Assembly: GCA_963662655.2 (NCBI GenBank)
Contig: CAXXTU010000002.1
Span: 3,328,001 to 3,392,000, forward strand
Source: Candidatus Cloacimonadales bacterium
Lineage (GTDB): Bacteria; Cloacimonadota; Cloacimonadia; Cloacimonadales; JAIOQZ01
Length of the DNA stretch: 64,000 nt
Direction of reading: 5' to 3'
Shown: piece by piece, positions 1-64,000 of the stretch
How the letters are laid out: each line of letters opens with the position of its first letter
Numbering within the stretch: the stretch's first letter is position 1
The notes under the pieces: generated by a model
Seen by the model: only the letters and a program-made list of their open reading frames with translations
Database searches by the model: none
Told to the model about the DNA's origin: nothing
Position numbers and translations under genes: made by a program

Positions 1-858
1 TACATCGATAACCCAGATATCGTTTGTTCCACTGCGATTCGAATTGAACGCGATTTTATCGCCAGCTTGATTCCAGCATGAATTGCAGTCGTTCGCGTTA
101 TCTTCAATCAGCGGCATGAAAATGGGGTTTTGAGGATCCTGCAAATCTGCAACCCAGATATCGCCATTCCCGTTGCGCTCCGTGTAGAAGGAGAGCCAGC
201 GCGAATCGGGCGACCAGCATTCGGGTTTGTCCATACCGGAAGCTTCTGTGAGGCGGGTGGTCTGCATGGTATTGAGGTTCATCAGCATGATCTCGGGATC
301 GCCGTAGCGATCGCTCGTGAAGGCCAGCCAGTTGCCATCTCTTGATGCGACGGGCGCGCGATCTTCGGCGGGGTTATCGGTTATTTGAATCGCGTCGCAA
401 ACCGAGACGCTCTTGCGCTTGATTTCCCAGTTATTGTTGTCCATCAAGACTTCGAAGAAGATGGCGGATCCATCGTAGCTCCAGCAGAAAGCGCCTTCTT
501 CCATTTCGCCATCGCAGAGGGTTTGTGCCTCGTCGCCTTCGATGGGCTGAAACCATATTTTCGGTTGTCCGCTGCGTCCGGAATTGAACGCGATATGTTG
601 TCCGTCTGGAGAGAATGCCGGATACATGTCATAGCTTTCACTATTGATATAGATATCCTGAAAGTTGCCATCGCAACCGATCAGGAAGATGTGATTTGAA
701 GCGTAAAGATCAGATGTAAAAGCCAGGCACTCGCCATTGGGTGCCCAGGCTGGATCCCAGTCGTCCGTTGGGTAATCGAAGATTCTTGTTTCAACAGCCA
801 TTAATACACTTGAAAGGCATACAATAAGTATGAGTGCGAATGAATTTGCCTTACGCAT
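1..858 (-). CDS. Secreted TolB-like beta-propeller (PD40/WD40-like repeat) protein, truncated by window start
   Basis: Not in the ORF track because it runs off the edge. Manual translation from ATG 858, with AGGAGG upstream: MRKANSFALILIVCLSSVLMA (signal peptide), then repeats DWDPAWAPNGECLAFTS and DMYPAFSPDGQHIAFNS. Confidence 0.85.
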   Translation of the reverse strand, partial: MRKANSFALILIVCLSSVLMAVETRIFDYPTDDWDPAWAPNGECLAFTSDLYASNHIFLIGCDGNFQDIYINSESYDMYPAFSPDGQHIAFNSGRSGQPKIWFQPIEGDEAQTLCDGEMEEGAFCWSYDGSAIFFEVLMDNNNWEIKRKSVSVCDAIQITDNPAEDRAPVASRDGNWLAFTSDRYGDPEIMLMNLNTMQTTRLTEASGMDKPECWSPDSRWLSFYTERNGNGDIWVADLQDPQNPIFMPLIEDNANDCNSCWNQAGDKIAFNSNRSGTNDIWVIDV

Positions 859-1152
859 AATTCCTCCTTGTTTTTCAAACTCATTATGCCTCAGAGCTGC
901 CTATACCGTTCGTATTTTGTAATATGCAACATGGATGCCAAATGTCGTTCAGTGGGAGAACACGCTGAAAACAGGTCGTGTCAGGCTCAATTCAGGTGAC
1001 TATATTTTGTTGTAAGGCAAAGGAATGTGTCGTAATCGGACGATGCTGCACGAATAACATGAAGGTTTATTCGATATAGGGTTTCTGATTGAATATCATT
1101 CTGGAAATCATCAGTATGATATACCGGTATATAATAATGTGTTTTTCAGGTG

Positions 1153-1290
1153 ATTGCTTACCGGCGGGGCATCTTCGCCCGATTCCCCCTAACCCCGTGG
1201 ATATACCACGGTTCCGTAAAGGTAGTAATAGAAGAAATCCTCCACCGTGAAACACCACGGGGTTAGGGGGAATCGAACGAATCTGCTCCC
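1153..1290 (-). repeat. Structured hairpin element family A, copy 1
   Basis: Perfect 20-bp inverted repeat 1181-1200/1255-1274, flanked by motifs shared with 13171-13300 and 41459-41593. Confidence 0.85.
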
Positions 1291-1298
1291 GCCTCGAG

Positions 1299-2570
1299 CT
1301 AATCATCATCGGTTTTTTTCTTCGATTCCATTTCTTCGGCGATGTAGTTTTTCATACCGAAGCTGAGGGCGGGTTTATCGATAGGCCTGTACTGGTATGT
1401 ATCTGAACGGGAGTCCCCGATGCGTATGGAGGCATCTCCGTAGCGTTTTTTAATGATGTCGACGGCCTTTGCCATCCGTACCTTTTTTTCGTCGAAATCG
1501 GGGAAAATCCTTAGCTGAAGGGGTTCCTCGTCGAAGGAGAGGTTGGTAACGCCCACTCCGACCAGGCGCAATCGAGCGGGTTCGAAGTGAACGTTATCGA
1601 ACAGGCTGACGATCTCGGTATAAAGGTCGGTCTCGAAGAAGATTTTATGGTCGAGCGTGCGGTGGTATTGATGTGTCTCGAAACCGTGCGTTCGCAAAGT
1701 AAGCCGGACAGTTCTTGCCACGGCTCCATGCTTTCTCATCCGGAAGGCGACTTTATGAACGAGCGAAAGGAGAACCTTTTTCAGGAAGACGCGATTGTTG
1801 GTGGCTTCGTAGAGTGTCGTTTCATTGCTTATCGACTTCGGTTTCTCCGATTCTCGAACCGAAACGACTTCCGAGAAGTCCTGTCCAATGGCGAGATTGT
1901 GGAGGTGCGTTCCCATAACGCCGAATTTTCTGCGCAAGACGTCTACCGGGTATTTTGCCAGTTCGCCTGCCGTGTAGATTCCAAGGAAGTTAAGCTTCTC
2001 CGTTGTTTTGGGCCCCACGCCGAAAAGCTGCTGAACGGGGAGGTTTTCGAGCAGATCCGAAACATCCTCGGGATGGATGACGTAGATGCCGTCCGGTTTT
2101 GCGAGTCGACTGGCCAGCTTGGCGAGCGTTTTGTTGGGGGCAATCCCTACGGAGCTAGGAAGGCGAAGCTCTTCGCGGATCGATGAGCGAATGCCCTCGC
2201 CAATTGCCTCCAGCGAGCCGAACAGCCGGATGCATCCGGAGACATCCAGGAACATCTCGTCGACCGAGAAAGGTTCCACCACGGGGGAGAAGCGATTGCA
2301 TATCTCCACGATTTTCATAGAGGCATAGACGTACTTGCCGTGACTGCCGGAGATGTATATGCCGTTCGGGCAGAGCCTCCGCGCATCGAGAACCGACATC
2401 CCGGAGTGGCATCCGTACTTGCGAGCCTCGTAAGAACAGGTGGTAACGACTCCCTTCTGGGTGTGCGATCCCGCAATGAGCACCGGCTTGCCTGCCAGCT
2501 GCGGATTGTCCCTGATCTCAATGGAGGCGAAAAAGGCGTCCATATCGATCAATGCTATGTAGCGTTGCAT
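1299..2570 (-). CDS. dinB: DNA polymerase IV (Y family)
   Basis: Motifs IDMDAFFASIE, SYEARKYG, SVDEMFLD, GIAPNKTLAKLAS. Confidence 0.95.
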   Translation of the reverse strand: MQRYIALIDMDAFFASIEIRDNPQLAGKPVLIAGSHTQKGVVTTCSYEARKYGCHSGMSVLDARRLCPNGIYISGSHGKYVYASMKIVEICNRFSPVVEPFSVDEMFLDVSGCIRLFGSLEAIGEGIRSSIREELRLPSSVGIAPNKTLAKLASRLAKPDGIYVIHPEDVSDLLENLPVQQLFGVGPKTTEKLNFLGIYTAGELAKYPVDVLRRKFGVMGTHLHNLAIGQDFSEVVSVRESEKPKSISNETTLYEATNNRVFLKKVLLSLVHKVAFRMRKHGAVARTVRLTLRTHGFETHQYHRTLDHKIFFETDLYTEIVSLFDNVHFEPARLRLVGVGVTNLSFDEEPLQLRIFPDFDEKKVRMAKAVDIIKKRYGDASIRIGDSRSDTYQYRPIDKPALSFGMKNYIAEEMESKKKTDDD

Positions 2571-2893
2571 GGTTCGTATCTCTGTTATAAATCCCCGTTA
2601 CGATCAAATGGTAAATGTATCGTCCTTCAATAATAATAATCTGTGAGCTAAAACGCTGTCAATGGTTTTTTCGTGTGAAATTACGAGTTGCCGTTTTCAC
2701 GCCTACCGTGTGAAATCTCACGGATTTGAAAAAATATTTCACTAACAAATCCAGCCAAAATCGGTGAAATCCAATGGGGGCCCGATCGTTTAACTTGTCG
2801 ATCACGAATGGGTTATCGCTTATATGCGAATGTAACTGTAATTATATTCACATGTTAGGATGCGATGAGGAATGGAATTCATAAAAAATGTGA

Positions 2894-2967
2894 TTGACAG
2901 ATCATGCATATAACAAAAGGGTGTTCGAAAATAGAATAGTAGAAATTACTATATGCGAAAATTCTAT
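2894..2967 (+). promoter_or_regulatory. Putative promoter and palindromic operator of the PadR-RND operon
   Basis: TTGACA at 2894-2899; ATAGTA-N5-TACTAT at 2936-2952; outer ATAGAAT/ATTCTAT pair at 2931/2961. Confidence 0.5.
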
Positions 2968-3009
2968 GAGATTCATTCGCTTTTAATAAAAAGGTGTGGA
3001 GGAATCGGT

Positions 3010-3573
3010 ATGTCGAGAGTCCATCTGGTCGTTCTGGGAATGCTCAAAGAGAAACCCATGTACGGATACGAATTCAAGTACTTCATCGAGGAGCGCAGCC
3101 TTGAGCATTGGGCGCGAATCAATCTTCCGGCGGTATACAAGGCGTTGCAAGCGCTGGAAGAGAAGGGGTACGTCTCCGGCAAGAAGGAGATCGAGGGCAA
3201 CAACCCGCCGCGAACGGTTTATCACATAACCGAGTCTGGCAGCAGGTACATGAGCAGGATGGTGATCAAGAACTTGAAGCACCCGAAGAACAAGCCTGAT
3301 TTTTGGGTGGCAATTGCTTTTATGCTCGGTACGATTGAATATGAGACGGCGAGAGCGCTGATCCAGCGTCAGCTTGGTATTGAAGAAAACATTCACAGGA
3401 AAATCTTGTTTGATTCGATGAAGAAACAAAGTGGAATTCCGTTTAACGGAAAGATATTGATGGAGCTTGGCCTTGGCTTTCACGAGACGGAGAAACGTTG
3501 TTTGTCGAGGCTCCTCGAGGAGATGGCCAAACCGGAAAATAGACAATTATTTATCAGTGAGGGAACAAAATGA
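3010..3573 (+). CDS. PadR-family transcriptional regulator
   Basis: VLGMLKEKPMYGYE...VYKALQALEEKGYV...PPRTVYHITESG; GGAGG precedes ATG 3010. Confidence 0.9.
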   Translation: MSRVHLVVLGMLKEKPMYGYEFKYFIEERSLEHWARINLPAVYKALQALEEKGYVSGKKEIEGNNPPRTVYHITESGSRYMSRMVIKNLKHPKNKPDFWVAIAFMLGTIEYETARALIQRQLGIEENIHRKILFDSMKKQSGIPFNGKILMELGLGFHETEKRCLSRLLEEMAKPENRQLFISEGTK

Positions 3574-4916
3574 AAAGGTTAATCATTATACTTCTTATGG
3601 GGCTTGCATCGATGTTCATGTATGCCCTTACATTGGAAGAAGCCAGAGAACTGGCGATGGAACACAACCCGGAGTTGAAGGCTGAGTACCACTCGATGCA
3701 GGCGTCGAAGTGGAATTACCGCAGCTCTCTGATGTCGCTGTTTCCCAGCGCGACACTCAACGGAAACTACGGTAAACTCGACAAAAAAAAGAAGTCACAG
3801 GTCGGTACCGACAGCATGGATAATCCGCTCTATTTCGAGTACGACGAGACCAAGAACTACGGCGTCACGGTTATACAGCCCATCTTCAACGGTGGGAAAA
3901 TATGGCTCGGAGCGCGGATCAGCGGCGATGCAGCCAGGATCAGCGAAAGCGCTTATGCGAGTAAACGCTTGAATGTCCTGAGCGAAACCGAATCGAAGTA
4001 CTACACGGTGCTGGAAAACCAGGAGCTTGTGCAGATCGCCAGAAAGAGCCTTGAATCGGCCCAGCAGAATCTCGATCGCGCGCAAGTACGGTACGAAACC
4101 GGCACGCTCTCACGTGCGGACATTCTGAATATGCAATCGGAGCTTGCGTCCAAGGATCTGCAGTTGATCCAGATGGAGAACGTGCTCTCGCTCAGCCGGT
4201 TCGATCTGGCGAACTACCTTCAGATCGAAAAGGTGGATGATCTGCAGCCCATCGGCAGCGAAGAATACGAGCCGGAGATCGAGCAAGTGCGCCAGATTCT
4301 CAACGGCGGCTGGGAAGCGATGATCGAGAAGATCATCGAGCTGGGCATGGAAAACAACTTCAGCGTCAAAATGGCGCAACGCCAGGTCAACATGAACAGC
4401 AAATCGCTCCTGATGGCGGAAGGCAATTTTCTGCCGTCGGTCAATCTGCAATACTCCCGAAGCTGGAGCGCAGTTGAGGACGAAGATTTCGAAAGGGACG
4501 GCCAACTGATGCTCACAGCTTCCATGCCGATCTTCCCGCTGGTGGACAACGCCTCGGACGTGATCAAGGCCAAGCACGACAAGCGGAACGCGGAGTATAG
4601 CTTCCGCTCGACGGAGGACGGAATCCGCACGGCGCTACGAAGCGCGGTTTATAACCTGATTACCGCGGCGAAGTCGGTGCGTGCGTCCAAGCTCGCGCTG
4701 GACTACGCCGAAGAGACTTACGAGCAGATGCAGGAACGATTCAACAACGAGCTGATCACGACCTCCGATCTTCTGGACTCGGAAGTGATGCTCACGTCCG
4801 CTCGCTCGAACTACGCATCGAGTTTCTACGACTACCTGCGCTATCGTTCCACCCTGCTGGAGCTCATGGGCACGGAGGACGACGCGGCGCTCACAGAAGT
4901 TATCAAAGGTGAATAA
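3570..4916 (+). CDS. TolC-family outer membrane efflux protein
   Basis: Signal peptide, LTLEEARELAMEHNP, two helical repeats, operon context. Confidence 0.9.
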   Translation: MKRLIIILLMGLASMFMYALTLEEARELAMEHNPELKAEYHSMQASKWNYRSSLMSLFPSATLNGNYGKLDKKKKSQVGTDSMDNPLYFEYDETKNYGVTVIQPIFNGGKIWLGARISGDAARISESAYASKRLNVLSETESKYYTVLENQELVQIARKSLESAQQNLDRAQVRYETGTLSRADILNMQSELASKDLQLIQMENVLSLSRFDLANYLQIEKVDDLQPIGSEEYEPEIEQVRQILNGGWEAMIEKIIELGMENNFSVKMAQRQVNMNSKSLLMAEGNFLPSVNLQYSRSWSAVEDEDFERDGQLMLTASMPIFPLVDNASDVIKAKHDKRNAEYSFRSTEDGIRTALRSAVYNLITAAKSVRASKLALDYAEETYEQMQERFNNELITTSDLLDSEVMLTSARSNYASSFYDYLRYRSTLLELMGTEDDAALTEVIKGE

Positions 4917-6031
4917 TGGAGGAAAAAGTGAATAAGGTAAAATATATCATCATCGCCATCATCGCAATCGCCCTGCTGGCAGGTTGCGTGAAGAAAGGCG
5001 GAGAAGCGGCTCCCCAGCAGAAAGAGGAAGCCGAACTGAAGGTGCCGGTTCTGATTGAAACAGTGCAACCCCGCAATCTGGATCGCTTCGTACGGGTTTC
5101 CGGAAAGCTGGAAGGTATCCAAGACATCAGCATGATCAGCGAGACAGCCGGCAAGGTTGTGGAGATCGAGAAGAAGCTGGGCGATTGGGTCGAAAAAGGG
5201 GAACCGATTGGTCGCGTGGATAACACGGATTACCGGATCATGCTGGATCAGGCAAACGCAAACCTGCTCTCGGCGCAAGCTCAGTACGAGGCTGCGGAAG
5301 CATCCTTCCAGGCCACAGAGAACCTATACAACAGTGAGAAGGTTTCTCGCGTGGAATACGTGAGTTCGAAAGCGAGCCTCAAGGGCGCGCTGGCGCAACT
5401 GGAAGGTGCACGGGCGGGTGTTGAAAGCGCTCAGAAGGCGTACGACAACTCACGCTTCCTCGCTCCGATATCAGGCTACATAACTTATCTTCCCATCGAG
5501 ATAGGGCAGTTTGTCTCGGGAGGGCAGGCTGTGTGCAACATCGTGAACTCGAAACGGCTCATCGTGAAGACGGGCGTGAACGAGAGCGATATCATCTACA
5601 TGAAACGGGGCCAGAAGGCGAATATCCGTCACCTCGAAAACGGAGCACAATACGAAGGCCGGATCACGGGCGTGGGCATCAGCCCGGTCGAGGGATCGGC
5701 GACCTATCCTGTGGAGATCGAGGTCGACAATCAGGATGGGAAGCTATACCCGGGGATGGTCATCGAAGCGAATATCCTCAGCAAGACCTACGAGAACGTC
5801 TTCTACACAGCGCTGAACAACGTGAAGGTCAATTACGACGTGGAATACGTGTTCGTCGTGGGAAGCGATAGCCGTGCCTTACAGCGCAAGGTGAAACTCG
5901 GGCGGAAGGTCGAGGAAAACGTGCTGATCGTCGAAGGCCTGAACGAAGGCGATCGTCTGGTAACCGAAGGCGTGGATAATCTTGAAGACGGGACACTCAT
6001 TGAAATCCGGCAAGCAGTTTCCGGAAGTTAA
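4916..6031 (+). CDS. RND efflux periplasmic adaptor (MFP), lipoprotein
   Basis: Lipobox LLAGC; lipoyl-like halves GKVVEIEKKLGDWVEKGEPIG and APISGYI; LYPGM motif. Confidence 0.92.
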   Translation: MEEKVNKVKYIIIAIIAIALLAGCVKKGGEAAPQQKEEAELKVPVLIETVQPRNLDRFVRVSGKLEGIQDISMISETAGKVVEIEKKLGDWVEKGEPIGRVDNTDYRIMLDQANANLLSAQAQYEAAEASFQATENLYNSEKVSRVEYVSSKASLKGALAQLEGARAGVESAQKAYDNSRFLAPISGYITYLPIEIGQFVSGGQAVCNIVNSKRLIVKTGVNESDIIYMKRGQKANIRHLENGAQYEGRITGVGISPVEGSATYPVEIEVDNQDGKLYPGMVIEANILSKTYENVFYTALNNVKVNYDVEYVFVVGSDSRALQRKVKLGRKVEENVLIVEGLNEGDRLVTEGVDNLEDGTLIEIRQAVSGS

Positions 6032-6049
6032 TGCATCGAAGGAGTGAGA

Positions 6050-9000
6050 ATGTCTATTGTAAAATTTTCAGTAGGTAATCCGGTACTGGTGAACATGATC
6101 ATGATCATCGTGTTCATCGTGGGTATCGGGACCATGCAGCAAATCCCCAAGGAAGAGATGCCGGCGGTCGATTTTGGTTCGTTTATCATTATCGTGACCT
6201 ATCCTGGCGTTTCGCCTTCGGAGATCGAGCAGCTCGTGGTCAATGAGATAGAAGAAGAAATATCGGATGTGGACGATATCGATTTCATGACATCCACGGC
6301 ATCGGAAGGTCGGGCGGTTATCTTTGTGAACTTCCTGCCGGATGCCGATATCGACAAAGCCTGGGATGATCTGAACACTGAGCTCGACAAGGTGAACGAC
6401 CTGCCCGAGGACGCGCAGGATCCCATGGTTATCAAGCTGAACATGCGCGAAGTGAATCCGATCTGTTCGATCGTGCTGGGCGGTGATTTTACGGGCAACG
6501 GTATTCGCGAGATCGCTGAGGACCTCCGGGATGAAATCCTGGATATGGATAACATCTCCAAGGCGGATATCTATGGAACGCGTCAACGGCAGATATGGGT
6601 TGAGGGAAACCTGCCCAAGCTGGATCAGTACGGTATTACGCTGGATGATCTGACCACCGCGATTCAGATGCGGAACATGAACGTCCCGGGCGGAACAATC
6701 GAGTTCGGCAAGGCCGAATTCATTGTGCGTACAAAGGGCGAATTCGAGACCACGGAAGAGATTGCAGACCTCTTGATCTCGATGGACAGCAACGGTAGAG
6801 CCGTGCATTTGCGGGATGTTGCAGCGGTGATCGATACGCTCGAGGAGCGAACAATTATCTCCAAGCTGGATATGAAGCAGGCTGTCACGCTGTACGTATA
6901 CAAGAAGGCGGAAGGCAACATCATTGCCGTCAACGAGAAGATTCAGGAGAAGATCGACGACTTCAAGAGTACGGTGCCGGGTTTGCAGGCGACAATGCGT
7001 AACGATGGATCGATCGAGGTAAAAAACTCGCTTTCGACCCTGGGAAACAACGCGCTGTTCGGCGTGGCCCTCGTGTTTGTGCTCCTGTTCATTTTCATTG
7101 GAGTTCGCAACGCGCTATATGCCAGTATCGGTATTCCGTTCAGCTTCCTGCTCACGTTCATCATGATGCGCTATCTGGACATGACGATGAACTCGCTTTC
7201 GTTGTTCGGGCTTGTCCTGGTACTGGGTATGATCGTGGACGACGCGATCATCGTTCTGGAAAACGTGTATCGCCATATCGAGATGGGCTATTCGGCGAAG
7301 GAAGCGGCCGTTATCGGTACCCAGCAGATCATGTGGCCGGTTATTGCCGCCGTCAGCACGACTGCGGCAGCCTTCATGCCGATGGTGATGATGGAAGGCA
7401 TGATGGGTAAGTTCATGCGGGTGTTTCCTATCGTGGTATCGCTCGCGCTGCTCGCGTCGCTTTTTGAGAGCCTGGTTATTCTGCCATCGCATATAGCGGA
7501 GTGGGACGGACTTTTCCGCAGGAAGAAGAAGGGCGAGCATCCGCAACCTGAGGGACAGCCGAAGAAGAAGAACAAGGTTATGACTTTTCTTCTCAGACGG
7601 TACACAAAGGTGCTGAAGGCCGCGCTTTGTCACCGTTGGATAACGCTGGGCATCGTGCTGCTTTCCATTGTTCTTACGGCTGTCATGATGATGAATATCC
7701 AGTTCGAGTTCTTCCCGAAAACCCAGTCGAAGACGATCGTTCTTCAGGTTAAAACACCGGTGGGCACCAATCTGGATACCACGAACGGCGTTGTTACCAG
7801 GATCGAGTCGTTCATTCTGGAAATGGAGGAAAGCGCTGACGTGGAGGCGATCGTTACGACAGTCGGAATGATGGAGGACAATCACCGGATGGAAACGATG
7901 ACCTCCAATGCCGAGTTGAGAATCGATCTGGTCGAATTGAACGACATGAAATACACGCACGAGCAGATCAAGGCCACGATCCGCGATTACCTTGAAGAAT
8001 TGCCCGGTGTGTACAGCTACAACTTCACGGAGCCGACCGATGGCCCCCCAACGGGCTCCGATATCGAAATCAGGGTCAGGGGCGATAATCTGGATCGCCT
8101 GGAATACCTTGCGCAGATTGTTCAGAACGAGCTCCAGAAGATACCAGGCGTTGCCGATATCAGGGATTCGTTCCAACCGGGTAAGGACGAGATCGTAATC
8201 AAGCCGTACCACGACAAGTTAGCCATGTACGATCTCAGCGTCGTGCAGGTCGCAAGTATGATCCGCACCGCCGTCTACGGGAGCGAAGTGTCCGAGTACC
8301 GCGGTTCCGGCAACGATGAATTCGATATTGTCGTTCGGGCGAAAGACAGCCAGATCGACAAGCTCGACGACCTGGAGAATCTGAAGATCAGGACTCGTAC
8401 GGGTAGCCTGGTAGCGCTCAAGGACCTTGCTAGACTCGACAACGAGGAAGGTCTGGCGGAAATCTCTCACCGCGACCAAAAGCGCATTGTGACGATCACT
8501 GCCGAGAATAGCAATTATGAGCTGGATGGGCAGATGAAGAAGCGGACGACCTCGGAAGTGATGGCTACTCTGTTCGGCAACAAGCTTCGTGGAACTAGGG
8601 GAACCCTGAGCAATTTCGAGAGCCGTTTCCCTGGTTACCAGATCGAGTCGGGCGGCGTCGCGGAAGAGCAGGCGAAATCGTATGCATCCCTGGGAAGGGC
8701 GTTCTTTGTAGCTCTCCTGTTGATCTTCACGATTCTTGCTGCCCAGTTCCGTTCGTACGTGCAGCCGCTGATCGTTATGCTGACGATTCCATTCAGCTTT
8801 GTCGGCGTGGTGTTCGGCTTGTTCGTGACCGGCTTGCCTTTCTCGCTCGGTACGCTGGTGGCGGTTGTAGCGCTCGCCGGCGTGGTTGTTAACGACTCGC
8901 TGGTGCTGGTCGATTTCGTCAACCATGAGCGCGAGCGCGGCATCAATCGCTGGCAATCATTGATCAACGCTGGGCGGACCCGCCTGAGGCCGATTATCCT

Positions 9001-9262
9001 CACGACGATTACGACGATTTTCGGCGTCTTGCCGATGGTGCTTTCGACCTCGCAGGCAGCGCAGGAGTGGAAACCGATTGCCGTCAGTATGATGTTCGGG
9101 CTCGGTTTTGCGACCATGCTGACGCTGCTGGTGATTCCTGTGTTCTACTCGTTCGTCGATTCGATCTTCGGCAGGATCGGCGTGACGAGATTCAAAACAC
9201 ACATCAGCTTCAAGCAGGCAATGGAAGAGGCCATGGAAAAAGGCTGGGACGAAGAAGACTGA
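6050..9262 (+). CDS. RND efflux permease (AcrB/AcrD/AcrF family)
   Basis: ~1070 aa; GMIVDDAIIVLEN and RLRPIILTT motifs. Confidence 0.95.
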   Translation: MSIVKFSVGNPVLVNMIMIIVFIVGIGTMQQIPKEEMPAVDFGSFIIIVTYPGVSPSEIEQLVVNEIEEEISDVDDIDFMTSTASEGRAVIFVNFLPDADIDKAWDDLNTELDKVNDLPEDAQDPMVIKLNMREVNPICSIVLGGDFTGNGIREIAEDLRDEILDMDNISKADIYGTRQRQIWVEGNLPKLDQYGITLDDLTTAIQMRNMNVPGGTIEFGKAEFIVRTKGEFETTEEIADLLISMDSNGRAVHLRDVAAVIDTLEERTIISKLDMKQAVTLYVYKKAEGNIIAVNEKIQEKIDDFKSTVPGLQATMRNDGSIEVKNSLSTLGNNALFGVALVFVLLFIFIGVRNALYASIGIPFSFLLTFIMMRYLDMTMNSLSLFGLVLVLGMIVDDAIIVLENVYRHIEMGYSAKEAAVIGTQQIMWPVIAAVSTTAAAFMPMVMMEGMMGKFMRVFPIVVSLALLASLFESLVILPSHIAEWDGLFRRKKKGEHPQPEGQPKKKNKVMTFLLRRYTKVLKAALCHRWITLGIVLLSIVLTAVMMMNIQFEFFPKTQSKTIVLQVKTPVGTNLDTTNGVVTRIESFILEMEESADVEAIVTTVGMMEDNHRMETMTSNAELRIDLVELNDMKYTHEQIKATIRDYLEELPGVYSYNFTEPTDGPPTGSDIEIRVRGDNLDRLEYLAQIVQNELQKIPGVADIRDSFQPGKDEIVIKPYHDKLAMYDLSVVQVASMIRTAVYGSEVSEYRGSGNDEFDIVVRAKDSQIDKLDDLENLKIRTRTGSLVALKDLARLDNEEGLAEISHRDQKRIVTITAENSNYELDGQMKKRTTSEVMATLFGNKLRGTRGTLSNFESRFPGYQIESGGVAEEQAKSYASLGRAFFVALLLIFTILAAQFRSYVQPLIVMLTIPFSFVGVVFGLFVTGLPFSLGTLVAVVALAGVVVNDSLVLVDFVNHERERGINRWQSLINAGRTRLRPIILTTITTIFGVLPMVLSTSQAAQEWKPIAVSMMFGLGFATMLTLLVIPVFYSFVDSIFGRIGVTRFKTHISFKQAMEEAMEKGWDEED

Positions 9263-9280
9263 TCCGGTCATACATATTGA

Positions 9281-9306
9281 AGGGGAGCAAGCGCTCCCCT
9301 TTTTTT
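9281..9306 (+). terminator. Intrinsic terminator after RND operon
   Basis: AGGGGAGC-aagc-GCTCCCCT followed by a T run. Confidence 0.85.
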
Positions 9307-9330
9307 ATAGCATGGGAGATGATGATTCGG

Positions 9331-9525
9331 TGCACGACTCAGCGCGGCGGGGCGGCGCGTGTGCGGAGCACACAAAACTGAATCGAAGCGCTGCCGGCGG
9401 CTTCGATTCAGTTTAAGAAAGCCCTGAATCCCGACGCGTTCTCCGGAATGAGTTTACAATGGGTTGCAGAACGCGTCATGGGATTGGGCTTTCTGCGCCG
9501 CCCCGCCGCGCAGGGGGTACGTGCA
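9331..9525. repeat. Multibranch inverted-repeat element family B, copy 1
   Basis: 17-bp perfect IR GCGCGGCGGGGCGGCGC at 9342-9358/9495-9511 enclosing further hairpins; related element at 49427-49637. Confidence 0.75.
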
Positions 9526-9650
9526 GGTAAACGATGGTTGTCGCTTCCGGAATTTGTGGGGATGCAGGTTACGATAGATTGCACCTTTTACTTGACATTT
9601 TGTAAGGCATTTGAGTCTGTAAAAAAGGAGAAAAGTATAAGGAAAAAGTA

Positions 9651-10358
9651 ATGCAAAACAATGCTGCGATAATAGTGGCCGGAGGTGTTGGAAAGCGACT
9701 CCCTGGCGCAACGAAAAAGCAATTCCTCCAGATCGGCGGAATTCCCATACTGATCCACTCGATCTGCCCCTTTTTGAATTCAAATGATGTATCGAGCATT
9801 GTCGTTGTTTTGCCTGATGATGAGCTTGAGGAAGGGAAGCAGCTTATCAAGGGAACGATAGCCGGAAACCTTCGGAAGGAAATGAAATTCGTCGCAGGCG
9901 GGAGCAGAAGACAGGATTCGGTTTATAATGGACTTCTGGCCTGTGATAAGCAAACGGATATCGTGTTCATTCACGATGGCGTTCGTCCATTTATAACAGG
10001 TGGGTTGATTCGGAGACTGCTTGTCAAATGCGAAGAGCATGGCGCGGTGATCCCCGTGACGCCAGTCAGGTATACGCTGAAGAAAGTCGAGAACGATTTG
10101 GTTCAAAGAACGATCCCCCGCCATGAAGTCTTTGAGGCGCATACTCCTCAAGTATTCAACTACCCTGTGATCATGAGCTATCATCACCGGATTCACGATC
10201 TGGATGTTGAGTTCACCGACGATGCTTCAATCCTTGAGTACTTCAGAGAAACTGTGGCGACGGAAATTTGCAATGAAACGAATATCAAGATCACGCGACC
10301 GTCGGACCTTGATTTGGCAGAGACTATATATAAGAAAATCAATAAGGAGATTTCATGA
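9651..10358 (+). CDS. ispD: 2-C-methyl-D-erythritol 4-phosphate cytidylyltransferase
   Basis: AGGVGKR...KQFL, GGSRRQDSVYNGL, IHDGVRPF, TPQVF, TDDAS, NIKIT motifs. Confidence 0.95.
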   Translation: MQNNAAIIVAGGVGKRLPGATKKQFLQIGGIPILIHSICPFLNSNDVSSIVVVLPDDELEEGKQLIKGTIAGNLRKEMKFVAGGSRRQDSVYNGLLACDKQTDIVFIHDGVRPFITGGLIRRLLVKCEEHGAVIPVTPVRYTLKKVENDLVQRTIPRHEVFEAHTPQVFNYPVIMSYHHRIHDLDVEFTDDASILEYFRETVATEICNETNIKITRPSDLDLAETIYKKINKEIS

Positions 10359-13087
10359 ACCTTCGTGCATGGATAAAGAAAATCGAAAATTTCGAAATAA
10401 CAATTCCGATCCCGATTTTCGGTTTGGGATGCGGTGTTTTAGGACTTACCCTGGCAAAATCGCATGTAAAAATGGGACAGTGGGCGTCCAAGCTTCTGAG
10501 ATCCCTCGAGTACAGAGGATACGACTCGACGGGAGCTGCGTTTCAGGATAGCGAGAAAAATGTAACCTTACTCAAAGACGTTGGGGCACCGAGTGTGCTC
10601 GTTCAAACCCTCGGCATCGAGAAACAGGAAGGCAAGATATTTTGTGGGCAGGTTCGCTGGGCGACGTTCGGTGCGGTAGATCATGTGAACGCTCAACCTC
10701 ACGATGTTCATTGTAAACGCCACATCTTCGGCGCTCATAATGGGAATATTACCAACACGCGCGAACTCAAGCAGTTCCTTCAGCGCGAAGGCCATGCCGT
10801 TCTCTCCGATAACGATGGAGAGATGCTGGTTCATACGGTAGAACACTACTTCGATATCGAACTCAATAAAATCCCTCTTGCAGACCAGCAACAACCAGAG
10901 ATCAGAAAGGCAGCAATGCGTAAGGCAATACTCGAAGCGACTCGCCAGACCGTTGGCTCCTTTGCCGCTGTCATCAGCGACCCCGAAACGGAAACACAGT
11001 GGGCGATCAAAGCCGGCAGCAGTCTTTATTTTGGCGTGGGCAAAGTCGAAGATGTCCCGTTTGCCCTGGCTTCCTCAGATTTGACAGCCGTACTTCGCTT
11101 CACCAAGGACCTCGTGAAGTTGCAGCAGGGGGAATTTGTTGAATATACCGCCGATTCTTTCCAGGTATATGCCTATCAGGACAACCGCATCCGCAAGCTC
11201 AACCAGCCTGACGAAGTTTACAAGCGAGGCGACAAGATCAATCGTATCGCTGTGCGCTCCAAGCTGCGTGCCGAGGACACGGAGCTCCAGCCTCAATTCA
11301 AGTACTTCATGGAGCAGGAAATCTTCGCGGAGATCGAATCTACAGGTAAGCTCGTGAAGATGTTCCTCGGAGGTTCGAACACCGGGCGTCATATGCGCAA
11401 TTTCCTGAATGAGGTGGAACAGCTCAAGGAAATTGAACAGCTCGGAAGAAAAATTGAGAAGCAGGGATCGTTCTCAAAGCAGGTACGGGTGTTCAACGAT
11501 TACGCGGAGTCGGATCGTTCCGAGCTTTTTATCGAGAACATGAAGAAGCATTACAAGAGGCTTTATGACGAGGTCTTCAAGGAAGATTTCGATAAAAAGT
11601 ATTTCTTTTCCAACGATAAAAACACCTTTATCGATATCGCGGGTGAGCCGTTCGACAAGAAGCGGATGCTTCTGGCCAAAGCACTCGATTCCGTTTCCGA
11701 GAAACAGGATATCCAGGAATTCGACAAGATTGTCGCCGATTTCATCGATCTGATTCGTAACACGCTTCGCAACAGCAGGAATATCTATACCATTGCATGC
11801 GGTACTTCGTTCCACGCTACCAAGCTTGCAGCGGTTTTCTTCAATGAAATCGCCGGCGTAGAGATTATCCCGATTCTTCCGGGAGACTATCGTGGACAGT
11901 ACTCGAAATGCCTGAAGTCGAACGACGTGATCATCGGCGTTTCCCAAAGCGGTGAAACCAAGGATCTGATCGACATCTTCAACGATATCGACTCGATGGG
12001 CATCGATGTGAAGAAGATCGTGCTGGTCAACAACATGAACTCGACTCTCGGCCAGGAGAAGAGTGATATCTCCATCCCGATCTATTGCGGACCGGAGATC
12101 GCCGTTCCGGCCACCAAGAGCTATATCAACCAGATGACGCTCTTCTATTATCTTGCGATCAAAGTTGGAGAAATGCATTTCGAAGAATGCAAGAATACAC
12201 TCACTGAGGAACAGCTTGGCCAGATGGATTACGAGATATCAAGGCGGTACAAGACCCTCCTGGATATCCCGGCATTGATAAGGGCCACCATTCGTTCCAC
12301 GGAAGAAACCGTCGATTATGTCGCCTCGAAGATTTACATGGAGCCATCGATGCATATCCTGGCGACCAAGCTGAGTGGGGTTGCAAAAGAAGGCGCGCTC
12401 AAGATTCGCGAGACGGTTCTCAACCACTGCGAAGGGGGCGAGGCGAGTGAATTCAAGCATGGTCCCAACACGATCCTTGGAAAGAACACCGTTTTCGGAA
12501 TGAAGAACATCAAGTCAATGGTGAAGTACTTCCAGCGGAAAATCGACGTCATGGAACGCGAAGGGCTGAGTCGCGGACTGAAATCGGAAGAGATTCGCGA
12601 GATGATCAAGGCTTTCAGTACCTATATGTTCACCCGCACGATGCCATTCAACCTTTCAGCGCTCGGCATGGCTCTATTCAAAGAAATTGCCGCAGATTAC
12701 GATATGTTCACGCCGCTCTATCGTAACTACCCGCTTATCTACATCACCGGGCCGGACGAACGGGATGTCAACCTGACCATCTCCCAAATCAACACACACA
12801 AGATCAGGGGCGCAGATACGTTCGTTATCGCCGAAGAAAACGACCGCCTGATGGAGAACGCTTCATCGAGTCCGGACATGAAGAAGTATTACGGTTTTGG
12901 CTACATTATTCTGCCCAGAACCGGAGACAGCCTCATGACGGCCTTCTCCGCCTCCGTTGTCCTGCAATTGCTTGGCCTCAAGATGAGCGTTCGCAAGATG
13001 GGGTATCTGGATCAGGTTGGATTCGAGGATCACGGTGTGCATCCCGATGTTCCCAAGAATGTCTCCAAATCGATTACCGTTGATTGA
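10355..13087 (+). CDS. glmS: Glutamine-fructose-6-phosphate aminotransferase, enlarged (910 aa)
   Basis: CGVLG, LEYRGYDSTG, RWAT, HNGNITN, ACGTS, SQSGET, GPEIAVPATKSY, EGALKIRE, KHGP, C-terminal PKNVSKSITVD. Confidence 0.88.
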   Translation: MNLRAWIKKIENFEITIPIPIFGLGCGVLGLTLAKSHVKMGQWASKLLRSLEYRGYDSTGAAFQDSEKNVTLLKDVGAPSVLVQTLGIEKQEGKIFCGQVRWATFGAVDHVNAQPHDVHCKRHIFGAHNGNITNTRELKQFLQREGHAVLSDNDGEMLVHTVEHYFDIELNKIPLADQQQPEIRKAAMRKAILEATRQTVGSFAAVISDPETETQWAIKAGSSLYFGVGKVEDVPFALASSDLTAVLRFTKDLVKLQQGEFVEYTADSFQVYAYQDNRIRKLNQPDEVYKRGDKINRIAVRSKLRAEDTELQPQFKYFMEQEIFAEIESTGKLVKMFLGGSNTGRHMRNFLNEVEQLKEIEQLGRKIEKQGSFSKQVRVFNDYAESDRSELFIENMKKHYKRLYDEVFKEDFDKKYFFSNDKNTFIDIAGEPFDKKRMLLAKALDSVSEKQDIQEFDKIVADFIDLIRNTLRNSRNIYTIACGTSFHATKLAAVFFNEIAGVEIIPILPGDYRGQYSKCLKSNDVIIGVSQSGETKDLIDIFNDIDSMGIDVKKIVLVNNMNSTLGQEKSDISIPIYCGPEIAVPATKSYINQMTLFYYLAIKVGEMHFEECKNTLTEEQLGQMDYEISRRYKTLLDIPALIRATIRSTEETVDYVASKIYMEPSMHILATKLSGVAKEGALKIRETVLNHCEGGEASEFKHGPNTILGKNTVFGMKNIKSMVKYFQRKIDVMEREGLSRGLKSEEIREMIKAFSTYMFTRTMPFNLSALGMALFKEIAADYDMFTPLYRNYPLIYITGPDERDVNLTISQINTHKIRGADTFVIAEENDRLMENASSSPDMKKYYGFGYIILPRTGDSLMTAFSASVVLQLLGLKMSVRKMGYLDQVGFEDHGVHPDVPKNVSKSITVD

Positions 13088-13110
13088 TCAAACAAGTTGA
13101 TAAATGAAAA

Positions 13111-13138
13111 GGGAGGCTTCGCGTCTCCCCTTTTTTTT
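13111..13138 (+). terminator. Intrinsic terminator after glmS
   Basis: GGGAGGC-ttcgc-GTCTCCC followed by a T run. Confidence 0.8.
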
Positions 13139-13170
13139 ATGATGACAATCCATAAGATATTTCCGACTCA

Positions 13171-13300
13171 GGCGTGAGCAGATTCGTTCGATCTTACGCG
13201 CAGGCGTGGTGTTGCACGTCTTTTTATTGGAGTTCGATAGTTTTCAAGACGTGCTATATCCACGTTGGAGCGGAAGATCGGGCGAAGATGCCACGCCGGG
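13171..13300 (+). repeat. Structured hairpin element family A, copy 2
   Basis: GGCGTGAGCAGATTCGTTCG...GTGGTGTTGCACG...CGTGCTATATCCAC...CGGGCGAAGATGCCACGCC. Confidence 0.8.
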
Positions 13301-13488
13301 AATTCAAGAGGGCGGAAGGCAATGTCCGACCATCAAGGCATTCTCGATCAATCTGAGCTACGTCGTGTATATAACACGCCTCCGACTTCCTGCACGTAAG
13401 AAACGAGCAGGAAAGTCTCCACCGTGTAACAACACGACTTCGCGATCAGATTCATCGATTCTGCGCTTGATTCTCAGCCGTGACCAGA

Positions 13489-13968
13489 TTATTCGGCAAT
13501 TGCAGTAACGACAGCGAACGTCTGAATCCCATCTCCGCGTCCGAAGTCTGTCAATCCTTCACCGGTAGTTGCCGTAATGCAGATATCTTCGGGCTGGAGT
13601 GGAATAATCTCCGCGAGTCGTTTTTTCATGGCATCGATCATCGGTGTGATCATGGGCTTCTTGCATTCGATGCTGATCGAAAGGTGTGTGAGTCTGAAAT
13701 CGCCAAGGTATTTGAGCGATTCTTCCAGATAGACTGCGCTGTCGTCGATGCCGTCCTCAATGCACATTTTATCGCTGGCCTTGCCGATAATATTGACTCC
13801 GGTGACGCCTGAAATCGCGTTCGTAACGGCGTGCAGTACCACATCCGCGTCACTGTTGCCGGCAAGACCCGCGTAACTCGGGAAATGTACTCCGGCGAGC
13901 ATTAGCGGCTTGCCCATGTCGTCGCCGAAGCGGTGACTGTCTTGTCCAATACCTGTTTTTATTCTCAT
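13489..13968 (-). CDS. ispF: 2-C-methyl-D-erythritol 2,4-cyclodiphosphate synthase
   Basis: GIGQDSHRF, SDADVVLHA, ITATTGEGL...GRGDGI motifs. Confidence 0.92.
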   Translation of the reverse strand: MRIKTGIGQDSHRFGDDMGKPLMLAGVHFPSYAGLAGNSDADVVLHAVTNAISGVTGVNIIGKASDKMCIEDGIDDSAVYLEESLKYLGDFRLTHLSISIECKKPMITPMIDAMKKRLAEIIPLQPEDICITATTGEGLTDFGRGDGIQTFAVVTAIAE

Positions 13969-14037
13969 GCGGCAATGTTCGGCAGACGAATGCCGCCTGT
14001 CAATGATTGTGTGCTGAATGATTCCCAGCGCATGCGC

Positions 14038-15495
14038 CTACCGCAGGATTTTACGCATGAACGTAACCGTGAACACCGCCATCAGGAACAGCCCCATGTA
14101 GCCCTCGAGTCCGCTGGCGACCCTGAGCAACTTCGACGCGGGGAACATGTCGCCGTAGCCGATGGTGAGAAACGTGATCGCGCTATGGTACCCAGCCTGC
14201 CAGGCGGGTGAAAGCTGCTCCACCTTCCCGGCAACGCCCTCGGCCGAACTCCCCGCGAAGCTGTCCCCGCACTGCGTGATGCGCAGATAATAGAAAAGCG
14301 CAAAGCCCACAATGGTCACCGCCGTGCTGACAATTGCCCTGCCGATTCGCACGCCGTAGCCGCTGAGCAGCTCGAAGAAAATGTACTGGAACAAGAATCC
14401 CAAGCCATGCCACAGCAGCTTGAACTTTTTGTACCACTTCCCCTCGATGCTTTCCCAAAACCTGCCGCGCAACTGGTGTTTTTTATATATAAAGTACGCT
14501 TCGTCCTCATCGTTATAGCGGCCCATTTTGCGGAAGTTCTCCTTGAGAAGCAGGGCGGTTTCGGAGGCGCGGTGGTGTTTACCGATAATTGAAAATTGAA
14601 CATCCTTATCCCAAAAATACGTTCGCCTTACTTTCTGAATGAAGCGAAACGTATCTATAAAACAGCAATTTATCCATTGCACGGTTATCACGCTATTGTT
14701 TATGCAATTATCAAATTCAATAAAACCATGCGCAATTTTAAGGGATGTGACCGGAATGTTAAAATAACAATCACTGAAACGCACTGATCGAACATTCTCT
14801 ATCTTCAGCTCTGTTGGGGTATTCCAGATGACTTTGTGAAATCCAATCTGTGTATTTTTGGAGCTTCGAATGTAAAAATTTGATGACAAGCATTCGATTT
14901 GATGAAAACTCATTATGCTATTAGAATTCATAGGTTGACATATAAAAATTCCGGAACCAAACTTTGCGCAATCAAATATTGTTTGCCCAATCCCAAAATC
15001 TACGTATTGAAAACAGATATATTCATTTCCAAAATGCGCACCGTAAAAAGCCATGTATGAATCAGTGCTAGCAAACTGAAACCATAAATCACCTTTCCCA
15101 AAATCTGCATAACTGAAATTGACTGCTCCGCTGAAATTCGAATTGAAAAACGATATATCACCATCATTAAAATCGACTCCGCTAAAATCCAAACCACCAT
15201 CAAAAAGAGCTTCTTTTGCATCGTGAAGGATGACAGGTATAGGCTCATCATTCAATCTCCATCCCAGCGACAATCCCTTCACATAGCAATGATTGAGATT
15301 GATTTCCTTCCCCGCATGGATGTCCGCAAGCACCTCTTCTGGTGTAGTGTAATGATACGTTCGCTTCTCGTATTCATTGCCTTTATCATCAAAGAAATGT
15401 ACGGTGATCCACCACTTGAAGCGTTTGCCATCTACATCTCGGATGTGTGGTTTGCGTACGGGTTCATCCACCTTGTAGCTTGCCCATTTTGCCAT
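14038..15495 (-). CDS. Pentapeptide-like repeat protein with C-terminal two-TM potassium-channel-type domain
   Basis: Repeats FSGVDF/FFNSNF/FSYADF/FYGAHF/FQYVDF; C-terminal YHSAITFLTIGYGD selectivity-filter motif. Confidence 0.8.
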   Translation of the reverse strand: MAKWASYKVDEPVRKPHIRDVDGKRFKWWITVHFFDDKGNEYEKRTYHYTTPEEVLADIHAGKEINLNHCYVKGLSLGWRLNDEPIPVILHDAKEALFDGGLDFSGVDFNDGDISFFNSNFSGAVNFSYADFGKGDLWFQFASTDSYMAFYGAHFGNEYICFQYVDFGIGQTIFDCAKFGSGIFICQPMNSNSIMSFHQIECLSSNFYIRSSKNTQIGFHKVIWNTPTELKIENVRSVRFSDCYFNIPVTSLKIAHGFIEFDNCINNSVITVQWINCCFIDTFRFIQKVRRTYFWDKDVQFSIIGKHHRASETALLLKENFRKMGRYNDEDEAYFIYKKHQLRGRFWESIEGKWYKKFKLLWHGLGFLFQYIFFELLSGYGVRIGRAIVSTAVTIVGFALFYYLRITQCGDSFAGSSAEGVAGKVEQLSPAWQAGYHSAITFLTIGYGDMFPASKLLRVASGLEGYMGLFLMAVFTVTFMRKILR

Positions 15496-15841
15496 AATGT
15501 ATTCTCCTGCGGGGTTTACTTTTTGTTAATGGAGGGGCGTGGGAAGTCAAGGAAATTATTGTTGGAAGCAGGATTTATCGGATTAAAGGATTCGCAGGAT
15601 GGAGAGAAGGTTGCTCGTGGCATCAAGCTGAAGTTGTAAATGGGTGCGCGCTCCTCTGCTCCCTTCCTCTTCATCCGAAGGGGAAGGGCCGGGGATGGGG
15701 TTTCCCTACTTGCAGGCAAGGTTGCCTGCGTTCCACCGGGATCGTGATAAAGTATGATGGACTGATGCGACAAGTGGAGCTGGTTCCTCTCTATCCTGCC
15801 AATCCTGAGAATTCTGAAAATTGCTGATTCAGACAAAAAAA

Positions 15842-16044
15842 TGGCACGCCAGCAGGGACTCGACGTAACGACGACGGTTCTCGTCCCAAGCGTATGGAAA
15901 GCAGTAAATTCAGATAAGCGCTGGAAGATGGTGCAAAAAAAATGGCACGCCAGCAGGGACTCGACGTAACGACGACGGTTCTCGTCCCAAGCGTATGGAG
16001 AGCAGCAAATTCAGATAAGCGCTGGAAGATGGTGCATAAAAAAA
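15842..16044 (-). repeat. Two tandem 101-102-bp units, each containing the last 22 nt of tRNA-Arg(UCU)
   Basis: TGGCACGCCAGCAGGGACTCGA at 15842, 15943 and 16045, with near-identical intervening sequence. Confidence 0.95.
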
Positions 16045-16121
16045 TGGCACGCCAGCAGGGACTCGAACCCCGGACCTACGGCTTAGAAGGCCGTTGCTCT
16101 ATCCGGCTGAGCTACTGGCGC
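16045..16121 (-). tRNA. tRNA-Arg(UCU)
   Basis: 77-nt cloverleaf GCGCCAGTAGCTCAG...ACGGC CT TCT AA GCCGT...TTCGAGT...GCCA. Confidence 0.97.
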
Positions 16122-16172
16122 GCGTAAAAAAAAGGCTTATCTTTAGCCAAGGCCGTAGATAAGCATATATGA

Positions 16173-16250
16173 TGGTAGCGGCCACAGGGACTCGAACCCC
16201 GGACACTCGGATTATGATTCCGATGCTCTAACCAACTGAGCTATGCCGCC
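16173..16250 (-). tRNA. tRNA-CAU, probably elongator Met; one extra base in the acceptor 3' strand
   Basis: GGCGGCATAGCTCAGTTGGTTAGAGCA TCGGA AT CAT AA TCCGA...ACCA; 78 nt; Ile2 identity not excluded. Confidence 0.9.
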
Positions 16251-16263
16251 ACTCTATTATCAA

Positions 16264-16340
16264 TGGTAGCGAGGGGAGGATTTGAACCTCCGGCCTTCGG
16301 GTTATGAGCCCGACGAGCTACCTGACTGCTCCACCTCGCG
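16264..16340 (-). tRNA. Initiator tRNA-fMet(CAU)
   Basis: C1:T72 mismatch, GGG/CCC anticodon stem, CAT anticodon, encoded CCA. Confidence 0.96.
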
Positions 16341-16450
16341 TCACGTGCATGTCATGAAATCCGATCGGTTTTTCGTGTCAAGGAAAAACCGAAAAGAAAT
16401 TGCTTGACGCTGGAATCGATATCCGCGAAGTATATTCGAGGAGTTATAGG

Positions 16451-17963
16451 ATGTTCAATGAAATTATAGTGAATGTTCATCCCTATGAGACACGGGTTGC
16501 GATTATGGAAGATAATCGTCTCGTCGAGTTATTCGTAGAGAAGAAAGAACAACAGAATATTGTAGGCAACATATATAAAGGCTATGTTCAGGACGTGCTT
16601 CCTGGCATGGGCGCTGCGTTTATCAATATCGGTCTGGAACGAACCGCGTTTCTGCATTATTCGGATATCGTCACCGATTTTCTCGATCTTGTCGATTCGG
16701 ATAACAAGGCCCCCAGTCGTTTGGCGAGGGACTCGTCGAAAATCGGTAAGTATCTGAAAGAAGGTCAGGAGATCGTAGTCCAGATTCAGAAGGGACCGCT
16801 CGGAAAAAAAGGCGCGCGTCTCACCGGCCAGATTTCCCTGCCGGGGAAATTCCTCGTCTTCTTCCCCAACAAAAGCAAGGTTGCCGTCTCCCGGAAGATC
16901 AATACCTACGCCGAAAAGAATCGCATCAAATCGATTATAAACGATCTCAAGCACAAGGATGTCGGTCTCATCGTCCGCACGGATGCCGAGGGCAACACCA
17001 AGGAAGAGTTCGAGCAGGAATACAACGGGCTTTACAAGACCTGGAAGTATATCGAGAAGCAAGTCCAGTTCGCCAAGCCTCCGGTTTGCATCTTTAATCA
17101 GAGCGACCTCACCAACACGCTAATACGCGATCTTTTCAATACAAAGATCGATCGGCTCGTCGTGGACGACAAGGCGTTCCGAAGTCGCCTGATCGAAAAC
17201 CTGAAGGTCGGAGCGCCCGAACTGGTAGAGCGCATCGAACTGTACAAAGAGGATTCTCCCATTTTCGATGCCTACGGAATCGAGAAAGAAATAGAGAAGA
17301 TGTTCAACGCGCGTGCGGAGCTTCCCAGCGGTGGAAATATCGTCATCGAGCAAACGGAGGCGATGGTGTCCATCGATATCAACACGGGGAGCTACACCGG
17401 CAGAAGAAATTACGAAGACACCATCCGCCTGACCAACGTCGAGGCGGCTCAGGAAATCGCAAGGCAGATTCGGCTGCGGGACTTGAGCGGCATCATGGTG
17501 ATCGATTTCATCGATATGGAAAGCGAGGCCAGCAAGAGCGAGGTTCTTGAAACGTTTCGTAAATGTCTCAAGCGAGACCGGGCACGCAACAAGGTGTTCC
17601 CGTTCGGTCCGCTTGGGCTGGTGGAGGTTTCTCGAAAACGGCACTCGCCCGAATATCATTCTCGCCTATTCCGAGCGCTGCCCCATCGGCTGCCACGGTG
17701 CGGGGAGGATCATTTCGCGCGATTCGGTGGCGATGAAAATCTTCCGCTGGATCAGTCGATCCGAATATTTCCTGAAAGGCAAGCACCTGCAAATTATCAT
17801 GTCGCCGACCGTTAAGGAATATATGGATCAAAACCCCGAGTACTTGGTAAACGTTAAAAACAAGGTGGAACTGACTGCCGATCGCGATATATCGCTGGAC
17901 GGATTCCGTGTTGTCGATCTCCAAACAGGTAAGGAGATAACGACGCACTTCAAGACGCACTAA
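16451..17963 (+). CDS. rng: Ribonuclease E/G family; +1 frameshift near 17640, probably a sequence error
   Basis: GNIYKG..VLPGMGAAFINIG, IDINTG, EIARQIRLRDLSG..IDFIDM; the C-terminal RCP..CHGAG Zn-link lies in the next frame (ORF 17547-17963). Confidence 0.9.
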
Positions 17964-18061
17964 AAAGATTGGCATATTTGTCTATTTGTTCTTGACAACC
18001 AAAAGCAACATAGAATTATTTGACTATTCCGTTTGCGATAAATGGATATAAGGAGTCTGAA

Positions 18062-18379
18062 ATGTATGCGATCGTAGATTTTAAGGGTCAGCAGCTTCGG
18101 ATGGAAAAGGATAAAACCGTCAAGGTTCCTTACCTTGCCGATCTGGAACCCGGTAATGAACTGGAACTGGACGATATCCTTCTTCTGAAGGATGATCAGG
18201 ACAACGTTCTGGTAGGTCAGCCCACGCTTGACAATGTGAAAATCGTGGCAGAGATTGTCGATCACGGCAAAGATAAAAAGGTTATCGTCTTCAAGAAAAA
18301 GCGTAGAAAAGGTTATGCGAAGAAGCAAGGCCATCGACAGAACTTCACGACCATCCTGGTAAAGGATATTATTCAATAA
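18062..18379 (+). CDS. rplU: 50S ribosomal protein L21
   Basis: MYAIV...[33 protein letters not shown]. Confidence 0.97.
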
Positions 18380-18398
18380 CCCCCAGGGAGATAAAATT

Positions 18399-18660
18399 AT
18401 GGCACATAAAAAAGGTGTTGGTAGTAGTAAAAACGGACGGGACAGTAATCCGCAATACCTGGGCGTAAAGCGTTATGATGGGCAGTTTTGTACTGGCCGG
18501 CAATATCATCGTTCGTCAGCGTGGAACCAAATTCCACAAAGGCGACAACGTAGGCCTGGGAAAAGACTATACGATATTCAGCCTGGTGGACGGATTTGTG
18601 AAATTCCGCACGAAAGCCGGCGGAAAGAAATTCGTTAACGTCATTCCGGCTGAAGCCTGA
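18399..18660 (+). CDS. rpmA: 50S ribosomal protein L27; apparent +1 frameshift at T4 run 18487-18490
   Basis: [30 protein letters not shown] continues as [16 protein letters not shown] in the next frame. Confidence 0.95.
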
Positions 18661-18678
18661 TCTGATTTTATCAATTTT

Positions 18679-18714
18679 AAAAGGGCAGTTCTTTATCGTG
18701 GCTTGCCCTTTTTT
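18679..18714 (+). terminator. Intrinsic terminator after rpmA
   Basis: AAAAGGGCA...TGCCCTTTT followed by Ts. Confidence 0.7.
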
Positions 18715-19080
18715 GTGTTTTTATCGAAATGCAACCTTCTCACTGTTTGAGTCCAGCTTCTTTACTAGCTCGGAAAAACAATCGTTTTTGCCCTTCGACG
18801 CTGTGAGGGATTCGTTTTTTTCTGCGCAATACACACAGCTTCAGGGTGACGAACGGTTTTTCTTCGAGATGATTATCCACCTGTCATGCTGGGCGGAGTC
18901 GAAGCATAGCGATGGATTAATGGTTGGTGATTAGGACATTACCCCCAATGTGGGGGCATGCTCCGTTCAAATTCACATTGACAAACTTTTCCCGAGGGTT
19001 CTGTTGATTATCGGTGAGATAACCGTGCATGCGCTTTGCATTGTCGTGCGCACGCAACAGAACCGGATGGAACCGAAAAG

Positions 19081-20507
19081 ATGAGATACATTAGTCTATT
19101 ATTGGTAGCATTACTGATAGCATGCAGCCTGAAAGTGGGAGAAGAGCGGTTGGTCGGCCGCGACGGCGAGCGAGCCTTGCGAGAAGGAGCGGCCGCGCCG
19201 TTGTATGTGGGGGTATCGCTCCCGCAACAAACGGAGGCCGAAGCGCTGGAAAGCGCCATGCAGGATGCGCGTCGGCAGATCGTGGAGAGCCTTGGCATCG
19301 AAGTGTGCATCCAAACCCTCGAGTCAGGCGTGGACACCGTGCGCAACGGGATCGTCCACCATGTTCTCAATTCGGAAACGACCGCGAACTTCTACGCCAG
19401 AAACATCCTGCAGGTGGCGGCGGACAAGCGTTACGTGGAGAAGTGGGAGAAGCTGACGCAGGATGGGCTCCAGCGCTACTACAAAGCATGGGTCGGCGTA
19501 TCGTTCAGCGAGGATGAATTTCGCGCCCTCTGGAGAGAGACGATCAGAAAATTTTCCATGAAATTTCAGATGATGGAACCGCTCTCGAAATGGTCCCATC
19601 CAGCCCCCGCGTCAATATCTGATCTGTTTATTCTATACCAGTCGGTCCTGATGATCAAGCAAGAATTCCTTTCACAATACTGGATGATCCACCTGCCCGA
19701 GTATCAGCAATTCGAGAAGGAGAAAGGAAAGCTGGAGAATGTTATGCGTAACCTCATACCGCGCATCCGAATAGATTTCATAAAACAAGAGGGTACGCTG
19801 AGCGGCTTCCTCGAGTACGATATCTCGTTTGAGGATGAGCCGATTCCCGGGATGCCGGTGCGCGTGTTCTCCGAGAACTTCAAGCTCGATCGGGTGTTGT
19901 TCACGGATTCGGAAGGGAAACTAACGGTTCCCTACGCATTTGAAGATAACCGGGATGCCGAGATGCAGCTCGTTGCCGGATGCACGGACGGCCAGTCGGA
20001 CGTTGTGCAATTCCTGCCTGCAGTTAGGACAAGGTTCCCTTCGCCGCTCAATCATCGGAATATCACCATTCTGATCGATATCCAGACACAACCTGATAAC
20101 ACATGGTTCCAAACGGAGATGGAAAAGTTGCTGACCGGTGAAGGATACAGAATCGTTTATCATCAGGATTCCACCGGCGTCTCCTACCGGCTTCAGGGTG
20201 AATTCCGCGCTGCCGTGAGCGCTGCCTCTCCGACTCGGTTTTCGGGTACATTGCTGCGAGATCGACCTTGAATCTACGCCTCCTGGAAGGATCGCAGAAT
20301 CAGTCTTTGATGACCTTTCGCTTACCGAGCGAAGAGTTTCGCGACACGCGAGGGTTTGGGAAAACAGAGGATGAAGCGCGCCAGAACGCCCTGCAGCTCC
20401 GCAACATGCTGCTGCGTGAAGAAGCGCTTCACGAGATCGTAAGGCGCATCGGGCAGGCGATCGAGAATCAGCTTAGAAATCGGGCGCCAGCCACAGATAA
20501 TAGGTAG
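19081..20507 (+). CDS. Uncharacterised lipoprotein (LPP20-like N-terminal region), probably one gene frameshifted near 20230
   Basis: MRYISLLLVALLIAC lipobox; EALESAMQDARRQIVE; ORF 20268-20507 appears to continue it in another frame. Confidence 0.55.
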
Positions 20508-23494
20508 GCTTGGTGCTGTCGTGCAGATCCGTCTGCCAGGCGATATCGAGCTTGAAAATGAACCAGCCCAGCCTCCAGCGAGGCCCGAAACCGTAACCCA
20601 TCTTCATATCCTCCAGATCGTCGTCCACGATACCGTGATACCCTTCTTCGTCGTACCACACGCTTCCGAAATCGTAGAAAATGCTACCGCGCAACTCTCT
20701 GAACGCGATCGGTAGAGCGGAAGCTGATCTGGAAATAATCGATGATCGGGTAGCGCAGCTCGACGGAACCGAGGAACTTGCGATCACCCTCTATGTCGTC
20801 GCGTACACCACGCACGCCATTGTAGCCTCTGATGGAGAATATTCGCGGATCCTTACCCATGCTGGCTCCGGCAAGGAACCTGAATGCGAAGGCGTAACGC
20901 TTGTTGAATAGCAGATAGGTTCTGAGGTCGCCGTACGCGTTGAAATAGTCGTCTTCCTTGGAGAGACTCTTGTCCAGCGAGATTGCGCCGCGCCAGCCGG
21001 ATATCGGCCCCGTGTTGCTCCAAAGCGTGTTGTCCTGCACCATATCCACGCCCGTGGCGTAAACGGCTGCTTCCTCCGTGCTGAATTTCTTCCAGTCGCC
21101 TTCCGAAGAATCCTCCGTCTCGATATCGTAGTCCCAGTAGTAGCGCTCGCGCTCCCACTTGGAGATCGAGTTGTTGAAATCGAGGCGCCAGAATTTATTG
21201 AACGGGTAGCTGATAACGGTTTGCAGGCCGAAATCTCTCTCGGACACTTTCTCATCGTAATACCTGCCGGTCACGTCGTAAACACCGTCGATATAGATCG
21301 TTTCCGTGTTGTAGTAGAACGCGCCCGTACCCAGATCAACGCGATGCGGGAGGTAGTAGTACATAACGCCTACGCTGGAGTCGTCCAGATCTCCGGCCAG
21401 CGATAGCTGAACGCCGAATGCGTGATCGCCCATGAGATCGCTCATGCTGAACTGGAAGTAGCCGAACGCGCCATAAGACGAAGAATATGCCATCCCTCCC
21501 CAGAAACGATCCAGCGAAAACTTGAGGCGGAAGGGGCGCTGCTCGGGAACAACTGAAACGGTGTCCGGCTTCTCGTCGATCTTCATGTTGTGTTCCTTGA
21601 TGAGGCTGTCCTGCTCGCTGAAGTCGCTAAGGTCGATCTTGGTCACATTGCGATTGGAGAAATCGGGGCGCTCTCGCTTGAAGTCCCTTTTGCGGTTTCC
21701 GTACAACTCGTATCTTGAAATGTCGAACCGGCTATGGAAATCGTCGTGCAGCGTGACAGGCTGCGGTAGATGGTAATCGTAATATTCTAGATCCACAAGC
21801 GGATTGGATTGCGTGTAGATGTCCCAGCCATTCTTGAAGAAGCAGGAGAAAATCAGGTATTCGTCCGCGGAATTGAGGTCGCCGGTAAAGACGCCGCAAA
21901 GCGTGTGGGTAACCTGCGCTCGCTGTCCCGTCTCCAGTTCGATGGCGTCGAAATTGGCGATGTAATCCTTCTCGGATATGAAAAGCAGGTTCTCGCCTTT
22001 GCTCTCCCACAGGGGAGAGTGGTTCTCCCAGTTGTCGTCCGTAACCTGATAAAAGGCTTCTTCTTGCGTATCGTACAGGAAGATGTCCCGACCGAGGTTG
22101 TAGAACACGTGGCTCGAATCGGCGTGCGTCGTATCGCGGACGGTTCGCTCCGAGTAGAACGCGATCTTCGTTCCATCGGGCGACCACCGGGGCGAGCCGT
22201 CGTCGTAGCGATCGTGAGTGATCTGTTTCAGGTTCTTCGTGGCTGGATCGAAGATGTACAAATCGGTGGCCATCTCCTGCTGACCGGAGAAGACGTATTT
22301 CCCGTTCGCAGGCGAATAATCGAATTCATAGATGTTGTCGAGATTGGGGAATTCGTATTCCTCCGTTCTCTTGCCGGATTCGATGTTCATGACGTAGAGC
22401 TTGTCCCCGAAGGTCGATTTCGCGACAAACGCGAAACGTTCATCGTCCAGCCAGGAGACATTGTTGCGCAGGAAGTGGAATTCCTGGATGCTTCCCGTGG
22501 TCTCGCCTTCCACAATCAGGTTTTCCTTCTCGAGTTCGATCATCGAGCCCTGCCAGATTCCGGTCCGATAGTTGACATTGGCAAAATAGAGGAAGTTCTG
22601 CCCGTTTGGGGAGAAACGCGGCGCGTAGTTGAGGTACGACCCCGTCTTCTCATGATCCGAATGCTTCTCGAGAATCTCGAAGGGGAGCTTGAAATCTTCG
22701 ATCAGGGGATAATACTCACGCTTGAGCGCGATTTCCCAGCGAGCCTGGAGCTCCTCGAACTTCATCCCGAACGCCTTTTCCGTGGACGCGTCAGGGTCTC
22801 GTGCGATGCGAGCCGAGTGAAAGAATTTCATCACGGCTTCTCTTCCGTACACCTCAGATATCCATGTCAGGAACGCTTCTCCCATGCGATAGGCGTAGTA
22901 GCCGCCGATGTTGTTGATGGGGTAGAGGTAGTCGTTCAAGACCATGTCGATGATGAACATGTTGTTGTAGTTGTCTTTCCCGCCGATGGATTCGAACTCG
23001 GGAAGACCTTCGCTGAACCAGAAGGGGAGTCCCGCGCCGGTTCCAAGCATGCCCCCTCGGGAGACTGCGCCGACATACGCGTGCGTCAGTTCGTGGATCA
23101 AAACCTCTTCCAGCTTTCGGTAGCTGCCGTCAAACGGGACCACGACACGGTTTTTCTCGTATTCGGTGAACCCGCCGACGCCTTCGCTCAAGAGCGGGTA
23201 GATGATGTTGGTCGTCTCGAACTCGCTGTGGGATTCGTAGAAGATGATGGGAATGCGGTAGCGGATGGGTTCCTTGAAGTCCTGCTTCAGGTAGTAGTAG
23301 GCTTCTTCCGCCATCAGTGCGGCCGCTTTACCGAACTCCTCCGAGTCCTTCTTGAAATAGATGTCGAAGTGCATCGTCTCGATGACGGACCACTCCACTT
23401 TCTTTTTCTGAACCTTGTTCTTCCCGTAGTAAACGGGAAACAGCATGGCGCACACGAGCGAGAAAACGATGATGAGGGCGTATCTTTTTTTCAT
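20473..23494 (-). CDS. Omp85/BamA-like barrel protein with N-terminal peptidase-like (HELTH) domain and PD40 propeller; frameshift near 20720
   Basis: HELTH...WFSEGLPE, PRFSPNG/PRWSPDG repeats, VRG motif, GSVELRYP; barrel end FYDFGSVW...GYGFGPR...LAPDF in ORF 20473-20787. Confidence 0.8.
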
Positions 23495-24396
23495 TAGAAC
23501 ACACTGAATTCAAAGTATTTTTTCGGATGGGCCTTCACGTCTTCCAGCAGGGAATCGATCTCCGTGACGGCCTCAACCATCTGGTTATAGAGTTCTCTTT
23601 CGTTGAGGAGGTTCGAGACGGTATTGTCTCCCTCTTCGATATTGGCGGATATCCTGTCGAACCGCGCCACGAGCGTATCGAGCTTCGTGAAAAGCACACG
23701 TGCTTCCTGCGTGGCTCCATTCAGGTTGTCCAGTGTATCGTGAATCGGTTTCTCATTGTCGTCCAGGATACGGTTAATCTTCCCGAACGCACCGGAAGCG
23801 CTTTCAACTGCTGTACCCAGCGGTGCGCGATTCTCATCGATCATCTCGTTCAGGTTTGTGAGCATCGTCTTCGCGGTATCGGCCAGCGCGGCGAAGTCGT
23901 CGATGATGCCGTCCGAATCTCCCACGCGGGAGACGATGCCGTCGAGCTTGGCCACCAGATCGTCGATCCGGGCGAACACACCGGTGATTCCGGCATCGGT
24001 CTGGCCGGTGAATGTCTGTGCGAGGTCGAGTTGTTTCTCACCTCTTCCCGGGCGGATATCGATCCGCTTTCCGCCCATCAGGTTCGATTCGTGCAGGCGG
24101 AAGATCGTGCCTTCTTTCAGCGGGAAATCGAGATGAACCTGGAGCGTTATCATCACACCGTCCTCTTCGACCTTCATCGACTTGATCCTGCCGATTTCCA
24201 TGCCGTTCATGGTCACGGTCTCGCCCGGCTTGATGTTGTTCGCGTTCTCGAACATCACAAGAACATCGGTGAAGTTACGCATTTCAAGATACTGTTTCAG
24301 CCAGGAATAGCCCAGCACAAGGATCAGGATCGAGACGACGGTGATAATTCCCACCTTGATCTCGATCGACCGTTTATCACGGTAGTATTTCTCCAT
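23494..24396 (-). CDS. MlaD/MCE family protein
   Basis: EIKVGI TM anchor; FENANNIKPGETVTMNGMEIGRI MCE domain; LLEDVKAHPKKYFEFSVF end. Confidence 0.9.
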   Translation of the reverse strand: MEKYYRDKRSIEIKVGIITVVSILILVLGYSWLKQYLEMRNFTDVLVMFENANNIKPGETVTMNGMEIGRIKSMKVEEDGVMITLQVHLDFPLKEGTIFRLHESNLMGGKRIDIRPGRGEKQLDLAQTFTGQTDAGITGVFARIDDLVAKLDGIVSRVGDSDGIIDDFAALADTAKTMLTNLNEMIDENRAPLGTAVESASGAFGKINRILDDNEKPIHDTLDNLNGATQEARVLFTKLDTLVARFDRISANIEEGDNTVSNLLNERELYNQMVEAVTEIDSLLEDVKAHPKKYFEFSVF

Positions 24397-24416
24397 ACAT
24401 CATTCTCCGCGGAGGC

Positions 24417-25463
24417 TTACATTCTTTCCGACAGCCAGCGATTCCATATCCTGCGAAAAACCGTCGGCAGCGCGAGCCGCTCCACTTCCTCCGGCGAAAA
24501 CCAGTTCAGTTGGTTGTCGCACGGAAGCGTCTCCGCCTCGCATTCGAAAATCTCCATCTGCCACTTCAGATGGGTGAAGGTGTGGGTCGTTTCGAATCGT
24601 TTGCGAATCGATCTCGCTTCAATACGAAATCGTTCAGCGATTTCCGAAGCGAGATTTCCCTCGAACAGCGGAAATCCCCACATGGATGCCAGTAAACCAT
24701 TCGGGTCTCGTTTGACCATTAAAATTTTATCGTTTCTGCAAATTACCGCCACTTTCAGATGTACGACTGGCAGCGCGGCTCTCTTCGCCTTGAGGGGAAA
24801 AAGCGATTGCCGGCCTTCTTTCTTGCTCCGGCACTGATTTGTAAGGGGGCACGCGTCGCACTTCGGATTCAGGGGCAGGCATACGAGCGCTCCCAGCTCC
24901 ATCAGCGCCTGAACAAAGTTTCCAACCTCTTTGGAATCCTCGGGAAGCAAAGCTTCAGCGATCTCCTTGATACGCCTCTTGTCTTTCTGCGACTTTCCGT
25001 CTGTCTCGACGCAGAAGAGGCGGGAAATAACCCGCACGATGTTGCCGTCAACCGGCGCCGTCCTTTCTCCGAATGCGATAGACGCGACGGCCGAAGCAGT
25101 GTAATCTCCGAATCCGGGAAGCTTCCCGAGCGATTTGATGTCGTTAGGGAGAGTCCCTTGAAAGTCTTCAGCGATGACCTTCGCCGCTTTGTGCAGGTTC
25201 ATTGCGCGGCGGTAGTAGCCCAGGCCTTCCCACGCCTTGAGAACCTCGTCCTGCGTGGCACCGGCGAGCGTCTCGACATCCGGGAATCGATCCAGAAAAC
25301 GATCGTAGTAATCGAGCACTGTCTGCACGCGGGTTTGCTGGAGCATGATCTCGGATACCCAGACGCGATACGGATCGCTCGTCCTGCGCCAGGGGAGGTT
25401 TCGCTTGCTTGCGGCGTACCAGCTTAAAAGCGCTGCGGTGATGGCTTGATCTTGCGCCGACAT
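24417..25463 (-). CDS. mutY: A/G-specific adenine glycosylase
   Basis: LPWR..DPYRVWVSEIMLQQT, WEGLGYY, VDGNIVRV, C-x6-C-x2-C-x5-C; true start ATG 25463 overlaps the hutI stop. Confidence 0.95.
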   Translation of the reverse strand: MSAQDQAITAALLSWYAASKRNLPWRRTSDPYRVWVSEIMLQQTRVQTVLDYYDRFLDRFPDVETLAGATQDEVLKAWEGLGYYRRAMNLHKAAKVIAEDFQGTLPNDIKSLGKLPGFGDYTASAVASIAFGERTAPVDGNIVRVISRLFCVETDGKSQKDKRRIKEIAEALLPEDSKEVGNFVQALMELGALVCLPLNPKCDACPLTNQCRSKKEGRQSLFPLKAKRAALPVVHLKVAVICRNDKILMVKRDPNGLLASMWGFPLFEGNLASEIAERFRIEARSIRKRFETTHTFTHLKWQMEIFECEAETLPCDNQLNWFSPEEVERLALPTVFRRIWNRWLSERM

Positions 25464-26719
25464 CAATTCCCGCAGCGATCGTAAATGAGCTTGCCTTTCT
25501 TGAAAACTTTCATCACGTCGCTGGAACCGAAGTGGTAGGGCAAATAGCGGTAGGAAGGCATGTCCATAACGAGAACGTCCGCCTGTTTCCCGACTTCGAT
25601 CGATCCGGTGACGTCCCCCATTTCCAGCGAATGCGCCGCGTTGATCGTCGCTGCGGTGATCGCCTCCGCGACGCTCATCTTCATTTGCAGGGTGGCGATG
25701 GTGATGATCATGGGTATGCTGTCGCAATTGCAGCTCCCGGGATTGTAGTCGGTTGCCAGGGCGACCGGCAGGCCCTCCTCGATCATCTTCCGCGCCCGTG
25801 CATAGGACTTCATTCCCAAACTGAAGATGGTTCCGGGTAGCACGACAGCGATGACTCCCGCGTCCCGCATGGCGCGGATGCCCTCGTCGGACGCCGCACC
25901 GAGATGATCGGCCGAGACGGCCCCCATCTCTGCCGCGAGCTCTGCGCCGCCGATCGGTTCGATCTCGTCGGCGTGCATGCGGATGTGGAAACCGAGTTTC
26001 TTCGCGTGAGTCAGGACATCGCGGGATTCTTCGATGGAATAGACGTGATCCTCAGTGAAAATGTCGCAATACGTTGCCAGATTCTCCTCCGCGACCTTCG
26101 GCATCATCTCTTCCTTGAGTATGCGGATGTATTCGGCGTGGTTGTCCTTATATTCCACCGGGAACTCGTGCGCGCCCATGAAGGTGGCGACGATCTCGAT
26201 GGGGAGTTCCTGCTGCAATCGTTTGATTACGCGCAGCATCTTGAGTTCGCTTTCGGTCGAGAGTCCGTACCCGCTTTTTGCTTCCAGCGTTGTCGTACCG
26301 CAGCTTATCATTCGCTTGATGCGCTTGAGAGAGAGCTCGTAAAGCTCGTCCTCGCTCGCTTCGCGAACGGCTGCGATGCTGGAACGGATTCCGCCGCCGC
26401 TCAGGGATATCTCCACGTAGCTTTTCCCCTGAATGCGCATCTCGAACTCGTTTTCACGCGTGTTGACAAACACCGGATGCGTATGCGGATCGACGAATCC
26501 CGGCATGACGATTTGATTCTGCGCGTCGAAGACATCGCCTTCCCAGTCCCTGAGAATCTCTTCAGTGGTGCCAACGGCTGCGATGAGCCCGTCTTTGATC
26601 GCGATCGCCCCTTGATTCACAATCGCCAGGTCGTTCATCTCGTCGCCCTTTCGCGGCGACCTGCTTCCCTTTAGGGTGAGAAGCTCTTTTGCATTTATAA
26701 TGAGTAGGTCAGCTTGCAT
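25463..26719 (-). CDS. hutI: Imidazolonepropionase
   Basis: PGFVDPHTH, GTTTLEAKSGYGL, FMGAH, HADE, SADHL, ATDYNPGS. Confidence 0.95.
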   Translation of the reverse strand: MQADLLIINAKELLTLKGSRSPRKGDEMNDLAIVNQGAIAIKDGLIAAVGTTEEILRDWEGDVFDAQNQIVMPGFVDPHTHPVFVNTRENEFEMRIQGKSYVEISLSGGGIRSSIAAVREASEDELYELSLKRIKRMISCGTTTLEAKSGYGLSTESELKMLRVIKRLQQELPIEIVATFMGAHEFPVEYKDNHAEYIRILKEEMMPKVAEENLATYCDIFTEDHVYSIEESRDVLTHAKKLGFHIRMHADEIEPIGGAELAAEMGAVSADHLGAASDEGIRAMRDAGVIAVVLPGTIFSLGMKSYARARKMIEEGLPVALATDYNPGSCNCDSIPMIITIATLQMKMSVAEAITAATINAAHSLEMGDVTGSIEVGKQADVLVMDMPSYRYLPYHFGSSDVMKVFKKGKLIYDRCGN

Positions 26720-26894
26720 GTTCACTCCTGATTTCGTTTCTTTCCAGCTTACTGAAAGGGGATGATTCTTTCAAGGATTTTTTCCAGGTATTGAGTCGGC
26801 AGGATAAGTTTACAAAAATTAAACATTAAAATGTTTGGCTTTCACGAATTCCTATTCAGATTATATCATGTATTGAAAAACACAGGTGGTTGCC

Positions 26895-27356
26895 ATGGAG
26901 TATGAATTGATCATTGGAAACAGACTTTCCGAGATAGGCAGAATTCATCGGTTTATCGAGAATCTGGAATTGTCGCATAGGACTTGCTTCAATCTGACCC
27001 TGATCATGGACGAGGTTTTATCCAATATCGTAAATTATGGTTTTGATGACGAAGAAGAGCACATGATTCGCATCAAGATATCTTCCGCGCCGGGAGAGAT
27101 AAAGTTGTTATTCGTAGATGACGGAATAGGTTTCAATCCTCTGGAGATGCCGGAGCCGAATCTTGATTTACCCATCGAGAAGCGTCCAGCCGGCGGCTTG
27201 GGAATATTTATTGTCAGAAAACTTTCGCAAACGATGGAATACATTCGCAAGGACGACGCAAACCATTTAAGGGTCGTGCTGTCTTGCGAGCCGGATTTTC
27301 GCAGAATGACTTTCAAGGGCGTCCATCGCTTATCCAACGACTACGTTACGCTTTAA
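26895..27356 (+). CDS. RsbW-like anti-sigma factor / Ser kinase (HATPase_c)
   Basis: DEVLSNIVNYG, DDGIGFNPL, RPAGGLGIFIV. Confidence 0.88.
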   Translation: MEYELIIGNRLSEIGRIHRFIENLELSHRTCFNLTLIMDEVLSNIVNYGFDDEEEHMIRIKISSAPGEIKLLFVDDGIGFNPLEMPEPNLDLPIEKRPAGGLGIFIVRKLSQTMEYIRKDDANHLRVVLSCEPDFRRMTFKGVHRLSNDYVTL

Positions 27357-27371
27357 GAAAGAACGAATATG

Positions 27372-27405
27372 AAAAACCGCCCCTCAAACGAGAGGCGGTT
27401 TTTTT
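27372..27405. terminator. Bidirectional intrinsic terminator
   Basis: AAAAACCGCC...GGCGGTTTTTTT between convergent genes. Confidence 0.85.
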
Positions 27406-27422
27406 ATTATGTGCCGTGACCT

Positions 27423-28709
27423 TTACTTGATCAGCACGGCCTTACGAATGGACGTGAAGCCAGTCGATTGCATGTGGATCATGTAAATTCCTGAAGCCTG
27501 GCTGGCTGCATTCCAGGTGACGGAATTTGAACCCTTGTGCCCGTCGTGGGTGATGGTTTCAACCAATTGACCCTTCAGGTTGTAAACCTTGAAAGTAACG
27601 GTTTCGTCCTCGGGTATTGTGTAGGAGAACTTGGTTTCGGGATTGAACGGGTTTGGATAGACCGATTCGAAGTTCGTCACGATGTCTCCCGGGTCGGGCG
27701 TATCGCCTTCGCCGCCACTGAGAACGGTTGCGGTCACAGGACCGTGGAACTGTGTTTCTCCGCTCATTTCAACGCTTTCCAGCCAGTAGTGGTATGTGCA
27801 ATCGCACTCGACCTCGGCATCCGTATAGCTGTACTTGCTTTGGGCTGTCGTGTTGTTGGCCGGGATGTAGCTGGTGTTGATGGGTATTGCCTGGCTGAGG
27901 TTGCTCGATGTGTTGCGAAGCACGTTGTAGCCAAGGAGGTCGCTTTCGGACTCGGTAATCCAGTTTAGCTGAACCAGGTTGCTTTGCGTAACTGCCGCCG
28001 CGAAGCTGGAGAGCTCGACAGGGCAGGTTTCTTCGTCGCAACCGCAAAGCGAGAACGCGAGGTTGATCGTCGGATCGTAAATGCCGATTTCGACGACTTG
28101 ATGTTGCAGGTTGGTCGTGTGATAATACACAGCGCTGTCCTGGAAGTCATCCATCGAAGTTTTCCAACCACAGGTTCCATCCAGGGCGTTTACCTGGATC
28201 ACAAGCCAGTAGATTGTGCCGCCGATGGCGTGGAAGGGCGTTGCCACATCCGAGATGTACTGGTAGGCTTCGCAGTCCCCGCAATTCACTTCGTAGTACG
28301 AGAAGTGATCGTTGGGAGTGTAGGTGCCGGTCATCGGATCGAAGAATGCCTGAGCACCGGCAAGTGGGCCGTCGATTGAAGTTACGCCGTCTCCAGGGAA
28401 GAATGCATGGTTTCAAAGCATGGAACCAGGGTGGCTCCATGGAAGGTCCACGCCGGCGGGTACATCGCTCCAGATGCTTACATCGATAGAGGTGATATCG
28501 CCAACGACATCGCCTTGCCAGGACAGGAAGAAATGAATCGCGCAGATATACGTGTTATCTGGCACTAGCCAGTCGTCGCCAACGGCGGTGGTTTCGAATT
28601 CAATATCCACACCGTTGGCGTATGGACTTTGGTTCCATACCTCCTGGCACGTTTGACAGAATAGTGTCGAAAGACTCAACACGAAAACAATGATTAGTAT
28701 CTTTTTCAT
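27423..28709 (-). pseudogene. Secreted CTD (T9SS/FlgD-Ig-like) protein, paralog A, interrupted by in-frame TGA at 28413-28415
   Basis: ORFs 28413-28709 and 27423-28334 are in the same frame and collinear with paralog 29105-30397; PVELSSF and YPNPFNPET motifs. Confidence 0.8.
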
Positions 28710-29056
28710 GATACTTCTCCTTGCCGCAAAGGAGCGGCATTGTGTTTCAGTTATCGGCCAACATTATAGGGGGAATAACATAAGTTAACCATTGCAGAAT
28801 CCCTAAATTATTAGAATAAGGCTCACTATGGTTTAGTGATCTTGGGGTATTTAAACAAAGTGGGGGGCGGATGTCAAGGAAATTAATAAAAATTGGGCAT
28901 TAATATTAGTGGTATGTAAGTTAATCATCCACAAAGCATTTCTGCAAGCGGATTGAAGACTCATTCATTTGTGAATTCATATGTTTCCTATAGTTAATTT
29001 GGGCGAAACGATCATTTTCGATGAAGGAGAAGCGAGTGTGTTTTTTGAGATATCGG

Positions 29057-29088
29057 AAAAAAAAGCACCGGGTGCACCGGTGCTTTTT
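29057..29088 (-). terminator. Intrinsic terminator after paralog B
   Basis: A8-GCACCGG..CCGGTGC-T5. Confidence 0.8.
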
Positions 29089-29104
29089 AATAGAAGCTGG
29101 ATTG

Positions 29105-30397
29105 TTACTTGATCAGCACTGCCTTGTGCATGGATTCGAATCCAGCGGCCTTCATGTGGATCATGTAAACGCCGGAAGCTTGATCTGAAGCGTTCCAGCC
29201 AACGGTGTTGCTGCCCTTCTTGCCTTGATGGGTGATGGTATCGACCAACTGCCCCTTCAGGTTGTAGACATCGAATGTAACGATTCCGTCCTTTGTGAGT
29301 GTGTAGCTGAAGGATGTGTTCGGGTTGAACGGGTTTGGATAAACCGAGTCGAACATCGTTACGATTTCAGCCGGATCGGGTGTGTCTTCTCCGGTTTCAT
29401 CGATGACGGTAACGCTCACGGGACCGTGGAACTGCGTCGCTCCGCTCATTTCCACGCTTTCCAGCCAGTAGTAATACGTGCAATCGCATTCGACTTCGGG
29501 ATCAATGTACGAATACTGGCTCTGCGATGCCGAGTTGTTCGCGTTGATGTATTCGGCGTTGATGGATATTGCCTCGTTGAGGTTGTTTGTCGTATTGCGG
29601 AGTACGTTATAGCCCAGGAGGTCGCTTTCGGATTCCGTTGTCCAGTTGATTTGAACGAAATTGCTTTGTGTTACCGCTGCATCGAAGCTGGAGAGTTCGA
29701 CAGGGCAGGTTTGATCACTACATCCGCAAAGTGAGAACGCGAGATGAATGCTCGGGTCGTAAGCCGGAATCGATATGGGTTGCCACATGGCGGTGGTCAC
29801 GTTGTCGAAGTACACGGCGTCGTCCATGAAGTCAACCGGGGAAGTCTTCCAGCCGCAGTTTTCTGGCGTAACAGCTATGTTTACCACTAACCAGTAAATC
29901 ACACCCGCCTGTGCGTGAAAGGGCGTAAAGAGATCCGAGATGTACTGCCCGGTTTCGCAATTGCCGCAGTTCACCCGATAGTAGTTGAGGTGATCTGCCG
30001 GATAGAAGTTGTCATTAAGGGGATTGTAGAAACTCTGCAATCCCGCTTCAGGAGGATCGATGGTAGTAATTCCATCGCCGACGATGAACACTTCAGTCCA
30101 GATGTTGTCTCCTGGATGGCTGTAAGGAATCCCTCCGGTTCCGGCTGGGACATCTTCGTTGATGCTTACGGAGATGAACAGGATTTCGCCGACAATGTCT
30201 TCCTGCCATGACAGCCAGAAATGGACAGCGCAGATATAGGTGTCTTCCGCTACAGACCAGTCATCCGCGATATCTGTACCGGTACATTGAATATCCACGC
30301 CACTCGGATCCGGTGGTTGCAGCCACACTTCCTGGCAAGTTTGTGAGAATAACGAGAGAGCGCTTAAAACAAAAAGAAAAAGCATGATTTTTTTCAT
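29105..30397 (-). CDS. Secreted CTD (T9SS/FlgD-Ig-like) protein, paralog B
   Basis: Signal peptide, ADDW..ICAVHFWLSW domain, PVELSSF linker, YPNPFNPNT..VYNLKGQLV..SGVYMI..KAVLIK. Confidence 0.85.
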   Translation of the reverse strand: MKKIMLFLFVLSALSLFSQTCQEVWLQPPDPSGVDIQCTGTDIADDWSVAEDTYICAVHFWLSWQEDIVGEILFISVSINEDVPAGTGGIPYSHPGDNIWTEVFIVGDGITTIDPPEAGLQSFYNPLNDNFYPADHLNYYRVNCGNCETGQYISDLFTPFHAQAGVIYWLVVNIAVTPENCGWKTSPVDFMDDAVYFDNVTTAMWQPISIPAYDPSIHLAFSLCGCSDQTCPVELSSFDAAVTQSNFVQINWTTESESDLLGYNVLRNTTNNLNEAISINAEYINANNSASQSQYSYIDPEVECDCTYYYWLESVEMSGATQFHGPVSVTVIDETGEDTPDPAEIVTMFDSVYPNPFNPNTSFSYTLTKDGIVTFDVYNLKGQLVDTITHQGKKGSNTVGWNASDQASGVYMIHMKAAGFESMHKAVLIK

Positions 30398-30644
30398 TGT
30401 AATCTCCTTGTGTATAAGAAGGTGGAACAGGGTATTTTCTATGTTTGATAATGAATGTTACAATCTTGAATCCTGAAAATCGAAGTATCAGATCACGTTA
30501 TTTTTGTTGTGACAGATTTCTTCACCCCAAATCATTCACGAATACATTATATTTAGCGAATGAGTGTTGTCAATATTTTTTATAGCAATATAATAGATGA
30601 ATCTGAATGAATGGTGTGCATTCTTGTTATTGGCGGATGTAATG

Positions 30645-30674
30645 AAAAAATCGGCAGGAAAAATTCCTGCCGAT
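30645..30674 (-). terminator. Intrinsic terminator ending the phosphate-locus operon
   Basis: ATCGGCAGGAA/TTCCTGCCGAT hairpin preceded by an A run on +. Confidence 0.8.
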
Positions 30675-30700
30675 CCTTGTGCAAAATCTTACAAATGCAA

Positions 30701-31546
30701 TTATTTCATCAAAACCATCTTGCGAGTCTGAACCTGGTTCGATGTCTGAAGTCGGTAGTAGTAGATTCCGCTGGAGACGGATTTTCCGGTGTCATCGGTG
30801 CCCTTCCATACAACGCTCGTGGTTCCCTGCTGAGCCTGGCCGTTGAAGAGGCTCTTCACCTTCTGTCCACGAATGTTGAACACGGTGAGTGAAGCGTTTG
30901 CTTGCTGCGGGAGCGTGAAGCTGATCGTCGTCTCAGGATTGAACGGATTCGGGTAGTTGGCGTTCAACGCCGCCTGAGCGGATGGAATCGTTTCTTCGTC
31001 GTTGGCGATCATGTTGTCCGAAGAACCCGGTGACGGGGGATAGCTGTAGCCTGGTCCGAAGAACGACCAGTTATCGGTTCCGTCCGGAACTCTTCCGATG
31101 GATACGTCGTCCACGTCGAGACCTGTGTTTTCCTCGTATTCGTACTCGTAGCTGTCGATCACGACGTTCTCCGAGCTGATCAGATATACCGCGTCTGCGC
31201 TTCCGCCGAGCTTGGTGTCGACGTGGAAGATACCGTCGTCCGTGTCCTCATCGAACCAGAAGAGCATGAATCCGCCGGCTACAAGGGTGGTTTGTTCGGG
31301 GTACTCGTCCGAGATCATGAAGCAGCTTTCGAGGGTGCCGTCGTAGTGGTCATCGGCAAGGTACATTCCGCCTAAATCCACCGAAGAATCGTCAGCGTTG
31401 TAGATTTCGACCCAGTCGCAATAATCGCCTTCGGGATCGGTGATCGTCGATTCGTTTTTTGCCTGGATTTCATTGATATAAAGACTTTGGGCAAACAGCC
31501 CGAAGATGGCCGTCAACATAGCTAAAACCAATATCGCTCTTCTCAT
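30701..31546 (-). CDS. Lamin-tail-domain protein with C-terminal sorting domain
   Basis: LYINEIQAKN...DWVEIYN...VDLGGMYL; DVSIGRVPDG; NYPNPFNPETTISF...SSGIYYYRL...KMVLMK. Confidence 0.88.
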   Translation of the reverse strand: MRRAILVLAMLTAIFGLFAQSLYINEIQAKNESTITDPEGDYCDWVEIYNADDSSVDLGGMYLADDHYDGTLESCFMISDEYPEQTTLVAGGFMLFWFDEDTDDGIFHVDTKLGGSADAVYLISSENVVIDSYEYEYEENTGLDVDDVSIGRVPDGTDNWSFFGPGYSYPPSPGSSDNMIANDEETIPSAQAALNANYPNPFNPETTISFTLPQQANASLTVFNIRGQKVKSLFNGQAQQGTTSVVWKGTDDTGKSVSSGIYYYRLQTSNQVQTRKMVLMK

Positions 31547-31591
31547 GGGAGCCTCCCTGTTGTTTTTTCATTCATTCATACATTCAATCTG

Positions 31592-32332
31592 TTAAGGTAA
31601 TATATAGACGTCAAGACGATTTTCAGAATCGTCCACCACATAAACTCGATCGTTGATGACAACAACGCCTTCCGGATCCTGCGTTTGAATTCCCCATTTC
31701 TCCATTGTTCCCTGTTCTTCATGCCAAAGGCACAGAGTCTGATTTTCGTCCGAAATCATATAGTAGGTCTTCTCGATGCCGGAATAGCAAATTCCGGAAG
31801 TTGGGAAACTTAATGGAATCGGATCGAGGAAATCGAAAGAATCGAATTCGATTTTCAAAAGCTCGTACGGTTCGATCTTGCTCGTAACGACGATCAGCGA
31901 ATCGTGGTAGCACAATCCCTCGAAGGAATGTTCATCATTCTGTCCTGGAACAAGATTTTTCCCATAATAGAATCCTTCACCATTCAGCCCATACTGCATA
32001 ACAAATCCCTCTTCGTCCAACAGCCAGATGCGATTGGCTTCCAAATCATAGGAGATGCCTTCCAGATCGATAGCGCTTGTATCGAAACTATGTAAAATGG
32101 TTCCATCAAAATCGATTCGATAGACGAGGCCGTCCTCGTCGCTTACGGTCCAGAGTTTTTCGCCGTCCCAGGTTAGCCCCGAGGGCTCGGCAATGGAGAG
32201 AGGATAGCTCTCGATGCGTTCAAGTTGCACGACATCGCTTCCGCCATCGTCATCTTCGCAACCGGTGAACAGAATGGCAGTCATCGCAAGCAAGAGAAGC
32301 AGTATCGATGTGAATCCGCGCGCTTTCTTCAT
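31592..32332 (-). CDS. SdiA-regulated/YjiK-like beta-propeller lipoprotein
   Basis: Lipobox FTGC; EPSGLT..LWTVSD, DLEGIS, FEGLC, PEGV repeats. Confidence 0.75.
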   Translation of the reverse strand: MKKARGFTSILLLLLAMTAILFTGCEDDDGGSDVVQLERIESYPLSIAEPSGLTWDGEKLWTVSDEDGLVYRIDFDGTILHSFDTSAIDLEGISYDLEANRIWLLDEEGFVMQYGLNGEGFYYGKNLVPGQNDEHSFEGLCYHDSLIVVTSKIEPYELLKIEFDSFDFLDPIPLSFPTSGICYSGIEKTYYMISDENQTLCLWHEEQGTMEKWGIQTQDPEGVVVINDRVYVVDDSENRLDVYILP

Positions 32333-32334
32333 CT

Positions 32335-33345
32335 CTATTCCTGGTTCGAAGATCCTTTTGTCGGATTCGAGCTGACGCTCCAGACTCCGCCGTCGGGGAT
32401 ACGGGCGTAAGATTCCCCTTCGTTCATAGCTGGGAAGACGATGCTGTCGAGCAGCTCTTCGTCGTGGTTTTCCAAAAATATGTCCTCTCCGCCGCTGGAT
32501 AGCTTGAAATTGGTCTGCACATCGTCGCAGTCCCAGGCGAGGAATCCACCCGCCGGAACGATGGTTCCCGCAGGGAAGACGCTCTTGTTATCGGATGATC
32601 CGCCATCGTACAGGAAATAACCGCTGATGTCGATATCGTCTCCCGTCGAGTTGTAGATTTCGATCCAGTCGGGATCCCCAGTGGAGACAACCTCGTTCAG
32701 GAAAAGGTGCTGTGCCGGCGCGCCGCCGTTCGGAGCCCCGGGCGTCGGGTTTTCGACAACCTGCCACGCCCCGCTTCCGTCTGGAATGCGAGCGTAAGTC
32801 TGGCCGTCACCAAGGGCGGGGAACATGACGCTGCTTATCTCTGCGTAGTTAGATTCAGCTAGTGTAACGGATTCGCCATCGGCCGAAAGCCCAAAAGCGG
32901 TGTTGTATGGAACTGGGTCATTGGTGTTGAAGTGAAGCACCAGAAAGCCCATCGCGGGTACCTGAGCGGATGGGAAAATGTATGGGGCGTCCGCATGGCC
33001 GCCATCGTAAACGAGGAATCCGGTGATTTGGATCGCTTCCGTCGTTGGATTGAAGATTTCGATCCAGTCCTCACCCTTAGCGGAGACTTCGTTGATTACG
33101 AGCTCGAGATCGGAGGATGGATTGGAACCGGTCAGGCTGTCTTCGTCCAGGCTGCACGCGAAGAGCGTAACCGCAACGAGAATGACCGCGAGATAGCTGT
33201 ATGGCTGGAAGTAGTGCCGGTTCGGAAGGTGCTTTTCCGGGATCAGGTTTTTCTGCTTGATATGTGTGGACTTCTCACCCGAGGTTTTATTGCCGATAAC
33301 TTGCGTACGGAACCAGTTGGATATTCGATTCATGTTCAACATCAT
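32335..33345 (-). CDS. Lipoprotein with two lamin-tail domains
   Basis: LFAC lipobox; two copies of INEV..DWIEIxN...YARIPDG...PT.G. Confidence 0.85.
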   Translation of the reverse strand: MMLNMNRISNWFRTQVIGNKTSGEKSTHIKQKNLIPEKHLPNRHYFQPYSYLAVILVAVTLFACSLDEDSLTGSNPSSDLELVINEVSAKGEDWIEIFNPTTEAIQITGFLVYDGGHADAPYIFPSAQVPAMGFLVLHFNTNDPVPYNTAFGLSADGESVTLAESNYAEISSVMFPALGDGQTYARIPDGSGAWQVVENPTPGAPNGGAPAQHLFLNEVVSTGDPDWIEIYNSTGDDIDISGYFLYDGGSSDNKSVFPAGTIVPAGGFLAWDCDDVQTNFKLSSGGEDIFLENHDEELLDSIVFPAMNEGESYARIPDGGVWSVSSNPTKGSSNQE

Positions 33346-33353
33346 TCACCTCC

Positions 33354-34610
33354 CTAAAAGTTGACCAAGATGCGACCCGAGATGTACGAGAAATCGTCTT
33401 CACCCTCGTAATCGCCGTCGCCGTCCGCGTATTCGGAGTTCATCACATAAACGTAGTTGATCATGCAGCGAACGTTGTTGTTGGGATACCAGTTGAGCGC
33501 CAGCGAGTAGTTGTTCGCCATACCGCCGGTGATTTTCGCGTCTTCGTCCGTGAGGTCGAGGTGACTGTATCGTGCCGCGATTTCAAACGCGCCATACTTC
33601 TTCAGGGGAACCGGTTTGCTGAATTCCGCTTCGTCGAGGCTATAAGGACGCGATTCTCCGGTAATGAACCAGCCGAGCATGAAGTAACCGCCGCAGAACT
33701 CCGCGTTCTCGGTGTTACCCCTTCCGATAACGGTTGTCTGGATGTACTCGCCCTGTGCATAGACCGGCCCGATTTTACCGGCGATCTCGCCGCCGATGGA
33801 CTGATAGCCGGACACGTGATAGATGTCGCCCGTATCGAGGAATTTCGTGCGGGCGACGGATGTCTCCGGACGCTCATCGAAACCGATGCTGCGCTCATCG
33901 CCATCCTCAACGGCATCGGGGGTGACGCCGAGGAATGAAACGCCTGCGTGAATCAGGGATTCCTCTTTATTGATGGGTGCGGCAACAAACCGAATTGCAT
34001 ACGCCGTACCTTCGTCGCCGGATTTCTTGTCCAGGTTCTCGGCCGCTTCACCGAAAACACCTGCGGATGCATGGAAAAGCTTCCACCAGATTGTCGCGCC
34101 GAGCCCCATGCGGCGTCCGGTCGTGAAAACATTCGGGTAGGCACGTTCGAGGAATATCGTCTTGGATGAGCTGGTGAGTTCTTCCATGCTGAACGGCGGC
34201 TTGAAGTTACCGACCTTGATCATGGAGTTATCCGTGGGTTTGTAGGCCAGCCACATATCCTTGATCTCCATTCCCTTGTCTTTCTCGTCGCTTTCTTTCA
34301 CGTAGGTAGCGAAATCGATGTCCCATTCCGCCATCCATTTTTCCCAGAACTTCACCTTCATGGCGAAGCGAACGCGGCGAAGATCGGTGCCGTCGCTCAT
34401 GGAATCCTCGTTCTTGTTCTCGAAATAGACCGCTCCGTCCAGGTACATGCGTACATCGAAACGAGTCGAGAACGCTCCGTCCTTCGACTTGAACTGGAGA
34501 ATACCGTCTTCCCACTCTGTATCCGCTTCAACCGCGAACAGCGCTGCGGTGCACAGTAGAATGAGTAGCATCAATGATCCTCTAATCGTGAATCCTTTCA
34601 TCTGAATCAT
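33354..34610 (-). CDS. Phosphate-selective porin OprO/OprP family
   Basis: LRRVRF, VGNFKPPFSMEELTSS..FLER, WFITGESRPY, FEIAARYS, LNWYPN, terminal F. Confidence 0.88.
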   Translation of the reverse strand: MIQMKGFTIRGSLMLLILLCTAALFAVEADTEWEDGILQFKSKDGAFSTRFDVRMYLDGAVYFENKNEDSMSDGTDLRRVRFAMKVKFWEKWMAEWDIDFATYVKESDEKDKGMEIKDMWLAYKPTDNSMIKVGNFKPPFSMEELTSSSKTIFLERAYPNVFTTGRRMGLGATIWWKLFHASAGVFGEAAENLDKKSGDEGTAYAIRFVAAPINKEESLIHAGVSFLGVTPDAVEDGDERSIGFDERPETSVARTKFLDTGDIYHVSGYQSIGGEIAGKIGPVYAQGEYIQTTVIGRGNTENAEFCGGYFMLGWFITGESRPYSLDEAEFSKPVPLKKYGAFEIAARYSHLDLTDEDAKITGGMANNYSLALNWYPNNNVRCMINYVYVMNSEYADGDGDYEGEDDFSYISGRILVNF

Positions 34611-34627
34611 CTCCCCCTGTATGTTTT

Positions 34628-36091
34628 TTAATCAACTCTGAAATGATTGACTATGTAATCGATACGCTGTCGTATCTCGTCTTTCTTGCCCTTATCTTTA
34701 CTCCTGGCATTCCACGAATCGCATTCATCGGCCAGCGCTTGCTCGAATTGCCAGCGATACCTGAATTTTCTACCGATCATTTTCTCCAGCGCGGATATCT
34801 GGCTTTCGTTGAGATTTTTGTAAGAGATTAGTTTGAATTTCGCGGGAGTGATCTCGATGGGATCCAATGCGCCATAGAGCATGATCAATTCTTTCTCGGG
34901 CTGTGTGTATTGATCCACATTGGATAAATAGGCATGCAGCGCTCGCGCGTTTTTGAAGGTAGCTCCCTTGAGCGGTTCGATTTTCTCGTAATCGATTTCG
35001 TGCGTACTCAGTTCCCTGATAACCGGGTTGCCGAAATCGTAGATGGTTTCGTTGTGCACCTTCTGGTCGAACACGTTCTGCACGAAGAACAGAAGAACGA
35101 ACGTTATAATGCAGGCGATCACGGGCGTGGTTATCCAGCCCATCGAAATCCTTCCCAAAACTCTGAACTGGATATTTCTCCCGCCCTTCGCGACGGCGAT
35201 ACCGATGACGCCACCGACCACGGCCTGGGAGCTCGATACAGGAACCAGCGGGAACGCCGGTAAATGATGGGCGAGCATCCAGTCGTGCAGCGATTGAGAA
35301 CCGAAGATGAACAAGACCCATGCCTCGGCAAGAATGACGATCAATCCTCCGACCGAGGACAGGCGGAAGAGATCGTTGCCCACGGTTCTTATTACGTTGT
35401 GCGAATAGGTGATAACGCCAAACCCGATGGCGATACTACCGATCAGGAACAGCACTTGCGTTCCTGAAAGGTCGATCCCGGCCAGACTGATATCGTGAAA
35501 TGGCGCTGCCGGCACAAACACGCCCATCGCGTTCGCAATGTTGTTTGCTCCCAAACTGTATGCGCCAAAGGCGGTTACGGCGAGGTAGAAGAATCGGGTA
35601 TAGGCATCGATTCTGAGAAGGTGAACCTTGCTTCGGACAATGAAGTAGAGGTAGAATTTGTAGAAGATGAATGAGAAAATCGCAGCAAGAATCGGACAGA
35701 TTACCCACGTTCCGAAAATTTTCGACAGGGCCGAGAAATCGGTGAGAGAACCGCTGAAAAAGTTCCATCCGATGATTCCACCGACGATTGCCTGAGAGGT
35801 AGAAACCGGAAGCCCCATTTTGGTCATTCCAGCGACGGTTATCGCGGCAGCGAGAGCCACGGTGAAAGCTCCGCCCAATGCATCGACCGAACCGAGTTTG
35901 CCCAGCGTCTGTGACGCGCCGGCTCCTTCGTAAACTGCGCCGATGATCACGAAAAACGATGTGAGAAGCGCTGCTGTCCGGAACTTGACCATTTTGGTGG
36001 AGACGGCGGGACCGAAAACGTTGGCGGCATTGTTTGCGCCCAGTGACCACGCCAGGAAAAGACCGCTGGAGAGGTAGATCAACAACAACAC
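34628..36091 (-). CDS. Inorganic phosphate transporter, PiT family, with soluble C-terminal extension
   Basis: GANNAAN and GANNIAN repeats; PVSTSQ and PVSSSQ motifs. Confidence 0.92.
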   Translation of the reverse strand: MLLLIYLSSGLFLAWSLGANNAANVFGPAVSTKMVKFRTAALLTSFFVIIGAVYEGAGASQTLGKLGSVDALGGAFTVALAAAITVAGMTKMGLPVSTSQAIVGGIIGWNFFSGSLTDFSALSKIFGTWVICPILAAIFSFIFYKFYLYFIVRSKVHLLRIDAYTRFFYLAVTAFGAYSLGANNIANAMGVFVPAAPFHDISLAGIDLSGTQVLFLIGSIAIGFGVITYSHNVIRTVGNDLFRLSSVGGLIVILAEAWVLFIFGSQSLHDWMLAHHLPAFPLVPVSSSQAVVGGVIGIAVAKGGRNIQFRVLGRISMGWITTPVIACIITFVLLFFVQNVFDQKVHNETIYDFGNPVIRELSTHEIDYEKIEPLKGATFKNARALHAYLSNVDQYTQPEKELIMLYGALDPIEITPAKFKLISYKNLNESQISALEKMIGRKFRYRWQFEQALADECDSWNARSKDKGKKDEIRQRIDYIVNHFRVD

Positions 36092-36094
36092 CGC

Positions 36095-36733
36095 TTACAC
36101 CTGCCTTTTGATCGTATAGATGGACAGCCTGTCGGCCATGGTTTCCGCGTAGTCGGAGATGTGCTCCACGTGCAAAGCGAAGTAGCGAAGGTGGTTTTTC
36201 CAGGCGAGCTCGATGTCCGATTTGAAGATGGCTCTCTTGAGTCTTTCGGCGATTTTATCGGCTTCCTTCTCGTGCAGGTAGACCTTGTGGAGGTGGTCCT
36301 GAACCGTCTTGACGTCGCGGAAGAAGCAGCGAACGCCTGAAATCAGCGCATCGACGCTGTCCTCGCTCGCGATAGCGAGCTCGATGTACTGGTTGGTGAA
36401 GTCCTTCGGGATTTTCGGGCACTCGACGGAAAATTGCAGCAGGGTTTCTTTGATGTTGTCGATGATGTCGTCGGTATTTTCCAGGATCGCAAGCACGTCT
36501 CCGCGAGATTCGGGGATCAGCGTGTGGGCGTAGAGTTCTTTCTCGATATCGCGGCGAAGCTTGTCCGCTGTGCTCTCGAGCTCAGACACCTTCAGGCGGC
36601 GTGCTTCGAATTCCTCGGGATTGTTCTCCATGTAATAACGGATGGCTTTGCTGAAAAGGATCGCTCCCTGACTGATGACGTCGAGGAATTCGTCGATCAT
36701 TTTCTCGATTCGTTTGGTTCTTCGTAAAAGCAT
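36095..36733 (-). CDS. DUF47/PhoU-like PiT accessory protein
   Basis: ESTADKLRR...EKEAD...ISDYAE helical repeats; adjacent to PiT. Confidence 0.9.
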   Translation of the reverse strand: MLLRRTKRIEKMIDEFLDVISQGAILFSKAIRYYMENNPEEFEARRLKVSELESTADKLRRDIEKELYAHTLIPESRGDVLAILENTDDIIDNIKETLLQFSVECPKIPKDFTNQYIELAIASEDSVDALISGVRCFFRDVKTVQDHLHKVYLHEKEADKIAERLKRAIFKSDIELAWKNHLRYFALHVEHISDYAETMADRLSIYTIKRQV

Positions 36734-36746
36734 AGACTATCTTACC

Positions 36747-38237
36747 TCATTGATTCTTCTCAGGGGTTTTCTTCTGCAACAGGCCCCTGATGATTGGTAT
36801 TGCGATGGATAATACCGCAACGCACAATATTGCAACGCTGACAGGTCTTGTAAAGAAAATTTGATATCCGCCCATTTTTACCGCGTTTCGGAAGTTCTCC
36901 TCTGCGATGCGTCCCAGCACGATTCCCAGCACGACCGGAGCCACGGGGAAGTCGTAACGACGCATGAGCCATCCCAGGATTCCAAAGGCCAGGCAGGTGA
37001 TGACATCGAAGAGCGAATTGTTCACCGCGAACGCGCCGATAATGGATACGGCGAAGATCAGCGGGAAGAGCACCTCGCGTGGGACCTGGGTGACCTTGAT
37101 CCAGAGCTTGCTGCCGAGGAGTCCGAGCGCGAGCAGGACGAAATTGGCGATCAGGAGGCTTGCGAAGAGTCCGTAGACGATTTCCGGCGCGGTCTCGAAG
37201 AGGCGCGGTCCTGGGTCCAGATCGTGGATCATGAGTGCGCCGATGAGTACGGCGGTCGAGGCGCTTCCGGGGATTCCCAGCGTGAGGAGGGGAACCAGCG
37301 CTCCGCCCACGGAGCTGCTGTTGGATGCTTCAGCCGCGGCGACGCCATCCGGGCATCCGTTGCCGAATTCGTCGGGATGCTTGCTCATGCGTTTGGAAAC
37401 GTCGTAGGAAATGAAGGAGGCGATGGTTGCGCCAGCCCCCGGGAAAATGCCGATGACGGTTCCGATGATCGATGAGCGCAGAATGGTCCATTTCAAGCGC
37501 CAGTATTCCGCGATGGAAGGCCAGTGCGTCTTCCCGCTCTCGAATCGCTGCACTTCGAACTCGTGAGCCTCGAACTGTCGGAATACCTCGCTCAGGGCGA
37601 AGAGCCCGATGAGGATGGGGATGAGGTTGAATCCGTCAAAGAGTTCGGTGATGCCGAAGGAATAGCGAGTTACGCCCGTTTGCTCGGTGCCGATGGTTCG
37701 CAGTAGCAGCCCGAGAAAAACGGCGGTGAACGCCTTGATCCAGTTCTTGCCGCCCAGCGAGGCAACGGTTGTCAGGCCGAAGAAGGCCAGTGCGAAGTAT
37801 TCTGCCGGGTGGAATTGAAGCGTTACTTTAGCCAGCGGAACGGAGAAGAAAATCAGAATCAGCGTCCCGACGATTCCGCCGACCGTCGAGGCGATGAGGG
37901 AAATCCCCAGGGCGACCCCGGGCTTTCCTTTCTTCGTGAGCGGGTAACCGTCGAAAGAGGTTACCACAGCCGAGGCAGTTCCGGGCGCGTTGATGGTCAC
38001 GGCGGTAATGGAGCCCCCGTAGTTGGCGGCGATGTAGATTGAAATAAGCAGGATCAGTGCAACAGACGGATCGAGTGCGTAGGTGAACGGAACCAGCAGC
38101 GCGACGCCCATCGAGGGCGAAAGGCCTGGCATGGCTCCAGCGAGAATTCCGAAAATGACACCGGTAACGATCGCCAGCATGGGTATCCAGCCTGCGATGT
38201 ATCCGAATCCCTCGATCAGGTGAGTCAATACTTCCAT
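36747..38237 (-). CDS. tctA: Tripartite tricarboxylate transporter large permease
   Basis: GAMPGL, YGGSITAVTINAPGT, DGYPL, AAAEASN, PLLTLGIPGS. Confidence 0.93.
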   Translation of the reverse strand: MEVLTHLIEGFGYIAGWIPMLAIVTGVIFGILAGAMPGLSPSMGVALLVPFTYALDPSVALILLISIYIAANYGGSITAVTINAPGTASAVVTSFDGYPLTKKGKPGVALGISLIASTVGGIVGTLILIFFSVPLAKVTLQFHPAEYFALAFFGLTTVASLGGKNWIKAFTAVFLGLLLRTIGTEQTGVTRYSFGITELFDGFNLIPILIGLFALSEVFRQFEAHEFEVQRFESGKTHWPSIAEYWRLKWTILRSSIIGTVIGIFPGAGATIASFISYDVSKRMSKHPDEFGNGCPDGVAAAEASNSSSVGGALVPLLTLGIPGSASTAVLIGALMIHDLDPGPRLFETAPEIVYGLFASLLIANFVLLALGLLGSKLWIKVTQVPREVLFPLIFAVSIIGAFAVNNSLFDVITCLAFGILGWLMRRYDFPVAPVVLGIVLGRIAEENFRNAVKMGGYQIFFTRPVSVAILCVAVLSIAIPIIRGLLQKKTPEKNQ

Positions 38238-38238
38238 A

Positions 38239-39777
38239 TCAACCCTGCCATATCTGGCTAATCAGGATTCCCTGCGGCAACGCAACGTGCAGGATGCGGA
38301 AGAACAGCACATAGGAAAGCAGCATCCATGCGATGGTGATCACGATGATTGCGATCCTATTACGATAGCCCAACAGCCACATGGCGACGGGCAGGAAAAC
38401 GATCGTTGAAATGAAATAACCAATGAATTTGATCGCAGGAATGTAGAGCATCAGAAGCACGATAAAGCGGAGCACGATGTCCAGCCTGCCGGGCTTGGGA
38501 TCCTCGCTTTCTTTACCTGCGAGAACCTTGAGGTATAAAATCAAACTGCAGAGTGTCAGCAGGAATGCCCAAAGGCGCGGAACGACGGCAGGGCCGTAGG
38601 CATCACCATCGGCGAAACGGGCTGATAGCATCCAGAAGAAGAGCGACAGGCTGATGAAGAAGATGGGGAAGAGGATTCTTCCCGTGTAATGGAAGAGCCT
38701 CGATTTCAAGCGGATACCGGCCAGTGCGAGAAGAAGTATCTGCACCATGAGGATACCGAGCGTTTTCAGCTCGAAGGATGCGATATCGAATGCCCCTTGC
38801 GGATCGGTTTGCATCTCTGGCTCTATCAGTCCCAGGCTGGAGAGGTAGTGGTGGAATTCTTTACGGTCGGCTTCAATGATTTGCCTGAATTTCTCCGGGC
38901 CATAGTGGACGACTTTGATGCCGCCTTTCTCCCAGAAGCTGCGCCAGTCCGGATCGCCGGTTACCTTTTCAAAGAGGTTCGAGTACCAGTCGAGCGCTAT
39001 CTGCGGCGTGTTTTTCTTAACGGCAAAGCCGCGCCACATGATTTCGTTGTCCAGGCCGCTCAGCCCCAGCTCGGAAAAGGTGGGCGCATCGGGGAATTGA
39101 GGTAAACGCTCTTCGGAGGAGACCGCGGCGATCTTGAGGTCGGGTTTACCGGAGATGTCGCGTGGATTGCCCACGTACACGACTCCCTGTCCGCCCATGA
39201 GCGCCGTCATGGCCGCACCGCCGCTCTTGAACGGAATCCATTTGCAGGAAATTCCACTTTTTTCCCAAAGCTTCATCGCCATGATGTGGTCCAGACCGCC
39301 AGCGGCGGGACCGAGCCAGATTTGTTCCCCGGGGTGTGCCTTGGCGTCCGCGACGACCTCTTCCCAGGTATCTATCTCCGCGTTGCGATTGGTGATAACG
39401 CATTCGGGATCCGCCATCAGCATGGCCATCCAGTTGAGGCTGTCCGAATTGACCGCGGCGTTGGCGCCCACGAGAAAGGAGATATTGGATTTGGTTCCCG
39501 CGAAAATCGTGTATCCATCCGCCGGCGCTTGCAGAACGCTCTGCATACCCACGACTCCACCCGCTCCCGGGCGGTTTTCCACCACGAACGTGGCGTCGGA
39601 GTACTTGGTTGCGACATCGGTAAACTTACGTGCGGTGATGTCTATCAATCCACCAGGTGCGGTATAGACCACCATTTTGACCGGGCGATCGGGAAATTGT
39701 TCGTTGCCCGACCTCTTGCATGAGAAAATCGATAGGATCAGGCACATCGATAGAGAGAGGTATAGCAGTTTTTTCAT
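38239..39777 (-). CDS. Fused TctC substrate-binding protein plus TctB-like membrane domain
   Basis: Lipobox FSC; FPDRPVKMVV..PGG..D..AR, VENRPGAGG, PADGYT, PTFSELG; C-terminal TMs with GPAVVPR and LFFRILHVALPQG. Confidence 0.88.
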   Translation of the reverse strand: MKKLLYLSLSMCLILSIFSCKRSGNEQFPDRPVKMVVYTAPGGLIDITARKFTDVATKYSDATFVVENRPGAGGVVGMQSVLQAPADGYTIFAGTKSNISFLVGANAAVNSDSLNWMAMLMADPECVITNRNAEIDTWEEVVADAKAHPGEQIWLGPAAGGLDHIMAMKLWEKSGISCKWIPFKSGGAAMTALMGGQGVVYVGNPRDISGKPDLKIAAVSSEERLPQFPDAPTFSELGLSGLDNEIMWRGFAVKKNTPQIALDWYSNLFEKVTGDPDWRSFWEKGGIKVVHYGPEKFRQIIEADRKEFHHYLSSLGLIEPEMQTDPQGAFDIASFELKTLGILMVQILLLALAGIRLKSRLFHYTGRILFPIFFISLSLFFWMLSARFADGDAYGPAVVPRLWAFLLTLCSLILYLKVLAGKESEDPKPGRLDIVLRFIVLLMLYIPAIKFIGYFISTIVFLPVAMWLLGYRNRIAIIVITIAWMLLSYVLFFRILHVALPQGILISQIWQG

Positions 39778-39790
39778 TCTGCGAAACCCA

Positions 39791-40702
39791 TTAACCCAGT
39801 TTTTCGAAGATCAATCCGTGGCGAAGACCTCGGTCGCTCACTACGAGATCGCCAACGGCAAATCGCTTCATGATGGCTTCTACGATAAGTGCACCGGCGA
39901 GTATCACGTCCGCGCGCTTGGGTTGCAGGCCAGAGATTGTTTTTCGCTGGTCGATGGTTTTCCCGGCATAGAGATCGATCTGGTTGCTGACTTCCTCAAG
40001 CGTGATTTTGCTGCCTTGAATCAACTCGGGTTTGTAAACAGCCATCTTGTGCATGACGGCGCACAGACTTGTCACCGTTCCTCCGATGCCCACCAGTCGC
40101 TGGATTTTCCCGGTGACTTTGTGCTCGTCGAAGAATCCATTGATGTAGGTTCTCGCACGTTGAAGCTCGTCGGGCGCGACAGGATCGGAGAGTAAGATGT
40201 TTTCCGTTATCAAGACGGCTCCGATGTCCAGGCTGAATCTTTTGGCGATGTGGTCCGCCTTCCCGAAAATGAATTCCGTGCTTCCGCCGCCGGTATCGAT
40301 GATGAGGACATCCTCGTTTCCGACACCCACGCCGGAAACGACGGCGAGATAGGAGAGGCGTGCTTCCTCTTCTCCGGGAAGAACGTTGATGGTAAGGCCG
40401 AGCTCCTTCTTAGCCTTCGAAACGAAGTCGGACGCGTTTTTTGCGGAGCGCAGGCACATGGTGCCAACAGCGATGAATTCATCCACGCCAAATTCTTCTT
40501 TGCCGCGCTGCATGAATTCCCGGAGCGCTTCGATATTTCGCTCGATGGCTTCGTCGGATAACGATCCGGTACGGGTCATCCCGTCACCGAGCCGTGAAAT
40601 GTTGTTTGTATCGAGTAACACCTTGATGCCGTTGCTGGTTTTCTCCGCTACATGAAATTTGATCGAATTCGTACCGATATCGAGGATCGCAAGACGTTTC
40701 AT
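39791..40702 (-). CDS. Ppx/GppA family exopolyphosphatase
   Basis: LDIGTNSIK, GEEEARLSY, DTGGGSTE, GIGGT, RADVILAG, GLRHG. Confidence 0.92.
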   Translation of the reverse strand: MKRLAILDIGTNSIKFHVAEKTSNGIKVLLDTNNISRLGDGMTRTGSLSDEAIERNIEALREFMQRGKEEFGVDEFIAVGTMCLRSAKNASDFVSKAKKELGLTINVLPGEEEARLSYLAVVSGVGVGNEDVLIIDTGGGSTEFIFGKADHIAKRFSLDIGAVLITENILLSDPVAPDELQRARTYINGFFDEHKVTGKIQRLVGIGGTVTSLCAVMHKMAVYKPELIQGSKITLEEVSNQIDLYAGKTIDQRKTISGLQPKRADVILAGALIVEAIMKRFAVGDLVVSDRGLRHGLIFEKLG

Positions 40703-40713
40703 CGTTCCTCCTT

Positions 40714-41298
40714 TTACAGGATGCCGGCAGATTTTTTCATCGCGTGGATATAATTGACGTTGCGAAGGTTAATCAGATCGAGCTTGGCGACGAGGCTACG
40801 AACGAGGTGAATGTCGGTGTGTTCAATGGCGACAGTCTCGGTCGGTTTTCCGTCGATAGTCACCTGCGCATATTCGCAGATGGCTTCTTCCACGGTGAAG
40901 ATGTGGCGTTTCTTGACGACCTGTACCGGCACGAGGTCTTCGATATCTCCGACGATCTCGTTCATGAAGGACGCGAAGTCGTATTCGTCTTTCTCGAGGT
41001 AAGGCAGGCGGATGCCGAACGCCTTGAAGATGAGCGCGAGGTCGTTGATGTGAACCGGGAATCCGGCTTTACCGAGGACTGTCCATTGCTCGAGGCCGTC
41101 ATCGCTGTGTCGCAGCAGGGTTTTCATGTCGATCAATTCGAATCGTATCTTGATGTTGTCGTCGCTTTTGCGCGAGAGTATATAGGTTTCTTCGCTTTCT
41201 TTGACGCCCGTTTTTTCGTATTGTTTAAACACATCCAGAAATTCCTGGAGATCGCTTCCGAAGGTTCTCCATTCCCAACGCGGTATTATCTTTGTCAT
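40714..41298 (-). CDS. CYTH/triphosphate-tunnel-like protein (putative)
   Basis: N-terminal RWEWR (ExE/R-like), ETYILS..NIKIR, KKRHIF..CEY, TVAIE, NY near the end. Confidence 0.6.
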   Translation of the reverse strand: MTKIIPRWEWRTFGSDLQEFLDVFKQYEKTGVKESEETYILSRKSDDNIKIRFELIDMKTLLRHSDDGLEQWTVLGKAGFPVHINDLALIFKAFGIRLPYLEKDEYDFASFMNEIVGDIEDLVPVQVVKKRHIFTVEEAICEYAQVTIDGKPTETVAIEHTDIHLVRSLVAKLDLINLRNVNYIHAMKKSAGIL

Positions 41299-41458
41299 CG
41301 TTCCCCCAATTATTGATGATATTTTTAGCACGATTATAGATTATTGATCTAAAATGAGGCGTAGAAATCGTCAAACTTTTTCTGTGGATAAACGAATCGG
41401 AAAAGGAATTTTCATGCGAAACACACAATGGCTAAAGAGGGAAAAGACTGTCGAGTCA

Positions 41459-41593
41459 ATTGCTTACCGTCGGGGCATCTTCACCCGTTCCGCCCCTCTG
41501 CGGGGATATACCGCAGCCTAGATTATAATGAGAAGAAAGGCAGCAAGGCTGTGAAACACCCCGCAGAGGGGCGGAACGAACGAATCTGCTCCC
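41459..41593 (-). repeat. Structured hairpin element family A, copy 3
   Basis: Perfect 19-bp IR GTTCCGCCCCTCTGCGGGG at 41487-41505/41559-41577, with the same flanking motifs as copy 1. Confidence 0.85.
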
Positions 41594-41732
41594 TCCTCCG
41601 GGTGGCTTTTTGGGGGAGGTTGTTTGATCCCATTAAACAAATGCAGAAAAAAGAATTACTTGACCATGAGGCAGCAAACGAAAACGTTGCCGTCTGTAAG
41701 GGGAGATATACTGTAGTGGGAGCAGCAAGAGA

Positions 41733-43628
41733 ATGGTCATAGTAACCCTTGAAAAGCTGGTGAAACGTTATCCGGGTAAGACACTCTTCGAGGATGTCAC
41801 TTTAGGCATCGAGAAGGGGGATAAGATCGGTCTTATCGGGGATAACGGTAGCGGGAAGAGCACGTTCATGAAGATACTCATGGGTGTGGAGCCGGCGGAC
41901 GAGGGTTCGATCGTATTCCGCAGCGACACGCGCAAGGGCTATTTGCCGCAGGTTCCCGAACTCGATCCCAACCGCACGATATTCGAGCAAATCTACTACA
42001 GCGATCACGAACACTTCCGCATCCTTCGCGAGTATCACGAGCTGACATCCCGACTGGCGCGAGAGCATGACGTAACGGTTGCAAAGCGTCATCAGGAATT
42101 GATACAGAAAATGGAAGCGCTGGATATCTGGAAGCTGGAAGTAAAAGCTCGGAGTATCCTGAGCCGCTTTGGGTTTGCGGATCCCGACCAGAGCACCCGC
42201 AACCTTTCGGGTGGCGAGAAGCGGCGTGTCGACATGGCTCGCGTCCTGATGGACGAGCCGGATTTCCTTGCTCTCGACGAGCCTACGAACCATCTGGACA
42301 TCGACACCATCGAGTGGCTGCAAGACTATTTGAAGTCCTACAAAGGCACCATGATTTTCGTGACGCACGACCGCTATTTCCTGGACGCCGTGTGCAACCG
42401 GATTTTCGAGATCGACGGCGGGAAGCTGCGGGTCTATCCCGATAGCTATTCGGGCTATATCAAGCGCAAGGAGATCGAGCTCGTCGATCTTCAACGTAAG
42501 GAGACCCGCAGGAAGGCGCAGCTCCAGAAAGAGATGAAATGGCTCCAGCGCGGCGCAAAGGCGCGAACCTCCAAGCCCAAGGATCATATCGAACGCGTTA
42601 AAGAACTCATCGATAAATCGTACCTTACGGAAGACAAGGAGCTGGAAATCTCCTTCCGCGAGCATCGCCTGGGCAAGACCATCCTGGAGGCCAGCGGGAT
42701 CTCGAAAACTTACAGCAAAGAACTCTTCCACGAGTTCTCGCATATCTTTCAGAAGAGGGAGCGCATCGGGATCATCGGGGCGAACGGCAGCGGTAAAACG
42801 ACCCTGCTTCGCATCCTGCTGGGCACGGAAGAACCCGACGAAGGGAATGTCAAGCTGGGCGTAAACACCCATTTTGCCTTGCTCGATCAGGAGTCGGAGG
42901 AATTCGAGAAGGACATCACCGTTCTGGACTACATACGGGACGAGGCGGATCGCATCCGCACGGCCGACGGGACGCTTCTCTCGGCTGCGGAGATGCTGGA
43001 GAAATTCCGTTTCAACGGCAAGATGCAGCAATCGAAGCTCTTTTCGCTGTCGGGCGGGGAGCGCAAGCGGCTGTCGCTCATGAAATCGCTGATGTTCGGC
43101 GCGAACTTCGTCATTCTGGACGAGCCGACCAACGACCTCGATATCCAGACGCTGGAAGTGCTGGAGGACTACCTGGACGCCTTCCGCGGGTGTCTGCTGA
43201 CCGTATCCCACGACCGCTATTTCCTGGACAGGGTTGTCGATTATCTCTTTATCTTCAGGCAGGATGAAGGTGGGAACGTGCACATCGATAAATTCCCCGG
43301 AAACTACTCCGACTACTTTCTCGTGAAGCGTTTCCGCGAGGAGGAGAAGCTGGAAAACCAGCAAGCGCAGAAACAGGCGCAGGCCCGTCGTCACGAAGAT
43401 AACAAAGGGCGCCTGAGTTACCGGGACGAAAGAAGAGTTTCAGAAATAGAAAAAAGCATTGACGAATTGGAAAGAAAGAAAAAAGAGTTGGATTTCAAAC
43501 TCACCGACGCCTTGGTGGAACTTAAGCCTCAGGACTACATAGAGATAAACGACGAGATGACTGAGATCGAGGCTTCGCTGGAGCAACTGATGACAGAATG
43601 GATGGAAATCGAAAATAAAAGGAATTAA
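41733..43628 (+). CDS. ABC-F family ATPase (Uup-like)
   Basis: Two NBDs (GDNGSGKS, LSGGE, LDEPTNHLD; GANGSGKT, LDEPTNDLD), no TMs, C-terminal coiled coil. Confidence 0.93.
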   Translation: MVIVTLEKLVKRYPGKTLFEDVTLGIEKGDKIGLIGDNGSGKSTFMKILMGVEPADEGSIVFRSDTRKGYLPQVPELDPNRTIFEQIYYSDHEHFRILREYHELTSRLAREHDVTVAKRHQELIQKMEALDIWKLEVKARSILSRFGFADPDQSTRNLSGGEKRRVDMARVLMDEPDFLALDEPTNHLDIDTIEWLQDYLKSYKGTMIFVTHDRYFLDAVCNRIFEIDGGKLRVYPDSYSGYIKRKEIELVDLQRKETRRKAQLQKEMKWLQRGAKARTSKPKDHIERVKELIDKSYLTEDKELEISFREHRLGKTILEASGISKTYSKELFHEFSHIFQKRERIGIIGANGSGKTTLLRILLGTEEPDEGNVKLGVNTHFALLDQESEEFEKDITVLDYIRDEADRIRTADGTLLSAAEMLEKFRFNGKMQQSKLFSLSGGERKRLSLMKSLMFGANFVILDEPTNDLDIQTLEVLEDYLDAFRGCLLTVSHDRYFLDRVVDYLFIFRQDEGGNVHIDKFPGNYSDYFLVKRFREEEKLENQQAQKQAQARRHEDNKGRLSYRDERRVSEIEKSIDELERKKKELDFKLTDALVELKPQDYIEINDEMTEIEASLEQLMTEWMEIENKRN

Positions 43629-43644
43629 GCAGAGGGAGTACTTT

Positions 43645-44106
43645 ATGGAGCAAAAACGACCGGAACTCGATGCGATCATCGACCGCTATCAGGGAAAGAA
43701 AGGCGTATTGATTCCGCTGCTGCAAGACGTTCAGAAGCTGGAGGGATTCCTCTCCAGGGATTCGATGCGATACGTTGCAGAGCACACGGGCGTGCGCCTT
43801 GCCGAAATTTACGGCGTCGCAACCTTTTACACCATGTTCCGCCTGAAACCGCAGGGGAAACACGTTATTCGCGTATGCAAGGGAACCGCGTGCCACGTTT
43901 CCGGCGCGAATCTGATCACGGAAGCGATCAGAAGCGAACTGGGACTGAAGAAGGACGAAGACACTACGAACGACGGATACTTCACGGTTATGGAAGTGGC
44001 GTGCCTCGGCTGCTGCAGCCTGGCGCCCGTTATCATGGTGGACGACACAACCCATGGAAAGCTCACCCCGGACAAAGTTGCCGGCGTGCTGACCAAGTAC
44101 AGGTAG
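43645..44106 (+). CDS. NuoE/HydC-like 2Fe-2S subunit
   Basis: GVATFY, CKGTACHV, CLGCC. Confidence 0.93.
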   Translation: MEQKRPELDAIIDRYQGKKGVLIPLLQDVQKLEGFLSRDSMRYVAEHTGVRLAEIYGVATFYTMFRLKPQGKHVIRVCKGTACHVSGANLITEAIRSELGLKKDEDTTNDGYFTVMEVACLGCCSLAPVIMVDDTTHGKLTPDKVAGVLTKYR

Positions 44107-44156
44107 AACATTAAAAATCAGGTAATGCGAATTCGCATGAAACCGAGGAGGATAGT

Positions 44157-45920
44157 TTGAGTCAGCTAATGATCAAAGTCGGAATGGCGAGCTGCGGAGT
44201 AGCGGCTGGCGCCGGTGATGTCTGGAAAGCTATAGAAGATTTTATCGGGGACCATCCGGAAATTACGCTGGAAAAGACCGGTTGTGTCGGTATGTGTGCG
44301 TTCGAGCCGCTGGTGGAGATCACTCCCGAAGGCAAGAAGACCATTACGTACGGAAACATCACGCCGGAAGAGACGATTTCCGTCATCGAGGGCTACCTCA
44401 ACAAAGATGACGCGAAGATCGCTTCCATCGCCGGTCGATTGATTCCCCGCGATGAGAAATTGAGCAAGCAAACCCGTATCGTTCTTCGCAACACGGGTAT
44501 CATCGATCCCACATCCATTGACGAATACCTCGAGCACGACGGTTACAAAGCGCTGGAAAAGGCGTTGAAGAACATGACTCGCGAAGAGGTTATCAATGAA
44601 GTGAAAGCCTCCGGTCTTCGTGGCCGTGGCGGCGCAGGTTTCCCCACCGGCTTGAAATGGCAGTTCGCTTATCAGGCGAAAGACAACAAGAAGTACATCG
44701 TCTGTAACGCGGACGAAGGCGATCCGGGCGCGTTCATGGATCGCAGTGTCCTCGAAGGCGATCCGCACAGCGTGATCGAAGGCATGATCATCGGCGCGTA
44801 CGCGATTGGCGCGGATGAAGGCTACATTTATTGTCGTGCCGAATACCCCATGGCGATCCGCCACCTGCTTATCGCGCTCGAAGAAGCAGAAGCACGAGGC
44901 TACATGGGCAAGAATATCATGGGCACCGGTTTCAACTTCGAACTGCACATCAAGGAAGGCGCAGGCGCCTTCGTGTGTGGCGAGGAAACCGCTCTCATGG
45001 CTTCCATCGAAGGAAAGCGCGGAATGCCGCGTATCCGTCCTCCATTCCCGGCGCAGTCCGGTCTCTGGGGACACCCGACCAACATCAACAACGTGGAAAC
45101 GTTTGCAAATATCGCCTGGATCATCAACAACGGCGCAGACAAGTACGCCAGCCTCGGAACCGAGAAGAGCAAGGGAACCAAGGTCTTCGCGCTCGCCGGT
45201 AAGATCAAGCACGCCGGCCTTGTGGAAGTCCCGATGGGAACGCCACTTCGCGAAGTGATTTACGAAGTGGGCGGCGGCATGCTTACCGATAAGCCGTTCA
45301 AAGCTGTCCAGCTTGGCGGACCATCCGGCGGATGCGTCCCGAAGGAACTGCTCGACACCATCGTCGACTATGACTCCATCACCCAAACGGGCGCGATCAT
45401 GGGCTCCGGCGGTATGGTCGTTATGGACGAGAGCACCTGTATGGTGGACATCGCGAAGTTCTTCCTGAACTTCACGCAGAACGAATCCTGCGGAAAGTGC
45501 ACCTTCTGCCGCGTGGGAACCAAGCGCATGCTCGAGATCCTTCAGCGCATCACGGAAGGAAAAGGCGAGATGGAAGACATCGACAAGCTGTACGAGCTTT
45601 CCGAGAACATCCGCAAAACGTCGCTCTGCGGTTTGGGCCAGACGGCTCCCAACCCGGTGCTGACCACCCTGCGTTACTTCAAGCACGAATACATCGCTCA
45701 CATTCAGGACAAGAAATGTCCCGCCGGCGCATGCCAGGCGCTGATCAAGTTCGAAATCGATGCGGACAAATGCGTCGGCTGTACGCTTTGTGCCCGTAGA
45801 TGTCCGGTCAATGCCATTTCCGGCAAGGTCAAGGAACCGCACGTGATCGATCAGAACGCCTGTATCGGTTGCGGCGCTTGCGAAGCGGCATGTAAATTCG
45901 GCGCAGTGATTAAATCATAG
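44157..45920 (+). CDS. NuoF/HydB-like FMN/NADH subunit with N-terminal thioredoxin-like Fe-S and C-terminal 2x[4Fe-4S] domains
   Basis: SGLRGRGGAGFPTG, CNADEGDPGAFMDR, GAFVCGEETAL, ESCGKCTFCR, two CxxCxxCxxxC. Confidence 0.95.
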   Translation: MSQLMIKVGMASCGVAAGAGDVWKAIEDFIGDHPEITLEKTGCVGMCAFEPLVEITPEGKKTITYGNITPEETISVIEGYLNKDDAKIASIAGRLIPRDEKLSKQTRIVLRNTGIIDPTSIDEYLEHDGYKALEKALKNMTREEVINEVKASGLRGRGGAGFPTGLKWQFAYQAKDNKKYIVCNADEGDPGAFMDRSVLEGDPHSVIEGMIIGAYAIGADEGYIYCRAEYPMAIRHLLIALEEAEARGYMGKNIMGTGFNFELHIKEGAGAFVCGEETALMASIEGKRGMPRIRPPFPAQSGLWGHPTNINNVETFANIAWIINNGADKYASLGTEKSKGTKVFALAGKIKHAGLVEVPMGTPLREVIYEVGGGMLTDKPFKAVQLGGPSGGCVPKELLDTIVDYDSITQTGAIMGSGGMVVMDESTCMVDIAKFFLNFTQNESCGKCTFCRVGTKRMLEILQRITEGKGEMEDIDKLYELSENIRKTSLCGLGQTAPNPVLTTLRYFKHEYIAHIQDKKCPAGACQALIKFEIDADKCVGCTLCARRCPVNAISGKVKEPHVIDQNACIGCGACEAACKFGAVIKS

Positions 45921-45931
45921 GAGAGTGGATC

Positions 45932-48900
45932 ATGATAAAAATCAAACTCAACAACAGAGAAATCATCACCGAAGCCGGTAGAACCATATTGGAAGTCGCA
46001 CAGGAAAACGGAGTAAGCATTCCCACCCTGTGCCATGATCCTGAACTCCAGCCCTACGGATCCTGCTGGGTCTGCGCGGTGGAAGTCAAAGGCGCGCGCG
46101 GATTTGTGACCGCTTGCGGTACCCGCGTGAGTGACGGCATGGAAATCATGACCGATACGAAGGAAGTTCACGCCGCTCGCAAGATGGCGCTGGAACTCCT
46201 CGCATCCGACCACTATGCGGACTGCGAAGCCCCCTGCTCGGTTGCCTGCCCGGATCACGTGGATATTCAATCCTACGTTGCGCATATCGCCAACGGCGAT
46301 TACCATGAGGCCGTCAAGGTCATCAAGGAAAAGCTGCCCATGCCGCTTTCCATTGGCCGTGTATGCCCGGCGTTCTGCGAAGCCGAATGCCGCCGGAAAA
46401 TCGTCGATGAACCCATCGCGATTCGCCAGCTCAAGCGTCACGCCGCCGATTTCGATCTGAACGACTACTGGACCTGGGTTCCCGAGAAGAAGCCGGCCAG
46501 CGGAAAGAAGGTCGCGATTATCGGCGCTGGTCCTTCAGGACTGACCTGCGGTTATTACCTCAGCAATGAAGGTCACGACGTGACGGTATTCGAAGCTTCC
46601 CCCAAAGCGGGTGGATGGCTTCGCTACGGTATCCCGGAGTACCGCCTTCCCAAGGCGACGCTCGACAAGGAAATCGAGCTGATGTGCGCCAACGGAATGG
46701 AAATCAAATACAATGTTAAAATCGGCGAGACAATCTCCATGCAGGACATCTGCAAGGATTACGACGCCGTATATATGGCGCTGGGCGCACAGAACGCAGT
46801 TCCCATGCGCGTGACCGGCGCCGACCTCGACGGCGTGCTGCTGGGTGTGGATTTCCTCAGGGATTTCGTGCTCGGTAAGGACGTGAACGTCGGCAAGAAA
46901 GTCGCGATCATCGGTGGTGGCAACACCGCTGTCGACTGCGCGAGAACCTCCCGCCGTCTCGGCGCGGACGTGACGATCATCTACCGCCGTACCCGCAAGG
47001 AAATGCCAGCGGAGGAATACGAAGTCGATGCTGCGGACGAAGAGGGAATCAAGTTCTATATGCTCACCAATCCCGTGGAATTCCTGGGAGAGGGCGGCAA
47101 GCTGAAGAAGGTCAAGCTCGAGAAGATGGAACTCGGGGAACCGGACAGCAGCGGCAGACGTCGCCCCGTGCCGACCGGTGAATTCTTCGATGAGGAATTC
47201 GATACGGTAATCGCGGCGATATCTCAGGCTCCGGACGTGGATTTCCTGGCGAAGGAAGAGAACTACGTCGCCGGCAAGCAGCTTCCGCTGTCTCGCTGGC
47301 AGACCGCTGAGGTCAACGAGAACACCATGTATCTCGGATACGGAAACGTGTTCGCGGGTGGCGACTTCCGTCGCGGCCCCGCAACCGCGATCGAGGCGAT
47401 TGCCGATGGCCGTATTGCATACGAGCAGATCGATCGCTTCCTCCTTGGACTTCCGGTGGAAGCTCCCAAGGTGAAATTCGATTCCAAGAAAGAGAAGAAG
47501 CTGGCGGATGTTTCGCCGGAAGAATACGAACAGTACGAGAAGAAGCCACGCGCCAAAATGCCTGAACTGGAAGCGGAATCGCGCGCGACCAACTTCGAAG
47601 AGGTCGAGCTTGGATTCGTGGATGAAGACGCACGCGCGGAAGCCGAGCGTTGTCTCGAATGCGGCTGCCAGGTCAACAGCAGTTGTGTGCTTCGCCAGTA
47701 CTGCACCGAATACGATGTCGATGTTGATCTCTTTGCTGGTTCCAAGAACAAGCATCCGATCGATCGCAGCCATCCGTTCATTCTGCGCGACGCCAACAAG
47801 TGCGTGAACTGCGGGCGCTGTATCCGCATCTGCTCCGAAGTTCAGGGAGCAGGTGTCCTTGGTTACATCTTCCGTGGGTTCGCCAGTCTGGTTGCGCCGG
47901 AGTTTGGCGAGAGTCTCACATACACGAGCTGCGAATCTTGCGGTAAGTGTGTGGCGGTATGTCCGGTGGGAGCTCTCACCGAGCGTCAGGTCCATTACAA
48001 GCTGCATCCGCATCCGGGTGAAAAAATCATCCAGAACTGCGGTAACTGCGGAACGGGCTGCACGATCGAAGTCAACACCCAGATTGATCGCGTAGCGTTC
48101 ATCAATGCGCCGGAAGAAGAAGGATTCAATGGCCGCGACCTTTGCTTCAAGGGTCGTTTCGGCTGGCAGATTTTCGAGTCCGACGAGAAGCTTTCCGAGC
48201 CTCTCATCCGCAAGGACGGCAAGTATGAACCGATCACTTGGGAAGAAGTGACGGAGATTCTTCGCGAGAAATTCGAGAAAGCCGAGAGCAAATCGATATA
48301 CCTTAGCGCGGATGCAACCAACGAAGAGATGCTTCTGATGCAGGAAGTGGCCATCAACAGCGATGCTGAGATCGGTTCGCTTTCCCTGAAGAAGGACTTC
48401 GCAGACGGTGTCATGATGAACCACCACTATCGCAAATCGTTCCAGGAACTGGAAGACGCCGAGGCGATTGTGATTGTCGGAACGATCGGGCACACCCTGC
48501 GTACGCTGGCTCGCAAGCAGCAGCGCAAGGGCAAGAAACTGATTCTCATCAACAACAACGATGCAGATTTCAATCGTTTCGCCGATGTTCATGTCAAGAA
48601 CGCCGACTTCTGCAAGGTTCTCGACGGCATTTGCCAGAGCACGTGCAATTGCAGCAAGGTCGAATGCCAGTGCGGCCACGAAGCGAAAATCGACATCGAT
48701 CTGCCGAACCGCACGCTGTTCTTCTACGACCGCACCGAGATTGGTGAAGACGTGATCCAGAAAATCTGGACCGTCGCCACTGCGACTTGCGATTTTAGCA
48801 AGGGTTCCGGCGTGATCCCGACATCCAAGTGGATGAACCTCAACGGGCTTATCAAGCTTGGGTTCGAAGAAATGCCGGCGAAGAAGGCCGATCTGGTCAT

Positions 48901-49342
48901 TCTTTATGGCGAAACACCGGACGAGACACAGGCGGAAGCGCTTCAGGGCAGCGGATTCACCGTATCCGTGAACACGCACAAGGTGTTTGACGCGGATATG
49001 ATACTGCCGCAGGCTTCTTACCTTGAGATCGAAGGTTCCGTATTCGCGGACGACCAGAGCATGAACTTCTTCTACAATCCGAAGGATTCTGCCCTCTTCG
49101 ACGAGCTCGTCGAGTTGTTCGCCGACATGGAGATCATTCCGGAAGCGCACAGCGAGAAGAGCTACTGGCTCGGTCGCAGCCGTTACCTCCGCGATGCGAA
49201 TCCGCAGATTGCAATCCAGTCAATGGACCTGCACAAGTGGCTTGGATCGCTGAATAACCTGCGTAAGGAACCGATGTCTGCCAACGCTGGCAAGCTCGCT
49301 CTGATCACGGAAATGAAGGCTAAAACAGAGCAGGAACGCTAA
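45932..49342 (+). CDS. Fusion: 2Fe-2S + GltD-like FAD/NAD(P)H oxidoreductase + NuoG-like Fe-S and degenerate molybdopterin-fold domains
   Basis: IPTLC..C..C, GRVCPAFCE, GAGPSG, GGGNTAVD, YRRT, CLECGC, CVNCGRC, CESCGKC, CGNCGTGC..CFKGRFG. Confidence 0.88.
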   Translation: MIKIKLNNREIITEAGRTILEVAQENGVSIPTLCHDPELQPYGSCWVCAVEVKGARGFVTACGTRVSDGMEIMTDTKEVHAARKMALELLASDHYADCEAPCSVACPDHVDIQSYVAHIANGDYHEAVKVIKEKLPMPLSIGRVCPAFCEAECRRKIVDEPIAIRQLKRHAADFDLNDYWTWVPEKKPASGKKVAIIGAGPSGLTCGYYLSNEGHDVTVFEASPKAGGWLRYGIPEYRLPKATLDKEIELMCANGMEIKYNVKIGETISMQDICKDYDAVYMALGAQNAVPMRVTGADLDGVLLGVDFLRDFVLGKDVNVGKKVAIIGGGNTAVDCARTSRRLGADVTIIYRRTRKEMPAEEYEVDAADEEGIKFYMLTNPVEFLGEGGKLKKVKLEKMELGEPDSSGRRRPVPTGEFFDEEFDTVIAAISQAPDVDFLAKEENYVAGKQLPLSRWQTAEVNENTMYLGYGNVFAGGDFRRGPATAIEAIADGRIAYEQIDRFLLGLPVEAPKVKFDSKKEKKLADVSPEEYEQYEKKPRAKMPELEAESRATNFEEVELGFVDEDARAEAERCLECGCQVNSSCVLRQYCTEYDVDVDLFAGSKNKHPIDRSHPFILRDANKCVNCGRCIRICSEVQGAGVLGYIFRGFASLVAPEFGESLTYTSCESCGKCVAVCPVGALTERQVHYKLHPHPGEKIIQNCGNCGTGCTIEVNTQIDRVAFINAPEEEGFNGRDLCFKGRFGWQIFESDEKLSEPLIRKDGKYEPITWEEVTEILREKFEKAESKSIYLSADATNEEMLLMQEVAINSDAEIGSLSLKKDFADGVMMNHHYRKSFQELEDAEAIVIVGTIGHTLRTLARKQQRKGKKLILINNNDADFNRFADVHVKNADFCKVLDGICQSTCNCSKVECQCGHEAKIDIDLPNRTLFFYDRTEIGEDVIQKIWTVATATCDFSKGSGVIPTSKWMNLNGLIKLGFEEMPAKKADLVILYGETPDETQAEALQGSGFTVSVNTHKVFDADMILPQASYLEIEGSVFADDQSMNFFYNPKDSALFDELVELFADMEIIPEAHSEKSYWLGRSRYLRDANPQIAIQSMDLHKWLGSLNNLRKEPMSANAGKLALITEMKAKTEQER

Positions 49343-49367
49343 AACGCAAGTTTCTGCCCTAATATTG

Positions 49368-49399
49368 AAAGAGGCGCTCGTCGAGCGCCTCTTTTTTTT
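49368..49399 (+). terminator. Intrinsic terminator
   Basis: AAAGAGGCGCTCG-t-CGAGCGCCTCTTT followed by a T run. Confidence 0.88.
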
Positions 49400-49426
49400 G
49401 AGGGAGAAAAGCAGTCTTGGGTGTGA

Positions 49427-49637
49427 GCACAGGCTCAGCGGCGGGGCGGCGGCGTGTGCGCTTTGCGCACTTACACATTAGGAATCGCTTTTTGTTCTGA
49501 AAGCGATTCCTAATGTGCAGGTAAGCCTTTGGGATTTTATGATTGATTCGAATACGGCGGTGTAATGGAAGATTGAGATTGCTCTGAGTTTGTTGACGAT
49601 GGCTTACCACGCCGCCGCCCCGCCGCGCGGATGGTGC
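49427..49637. repeat. Multibranch inverted-repeat element family B, copy 2
   Basis: 19-bp perfect IR 49438-49456/49608-49626; inner 18-bp IR 49474-49491/49500-49517. Confidence 0.75.
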
Positions 49638-49645
49638 GTAAAAAG

Positions 49646-49747
49646 ATGGCGCGCCTGCAGGAACTCGACGTAACACGATGATTCTCGTTCCACGCCTGTG
49701 GAGAGCTATCAAAGTGGGACCACGGTAGAAGATGGTGCGCAAAAAGA
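49646..49747 (-). repeat. 102-bp unit containing the last 22 nt of tRNA-Arg(UCG)
   Basis: TGGCGCGCCTGCAGGAACTCGA at 49646 and 49748; spacer homologous to the units at 15842-16044. Confidence 0.9.
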
Positions 49748-49795
49748 TGGCGCGCCTGCAGGAACTCGAATCCCGAACCCTCTGATCCGAAGTCA
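49748..49795 (-). other. 3' 48-nt fragment of tRNA-Arg(UCG); probable prophage attachment site
   Basis: TGA CT TCG GA TCAGAGGGTTCGGGATTCGAGTTCCTGCAGGCGCGCCA; the D-arm and 5' acceptor strand are replaced by AT-rich sequence. Confidence 0.85.
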
Positions 49796-50035
49796 TGAGG
49801 GCATAATAACATAACAGATAACAAAACAATCAGTTAGGCTCATATATAAACAAGATAATGACAAATACGTGCCAAAACAATCAATATTTTGCACCATATA
49901 GCCCGATAACTCAGAACTACCTGATATATAACGATTAAGCCCATACATGCCGATATATAATAAAGAATCCGATAGACTCGAAAGCCATTGACAAACAAAG
50001 AGTTAGCGTAAAATCTTTCTTGTGGATGGTACGAA

Positions 50036-50938
50036 ATGGAAAAACAGGTAAAGAACCAAATCATCATGAAGCATTTCTGGTGTGACGAGTGTAGTCACTA
50101 CTGGAAAACGAACGACTTTCGTGAAGACGCGTCGATCGAAGGTGATTACAGGTTCTTTTCACGTTGTCCTATGTGCAACGAAGAGAGGATCAACAAGCAC
50201 CATTGCTACGGTCAGCTTGAAAAAGCCTGGGCAAGTGCAACGGGGCCACAGACAGAGAAAGGCAAGAACCGTGCGCGGCTGAATGCCGTTAAGCACGGGA
50301 AGTACATGAGAGTGCTTACTGCAATGGCTCCCGCGAAGTATGGGAAATACTCGAACTGTGATAAGTGTGACGAGAAGAAAGAATGTGAGGCTGGCGAAGT
50401 TCGGTACTGCCCTCATCAACGTGGGATTATGCTCCGTTTTTTACAGGCGTACGAGGACGGAGACGTTGAGGCTTTGAAGGCTTATGCCGCTATGGCGCAA
50501 GCAAGGACGATGGGCGTTCTCGATAACATCTTCGCCGAGATACTTAACAGGGGCGTATTGATTGAAGAACCGAAGCTGCGTTCGAACGGCGAACAAGCCG
50601 AGACTTCCGAAGGTATTCCTATCGTCGAGATCAAGCGCAACCCACTTATAAAACAAATTCCCGAAATGATGAGAACCCTTGGGTTCGAAGCCGAACAGCA
50701 GAGGATGACTCCGGCAAGCAACGACGCAAAGGATACTGATCCTTCGGGAAACCTAAAGGGTATTGAGACCGCATCCGACTTTCTCAAAGAGTTAAGGGAA
50801 ACTCTTAATACTGCAATCGACGGGGTGTCGTTGAAAAAGCGAAGGGAACAGGACGAGATTTTGCAGGCACTTGAGCACGACGGTTCGATTGAAAATGTGA
50901 AGGTAGAGTACCCTAACAAGAATGTATTTAAACCGTGA
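50036..50938 (+). CDS. Putative terminase small subunit with Cys clusters
   Basis: ATGPQTEKGKNRARLNAVKHG motif, several CxxC, IKRNPL; directly upstream of TerL. Confidence 0.65.
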   Translation: MEKQVKNQIIMKHFWCDECSHYWKTNDFREDASIEGDYRFFSRCPMCNEERINKHHCYGQLEKAWASATGPQTEKGKNRARLNAVKHGKYMRVLTAMAPAKYGKYSNCDKCDEKKECEAGEVRYCPHQRGIMLRFLQAYEDGDVEALKAYAAMAQARTMGVLDNIFAEILNRGVLIEEPKLRSNGEQAETSEGIPIVEIKRNPLIKQIPEMMRTLGFEAEQQRMTPASNDAKDTDPSGNLKGIETASDFLKELRETLNTAIDGVSLKKRREQDEILQALEHDGSIENVKVEYPNKNVFKP

Positions 50939-52548
50939 TGTCAGGCGTAACAAGCAAGGCCGATAAGAGGCTCGAATTTTACAGAAATTTAGCGCAACAG
51001 GATATAGTATTAGCGTGTTTGCTCTTTGCAAAGGACATATGTGATTGGACTCCGAGATATCATCAGATATATCACATCAAGGAGATGCTCAGTAATCAGC
51101 GTGTTCTCAATGTTCTCCCCCCGAGATCGGGGAAAACCTCAGAGACGGAGCTGGTTGACCTTTTTGACTGCGTGATTAATCCGTGGGAAGAGCTTCGTTT
51201 GTATTGCCCGAAGAAAGAACAGGGCAAGGAGGCGATGCGCTACATTTACAACTGGATCAACGAATCATCAATTCTGCATTCCTTTCTACGGAAACACAAT
51301 GGAAAGCCGGTTCTCTCTCATGAACGATTCGAGTTTGCGAACATGAGTATTGGGGAAGTGCATTCCGTTGCGGCCAAAGTCGAAGGGCATAACGCGACGA
51401 TTGCGAGACTCGAAGAATTCGACGACTGGAAATTCGAATGGTTTTCCGAGAAGGTCATGAGGCGTATCGCGGCCCCTAATAAGAACGGACTTCCTACAAG
51501 AATCAGGATCACGGGAACGATCAAAGGACAAGAGAACATCTTCCGCATGGTTACAGAGAAGGGGCTGAGTTCGCAGTATAAAAACCTGATGGTACATCCT
51601 GTGATGGGGATTCTGGACGTTCATGCAATGATTGAGTGCGGCGCGCTCGACCCTGATGCGGTTGAACAGCAACGCCTTACAATGCCTCCAGACGAGTGGG
51701 CTCGATCGATGCTGCTCAAGTTTACCGAGGCAACCAACTTCATTTACAGCCGTTATCTCAGAGAATCGATGAAGGCGGCCATGGAGTGGGACATTCCGCT
51801 CGATGGGATTGATCCATATCGAGACGGGTATTACCAGACATGTGGGAAAATCGCGATCGGTTTCGACTGTGGACATTCAGGGCAATCGAAAGAGTCATCC
51901 GTCTATTCGCTTCAAGTTGTGGAGGAGATAGGCGACTGGCGACGCTGGATATACGCGAAGAAGTGGGCACCGGATGTAGATGAATCTCAGCTTCAGGATG
52001 AAGTGTTCGAGATTTTCCGTTTCTTCAAGCCTGATGGCGGATATGGCGATGCGCTGCAAGCCAACACCATTCAGAGCATCAACAAGCGGCTTTGGCGTGA
52101 GGGAATATCCTTCTTAAACCCTGAAGAGCATCCCGAGAATAACGCGTCGAACTGGAAGAGATGGTATTTCTCTCCCCTATGGAATACAGGGAAAGAGAAA
52201 CATTTCTACTATTCGTCGCTTCGAAACGGTGTTCACGGAGGTAAGTTCTTCTTCCCATACTACGACGCGAAAGATACCAGGCCGATTGCAATCATCTGCA
52301 AGCAAACCATTCAGAGTATTCTCAATATCCGGCAAGAGACCACAGCAGGACAATACCCGAGATATTACGGAGCATCCAACGAACACGGTGACGATCATGC
52401 CGACGCGCTGGGAATGGCGTGTCGATGGCTCGACGATCACCGCGACATACAAGTCAACTACAAGCTGGTTGAGGGCCACGGTGAGCACAAAATGATCACC
52501 GGACTGAAACGCACGAGATTGTCGTCCAGGATTATGGACGACTTCTAA
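50935..52548 (+). CDS. Terminase large subunit
   Basis: Walker A PPRSGKT, Walker B RLEEFDD, ITGT coupling motif, nuclease IGFDCG and GDDHADALGMA. Confidence 0.88.
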   Translation: MMSGVTSKADKRLEFYRNLAQQDIVLACLLFAKDICDWTPRYHQIYHIKEMLSNQRVLNVLPPRSGKTSETELVDLFDCVINPWEELRLYCPKKEQGKEAMRYIYNWINESSILHSFLRKHNGKPVLSHERFEFANMSIGEVHSVAAKVEGHNATIARLEEFDDWKFEWFSEKVMRRIAAPNKNGLPTRIRITGTIKGQENIFRMVTEKGLSSQYKNLMVHPVMGILDVHAMIECGALDPDAVEQQRLTMPPDEWARSMLLKFTEATNFIYSRYLRESMKAAMEWDIPLDGIDPYRDGYYQTCGKIAIGFDCGHSGQSKESSVYSLQVVEEIGDWRRWIYAKKWAPDVDESQLQDEVFEIFRFFKPDGGYGDALQANTIQSINKRLWREGISFLNPEEHPENNASNWKRWYFSPLWNTGKEKHFYYSSLRNGVHGGKFFFPYYDAKDTRPIAIICKQTIQSILNIRQETTAGQYPRYYGASNEHGDDHADALGMACRWLDDHRDIQVNYKLVEGHGEHKMITGLKRTRLSSRIMDDF

Positions 52549-52567
52549 AATCGATAAGGAGGAATTC

Positions 52568-53047
52568 ATGCGAAAACGATTTATTTCCATCATGCTACTG
52601 ATCGTTCTGACTTTGTCATGCACGATGGCATTGGCCGAGAATATCGGCAAGGATATGGGGCCACCGGATCAGAATGTCACCGGAGGGCGGATTGACGAGA
52701 ATACCGACACAACAGTTCGTCAGTATATCCTCCCGATCCTTGCGCTTGTAATCGTGACGGTGCTAACGCTGGTATTCAAGAAGAGCAACATCACAAAAGA
52801 CCGAATCCTACGACTGCTTACCGAAATCTGGAATATCATCGTCGATATCGATAACGACACCTCTTCACCGAACAACAGCCATACACGAGCGTCCCGGAAG
52901 CAAAAGACGCTCGCCAGAATTGAACAGGTAATTCCGAAGAAGGATAAAAGCCTGCTCGAAAAGACGTTCGGAAGCCTCAGCGGAGCGGTTGAAATGGCCT
53001 TTCAGGTATTCAAATACGGTCGTCCAATCATCAAGAAAATATTTTAA
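52568..53047 (+). CDS. Phage membrane protein (signal peptide plus TM), holin-like candidate
   Basis: Two hydrophobic segments, basic tail, AAGGAGG RBS. Confidence 0.5.
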   Translation: MRKRFISIMLLIVLTLSCTMALAENIGKDMGPPDQNVTGGRIDENTDTTVRQYILPILALVIVTVLTLVFKKSNITKDRILRLLTEIWNIIVDIDNDTSSPNNSHTRASRKQKTLARIEQVIPKKDKSLLEKTFGSLSGAVEMAFQVFKYGRPIIKKIF

Positions 53048-53088
53048 CAACGGCACGGGATAGCGGATGAAAAGACAGGAGCGCGGAC

Positions 53089-55320
53089 GTGATTAATGAA
53101 CATCGAGCGAAACGGATCAAACGGGAAAATCGACTGATACTTGAAGAAGTGACCCGCGCTCCTCGTCATCTGGCTACTTTACAAGGACGTTCACCGTACG
53201 AAAATCCCGATCGACAGGCGAGCAGGCGAGGTATCGAATACCTTGAGACGCACGTTGAATCGGACGGGCAGTACAAGTCTCAGATTGAAAGCCGTATCTC
53301 CGGTGTGCTGAAAAACCGGTATGAGATCGAACCGGGACACCAGATAATCGACGGGAAGAAGGTCGTTACGCAACGCGATGCCGAGATTGCCGAATTTGTA
53401 AGATGGAATCTGGAACACGTTCCAAGCTTCATCACCGATCTGAAGGCGATGCTCTCTGCAATCAGCAGGGGATTCAGCCTTTCGGAAATCAACTGGAAGC
53501 GCATTACGTCCGGTCAGTATGCCGGAAAAATTGGAATTCAGAATATCCGGCACAAGGAACAACGATATTTCTCGTTTGCCTTCGACGACATGGGATATTT
53601 TCAGCCAACGATGGTTGATCCCGAATACCGGCGGCTTCCCTTGAATAAGTTTATTCATGTCATTTCAGGCATCGACGACGAAAAGCCGTTCGGAACCCCG
53701 CTGGCAAGTCCTTGCTCGTTTTACACATGGCTGAAAAAGGGCGGATTCAAGGACTGGTCGTATTTCCAAACCCGATTCGGCCAACCGCTGGTAAAGGTGG
53801 GCGTACCAGAGAATACGCAAACCGGCGATGATGCGGACAAGGCGGCCACACGCATCTTCGAGGCTGCTGAAAGAGGGACGGGAATCAAGGTACCGAAGAA
53901 TCTGGATGTGTCGTTCCTTGAGGCGATGAGATCGGGAACCGCAACGCAGAAAGACTTCGTGGACGCATGTAATCGGGAGATCAGCGTTACGGTATTGGGT
54001 GTAACGCTTACGACCGACGAGGGGAAAAACACCGGTACGCATGCACTGGGATCGGTTCACGCAGAGAAAGAGGCAACGACAATTCTCTTCGACTCGATCA
54101 TGCTTTCCTCAGCCATTAACGATCAGTTGATCAAACGCCTGGTCAATTTCAATTTCCCCGGTGTCGAGAACTATCCGCGGTTCATTCTACCCCACTTCAA
54201 CTACTCGTACTTTGTGGCATTCGCTCAAGGTATTATGGCGATGGTTCAGGCGGGAGTGAAAATCCCGATGAACTGGGTTCGAAAAATCGCAATGCTTCCG
54301 GTTCCAGAAGAGGGCGAAGAACTCGTTCAGCAGGTAATCCAGACAATCACGAACGCTCAGGGAAAGGGAATCGACAACAAGGCCAAAGAGGCACATCAAC
54401 ACCACATCGATAACGATCGCGCGATACAGGACGGATTTGGAAGCCATTTCTCTGCAGAAACGGAGATCGAGAACTTGAACGTGAAATTGATCATGGACAA
54501 CGATCCCATCATTCGACGTTACGCCGGATCCGTGAGCGTCATTCTCGAAGACGAGATTCGCAAACTGATTCCGTCAATCATGGTATCGGGCACAATACCG
54601 GAGAAATCCGACAAGCTGAACCAATCCATTGCCACCCAGATAAACGAAATGATGGTGTTGGGATATCTCAGGGGGATGTACTCCATTCGAAAAGAGACCG
54701 AACACCTCGCTACATTCACAGAGGAGACTCAGGAAGAACCCGCCGCGCATTCTCTTCTGTTCGCACCTTTCAACGAAATCGTCCAGGAATACCTCAACCT
54801 TATCGAGCTGAACAAGGCGGCGTACGACCTTATCAGTGAGACGATGAAGCGTAAGGCTTTCACGGTGGCTGGCGTATTCAGCGAGAAAGGATTGAACGCC
54901 TTACATACGGCTATCGGAGAAGGGCTTGAAAAGGGACTCACTCAGGTTGAAATCGAGCTTAAGATGTCACGAGAGCTTAACCGATTAGGGCTTTCGGGAC
55001 TTCGGAGCTGGCATTCAGAATTGATTGTCAGAAACAACCTCATGGAAGCCTACTCCGGCGGACGAGAGAAGGTGTTGTCATCACTTAGTGATACGGAATT
55101 CCCTGCAAGGCAAGTTCTGTGCATCCTTGATGTCAGGACAAGGCCAAGTCACGCTGCATTCCATCGATTTACACGACCGCTGAACGATCCAATATGGAAC
55201 ATGCTACACACGCCATTTGACCACAATTGCCGGTGTACGATCCGCGCTATCCACAAATCGGAGAGCTACACGATTACCGAGGTATTGCCGGATATGTCCG
55301 GACTGGGGTTTGTCCAATGA
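53089..55320 (+). CDS. Portal protein (Mu gp29/DUF935-like) fused to Mu gpF-like head morphogenesis domain
   Basis: AISRGFSLSEINW, RFGQP, NREISVTVLGVTLT, GTHALGSVH; C-terminal KAFTVAG, RNNLMEAYSGGR, DVRTRPSH, PFDHNCRC. Confidence 0.85.
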   Translation: MINEHRAKRIKRENRLILEEVTRAPRHLATLQGRSPYENPDRQASRRGIEYLETHVESDGQYKSQIESRISGVLKNRYEIEPGHQIIDGKKVVTQRDAEIAEFVRWNLEHVPSFITDLKAMLSAISRGFSLSEINWKRITSGQYAGKIGIQNIRHKEQRYFSFAFDDMGYFQPTMVDPEYRRLPLNKFIHVISGIDDEKPFGTPLASPCSFYTWLKKGGFKDWSYFQTRFGQPLVKVGVPENTQTGDDADKAATRIFEAAERGTGIKVPKNLDVSFLEAMRSGTATQKDFVDACNREISVTVLGVTLTTDEGKNTGTHALGSVHAEKEATTILFDSIMLSSAINDQLIKRLVNFNFPGVENYPRFILPHFNYSYFVAFAQGIMAMVQAGVKIPMNWVRKIAMLPVPEEGEELVQQVIQTITNAQGKGIDNKAKEAHQHHIDNDRAIQDGFGSHFSAETEIENLNVKLIMDNDPIIRRYAGSVSVILEDEIRKLIPSIMVSGTIPEKSDKLNQSIATQINEMMVLGYLRGMYSIRKETEHLATFTEETQEEPAAHSLLFAPFNEIVQEYLNLIELNKAAYDLISETMKRKAFTVAGVFSEKGLNALHTAIGEGLEKGLTQVEIELKMSRELNRLGLSGLRSWHSELIVRNNLMEAYSGGREKVLSSLSDTEFPARQVLCILDVRTRPSHAAFHRFTRPLNDPIWNMLHTPFDHNCRCTIRAIHKSESYTITEVLPDMSGLGFVQ

Positions 55321-55841
55321 CATTCATGCAAGCGGAACAACCATACAACTTAAGGACGGAACCAATGGGAAACCAGATTTCAGAACAATTCGTAAAGACG
55401 ATTGAAGCGCAATTGGTTCGCCATGAGGGCGAGAAACTCAAGCCGTACCGGTGTCCGGCCGGCAAGTGGACGATCGGCGTGGGGCGGAACCTGGAAGACA
55501 GGGGCATTACAACCGACGAACTAGTGAAAATCTTCAGGGAAAGCGGCATTACAGAAGAACAATCACGAACACTGCTTCGTAACGACATCAATGCAACGAT
55601 TCAACAACTGAACCGGCATCTTTCCGAGGTATTCAACTCCCTGAACGACTCCCGAAAGGCCGTGCTGGTGGACATGGCGTTCAACATGGGAATCGGGGGG
55701 CTGCTGAAGTTCAAACGGATGATTCAGGCACTAGGAGTCCGCGATTATGAACGCGCGGCGATTGAGATGCTGGATTCACGATGGGCGCGACAGGTGGGAA
55801 GGCGCGCGAACAATCTTTCAGAACAAATGAAAAGGGGATAA
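55317..55841 (+). CDS. Phage lysozyme (GH24/T4-like endolysin)
   Basis: HEGEKLKPYRCPAGKWTIGVGRNL, LVDMAFNMG, EMLDSRWARQVGRRA. Confidence 0.92.
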   Translation: MTFMQAEQPYNLRTEPMGNQISEQFVKTIEAQLVRHEGEKLKPYRCPAGKWTIGVGRNLEDRGITTDELVKIFRESGITEEQSRTLLRNDINATIQQLNRHLSEVFNSLNDSRKAVLVDMAFNMGIGGLLKFKRMIQALGVRDYERAAIEMLDSRWARQVGRRANNLSEQMKRG

Positions 55842-55846
55842 ACGCT

Positions 55847-56260
55847 ATGGGAAACAAAAGCAATCTTGAGATTAAAACCGAGCCTACAGAGAAGGTTTCA
55901 ATCACCATACACACCGATATCGATACACTCGTATTAGCTGGCCCAATGATGGTAAAGAACGGACTTGGATCACTTCTTCTTGGTAGATCGGAAGACGAAT
56001 CAGAAAAGGGCGGACTGCAAAACACAATGTACACATTGATCCAGGAACTCTGGTTTACCGGTGAAATCAAACCCTTTCTCCGTACGATTTTGCATATCGA
56101 TGAACTTCCTAAATTCACCTTCCGTGAGACATGGGAGATTGTCGGGGTTTTTTTAGGACTGCTCACGATGGGATCGAGCGGGGGTACCGACGATGGCCTG
56201 AAGCGAGTAAGCAATCCAGAGGAAGCGACAGGACGGAGACTGGGCATCCGTTTCGCATAA
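55847..56260 (+). CDS. Phage protein, possible tail assembly chaperone (gpG-like)
   Basis: 137 aa; in-frame T TTT TTA heptamer overlapping a -1 frame ORF that runs to 56406. Confidence 0.5.
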   Translation: MGNKSNLEIKTEPTEKVSITIHTDIDTLVLAGPMMVKNGLGSLLLGRSEDESEKGGLQNTMYTLIQELWFTGEIKPFLRTILHIDELPKFTFRETWEIVGVFLGLLTMGSSGGTDDGLKRVSNPEEATGRRLGIRFA

Positions 56261-56378
56261 TCAAGTTCCAGCTCATGCAGATTGGGGTGTATCACCCTGG
56301 GATGCCGATCGATATGGCACTGGAATTTTACGGATATTGGCTAAAACAGGAAGCAGCAAAGAAGAAGGAGATTGAGAA

Positions 56379-56675
56379 ATGGCAGCGGCGAAAAGGATAT
56401 CGGTAACGGCTATTCTGGTGTGCGTAATAACGGCCCTGTGGGGCGTGGTTTACTGGCAGATACAGGGAAACGAGGACGGCATCGAGGAGAACAGGAAATC
56501 CATCGTGTTGATCTACGAGAAGATCAGCGACCTTGAAAACGGACAGATTACCAAGGCTGAATTCAAGGAGATTGTGGCTGACGGGTTGAAGGCTTTCAAG
56601 CTGGATTGCATTGAAGAGGGAAGCATGTTCGTACCTGGTGCCCAACCACAACGGAAACCGGAGAGCAGACCATGA
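56379..56675 (+). CDS. Small phage membrane protein with coiled coil
   Basis: One N-terminal TM; overlaps both neighbours. Confidence 0.6.
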   Translation: MAAAKRISVTAILVCVITALWGVVYWQIQGNEDGIEENRKSIVLIYEKISDLENGQITKAEFKEIVADGLKAFKLDCIEEGSMFVPGAQPQRKPESRP

Positions 56676-57889
56676 GCAAGCAATTATTCAAGTACTATCG
56701 CCACGAGAAGAACCAAGACGGAAGCTACAACATCTACGGCGTCGAGGTGTTCATCCTGGGATTACATCGCAAATTCAACTACGACAAGACATGGTTCGAG
56801 CGAGCGAAGCAAAATCATGAAGAGAAGACAGCCAAGGGGAACTTGCCGCCGATCTTCATCGGGCACAACGATGGAACAGAGAAACGCGCTTGCGGGTTCT
56901 TCGACAACCTTCGCCTCAATGGCGACATGGTTGTGGTGGATTTCCTGAAGATTCCGGCATCTATATTCGCTCTGATTGCAGATCGAGCATATCCGAACCG
57001 CTCTATTGAGGTTTGGGAGAAAAACGCATACATAAGCGGAATCGCTCTTTTGGGATCAAGCGAACCTTTCCATAAGCTTCCGAGCCTGGAGATCGACCAT
57101 ACAGAACAGATCATGGCTGCCAGCGTTCCACTCGGCGCAGCCGTACATTTCTCGACGTACGATGACGGCAAGCTCACCCACGTAATGACTTTTGGCCATC
57201 AGGACGACGACGACACATCCTTCTTCAATATGTTCTTCCGCTGGTTGATGAACTCGAAGAAGATGGAGCCAGGGGACACTCTTCGATTACTCATGAATCA
57301 TTTCGACAACATCAAAAAGGAAGAACCGCAGGACACGGCAGGCAACCCTGATGGCGGGACTCAGACAGAGGACAAAAACGGCACACAAAAGAAACCAGAA
57401 GCAGAAGCAGAAGGAGAAGGAACTATGGATTTCAATGAGGAATTCAAACAGAAGTATGGGATGACTCCCGAGGAGTTCGTTGCAAAGCAGAAGAAAGAAG
57501 CTGAAGAGCGGCTCCGAAGGGATCGAGAGCATTACGCCAGCCTGTTCAAGATCAAGCTGGATGGAATGGACGTATGCCCCGCGATTACCGAAAGCGTTCA
57601 TGCTTTTATGGAAGCTGGTACGGACGAAAAGGTGCGGTTCGGTAAAGACGATCTCGATCACCGAGAGGCTTTCGAAAAGCTTATCACCGACATCATTGAG
57701 AAGGCTACGGAAGGCGAACTCGTGGTGAACATGCAGGAAACCGCGGGTGGCAAGGGAACACAGAACTTCGACGACGACGACGACGATCCGGTAACAATCG
57801 ACAAGGGTATCAAGAAGATCATGCGCGAAAAGGGCGTGGATTACAACGAAGGATTCGAAATCTTCTTCGTAGACAGGGGAGGTGAGTGA
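56672..57889 (+). CDS. Mu-like prohead protease/scaffold (gpI/gpZ-like)
   Basis: PIFIGHN, ACGFF, YPNRSIE, GIALLGSSEP; acidic linker and helical C-terminal half; precedes capsid genes. Confidence 0.78.
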   Translation: MSKQLFKYYRHEKNQDGSYNIYGVEVFILGLHRKFNYDKTWFERAKQNHEEKTAKGNLPPIFIGHNDGTEKRACGFFDNLRLNGDMVVVDFLKIPASIFALIADRAYPNRSIEVWEKNAYISGIALLGSSEPFHKLPSLEIDHTEQIMAASVPLGAAVHFSTYDDGKLTHVMTFGHQDDDDTSFFNMFFRWLMNSKKMEPGDTLRLLMNHFDNIKKEEPQDTAGNPDGGTQTEDKNGTQKKPEAEAEGEGTMDFNEEFKQKYGMTPEEFVAKQKKEAEERLRRDREHYASLFKIKLDGMDVCPAITESVHAFMEAGTDEKVRFGKDDLDHREAFEKLITDIIEKATEGELVVNMQETAGGKGTQNFDDDDDDPVTIDKGIKKIMREKGVDYNEGFEIFFVDRGGE

Positions 57890-58356
57890 TGAGCTTGCAC
57901 GGACGAAATACGGGCGCAGTGGTCTCGGTGGATGCCACTGAAGATATTACCAAGCGGCGACTTGTTACCGCTGGCGGCAAACACGAAGCGAACAAACTCG
58001 CAGTGGGCGCAGCGATCTACGACCAGGACGATGGAAAGTCGGCAAGCATTCAGCAATACGGTATTGCTGAGGTGGTCACAGGGGCTGCCGTGGCTGTTGG
58101 CGATCTGGTGAAGAGCGATGCGGACGGAAAGGTCGTCCCCTTGGCAATGGTCGATTACACCCCAACAACCAGCGCATTGGTTGGCGGGGGAACCGTCGCG
58201 GAACTGGCAGCGGAAATCAACACGGCACTCAACATCGAACGGGGGCTTATCCAGGCAGCAATCAACGCGAACAAGGCTGAAGTTGGACGTATCTGCGGAC
58301 GCGCACTCCAATCGGCTGAGGGCGCAAATGAAATCATCCGAATCCAACTGGCGTAA
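57886..58356 (+). CDS. Capsid cement/decoration protein (DUF2190-like)
   Basis: GIAEVVTGAAVAVGDLVKSDADGK and GRALQSA motifs. Confidence 0.72.
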   Translation: MMSLHGRNTGAVVSVDATEDITKRRLVTAGGKHEANKLAVGAAIYDQDDGKSASIQQYGIAEVVTGAAVAVGDLVKSDADGKVVPLAMVDYTPTTSALVGGGTVAELAAEINTALNIERGLIQAAINANKAEVGRICGRALQSAEGANEIIRIQLA

Positions 58357-58367
58357 GGAGAATAGAA

Positions 58368-59384
58368 ATGAAACAGAAGCTGAAGCTGACAACGAAATCA
58401 GACTACAAGAACATGAATATCCAGCAGCTCCGGAAGTTCGTCGAGCAGTTCGAGGCCCGAGACTCTCAGTTGAGGGGAGACACACATCCCATTGTTAAGG
58501 GTATGCTTCTCGGGGCACTCTATCCAGGCTTTATCGGAGACAAGGCGGTTCCGACGATCGAAACCCTGACTCAAGCCGGTACCTATCTGATCGGTGGAGA
58601 CAGAGAGGGGCTCGACAAGCATGAGACCAAGCGCGCACTGGGCAGCAAGCCGAACACGGTGAGCATGTCGAACAGCTCGGCGAAGTTCGCTTGCGAGGAA
58701 AGGGCACTGGAAATCGAGCTCGATTACGCGGAGCTCGATATTGCAGAAGCTCACGGAGCCAAAGAAACACTGAAATTGAAACGTCGTGCAGGGCACATCA
58801 TCCACTACATTCTACATCTAGTCAGGGAGCTCGAAATAGCGGAAAAGGTGTTCGGGTACGACAACTATGATTCGGGGCAAAGAATAACCCTGTCAGGATC
58901 CGACCAATGGAGCGACAACGATAGCGATCCCGAAGGCGTTATCATAGACGCAGTGGAGGCGTTTGAAACCCAGGCGGGGATTTCACCGAACACCCTGATC
59001 CTTGGCGTGCAGGTTTACAATACTCTCAAGCAACATCCAGCACTCAAAAGCTTCATCAGCGATAACCGCTCCAAGAAGGTGCGTCATGAGGATATGCTCG
59101 AGTTTTTCGACGTTGAAAACATCCTCGTTGGTAAGGGCATCTATCGCGACAATGGGGTCGTCTCCAGAATTTGGGGAAAGAAAGCAGCCCTGCTTTATCT
59201 GCCGCCGGAAGGAATGCAGCTCGATATCATGCCGTATCACACGGTCAATTTCGAATGGAAGAAACGCTTCGATGTCCGCGAAGTAGCACGCGAGGACACC
59301 GTCGCGCTGAAGGAATACATGTCGTACCAAATCCAGACCTTGAGCAAGAAATTCGGGTATCTCGTTGAAGGCGCGATAGCGTAG
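58368..59384 (+). CDS. Major capsid protein
   Basis: 338 aa; LSGSDQWSDNDSDP, PNTLILG, LKQHP, IWGKKAALLY, C-terminal GYLVEGAIA. Confidence 0.85.
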   Translation: MKQKLKLTTKSDYKNMNIQQLRKFVEQFEARDSQLRGDTHPIVKGMLLGALYPGFIGDKAVPTIETLTQAGTYLIGGDREGLDKHETKRALGSKPNTVSMSNSSAKFACEERALEIELDYAELDIAEAHGAKETLKLKRRAGHIIHYILHLVRELEIAEKVFGYDNYDSGQRITLSGSDQWSDNDSDPEGVIIDAVEAFETQAGISPNTLILGVQVYNTLKQHPALKSFISDNRSKKVRHEDMLEFFDVENILVGKGIYRDNGVVSRIWGKKAALLYLPPEGMQLDIMPYHTVNFEWKKRFDVREVAREDTVALKEYMSYQIQTLSKKFGYLVEGAIA

Positions 59385-59392
59385 GGGGACGT

Positions 59393-59713
59393 ATGATCAA
59401 GATCAAGACGAATATCAGGCACAATCATGTGTTGTACACGATTGGGCAAACCGTAGATGACATTCCTGGGCTTCCCGAGGTGGAGCGAAAGGAGATGATA
59501 CGGCTTGGGAAAATCGAGGTTATCCCCGATCCTCCAACAGCAGGAAGTAAAGAAGTGTATCGCGTAATCAAGGAAGAATCCGTGGAGCGCATGGACGGCA
59601 CCTTTCTGGACATTGGCGATCTTGTAACCGAGGACATGGAATTTCCGAAATCAATCAAACAGATGTTGCATTTCGGCTGGATTGAGCCTCAAGCAGAGAC
59701 AGGAGACAGATAA
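59393..59713 (+). CDS. Phage hypothetical protein following the capsid gene
   Basis: RBS, two short similar halves, operon position. Confidence 0.6.
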   Translation: MIKIKTNIRHNHVLYTIGQTVDDIPGLPEVERKEMIRLGKIEVIPDPPTAGSKEVYRVIKEESVERMDGTFLDIGDLVTEDMEFPKSIKQMLHFGWIEPQAETGDR

Positions 59714-60249
59714 TGGGAACATTAACAAGACCGACAGGGTTAGCAACGAACAGCTTCGACGATGCGCTACGCATCTGGAAGAAGCACTGTAGATTGTATG
59801 TTTCCGAAGGAATTGCCGGAGACGATAACACACCCGCAACCAAGGAAGCCCTTGCCGCATTGATCGACGCCAGCACCGGCGTTTTCGCCCCACTGGGCAG
59901 GCTAACCGAAGATTCCGGAGAACTCGACTGGGAGCAATTCTTCGATAAAGTATCAGAAGGAAAGGCTCTTGGTGATGTTGAAGTTACGGCGACGGCGAAC
60001 GTCATCGCGATTGACTCAGACCAACTTGCGTGGCTGGACAGCGCGAACGCGAAGAAGAAGCTTTCTCTCCTCGCGATACCGCTCGATCGGGACGACGAAT
60101 TCGTAATCATTTCCGGCGTGGACATGACTCACAAGGGCAAGATGCTCTTCAACGGCGGCCTCAGCCATTGTGACCTGACCTTTTCGGGAGTCTATTCGAC
60201 GATTGGGGCGTGTATCAAGGTAGGAACCGGCTTGACATCAGGAACGTAA
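59713..60249 (+). CDS. Phage structural protein, possible tail tube
   Basis: 178 aa, beta-rich pattern (FAPLGRL..GEL, VEVTA, DLTFSG). Confidence 0.5.
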   Translation: MGTLTRPTGLATNSFDDALRIWKKHCRLYVSEGIAGDDNTPATKEALAALIDASTGVFAPLGRLTEDSGELDWEQFFDKVSEGKALGDVEVTATANVIAIDSDQLAWLDSANAKKKLSLLAIPLDRDDEFVIISGVDMTHKGKMLFNGGLSHCDLTFSGVYSTIGACIKVGTGLTSGT

Positions 60250-60325
60250 TACAATCCTCCCCCCCCTCCCCTCCATCGATTCTTGTGGGAATTCAGGATG
60301 ACCTGGAGGGGAACAGGGCGAGGAA

Positions 60326-60667
60326 ATGGAGGTAGAAATGTTTGGAAGTATGTATCTCGATAAGAACGGGCATCCTCTTTATATCGGGAAATCCGAGTTT
60401 ATCGCCGACTTGGACGGAACGACAGAGGCGGTAAGCTATCCATCGAGCGGAACCTTTAGCGAGAAGAAGTTTCTTCGCTTAACATCAGAACTCGGGAACT
60501 TTCGGTATGGGATCGGTTCCGCACCGACCGTTGACGGAAGTAATGGCGTACTGGTTACCGAAGGTGTTGTCGAACTTACCGAAGTCGATGCTGGAGAGAA
60601 GCTCACGATTCACGGCAGTATTGTGAATGTATGCGAGCTGAAAGGCAAGCAAGCAGCGGGAGTATAG
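60326..60667 (+). CDS. Phage hypothetical protein
   Basis: ORF with RBS, abutting the next gene. Confidence 0.6.
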   Translation: MEVEMFGSMYLDKNGHPLYIGKSEFIADLDGTTEAVSYPSSGTFSEKKFLRLTSELGNFRYGIGSAPTVDGSNGVLVTEGVVELTEVDAGEKLTIHGSIVNVCELKGKQAAGV

Positions 60668-61519
60668 ATGTCTGGCTTTGGACGGATTGGATTTGTGAAT
60701 CGATCGCGGAATCCACGGAAAGCAGTCAAGTTCTTGGCGACGATCACCGATTACGCCAATCAGACGATCGTAATCAATGCCGGATGCATGTATGGTCATT
60801 CTGCGGCCATTCATTGGGGAGACGGTAATATTACTCCGATTGCCGGCACGGGAAGCGCTTCTGATCGTCCGCATCAATATTCAAAGAACGGCGTCTTCAA
60901 CATCGTGATTCTTGGCGATATCGGGTATGTAATGCGCGTCGAGATAGCAGGTCAAAGCCTTGTAAATCTGATTCCAAGCAGCCTATACGGGCTTACGAAT
61001 TGTCTCTATCTTTCCTTTTTCGGATCTGCCACGAGTATGGAATTATCGCCTAGAATGGCCGGGCTTCCGTCCCTGCAATTTTTTGTGGCCCGTGACCGCT
61101 GTTTCGGAGATGCGGCGTATCTGGCTCTGTGCGAAAATCTCGGATACATCGATATCCGGGAAGCTGACAGGGCACGTGGTGATGTCGGTGCCTTGCTCGG
61201 GCTGCCGCTGGGCTCAATATTCGCAAACAACGCAGGATTTTCTGCATACACGCCCGGCGTGTGTGCCTGGCATGTCGGATTTGTCGGTAATTTCTCCGGC
61301 AACTATGATTTTTCGGACTTGCATATCGTACGCATGTTGATCGACATGAAAACGGCTCGATCGTCAGGCTGGTCGGCCACCGTTACCGTCACGGGCTGTA
61401 ATAGGGGCTCATGCACGATAGCAAACCTTGATGTAGCCTTGGCGACAATCAAGGGCGTTCCTGAAGCCTCGATCGTTGAGTACCTCGATGGCACAGGGAT
61501 CATATTAAACACAAATTAG
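60668..61519 (+). CDS. Phage protein with PKD-like N-terminus and LRR-like repeats
   Basis: IHWGDG..HQYSKNGVFNI; LYGLTNCLYLSF, LPSLQFF, LCENLGYIDI, GDVGALLGLPL. Confidence 0.55.
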   Translation: MSGFGRIGFVNRSRNPRKAVKFLATITDYANQTIVINAGCMYGHSAAIHWGDGNITPIAGTGSASDRPHQYSKNGVFNIVILGDIGYVMRVEIAGQSLVNLIPSSLYGLTNCLYLSFFGSATSMELSPRMAGLPSLQFFVARDRCFGDAAYLALCENLGYIDIREADRARGDVGALLGLPLGSIFANNAGFSAYTPGVCAWHVGFVGNFSGNYDFSDLHIVRMLIDMKTARSSGWSATVTVTGCNRGSCTIANLDVALATIKGVPEASIVEYLDGTGIILNTN

Positions 61520-61527
61520 GGGGATGT

Positions 61528-61713
61528 ATGGCTGTATATAACTCAAACGCCTGGAGAATTGTGATCTATAACAATCGCCTGATATGCCTGACCGACTCCG
61601 AAAGCACGATCACAGACTATACGTGCGTCGAGTTCGACACCCGGGAGCAGGCGATTGAATACCTGGAACAGAATGGGATCGATTTCGAGCCATCAGCTAT
61701 CGGGGAATTGTAA
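61528..61713 (+). CDS. Small phage hypothetical protein
   Basis: GGGGG RBS; stop overlaps the next start. Confidence 0.55.
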   Translation: MAVYNSNAWRIVIYNNRLICLTDSESTITDYTCVEFDTREQAIEYLEQNGIDFEPSAIGEL

Positions 61714-62240
61714 TGCAGTACACAACCATTGAGAACGTTTTATTACGAATCCCCACGGGGATTCCCAAGGACTTCGAGAATCGTATTATCGAAGCGAATC
61801 CCGAGATTACCGAGGTGGAAAAGAGCGATGCCTGGCTGGCGAAGGTGCTGGAGATCATCGAAGAGGCTTCCGAGAGGATTGATGCCAAGCTGAAGCGATA
61901 CAAGAGGATTTACCATGACGGAACACAGAAGTTCCCCGATGTGACAGACGATCCGCCCACCCCATCCATCATAAGGATTTTATGTGAATTCGAGTGCGCG
62001 TATTCGACGGGTGTGTTCTTCGCTGGAGTAAGGCGCGTACGAACTACCGAAGATGAACAGTACCTTCTGAAGCGGATCAAAGAACGTTACGACGAGATCA
62101 ACGACGGCAGTGTCGTGATTGCAATCGGGGGCGTTGAGGCTTCCAGCGCGTATGAACCGGACTACATCGATCGAGATAGGGGGATTACGCAAGAGGGGAT
62201 GTCCGCCTTCTTCAGTTACGAAACCGAGGAAGAACGATGA
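61713..62240 (+). CDS. Head-tail connector (Mu gp36/DUF1320-like)
   Basis: MQYTTIE, IEEASERIDAKLKRY, PSIIRILC, EINDGSVVI. Confidence 0.72.
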   Translation: MQYTTIENVLLRIPTGIPKDFENRIIEANPEITEVEKSDAWLAKVLEIIEEASERIDAKLKRYKRIYHDGTQKFPDVTDDPPTPSIIRILCEFECAYSTGVFFAGVRRVRTTEDEQYLLKRIKERYDEINDGSVVIAIGGVEASSAYEPDYIDRDRGITQEGMSAFFSYETEEER

Positions 62241-62659
62241 GCGGATACACCAACCAGGCGGAAAACGAACTGGTATCAATACTGAATGAGCTCAACGCGA
62301 AGAACAATTGGGGCATCAGGCTGATTCATAAAAAGACGCGATTCGATTTGAACTACGCCGACCACGAACTTCCGGCTGTGAGCGTGAAGGTGGTGAGCAG
62401 AACGAAAGGTGAGCACATTGGGAAAAAGCTTTCCGGCAACATACTGGTCATGTCGATCGGAAGCGATTGGCATGAAATCCAGGAGGTGAACGACGACCTT
62501 GCAGACGCGATCGGTGATGCGCTGGAATCGTGGAACCCGAAGAATTGGAATTTCGCTTCGTTCAAGGTAATCAAGACAAGTAACATCGGTGATCAGGCGA
62601 ATGCGACCGATTTCTTCTATATGAGCCGGATCGACTTTGTATTTCAATACGTTGGGTAG
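62237..62659 (+). CDS. Putative tail terminator/completion protein
   Basis: 140 aa, ELPAVSV motif, position. Confidence 0.5.
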   Translation: MSGYTNQAENELVSILNELNAKNNWGIRLIHKKTRFDLNYADHELPAVSVKVVSRTKGEHIGKKLSGNILVMSIGSDWHEIQEVNDDLADAIGDALESWNPKNWNFASFKVIKTSNIGDQANATDFFYMSRIDFVFQYVG

Positions 62660-63172
62660 ATGAACCGGATAAATATCCCCGAATTGACACCTGAGACCAT
62701 CGAAAGCTTCGGGAAGCGAGCACAGACATATATGTACTCGCAAATCGTCAGGCAATTCGATGAGAACGGCTTGGGCGGAACATCGCGGGGTGTGATTTGG
62801 GATTATTACAAGCCGTGGTATTACCGAGTTACCGACAACACGGATGTCGATATCTTCGGACAGACCCCGAGGATACGCCCGAGCAGGTACGGCCACACCG
62901 GAGACAATATCCCTGCCAAGCTTCGGGACAATAAGAAAGAGTACGATCGCAGGTATCAGATCGGAGACAAGCTTCTTCAATTTACCGGACGACTCAAAAA
63001 CGCTTTAGTAAGCGATATGCAAATCGATGGAAATATCATTACGCTGATAACGCCCGTGAAATATGCGGCGAAACAGAACGACTCGAGACCCTTCAATTTC
63101 TTCACCGATGAAGATGCGAGTGTCATCGGGGAAATGGCAGTGGATGAGGTTGTAAAGAGAGTAGAGGAATAA
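62660..63172 (+). CDS. Virion morphogenesis protein (Mu gpG-like)
   Basis: RQFDENG..W, LLQFTGRLKNAL, VKYAAKQN..RPF. Confidence 0.72.
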   Translation: MNRINIPELTPETIESFGKRAQTYMYSQIVRQFDENGLGGTSRGVIWDYYKPWYYRVTDNTDVDIFGQTPRIRPSRYGHTGDNIPAKLRDNKKEYDRRYQIGDKLLQFTGRLKNALVSDMQIDGNIITLITPVKYAAKQNDSRPFNFFTDEDASVIGEMAVDEVVKRVEE

Positions 63173-63222
63173 ATCCTCTCAATCTCCTCTTATCAGGGGA
63201 GTGTTAAGAAACGGAGACTGGA

Positions 63223-64000
63223 ATGGCGCGGACACTGGAACTGATTATTGAAGCGAATCTCACGGGCGACAAGGACGTACGCGACCTGATCACCTCTCTG
63301 CAGAAAGAACACAGCCTTAAGATCAAGGTTACTCAGAACAATTTAAAGCAAGCAAGCAAGGACATCGAGAAGAGCGCGGAGAACGCGCGCCAGGCATGGG
63401 AACGGTTCAATTACAGCATCATGGATAAGCCTGACCAGCTCGCAGCCAAATTCAAGAACATGCGAGGCGTGATCGAGAAAGGTTTCGGCTTTGAGGAAGG
63501 TGCGGAAAACGCGAGTGCCGAGGCAAAGAAGGCGTATTCCAAGCTGAACGAATGGTTCCGCAAAGAAAACGAGAAGCTTGCCACCACCATGCAAAGCGGC
63601 GGAAAAAAGGCCAGCGACGGATTCGTTTCCGCATTCGGTTCACTGGGCGGACTTGCGGCAAGGTTTACTTTCTACCGTTTTGCAGTTCAGAGAATCGCGC
63701 AGGATACGGCGCAACTCGCTCAAGCGATGATTCAACCCAGCGTGGAGGTTGAAGCACTCCAGATGAGACTGGACAGCCTTTACCAGAGCACCGTAAAGGG
63801 TGCAATGGCGTATGAGAAATTCGCCGGTATCGCCTCGACAATACCTTTTGAATTGAAAGAAGTAACCAATGCAGGTGCGCAACTCAAGGCATTCGGAATG
63901 AGCGCGACGGAATCGCTGAAGGCAATTGCCGATCTTGCCGCTTTCATGGGGACGGATATCGTGTATGCCGCGAACGCTGCGGGACGCCTTTGGGCTGGCG
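63223..64000 (+). CDS. Tail tape measure protein, truncated by window end
   Basis: Not in the ORF track; open from ATG 63223 (MARTLELIIEANL) to the end; ASTIPFELKEVTNAGAQLKAFG..IADLAA tape-measure motif. Confidence 0.88.
   Translation, partial: MARTLELIIEANLTGDKDVRDLITSLQKEHSLKIKVTQNNLKQASKDIEKSAENARQAWERFNYSIMDKPDQLAAKFKNMRGVIEKGFGFEEGAENASAEAKKAYSKLNEWFRKENEKLATTMQSGGKKASDGFVSAFGSLGGLAARFTFYRFAVQRIAQDTAQLAQAMIQPSVEVEALQMRLDSLYQSTVKGAMAYEKFAGIASTIPFELKEVTNAGAQLKAFGMSATESLKAIADLAAFMGTDIVYAANAAGRLWAG

Follow-up and report, generated by a model that had tools for sequence, protein, structure and literature searches.

Genus-restricted, fork-oriented repeats of folded-DNA type in a Cloacimonadales bacterium

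Here, we describe a family of long imperfect hairpins in the genome of a Candidatus Cloacimonadales bacterium (G000, the genome under study) and of three congeners (G001, G002 and G003). It is a real and previously undescribed family of folded-DNA repeats, restricted to one genus and oriented with the replication fork. With a probability of about 0.5, we regard the hairpin as a non-autonomous, REPIN-like element, i.e. a folded single-stranded DNA (ssDNA) site that is read by its shape and copied and recombined at the replication fork. Its near-strict polarity makes a long-standing question testable, namely by what route non-autonomous palindromic repeats are copied and which of the fork's strands is involved.

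Copies, distribution and anatomy of the hairpin

A sequence-only reading of one stretch of G000 (64,000 nucleotides, hereafter the window) had reported three copies at 1153-1290, 13171-13300 and 41459-41593. All three are present with the boxes described, and only their ends were off by a few bases. The count itself was too low: the window contains a fourth, divergent copy, which brings its total to four, and about 135 are found genome-wide. The copies of the window and the parts of copy 1 are as follows:

1163..1293, minus strand: copy 1, whole hairpin; starts 5 nt past the dinB stop codon; fold strand on the leading-strand template
1272..1293, minus strand: copy 1, left side of the base: 6-bp basal stem, bulged A, and outer box with a tandem GA and two T that pair with G
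1259..1271, minus strand: copy 1, left variable spacer arm, 13 nt
1247..1258, minus strand: copy 1, left inner box, TGTT side
1210..1246, minus strand: copy 1, apical part (stem and loop, variable), 37 nt
1197..1209, minus strand: copy 1, right inner box, TATAT side, with one extra T
1184..1196, minus strand: copy 1, right variable spacer arm, 13 nt
1163..1183, minus strand: copy 1, outer box and basal stem of the right side
13171..13297, plus strand: copy 2, canonical type; spacer interrupted by a GNA-type internal loop; cGATAg loop; lagging-strand template (the minority orientation); 3' of an intrinsic terminator
13332..13471, minus strand: copy 4, divergent; tail-to-tail with copy 2; 70.6 bits; leading-strand template
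41469..41596, minus strand: copy 3; perfect spacer stem, imperfect basal stem; leading-strand template; in a divergent gene gap

Of 104 strict pattern matches, 74 went into a profile. It gave 174 matches at 137 loci of G000, which were merged (E < 0.001) into approximately 135 elements, about one per 28 kb, dispersed among housekeeping genes. Four additional variant copies were found after this set had been made. A covariance model built from 40 copies was used to scan the congeners and returned at least 34 rows in G001, 41 in G002 and 65 in G003, corresponding to at least 33, 33 and 59 loci, respectively, once antisense duplicates were removed; these are minimum counts among 150 candidates per genome. 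The same model gave no match in 37 other genomes of the order. No copy was found in the sister genera, nor among the best 21 candidates per genome in 148 genomes of the phylum outside the genus; viral contigs, plasmids and phages gave no match, and each of eight pattern matches in metagenomes was without a second arm. The earlier judgement that this is not a known family holds: a search of 10 copies against Rfam returned microRNA-precursor look-alikes only, all of them sub-threshold, and we found no earlier description in the open-access literature. In the window as a whole Rfam recognized tRNAs and no family matching the hairpin; three tRNA genes are located at 16048-16340 on the minus strand.

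Hairpin copies often lie directly downstream of stop codons, and 56 of 135 are in convergent gaps, compared with 188 of 884 gaps overall (crude ORF calls). The majority are single. There are eight tail-to-tail pairs, six of which combine a canonical copy on the minority strand with an atypical partner on the majority strand. The highest pairwise identity among copies is 0.93, and 16 of 9045 pairs exceed 0.85; nearby copies are occasionally near-identical.

Arm pairs could be parsed in 124 of the 135 elements (11 failed), and after two loopless ones had been dropped the set comprised 116 hairpins of type A and six with the inner box reversed. From the base of the unit, which is roughly 100-140 nt long, the order is a free 6-bp stem, a bulged A, three pairs, a tandem GA/GA and a 10-bp box, above which follow a free stem of 11-14 bp, the inner box (TGTT facing TATAT, with an extra T) and a further free stem with its loop. 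The bulged A is found in 105 of the 122 parsed copies, the tandem GA/GA in approximately 100 (GG in most of the remaining ones), and the two T-G pairs of the 10-bp box in 105 and 106. The inner box, extra T included, is invariant in 116 of 116 copies of type A. Three unparsed copies have a TCTT variant, so the inner box is not absolute. In the congeners TGTT faces TCAT in 14 of 87 copies and the two strands of the box are exchanged in 17 of 87, which suggests that it functions in either orientation.

The two boxes are about 27 bp apart. The spacer between them measures 13/13 nt in 54 of 124 copies, 12/12 in 21 and mostly 11-14 overall; near-perfect pairing is found in 48 of 116, and a purine GNA/GNA internal loop in about half. 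Thus, the middle stem is indeed paired and free in sequence, as had been claimed, and the fixed length attributed to it has to be given up; its variation by 2-3 bp makes an exact nuclease ruler, one of the functions first considered, doubtful. The outermost stem varies with compensation, and the basal pairing reported earlier is imperfect in copy 3. The terminal loop (9-301 nt) is free in sequence. It may also house another repeat, family B, whose units are about 72 nt long and contain two small hairpins and GNA loops: 28 of 55 family B matches are nested in hairpin-family loops in a fixed orientation, and others form free tandem arrays. Examples of family B are found at G000:C2 (C2 being a contig of G000) 606542-606880, 772290-772610 and 1736752-1737024.

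No arm pair enclosing a gene was found within 600 bp, and lone arms number only five. A lone left arm at G000:C2 2168324-2168355 (minus strand) and a lone right arm at 2209971-2210046 (plus strand), 41 kb apart and on opposite strands, have nearly complementary spacers and are possibly one copy split by an inversion.

Folding as DNA and orientation relative to replication

When folded with RNA parameters, copies 1-3 gave z-scores of -11.9, -9.4 and -7.4, and none of 200 shuffles was equally stable. In all three, the strand named by the sequence-only reading folds better, and its claim of preferential folding of one strand is borne out. The alignment of 40 copies has two-sided changes at 33 of 41 pairs and 93.6% of its cells paired, a level reached by none of 500 shuffles and well above the 35-45% of slid controls (relatedness among copies was ignored in these controls). 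Structure and approximate spacing are conserved while the stem sequence is free, as had been proposed.

The family behaves like folded DNA and not like RNA. When DNA parameters are used, the top strand is the better-folding one in 116 of 124 copies, at energies that differ by only about 10% (-40.4 vs -36.2 kcal/mol). On the fold strand, G-T is far commoner than A-C, with 42:0 at one of the inner pairs. The loops belong to the DNA-stable types cGNAg and cGNNAg, and 45 copies carry cGATAg or cGGTAg loops. The motif CGNAG occurs 243 times on the fold strand vs 33 times on the opposite one; in DNA, d(GNA) loops closed by a C-G pair have unusual stability (PMC3201870).

The origin is at dnaA (skew minimum at 2,767.7 kb of C2, with DnaA boxes), and a dif-like site at 796.6 kb marks the approximate terminus. 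On C2, 97 of 130 copies have their fold strand on the leading-strand template (P 2e-8), or 98 of 130 if the skew maximum is taken as the terminus. Where the transcription context is symmetric the bias persists, at 38:16 for convergent and 13:0 for divergent gaps. Of 63 tandem gaps on C2, 42 have the fold strand in antisense, and this proportion depends on the replichore, being 33:7 beside leading-strand genes and 9:14 beside lagging-strand genes; for reference, 1260 of 2323 genes in G000 are leading-strand genes (crude ORF picks). Polarity is stronger still in the congeners, where, as judged from local skew, 33 of 34, 22 of 23 and 27 of 30 fetched copies (82 of 87 in total) are on the leading-strand template.

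Other repeats do not behave in this way. Family E, a second long-hairpin family of G000 in which 47 of 65 matches could be oriented, has a polarity of 20:27 (Fisher P 1e-4 vs the hairpin family), and five other congener repeats have no bias in their free copies (7:6, 10:10, 4:8, 17:13 and 8:7). Weak trends were seen in two more, with 5:0 for free REP-C and 15:8 for family J. The copies of the hairpin family on the minority strand score no lower than the others (medians by strand 90.2 vs 89.6, P 0.57), which favours biased insertion over removal as the origin of the bias.

Segment exchange, turnover and genome rearrangement

Across 115 copies, distance matrices of paired segments correlate at 0.55-0.88, and those of neighbouring segments across a box at about 0-0.15. 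Copies that share a spacer have different loops in 20 of 30 pairs. At orthologous sites of G002 and G003 some copies are nearly unchanged; others keep their flanks and basal stem and have both spacer arms or both loop-stem arms replaced, and at some sites the flanks are kept around a hairpin of a different subtype. Since complementarity alone correlates paired arms, these data reveal segment exchange with re-pairing and not its mechanism. In congeners that are about 78% identical, copies have been retained at corresponding gene ends, a pattern that fits selection at each site as well as turnover. Where a shared gene end has a copy in both congeners, the orientation is always the same.

Empty orthologous sites, which the sequence-only reading had proposed to look for, do exist, and filled vs empty syntenic sites occur in both directions. 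They are too diverged for an exact end or target to be read, and no target duplication was seen at these sites, which are too diverged or occupied by another repeat. Contigs from three sequencing runs, at low depth over a 20-kb stretch with four copies, contained no empty site or excision joint; apparent joints in them derived from other hairpin copies. Excision of the inner module at the GNA loop would be expected to leave collapsed hairpins capped there; none were found.

Synteny breaks are a preferred place of hairpin copies. Among gaps of 100 bp or more in the 40 congener stretches of 20 kb that were fetched, those with a copy coincide with a break relative to G000 in 38 of 46 cases and those without in 59 of 134. 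Stratification by gap type and length over more loci (L128, which has almost no G000 orthologues, was left out) gave odds ratios of 6.0 (P 0.012), 5.2 (P 0.13) and 8.5 (P 0.013), and all these tests share G000 and loci picked around copies. We regard this as an association, which is confounded by operon boundaries attracting copies and breaks alike. If the link were causal, the hairpins would constitute a chromosome-wide shuffling system.

Relative to G000, the orientation of a copy to the flanking gene in common is preserved in only 18 of 34 cases, and no more than about half of the gene blocks keep their fork orientation, vs 28 of 28, 30 of 33 and 18 of 20 blocks among the congeners. With half of the blocks reoriented and yet three quarters of the G000 copies fork-oriented, the G000 copies were likely gained or replaced after the gene blocks had been scrambled.

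Some direct copies flank variable genes. In G001 an AT-rich orphan gene of 313 aa lies between near-identical direct copies, as does a block of 14 kb; in G002 and G003, two direct copies enclose a secreted-protein gene at a place where G001 has one copy. No foreign-gene signal was seen beside the G000 copies, where GC is below 45% in 10 of 236 genes vs 168 of 2290. Individual genes near copies include two AT-rich orphans after rnhB (L090 9383-10324 and L010 1848-2972), which by eye appear PIN-like and related to each other and whose proteins have no Pfam or NCBIfam match. Low-GC genes with an ion-channel domain precede a copy on its 5' side at three congener loci (L119, L120 and L130); this gene family is also present at 14038-15495 of the window, and one member contains pentapeptide repeats.

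Related systems, competing explanations and neighbouring elements

In its ecology the hairpin family is REPIN-like and in its design attC-like, and it departs from each in a defining respect. With REP, REPIN and BIME it shares many extragenic copies near gene 3' ends, an imperfect hairpin with one better-folding strand, mosaics of repeat types and vertical persistence in one lineage; inverted doublets are represented by the eight tail-to-tail pairs, most copies being single. Unlike REP sequences (21-65 nt, with GTAG or CGTC at the foot), its unit of roughly 100-140 nt has two mismatch boxes, and flank base counts revealed no GTAG-type or CGTC tetranucleotide at the foot of the stem. Unlike REPINs, it has no master sequence, its replication polarity is strong, and its paired segments are exchanged in folded register; no cognate transposase was found beside a copy. 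For REP families we refer to PMC3733652, and for the decay of REPINs without a RAYT to bioRxiv 10.1101/2021.07.10.451892.

Several other systems resemble the hairpin in part. The ends of IS200/IS605 elements and their palindromic derivatives are likewise single-strand hairpin substrates whose strand choice is tied to the fork; the hairpins differ by the opposite resting polarity, and no TnpA or TnpB beside copies and no autonomous parent were found. ERIC/IRU and Correia-type repeats are imperfect palindromes of about 130 bp between genes, with a consensus sequence and terminal repeats. By this description the size and dispersal are similar, whereas the sequence of the hairpin stems varies freely and a target duplication was not seen; nor are there the sequence-conserved terminal inverted repeats of a MITE of a DDE insertion sequence. 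Plasmid Frpo and ssi sites are long folded ssDNA promoters or priming sites with two motifs at a roughly fixed spacing, which the hairpins share, but the boxes misfit sigma-70 hexamers and the hairpins are chromosomal and multicopy. An Xer dif/pdif or IMEX attP site would have two Xer arms around a 6-bp centre. Some inner boxes resemble by eye the XerC arm of the dif-like site, but this candidate was rejected, as the key position varies over four bases and there is no second arm.

To our knowledge, known bacterial folded-ssDNA sites each have a known enzyme (IntI for attC, HUH enzymes for REP and IS200 ends, Xer for phage attP). The signs of such a site where none of these enzymes adjoins it point either to an unrecognised ssDNA-processing activity or a known one used anew. 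Among the enzymes searched, none is common to the four genomes and linked to copies, and the co-occurring HUH/RAYT transposase or recombinase suggested by the sequence-only reading was not found beside any copy. Y1_Tnp was not found in the G000 assembly and occurs 3, 2 and 6 times in the congeners without adjoining a copy; 10 fetched Y1 loci contained no hairpin copy either. Among tyrosine recombinases, only XerC and XerD are common to the genomes, and xerD was rejected as a partner, since it ends beside one copy only, which was judged to be chance. IS91 is absent from the genus, and TnpB from all five genomes searched and from the surroundings of copies. Reverse transcriptase (none in G001, one broken gene in G000, no copy in its loci), IS110 (G002 only, no copy in the fetched loci), and GIY-YIG and DUF559 (no copy within their loci) were also rejected. 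The 79 short genes beside copies are ordinary and unrelated by eye, and the one enriched paralogue family (47 of 235) is a large cluster of mostly secreted-type proteins, as labelled by eye. Absences in G000 are weak evidence, since its assembly, through gaps or losses, is without eight of 132 genes common to the congener loci, rnhB included.

The first candidate nevertheless comes from the congeners, where a REP directly precedes 24 of 87 hairpin copies on the 5' side in a fixed order. The same REP flanks a 137-aa Y1 TnpA between xerC and dinB; at L012 (G003) and L013 (G001) this IS200-like gene overlaps the end of dinB and is followed by its own REP array. The dinB locus of G000 has no Y1 TnpA, and copy 1 occupies the end of dinB. 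The TnpA-linked REP is upstream of none of the 135 G000 copies, though G000 has the most copies. For IS200/IS605 HUH enzymes, both insertion and excision take place on the lagging-strand template (PMC6006769), which is the opposite of the hairpins' resting orientation. Given the fusion of its REP to many congener copies, our guess is that the enzyme is an HUH (Y1) nuclease acting in trans.

The favoured REPIN-like reading could then work as follows. The active form would be the folded top strand, on which a protein may read the two mismatch boxes, and the element would spread in trans, much like REPINs. It is possible, if doubtful, that new copies are joined so that the fold strand comes to lie in the newly made lagging strand and, subsequently, on the leading-strand template. 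Exchange between copies, together with arm-to-arm copying, would keep the stems paired, and recombination between copies may cause part of the rearrangement. Against this reading stand the lack of a linked enzyme gene and of a master sequence, and the opposite strand rule of HUH enzymes.

We consider it unlikely that the hairpins are instead attC-like sites scattered over the chromosome, between whose folded copies a host recombinase exchanges strands without any integron array, such that gene blocks are excised, inserted and moved, foreign genes captured and hairpin segments exchanged. As in attC, identity resides in the fold, with an extra unpaired base, a free terminal loop and one preferred strand, and direct copies sometimes flank variable genes (the orphan gene and the 14-kb block of G001, the secreted-protein gene of G002 and G003). 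The recombination core of attC is a paired AAC/GTT, whereas the only conserved GTT of the hairpin faces TAT, giving G-T and T-T mismatches. Moreover, the hairpins are single dispersed copies among housekeeping genes, with boxes about 27 bp apart and neither cassette array nor IntI: no integron integrase exceeds the TIGR02249 cut-off in any of nine genomes. The preferred strand itself agrees: of 30 sedentary integrons, 25 have their attC bottom strands on the leading-strand template (PMC5371416). The enrichment of copy-bearing gaps in synteny breaks and the fork orientation kept by congener gene blocks would also fit, but a strict cassette model does not predict retention of orientation in only 18 of 34 cases relative to G000, genes beside copies are not low in GC, the loci were chosen around copies, operon boundaries are favoured by copies and breaks alike, and shared repeat mosaics could recombine through RecA. 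If true, this reading would mean an integron without an array, i.e. a chromosome punctuated by fork-oriented ssDNA recombination sites, with an undescribed enzyme.

It is improbable, in our view, that the hairpin is a host replication site (for priming, helicase loading or fork restart) maintained by selection and homogenised by gene conversion. The near-strict polarity, the intact boxes of old, diverged copies and the long persistence at the same gene ends would be explained; on the other hand, no copy was found in the sister genera, copy number varies severalfold, a quarter of the G000 copies occupy the other strand at no loss of score, and no sigma-70-type promoter match was found around copies 2 and 4.

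We give even less credence to arm copying as the explanation of the pairing. Traces that would fit include two copies whose outer box has been corrected to a perfect palindrome, three that share one deletion between short direct repeats, one apparently split by inversion, and the 48 of 116 perfect spacers. Such copying would erase the mismatch boxes, yet these survive in nearly all copies of four species; the DNA folding energies of the two strands are only about 10% apart, the other long-hairpin family of G000 is unbiased, and SbcD gave weak matches only, none above cut-off in five of five genomes.

Very improbable is a structured RNA family, i.e. a protein-binding or processing hairpin in untranslated regions as allowed for by the sequence-only reading, for in spite of the strong covariation, the G-U-type pairs and tandem GA on one strand and the frequent position just past stop codons, the orientation follows the fork and not transcription (mostly antisense in tandem gaps, switching with the replichore), the loops are of DNA-stable types and Rfam offers sub-threshold microRNA-precursor look-alikes only.

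The hairpins share the intergenic space with other elements. Family E, present in the window at 9347-9506 and 49441-49620, is a long hairpin with GC-rich paired ends and a side hairpin with a GNA loop; its inner hairpins vary freely, pattern matches number 51-65 in G000, and no replication bias or occurrence in the fetched congener loci was seen. Two of about 13 copies of an ISL3-like transposase (labelled by eye; e.g. G000:C2 2159353 and 2239499) lie directly beside family E copies. Congener intergenic regions are ordered mosaics of at least five repeat families (L120 17858-18204, L125, L126, L129 and L130), and in one case a short palindrome gives way to a complete mosaic of about 340 bp at a site that can otherwise be aligned. 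The bin of G002 appears to be mixed: its contig C10 duplicates the pdxA-rnhB block and carries G000-type copies as well as genes absent from G000, and part of its contig C9 is 98% identical to G003. Finally, Mu-like prophage genes (portal, Mu F-like, cement and capsid) occupy 50036-64000 of the window, and several related Mu-like segments elsewhere in the genome could drive rearrangement.

Follow-up and report, generated by a model that had tools for sequence, protein, structure and literature searches.

Core-less TLR-type repeats of about 100 nt, tailored to the local tRNA, behind tRNA genes of a Candidatus Cloacimonadales bacterium

We analysed a 64,000-nt stretch (the window) of contig CAXXTU010000002.1 (assembly GCA_963662655.2, positions 3,328,001 to 3,392,000 of the forward strand) from a Candidatus Cloacimonadales bacterium. 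Within it, the gene for tRNA-Arg(UCU) is followed by two tandem units of 102 and 101 nt, which are 97% identical and differ at 3 positions, and a fragment of tRNA-Arg(UCG) is followed by one further unit (Table 1). The initial annotation, made by a model from the letters alone, had described this arrangement, and both the number of units and their length of 101-102 nt were confirmed; the end that it gave for the Arg-UCG unit (49747) was correct, whereas its start (49646) was one base off and lies at 49647. Its proposal that spacers of about 80 nt are homologous at the two Arg loci also held: the 80-nt spacers share 76% identity (E 7e-7, search in the whole genome). The 22-nt tail, said to match the local tRNA, is an exact copy of tRNA positions 55-76, and such a copy ends each unit at Arg-UCU, Arg-UCG and, outside the window, Ala-CGC.

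Table 1. Features of the two unit-bearing loci in the window (window coordinates)
Feature	Position	Strand	Remark
tRNA-Arg(UCU)	16045..16121	-	last gene of a Met-Met-Arg tRNA cluster (16264-16340, 16173-16250)
Unit 1, 102 nt	15943..16044	-	opens with T-run and 5' part; inverted T-arm, short linker and copy of the tRNA 3' end follow
Unit 1, 5' part, 54 nt	15991..16044	-	homologous to the Arg-UCG and Ala-CGC 5' parts (0/2000 shuffles reach the score); without terminator hairpin
Unit 1, inverted T-arm	15977..15988	-	copy of tRNA positions 52-63, GA standing for the central TC; 12/12 against the cognate prediction
Unit 1, 3' copy	15943..15964	-	direct copy of tRNA-Arg(UCU) positions 55-76, CCA at the end
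Unit 2, 101 nt	15842..15942	-	tandem duplicate of unit 1; inverted T-arm 15876-15887, 3' copy 15842-15863
tRNA-Arg(UCG) fragment	49748..49795	-	prophage attR, 48 nt from the anticodon arm on
Arg-UCG unit, 101 nt	49647..49747	-	host side of the prophage; inverted T-arm 49680-49691, 3' copy 49647-49668
Partial repeat, 17 nt	49630..49646	-	repeats part of the Arg-UCG unit's 5' part; runs into a REP-like repeat of another family

After the CCA of the tRNA, each unit opens with a T-run and 5' part of 53-56 nt; the inverted T-arm (12 nt), a short linker and the tail copy follow in this order. The inverted T-arm, which lies 54 nt past the CCA and has the central TC replaced by GA, had escaped the initial annotation; it is tailored to the local tRNA and defines the family. 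The gap between this motif and the tail copy is 14-15 nt in the short units, and no folded core lies there.

The suggestion that all tRNA loci of this genome and its relatives be searched for the spacer bore fruit within the genome, and gave weak matches only in the relatives. A screen of the 51 ARAGORN tRNA calls in the whole genome revealed a third exact unit behind tRNA-Ala(CGC) (C2:1059618-1059718) and a decayed unit behind tRNA-Ser(GGA), whose 3' copy is decayed as well. The unit-bearing loci are thus four (Arg-UCU, Arg-UCG, Ala-CGC and Ser-GGA), with 1-2 copies each; tRNA-Arg(ACG) is followed by a degenerate remnant without a 3' copy. A profile built from the five spacers recovered only those five in the whole genome, at E values of at most 1e-15 that are self-matches by construction, and the next match had an E of 0.8. 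Wide occurrence of the spacer away from tRNAs, named in advance as what would speak against a tRNA-bound family, was therefore not seen: the whole-genome profile gave no such copy.

We compared the inner 12 nt of each inverted T-arm with the cognate tRNA and found 12/12 matches at Arg-UCU, Arg-UCG and Ala-CGC, and 11/12 at Ser-GGA. The same match level is reached by 6, 1, 8 and 9 of the 43 tRNAs for Arg-UCU, Arg-UCG, Ala-CGC and Ser-GGA, respectively, and the tailoring within this genome is to be read from three informative positions only (53, 59 and 61). The Arg-UCG copy follows that tRNA's A53-T61 pair. The outer bases of the inverted T-arm do not track the local stem, and the Ser-GGA mismatch falls on one of the informative positions. 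Among Arg-UCU, Arg-UCG and Ala-CGC, the 5' parts show homology in every pair (0/2000 shuffles), and the Ser-GGA 5' part is clearly homologous to the Arg-UCG one only. The unit is a mosaic in which shared, local, shared and local parts alternate.

A hairpin of the form TCCA-loop-TGG had been proposed for the spacer and did not withstand analysis: none of the 8 folds of the unit was significant (z from -1.3 to +1.7). On the transcribed strand, no terminator-like site was found in the units at this genome's loci. When the tRNA and the unit were folded together, a fold-back was predicted in which the motif pairs with the T-arm, with 9-10 pairs at Arg-UCU and in the congener G002; the prediction was mixed at Ala-CGC and absent at Arg-UCG. 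The fold-back was thus predicted in 2 of the 4 short units, a third being mixed, and in 60 of 72 long units of the wider family described below, although the search pattern itself brings in part of this pairing, and tRNA tertiary structure and modification are ignored. Pairing of the tRNA 5' acceptor strand with the downstream tail copy was also predicted.

The tRNA-Arg(UCG) fragment is the attR of a 41.6-kb prophage, and the intact tRNA lies with an integrase at C2:3418197-3419498. The att core of this prophage, 48 nt long, extends from the anticodon arm on, and its genes include members of portal, head and integrase families. The prophage spans window positions 49796-64000 and continues to G000:C2:3419422; its portal and head genes are Mu-like, and three tyrosine-recombinase matches fall within it.

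Several other repeats and tRNAs were noticed in the same genome. A REP/MITE-like family with GC-rich inverted ends and inner hairpins occurs at window positions 9340-9513 and about 49436-49630, the copy at the latter locus adjoining the Arg-UCG unit; genome-wide, 24 left-end and 18 right-end pattern matches were counted, a few of them by chance, in a genome without Y1 transposase. A second family, of inverted-repeat elements of about 140 nt, lies at 1153-1294, 13170-13302 and 41459-41597. The trailers of tRNA-Pro(GGG) at 311447 and tRNA-Val(CAC) at 2759014 (G000:C2) carry a common repeated motif, reminiscent of integrase arm sites from a single element family that occupies two different tRNAs. 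Outside the window, at G000:C2:1968909-1968998, lies a tRNA of 90 nt that has a long variable arm and the anticodon GCA; the start of the ORF behind it is, by eye, similar to the SelA proteins of loci in family f11. A similar tRNA in another genome (G140, L078) has TCA. Selenocysteine tRNAs that read cysteine codons exist, and the GCA tRNA may be one of them.

In G002, tRNA-Arg(UCG) is intact and has a 101-nt unit behind it. The offset (54 nt) and the tailoring of this unit are as in the genome studied here and its linker is similar, and its 5' part is not clearly homologous to the 5' parts found here. At the orthologous sites of congeners, units were found in 0/3 for Arg-UCU, 0/3 for Ala-CGC, 0/4 for Ser-GGA, 1/3 for Arg-UCG and 0/6 for Arg-ACG. 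G003 has the first 25 nt of the G002 unit and lacks the rest, and this partial sharing fits loss of the unit as well as its gain. The combination of a tRNA followed by the motif was present in 15 of 232 genomes of the phylum, which is probably Cloacimonadota, namely the present one, G002 and 13 of the 62 genomes of family f11, in addition to one control match; family f3 had none in 98 genomes. These phylum counts are lower bounds, since incomplete genomes often lack tRNA loci. Family f11 belongs to the same taxonomic order as the genome studied here, and its complete units measure 187-216 nt and contain a folded core; no long unit was found in family f1. In five tRNA-Arg loci of f11 (L086, L087, L092, L095 and L314), a palindromic insert of 50-110 nt splits the tail copy at the same point.

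Homology searches for the short unit itself gave little. BLAST with the tRNA and its units returned tRNAs only in 60 relatives, and the spacer alone gave short weak matches only in 100 relatives. With the spacer profile, 140 relatives likewise yielded only weak matches; 2 of the 29 inspected sat behind tRNAs and led to the wider family. A general 3'-duplication pattern, which cannot match tRNAs with A53, had 4 matches outside this genome among 232 genomes, all of them chance on inspection, and a looser pattern in five family members gave matches that we judged from their sequence to be chance as well. In viral contigs the core-less form was not found (4 matches, all with long cores) and the spacer pattern had 0 matches. 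Nor was the form found in 351 genomes of another phylum, where the 4 matches comprised 2 chance matches and 2 att-like fragments without an upstream tRNA. Among the collections searched, the core-less form is known from this genome and one congener only.

The long form proved far more widespread. A pattern scan gave at least 120 metagenomic loci and 12 viral loci, of which 125 were distinct and, after 2 had been dropped as too short, 123 were retained. For these 123 loci, among the matches listed, agreement of the free motif bases with the T-stem of the local tRNA was 245/369 and 217/369; in 10,000 permutations the means were 116 and 128 and the maxima 148 and 156. The test overstates the effect because the loci include kin. 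Position 59 agrees in 109 of the 123 (permuted mean 88, maximum 99). After identical pairs had been collapsed to 102 loci among the matches listed, the three values were 188, 163 and 88, versus permuted maxima of 120, 128 and 82. The tail copy was present in 73 of the 109 listed loci for which 300 nt of downstream sequence exist. Motif and copy are 46-180 nt apart in 76 of 76 listed loci, versus 14-15 nt here. A stable hairpin in the 5' part, mostly terminator-like, occurred in 94% of the 123 listed loci, whereas the short units lack one. The Rfam RtT model matched 5 of 18 metagenomic loci tested, which have the same layout.

When the central pair was left free, the 31 viral loci had TC in 13, GA in 10, CA in 5, AT in 2 and TT in 1, the CA and AT matches not resembling TLRs. 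Perfect TC inverted T-arms are thus as common as those with GA (13 and 10 of 31), a pattern that copying from the local gene would be expected to produce. The idea that GA is an obligatory central mismatch was discarded, given the TC, TT and AA forms. A link to TwoAYGGAY was also considered: such loops occur in some of the long cores, but no Rfam match to it was seen in 20 loci. In the section of 10.64898/2026.09.22.753630 consulted, TwoAYGGAY is not placed at tRNAs. Three TLR-type units (L308-L310) in a Saccharibacteria genome of 0.8 Mb (G233) have inverted T-arm centres AA, TT and GA, and in viral contigs L223, L227, L228, L231 and L233 such units often lie at the very contig end, as if prophage predictions stop there.

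The initial annotation had pointed to E. coli tyrT, and the pointer was apt, as the unit has the tyrT/TLR layout. By the definition in PMC8144298, a TLR sits immediately behind a tRNA or rRNA gene, and its 3' end equals the 3' end of that upstream RNA gene (18-19 bp in E. coli). According to that paper, E. coli has 22 TLRs at ten loci, with one to five copies per locus, and they have been known there since 1978 without a known function. The units described here fall under this definition: they stand behind tRNAs, and they repeat the tRNA 3' end (22 nt, exact at three loci). They also carry an inverted T-arm of the tyrT type, but have no core of folded hairpins separating it from the 3' copy. 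Like the E. coli TLRs (178-bp tyrT/tyrV, RttR/RtT, RF00391), they are gene-less, directly behind a tRNA, often in tandem, and end in the tRNA 3' end, and we consider it very likely that the unit is TLR-type in layout. The inverted T-arm with GA is shared with the tyrT/tyrV repeats, in which the GA motif lies 59-62 nt after the CCA and deviates at 1 of 17 bases, followed by the core and a 19-nt tail copy. Unlike there, the 3' copy here is 22 nt rather than 18-19 nt, and 14-15 nt rather than about 100 nt separate it from the motif. The E. coli Lys and Arg TLRs have copies of 18-19 nt and no GA motif at 4 or fewer mismatches; the Lys units of 98-100 nt, which keep core hairpins and have no GA motif, are the reverse of the unit here. 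With the long f11 and metagenomic units, the short ones share the tailored inverted T-arm, the place behind a tRNA and the tandem copies, whereas the long units keep a folded core of 46-180 nt and, in the metagenomic case, mostly a terminator-like hairpin in the 5' part. The absence of a folded core and of a terminator, in a unit that is nevertheless tailored to each tRNA, is new.

The covariance-model comparison with Rfam suggested by the initial annotation gave no match in the window. For RtT (RF00391, threshold 45 bits), there was none at E up to 5 either, and 0 of 141 phylum genomes matched. Since the unit fails both on this score and on the core, we did not file it under Rfam RtT. In the literature searched, which stood apart from Rudd 1999, Egan and Landy 1978, and Bosl and Kersten 1991, we found no description of the inverted T-arm of TLRs, and a word search of the CoCoNuT preprint (PMC10542128) gave no mention of rtT.

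Other classes of element resemble the unit in part. tRNA-targeting integrative elements, such as tyrosine-integrase islands and prophages, leave a direct repeat of the tRNA 3' end on both sides of the insert and the gene intact; the unit differs from them in having neither integrase nor cargo, in occurring as one family at several tRNAs with different tails, and in its inverted T-arm. REPINs and miniature elements of the IS200/IS605 type are gene-less, about 100 nt long, and likely act as folded single strands. Some of these REPIN features are given in 10.1101/2024.07.17.603846. The unit, in contrast, is found at tRNA ends only and with a target duplication, and its genome has 0 matches to the Y1 transposase on which assignment to this class would depend. 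A self-cleaving ribozyme was rejected for want of an Rfam match or a significant fold. Casposons have terminal inverted repeats and a casposase as hallmarks, and a casposon-derived element was rejected on the following grounds: by eye, the spacer is without inverted ends, and the only Cas1 of the genome, a 318-aa frame followed by a Cas2-like start, is one that we take to be CRISPR-type.

Among the readings originally offered, a minimal non-autonomous tRNA-targeting element fits best. We put the probability at about 0.5 that this core-less TLR is a non-autonomous element which enters new sites through fold-back pairing with the T-arm and spreads between tRNA genes. In a single strand, the inverted T-arm would pair with the tRNA T-arm over 10 bp around a GA/GA mismatch, and the tRNA 5' acceptor strand would pair with the downstream tail copy, as the fold models predict. 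Such a fold-back, on transcribed or lagging-strand DNA, may guide insertion at the T-loop, whereby the tRNA 3' end would be duplicated and the gene left intact. Template switching would adapt the target-matching bases to the local gene, tandem copies would come from slippage involving the 22-nt repeats, and the unit, transcribed along with the tRNA, might be cut away as a CCA-ended by-product of roughly 100 nt. Candidates for the enzyme are a host replication or repair activity and a helper since lost.

The mosaic of shared and local parts and the empty orthologous sites in congeners support the insertion model. The short units of the two genomes share length and linker, which suggests that loss of the core preceded their spread and hence that the core is dispensable for spreading. 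We found no mobilising enzyme: this genome, 98.95% complete, has 0 matches to the Y1 transposase (PF01797) and no IS110, and Pfam models assigned none of the 70 ORFs next to units as transposase, integrase or reverse transcriptase. The genome has one reverse transcriptase match, with an internal stop, and two GIY-YIG matches. Against a T-arm guide, the fold-back fails at Arg-UCG here, the E. coli Lys and Arg TLRs are without the GA motif, and E. coli TLRs are also reported behind 5S rRNA (PMC8144298), which such a guide leaves unexplained. The stronger form, that the 101-nt unit is a minimal mobile TLR which retargets itself, its inverted T-arm guide being rewritten at each new tRNA, with no need of a core or a dedicated transposase, is put forward tentatively and is, on balance, doubtful.

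Alternatively, the unit could act at the RNA level: the trailer would pair with the T-arm of its own tRNA, offer a second CCA end, and tune tRNA processing or release a small RNA, and selection would account for the tailoring. The units are indeed encoded on the transcribed strand, no terminator-like site separates them from the tRNA, and an alternative fold is predicted. In E. coli, the TLRs linked to 5S rRNA are found in transcripts that undergo processing close to the repeat and that interact with Hfq and CsrA (PMC8144298). By analogy with RrB in that paper, a CCA-ended small RNA from the unit is plausible. We nevertheless regard a role in RNA as unlikely, as there is neither a significant fold nor an Rfam match, the units are patchy among congeners, one is decayed, and the conserved core is gone. 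The RNA runs checked contained at most 0.06 of the locus words, and none covers the locus. A similarly improbable account takes them for inert remnants of full-length TLRs that have lost the core, been homogenised between loci by gene conversion, and been matched to the tRNA by passive template-switch correction. In favour of this account are the full-length units of f11, a family of the same taxonomic order, the decayed copies at Ser-GGA and Arg-ACG, and the fact that no mobiliser was found; the short units of two genomes, however, share a 79-81-nt spacer and a similar linker, which points to a single loss of the core before spread to several loci, and no long unit was found in family f1.

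Explanations that invoke a tyrosine integrase crossing at the T-loop, with the units as its att scars or mini-islands or as decoys for such integrases, are in our estimate very unlikely. The junction does fall at a constant T-loop position, one unit adjoins the prophage attR, and the genome has six integrase-family matches. Yet every island would need its own tRNA tail and a tailored inverted T-arm, the G002 unit stands at an intact tRNA-Arg(UCG), and none of the 70 neighbouring ORFs encodes an integrase. The idea of a decoy att site, raised by the initial annotation, failed for the one resident integrase on which it was tested: the 48-nt att core of the prophage starts in the anticodon arm, outside the 22-nt copy. 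That the tandem copies are an assembly artefact is scarcely credible. Short, near-identical tandems are prone to mis-assembly, and none of the run contigs compared spans the whole array. Public runs X2, X4 and X5 do not cover the units, and runs with a small share of the locus words were excluded as evidence. However, 3 positions distinguish the copies, and units are present at further loci and in a second genome. In addition, a 131-nt contig of a public run is identical to 15835-15965, which covers unit 2 and the end of unit 1; as this run may be the window's own source, the support from it is weak.

The TLR layout is widespread, with 123 loci among the matches listed. For tools that search for islands there is a caution here, as not every repeated tRNA 3' end marks an att site. 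In a unit that is core-less yet tailored to four tRNAs, the inverted T-arm and the tail copy are the likely working parts, and the unit offers a natural construct of 100 bp for testing spread and tailoring. If the unit is indeed a minimal mobile TLR, it would be the simplest substrate for asking how TLRs, unexplained since 1978, are made.

Follow-up and report, generated by a model that had tools for sequence, protein, structure and literature searches.

What does a tripartite tricarboxylate transporter (TTT) carry when its genes lie amongst those of phosphate enzymes and phosphate carriers? The question is raised by a ten-gene locus in the window, i.e. the whole 64,000-nucleotide stretch of DNA analysed here. 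The ligands of characterised TTTs are mostly carboxylates, according to the available part of PMC5812351, and BctC is described as binding citrate-Zn (bioRxiv 10.64898/2026.07.27.740893, available in part). How exogenous polyphosphate (polyP) is accessed, and whether any is transported into cells, is called unknown in the accessible part of a 2026 paper (PMC13318637), and the same gap is stated for marine polyP use in that of PMC9303572. For PPPi-specific enzymes, similarly, a physiological source of substrate is not known, according to the portion available of PMC3440374. In the openly accessible articles covered, neither a TTT nor any other importer is described for PPi, PPPi or polyP. The reading favoured here, held with little more confidence than doubt, is that this TTT probably imports triphosphate or short inorganic polyP, which would then be hydrolysed in the cytoplasm. 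The observations behind it are gene content, gene order, folds, a neighbourhood kept across phyla and a single slot filled by any one of three unrelated hydrolases.

Organisation of the locus

The ten open reading frames (ORFs) at 30701..41298 of the minus strand form one tightly packed unit (Table 1), with 1-45 bp between neighbouring genes and a purine-rich, RBS-like sequence upstream of most starts. Their Pfam matches comprise Ppx-GppA, TctC and TctB (in one chain), TctA, DUF47, PHO4, Porin_O_P, two LTD domains, SdiA-regulated, and LTD with FlgD_ig/Por_Secre_tail. The ORF finder starts the porin at 34610; 34601 has better RBS spacing. The hairpin following the last gene (-24.4 kcal/mol, z -5.4) was matched by none of 200 shuffles and is absent from the list of a consensus terminator scan. 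The promoter and terminator scans both performed at chance level (7 vs 9.2; 12 vs 11.5). ORFs, Pfam matches and hairpin together bear out the packed run with terminator described in the first-pass annotation. Identical gene set and order recur in three of three same-genus genomes and the operon core is also found in other phyla; the arrangement is more than chance, and chance clustering is rejected.

Table 1. Features of the locus, in window coordinates
Feature	Position	Strand	Basis
Putative sigma-70-type promoter, TTGACG-17-TAGATC	41346..41374	-	TTGAC element aligned in 3/3 same-genus upstream regions
divTTM (divergent TTM/CYTH-fold protein), 194 aa	40714..41298	-	fold comparison; no signal peptide
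Single-domain Ppx/GppA phosphatase, 303 aa	39791..40702	-	PF02541, E 3.8e-64
TctC-TctB fusion, 512 aa	38239..39777	-	PF03401 + PF07331; N-terminal lipobox-like IFSC
TctA large membrane subunit, 496 aa	36747..38237	-	PF01970, E 7.9e-159
DUF47 (PhoU-like) PiT partner, 212 aa	36095..36733	-	PF01865
PiT-family anion transporter, 487 aa	34628..36091	-	PF01384, E 5.1e-53
OprO/OprP-type porin	33354..34601	-	PF07396, E 7.9e-62
Two-LTD lipoprotein-like protein, 336 aa	32335..33345	-	PF00932 x2
SdiA-regulated/phytase-like beta-propeller lipoprotein, 246 aa	31592..32332	-	PF06977
Secreted LTD protein with C-terminal FlgD-Ig/sorting-type domain, 281 aa	30701..31546	-	Pfam
Intrinsic terminator-like hairpin with U-tract	30645..30674	-	folding energy vs shuffles

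A transporter clade with an altered predicted binding pocket

In common with known TTTs (TctABC/BctCBA; the Bug proteins, AdpC, TphC and MatC), the system has three subunits, a type II binding-protein fold, the G-G-x-x-D pincer of TctC and the duplicated glycine-rich motif of TctA, both copies of which show little or no variation across 30 sequences. Sequence comparison places the window's TctC-TctB and TctA in one distinct clade, TctA sharing 54-89% identity with 29 members. The TctB domain (PF07331, E 7e-14) is fused behind TctC in Cloacimonadota, Marinisomatota and Planctomycetota and is encoded separately in Spirochaetota and proteobacteria. The fusion is the sole TctC found in this genome, and the best Foldseek matches of TctC are all TctC/Bug structures (TM 0.90 to Bug27). 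None of the matches listed for clade TctC on plasmids belongs to the clade (12 of 200 records; 31-33% identity).

Unlike known TTTs, three phyla of this clade carry the fusion, the neighbours are phosphate enzymes, and the predicted binding pocket differs. With residues placed through alignment and secondary structure rather than coordinates, the pincer is kept (G42, G43 and D46 in 78-79 of 82 clade sequences), whereas the P-F signature with its aromatic docking residue is absent and replaced by Y-T: Y38 is present in 78/82, and position 39 is Thr in 58, Met in 8, Leu in 6 and Val in 6 (aromatic in 14/21 controls). Position 45 is mostly Ile. In carboxylate-type TctC, the aromatic residue of the P-F signature docks the ligand carbon chain (PMC5812351, available part). 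Lys96 is clade-specific, occurring in 81/82 sequences (Arg in the other) and 0/21 controls. Against the favoured reading, the pincer is kept, R249 is also found in 14/21 controls, and Lys101, carried by 74/82 members, is replaced by Phe in the TctC of the window. The retained pincer, together with the ligands of characterised TTTs, accords with an ordinary carboxylate TTT, carrying citrate or citrate-metal and either providing the phosphate enzymes with a chelator or divalent metal or simply carried along with them. As a site for one carboxylate or oxyanion, it would also suit import of an organic phospho-compound (a nucleoside tri- or tetraphosphate, phytate fragments, a phospho-carboxylate or a phosphonate) from which the enzymes strip phosphates; loss of the hydrophobic docking Phe argues against this.

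A divergent tunnel-fold protein

The window's copy of the first gene product, divTTM, has no Pfam or NCBIfam match, and sequence and profile searches against PDB and Pfam returned nothing usable; a Pfam CYTH match was obtained for 2 of 40 members (best E 0.0042). Its structure model (pLDDT 95.6) has the triphosphate tunnel fold, identified through fold search only: VIA Z is 12.7, 12.3 and 12.3 against PH1012, ThTPase and YgiF (rmsd 3.7-3.9, 150-173 residues aligned), well above unrelated structures, and Foldseek gives E 1e-5. The earlier label 'CYTH-like' is thus right as a fold call. The predicted fold and conserved basic residues are shared with the TTM/CYTH tripolyphosphatases (NeuTTM, YgiF, AtTTM3 and SaTTM), for which the available portions of the literature covered mention no link to a transporter. 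Unlike these enzymes, divTTM lacks the canonical N-terminal ExExK motif, having R7-W-E9-W-R11 instead, with E9 and R11 unchanged across 40 sequences. It is also paired with or fused to a second hydrolase, and 117 of the best 120 longer homologues are Ppx fusions. The putative counterpart of the C-terminal ExE is T155-x-A157-x-E159, in a register that is unreliable relative to canonical CYTH (hhalign probability 0.6%). No link among divTTM, canonical CYTH and a 312-aa Marinisomatota neighbour was found by hhalign; motif likeness suggests that this neighbour is CYTH-like. A complex prediction for TctA and divTTM scored 0.00, which counts neither for nor against an interaction.

The Arg at the first acidic motif position is compatible with a role in phosphate uptake and storage, in which the TTT would carry orthophosphate or metal-phosphate, divTTM would be a Vtc4-like polymerase acting without PPK, and Ppx, CYTH or DHH would recycle the polyP; in Vtc4, the acidic patch has given way to basic residues (PMC4641920, available part). 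However, the fold match of divTTM to Vtc4/Vtc2 (Z 7.1-8.1) is weaker than that to the hydrolases.

Conservation of the neighbourhood across phyla

The locus is carried by Cloacimonadota, Marinisomatota, SAR324, Spirochaetota and Rhodospirillales. Within -7.5/+8.5 kb of tctC at 80 genome loci of the clade, from six phylum-level groups, divTTM is present in 58 and PiT or NptA in 47, whilst exactly one hydrolase is found in 62: Ppx in 25, a canonical, NeuTTM-like CYTH in 28 and a PPX1-like DHH-DHHA2 protein in 9. No locus of the 80 has two of the three together. At the 48 loci flanked by 3 kb or more on each side, the corresponding counts are 41 for divTTM, 42 for one hydrolase and 34 for PiT/NptA, and at the 29 of 80 metagenome loci flanked to the same extent they are 27, 27 and 26. 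Five of these genomes provided 24 other tctC loci as controls, none of which has these genes. The tie between close tct homologues and phosphate genes, on which the earlier proposal depended, holds across phyla. On the TctC tree, canonical CYTH appears in three separate places and DHH in one; since hydrolase choice follows lineage, the locus counts represent about four events. Within the phylum, 25 of 27 TctC-positive genomes have divTTM.

Exceptions exist and weigh against the favoured reading. Clade loci of Planctomycetota are weakly linked to phosphate genes: of five well-flanked loci, none has a recognised hydrolase, one has divTTM, two offer no more than a weak TTM-like candidate (hhalign E 0.0044, probability 7.9%) and the other two show no phosphate link. 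The gene after tctA there encodes a YncE-like propeller, which gives no functional clue. L110, L117 and L124 are among the clade loci that lack the link, as a carboxylate transporter would allow. Against such a transporter, the least probable of the alternatives, the phosphate link persists through gene-order shuffling, tctC-tctB fusion or fission and enzyme replacement in at least four lineages, the control loci are unlinked, and no citrate-use genes recur among the 60 largest neighbour clusters (30 proteins scanned).

Conversely, and also against the favoured reading, a close divTTM homologue is present in five genomes (73-93% complete) where no TctA/TctC was found. In the genomes G065 and G192, a core of divTTM, Ppx and Pi transporter is followed by unrelated genes, indicating that the enzymes can exist without the TTT, their substrate there coming from elsewhere. 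At another locus (L286) a DASS/SLC13 permease takes the TTT position. Both arrangements suit the storage alternative, as does the presence of Ppx without a known PPK. That alternative is nevertheless unlikely: Pi is already supplied by PiT/NptA and a separate Pst system, PPPi-specific, NeuTTM-type enzymes are poorly suited to long-chain recycling, and divTTM is also present in genomes that encode PPK1 or PPK2. At the 34 of 48 well-flanked loci with PiT/NptA, the TTT stands alongside Pi transporters rather than replacing them; PiT and NptA occur together at 9 of the 48, so redundancy among Pi carriers is tolerated.

Hydrolases, carriers and surface proteins

The closest solved relatives of the exchanged hydrolases are NeuTTM (CYTH), yeast PPX1 (DHH) and Aquifex PPX/GppA (Ppx; 2J4R, E 8.8e-51), and the known substrate common to all three types is short inorganic polyP. 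Aligned with the Aquifex enzyme, the window's Ppx has an ASKHA domain, the catalytic Glu and the D-x-G-G-G-S-T-E motif. Its best NCBIfam model is exo_poly_only (245 bits, below the cut-off of 307). Ppx/GppA enzymes can also act on pppGpp, and a second Ppx/GppA gene lies elsewhere in the genome. In the available part of PMC3440374, E. coli Ppx acts poorly on PPPi, which tells against the favoured reading, NeuTTM is PPPi-specific, and Prune-type DHH enzymes are short-chain exopolyphosphatases that also cleave nucleoside tetraphosphates. The last activity suits organic import, as do the phytase-like character of the propeller, whose Atlas neighbours carry PF06977 and PF13449, and the Marinisomatota loci, where a PhnD-like binding protein accompanied by a kinase is added, as is an MFS carrier. 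Import of organic phospho-compounds is nevertheless improbable: the NeuTTM-like enzyme indicates inorganic PPPi, and the same scan of 60 neighbour clusters revealed no recurrent gene for an organic moiety. Where the first-pass annotation had named a condensed or organic phosphate, the evidence narrows towards the inorganic condensed form and away from the organic one.

The porin, the PiT carrier and its PhoU-like partner are homologous to Pseudomonas OprO/OprP and the PiT-DUF47 module; unlike these, the operon adds a binding-protein-dependent carrier and cytoplasmic hydrolases. The porin matches OprP (2O4V) and OprO (4RJW/X) at E about 1e-17 and keeps an RR pair and a TSS-K...ER stretch, with Glu in place of the Lys of OprP's LEKATSS, a phosphate-site residue. 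Among NCBIfam models, PiT scores best against the sulfate permease CysP, though far under the cut-off. An LTD gene directly follows OprP in 19/19 loci with enough flank, and LTD/propeller genes are missing from Spirochaetota and proteobacterial loci. These proteins travel with the porin and are accessory; the surface capture once proposed for them, as required parts, is rejected on this distribution.

Genome-wide context and proposed mechanism

Like ppk-ppx operons and VTC, in which Ppx or a TTM fold is accompanied by phosphate transport genes, the locus combines Ppx and a TTM fold with such genes; unlike them, it has an importer in the polymerase position. A search for PPK1, PPK2 and VTC, the polyP sources covered, found none in this genome (98.95% complete), so these known internal sources are missing, and neither PPK1 nor PPK2 was found in 23/23 Cloacimonadota carriers. 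Membrane pyrophosphatase is the only pyrophosphatase family found in the genome. The label of scavenging under phosphorus limitation is not upheld as established: no Pho-box-like match with up to 3 mismatches occurs in the window (0.75 expected; enterobacterial consensus, from which the box of this phylum may differ), Pst lies at a separate locus, and the regulators adjoining the locus elsewhere are ArsR, LysR, GntR or binding-protein/kinase types.

In the favoured reading, import of triphosphate or short polyP, the solute would cross the outer membrane via the OprO/P-type porin and be bound by membrane-tethered TctC, where Lys96, Ser/Thr and helix N-termini would replace the usual Phe platform, before being handed to TctA. 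The imported polyP may be triphosphate-sized, possibly a metal complex. In the cytoplasm, divTTM would hold the chain or convert it, by ring opening or endo-cleavage, and pass it to Ppx, CYTH or DHH; Ppx would split it to phosphate and pyrophosphate. PiT-DUF47 (NptA-PhoU elsewhere) would balance the freed Pi, by exporting surplus or taking up Pi freed outside, and leftover PPi could feed the membrane pyrophosphatase. A bolder and doubtful version makes this the first dedicated bacterial importer of inorganic polyP and an anaerobic energy route, in which a new TTM class would open the chain, Ppx would trim it and PPi would drive the membrane pyrophosphatase. This version concerns anaerobes without PPK or soluble pyrophosphatase.

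Significance

The soluble binding domain of TctC makes the ligand directly screenable. Import of triphosphate or short polyP, if correct, would answer how exogenous polyP enters cells, provide a source of PPPi for PPPi-specific enzymes and add an inorganic substrate class to the TTTs. The locus would also define a large TTM family that lacks annotation, comprising 2,111 clusters at 50% identity, and, given the phyla that carry it, could matter for how phosphorus is cycled in the sea and in sediments.

Organization of the unit

The ten open reading frames of the unit are confirmed on the minus strand, with intergenic gaps of 1-45 bp, and nine of the ten match the Pfam families assigned in the first-pass annotation. 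The product of the first gene, a divergent TTM/CYTH-fold protein termed here divTTM, gave zero matches in Pfam and NCBIfam searches; its structure model (pLDDT 95.6) resembles CYTH/TTM enzymes, in agreement with the original CYTH-like call. The terminator named at the end of the unit is likewise present, as a hairpin with a U-tract, and a separate consensus promoter precedes the next gene. A scan for Pho-box-like sequence gave no match. The exact ten-gene order was found in three same-genus genomes, and the genome itself (98.95% complete) carries one TctC copy.

Locations of the unit and of features at compared loci (window coordinates unless a locus, L, is named)
Feature	Coordinates	Strand	Remarks
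Ten-gene unit	30701-41298	minus	
divTTM	40714-41298	minus	First gene of unit
Promoter of next gene	30573-30546		Consensus scan
Sigma-70 sites	30546-30594	both	Directly past unit terminator; minus-strand consensus 12/12 overlapping plus-strand site 11/12
DUF7901 protein	27423-28709	minus	C-terminal sorting domain; tandem with next
DUF7901 paralogue	29105-30397	minus	C-terminal sorting domain; apparently split (ORFs of 98 aa and 303 aa)
Three-gene cluster	43645-49342	plus	NuoE/NuoF-like, 1136-aa Fe-S flavoprotein; by its motifs probably an electron-bifurcating complex
L286 (NZ_CP026058.1)	4208-9727		Citrobacter plasmid: LysR, CYTH, divTTM, SLC13/DASS permease, unknown gene; enzyme pair as in TTT loci, different carrier
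L096	12939-14871		Planctomycetota: secreted YncE-like propeller, TTM-like candidate past tctA; large LTD-CotH protein immediately upstream
L103	13047-15183		Planctomycetota: propeller and candidate as in L096
L193	12982-14914		Planctomycetota: propeller and candidate as in L096
L121	2632-9586		Clade tctC back to back with kinase gene and pstS...phoU
L095 and relatives	16503-17441		Marinisomatota: 312-aa lipoprotein-like neighbour without Pfam match, then DASS or MFS carrier, second porin type, choice-of-anchor I protein
L267	9083-9670		Degenerate solitary divTTM, no phosphate context
L268	9320-9916		As L267
L273	1711-2295		As L267
L275 (G000:C2, about 1.60 Mb)	6898-12061		Genome holding the window: separate PhnD-like ABC cluster, NptA gene at its end

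The TctC clade and its neighbourhood

TctC-TctB fusions with identities of 43-76% are common. The comparison took in the 80 best of 97 genome loci, the 80 best of 141 from metagenomes, and 20 wider regions from a phylum search, which gave matches in 27/201 genomes (weak or partial in three). In a FastTree phylogeny of 103 TctC domains, from which sequences containing X or with <230 aligned residues were excluded, 82 form one group with a long stem (0.71, support 0.92) and 21 paralogues lie outside. By their records, clade members occur in Cloacimonadota, Spirochaetota, Marinisomatota, Planctomycetota, Verrucomicrobiota/Lentisphaeria and proteobacteria/SAR324, with TctC and TctB as one fused chain in certain lineages and as two genes in others.

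Conservation of the neighbourhood, put forward originally as a check on phosphate import by the tripartite tricarboxylate transporter (TTT), is borne out within -7.5/+8.5 kb of tctC: divTTM is present in 58/80 genome loci, a single hydrolase in 62 (25 Ppx, 28 canonical CYTH and 9 DHH-DHHA2), two hydrolase types together in 0/80, and PiT or the Na/Pi carrier NptA in 47. Where at least 3 kb flanks each side, the respective counts for divTTM, hydrolase and PiT/NptA are 41, 42 and 34 of 48 genome loci, and 27, 27 and 26 of 29 metagenome loci. Gene order varies; DUF47-PiT lies ahead of tctC in most other Cloacimonadota, Spirochaetia loci are minimal (LysR, DHH, divTTM, tctCBA), and genome G245, whose TctC is 100% identical to the clade protein P0434 (source name Magnetospira sp. 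QH-2), has tctCBA opposite CYTH and divTTM. Controls were 24 of the 30 listed TctC loci in five carrier genomes, the six left out being the clade's own five and one on a 2-kb contig. Over 12-16 kb per locus, divTTM, CYTH, Ppx, DHH, PiT, DUF47, NptA and porin genes were found in 0/24, by profiles made from clade loci that very distant homologues could escape; one locus has a PhnD-like gene, and a refetched clade locus scored positive.

Import of a carboxylate or citrate-metal complex by the clade (bioRxiv 10.64898/2026.07.27.740893) is a rival reading that we consider decidedly improbable. The G-G-x-x-D pincer of TctC is retained, and P-F is replaced by Y-T; PMC5812351 describes the Phe as a platform for the carbon chain of the ligand and assigns the variable distal site to helices 3 and 5. 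K96, which opens the helix following strand 3, occurs in 81/82 clade sequences versus 0/21 controls, K101 in 74/82 (Phe in the window's genus) and R206 in 56/82, changes that, if these residues line the cleft, would fit a more negatively charged ligand without a carbon chain. Polar residues specific to the clade in TctA are N72, T78 and S307-S309.

Hydrolases and divTTM

The three hydrolases replace one another; their closest solved relatives are Aquifex PPX/GppA for Ppx, Nitrosomonas NE1496/NeuTTM for canonical CYTH, and yeast exopolyphosphatase for DHH (E 3e-34; family II pyrophosphatases 2e-11). According to PMC3440374, NeuTTM is specific for tripolyphosphate (PPPi), Prune is an exopolyphosphatase of short chains and E. 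coli Ppx handles PPPi poorly. We infer that the activity common to all three is on inorganic tri- to short polyphosphate (polyP); import of an organic phosphate, the other ligand class suggested at first, appears distinctly unlikely. On the TctC tree canonical CYTH arises at three places and DHH at one, so the swap counts as about four events, not 62.

With 2,111 clusters at an E-value limit of 0.001, divTTM is a large family; it lacks its own Pfam model and is often part of ~500-aa Ppx fusions annotated solely as exopolyphosphatase. Fusions to Ppx make up 117 of the best 120 longer homologues listed, of 647, which ties divTTM to the chemistry shared by the hydrolases. Since its first motif is R-W-E-W-R and the C-terminal metal ligands cannot be placed, the role of divTTM may be binding of polyP, its conversion or even its synthesis (PMC4641920); Pi uptake with divTTM acting as polymerase is a rival, albeit an unlikely one. 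PPK1, PPK2 and VTC were not found in searches of the window's genome, nor was a pyrophosphatase of family I or of the DHHA2 type; elsewhere the genome encodes a membrane pyrophosphatase, a Pst-type locus, NptA and a second Ppx/GppA. Among Cloacimonadota, in a survey of locus carriers for these two kinase types, PPK1 and PPK2 were found in 0/23; outside the phylum they occur in 6/17 and 10/17 carriers, respectively.

Several results run against import of short polyP by the TTT. A TctC match is absent in 9/34 phylum genomes having divTTM, and five of those nine (73-93% complete) have close divTTM copies with no TctA match either. Two genomes (G065 and G192) have unrelated genes at the end of the enzyme core, the Citrobacter plasmid pairs the enzymes with a DASS permease, and a Cupriavidus divTTM-Ppx fusion adjoins no recognised carrier. 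The enzyme module can thus occur apart from the TTT. A DASS gene akin to that of Citrobacter also lies in Marinisomatota TTT loci, as a second candidate importer. The five well-flanked Planctomycetota loci are linked to phosphate weakly, with a recognised hydrolase in 0/5, divTTM in one, a weak TTM-like candidate in two and nothing in two; at locus L110 no phosphate link was seen. The surface genes track the porin (LTD in 19/19 and propeller in 12/14 loci with enough flank) and are missing from Spirochaetota and proteobacterial loci, and the capture role initially given to them is not upheld.

Proposed pathway

The ligand probably contains phosphate in some form, and we lean slightly towards PPPi or short polyP. 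We infer every functional step: solute would enter through the porin, be captured by TctC and be carried by TctA; divTTM would hand it to Ppx for hydrolysis, PiT-DUF47 would balance Pi, and the membrane pyrophosphatase would consume PPi. The openly accessible literature searched yielded no description of a phosphate-linked TTT or polyP importer, and both PMC13318637 and PMC9303572 call the polyP uptake route unknown. The component families are known; what would be new is the substrate class and the pathway.
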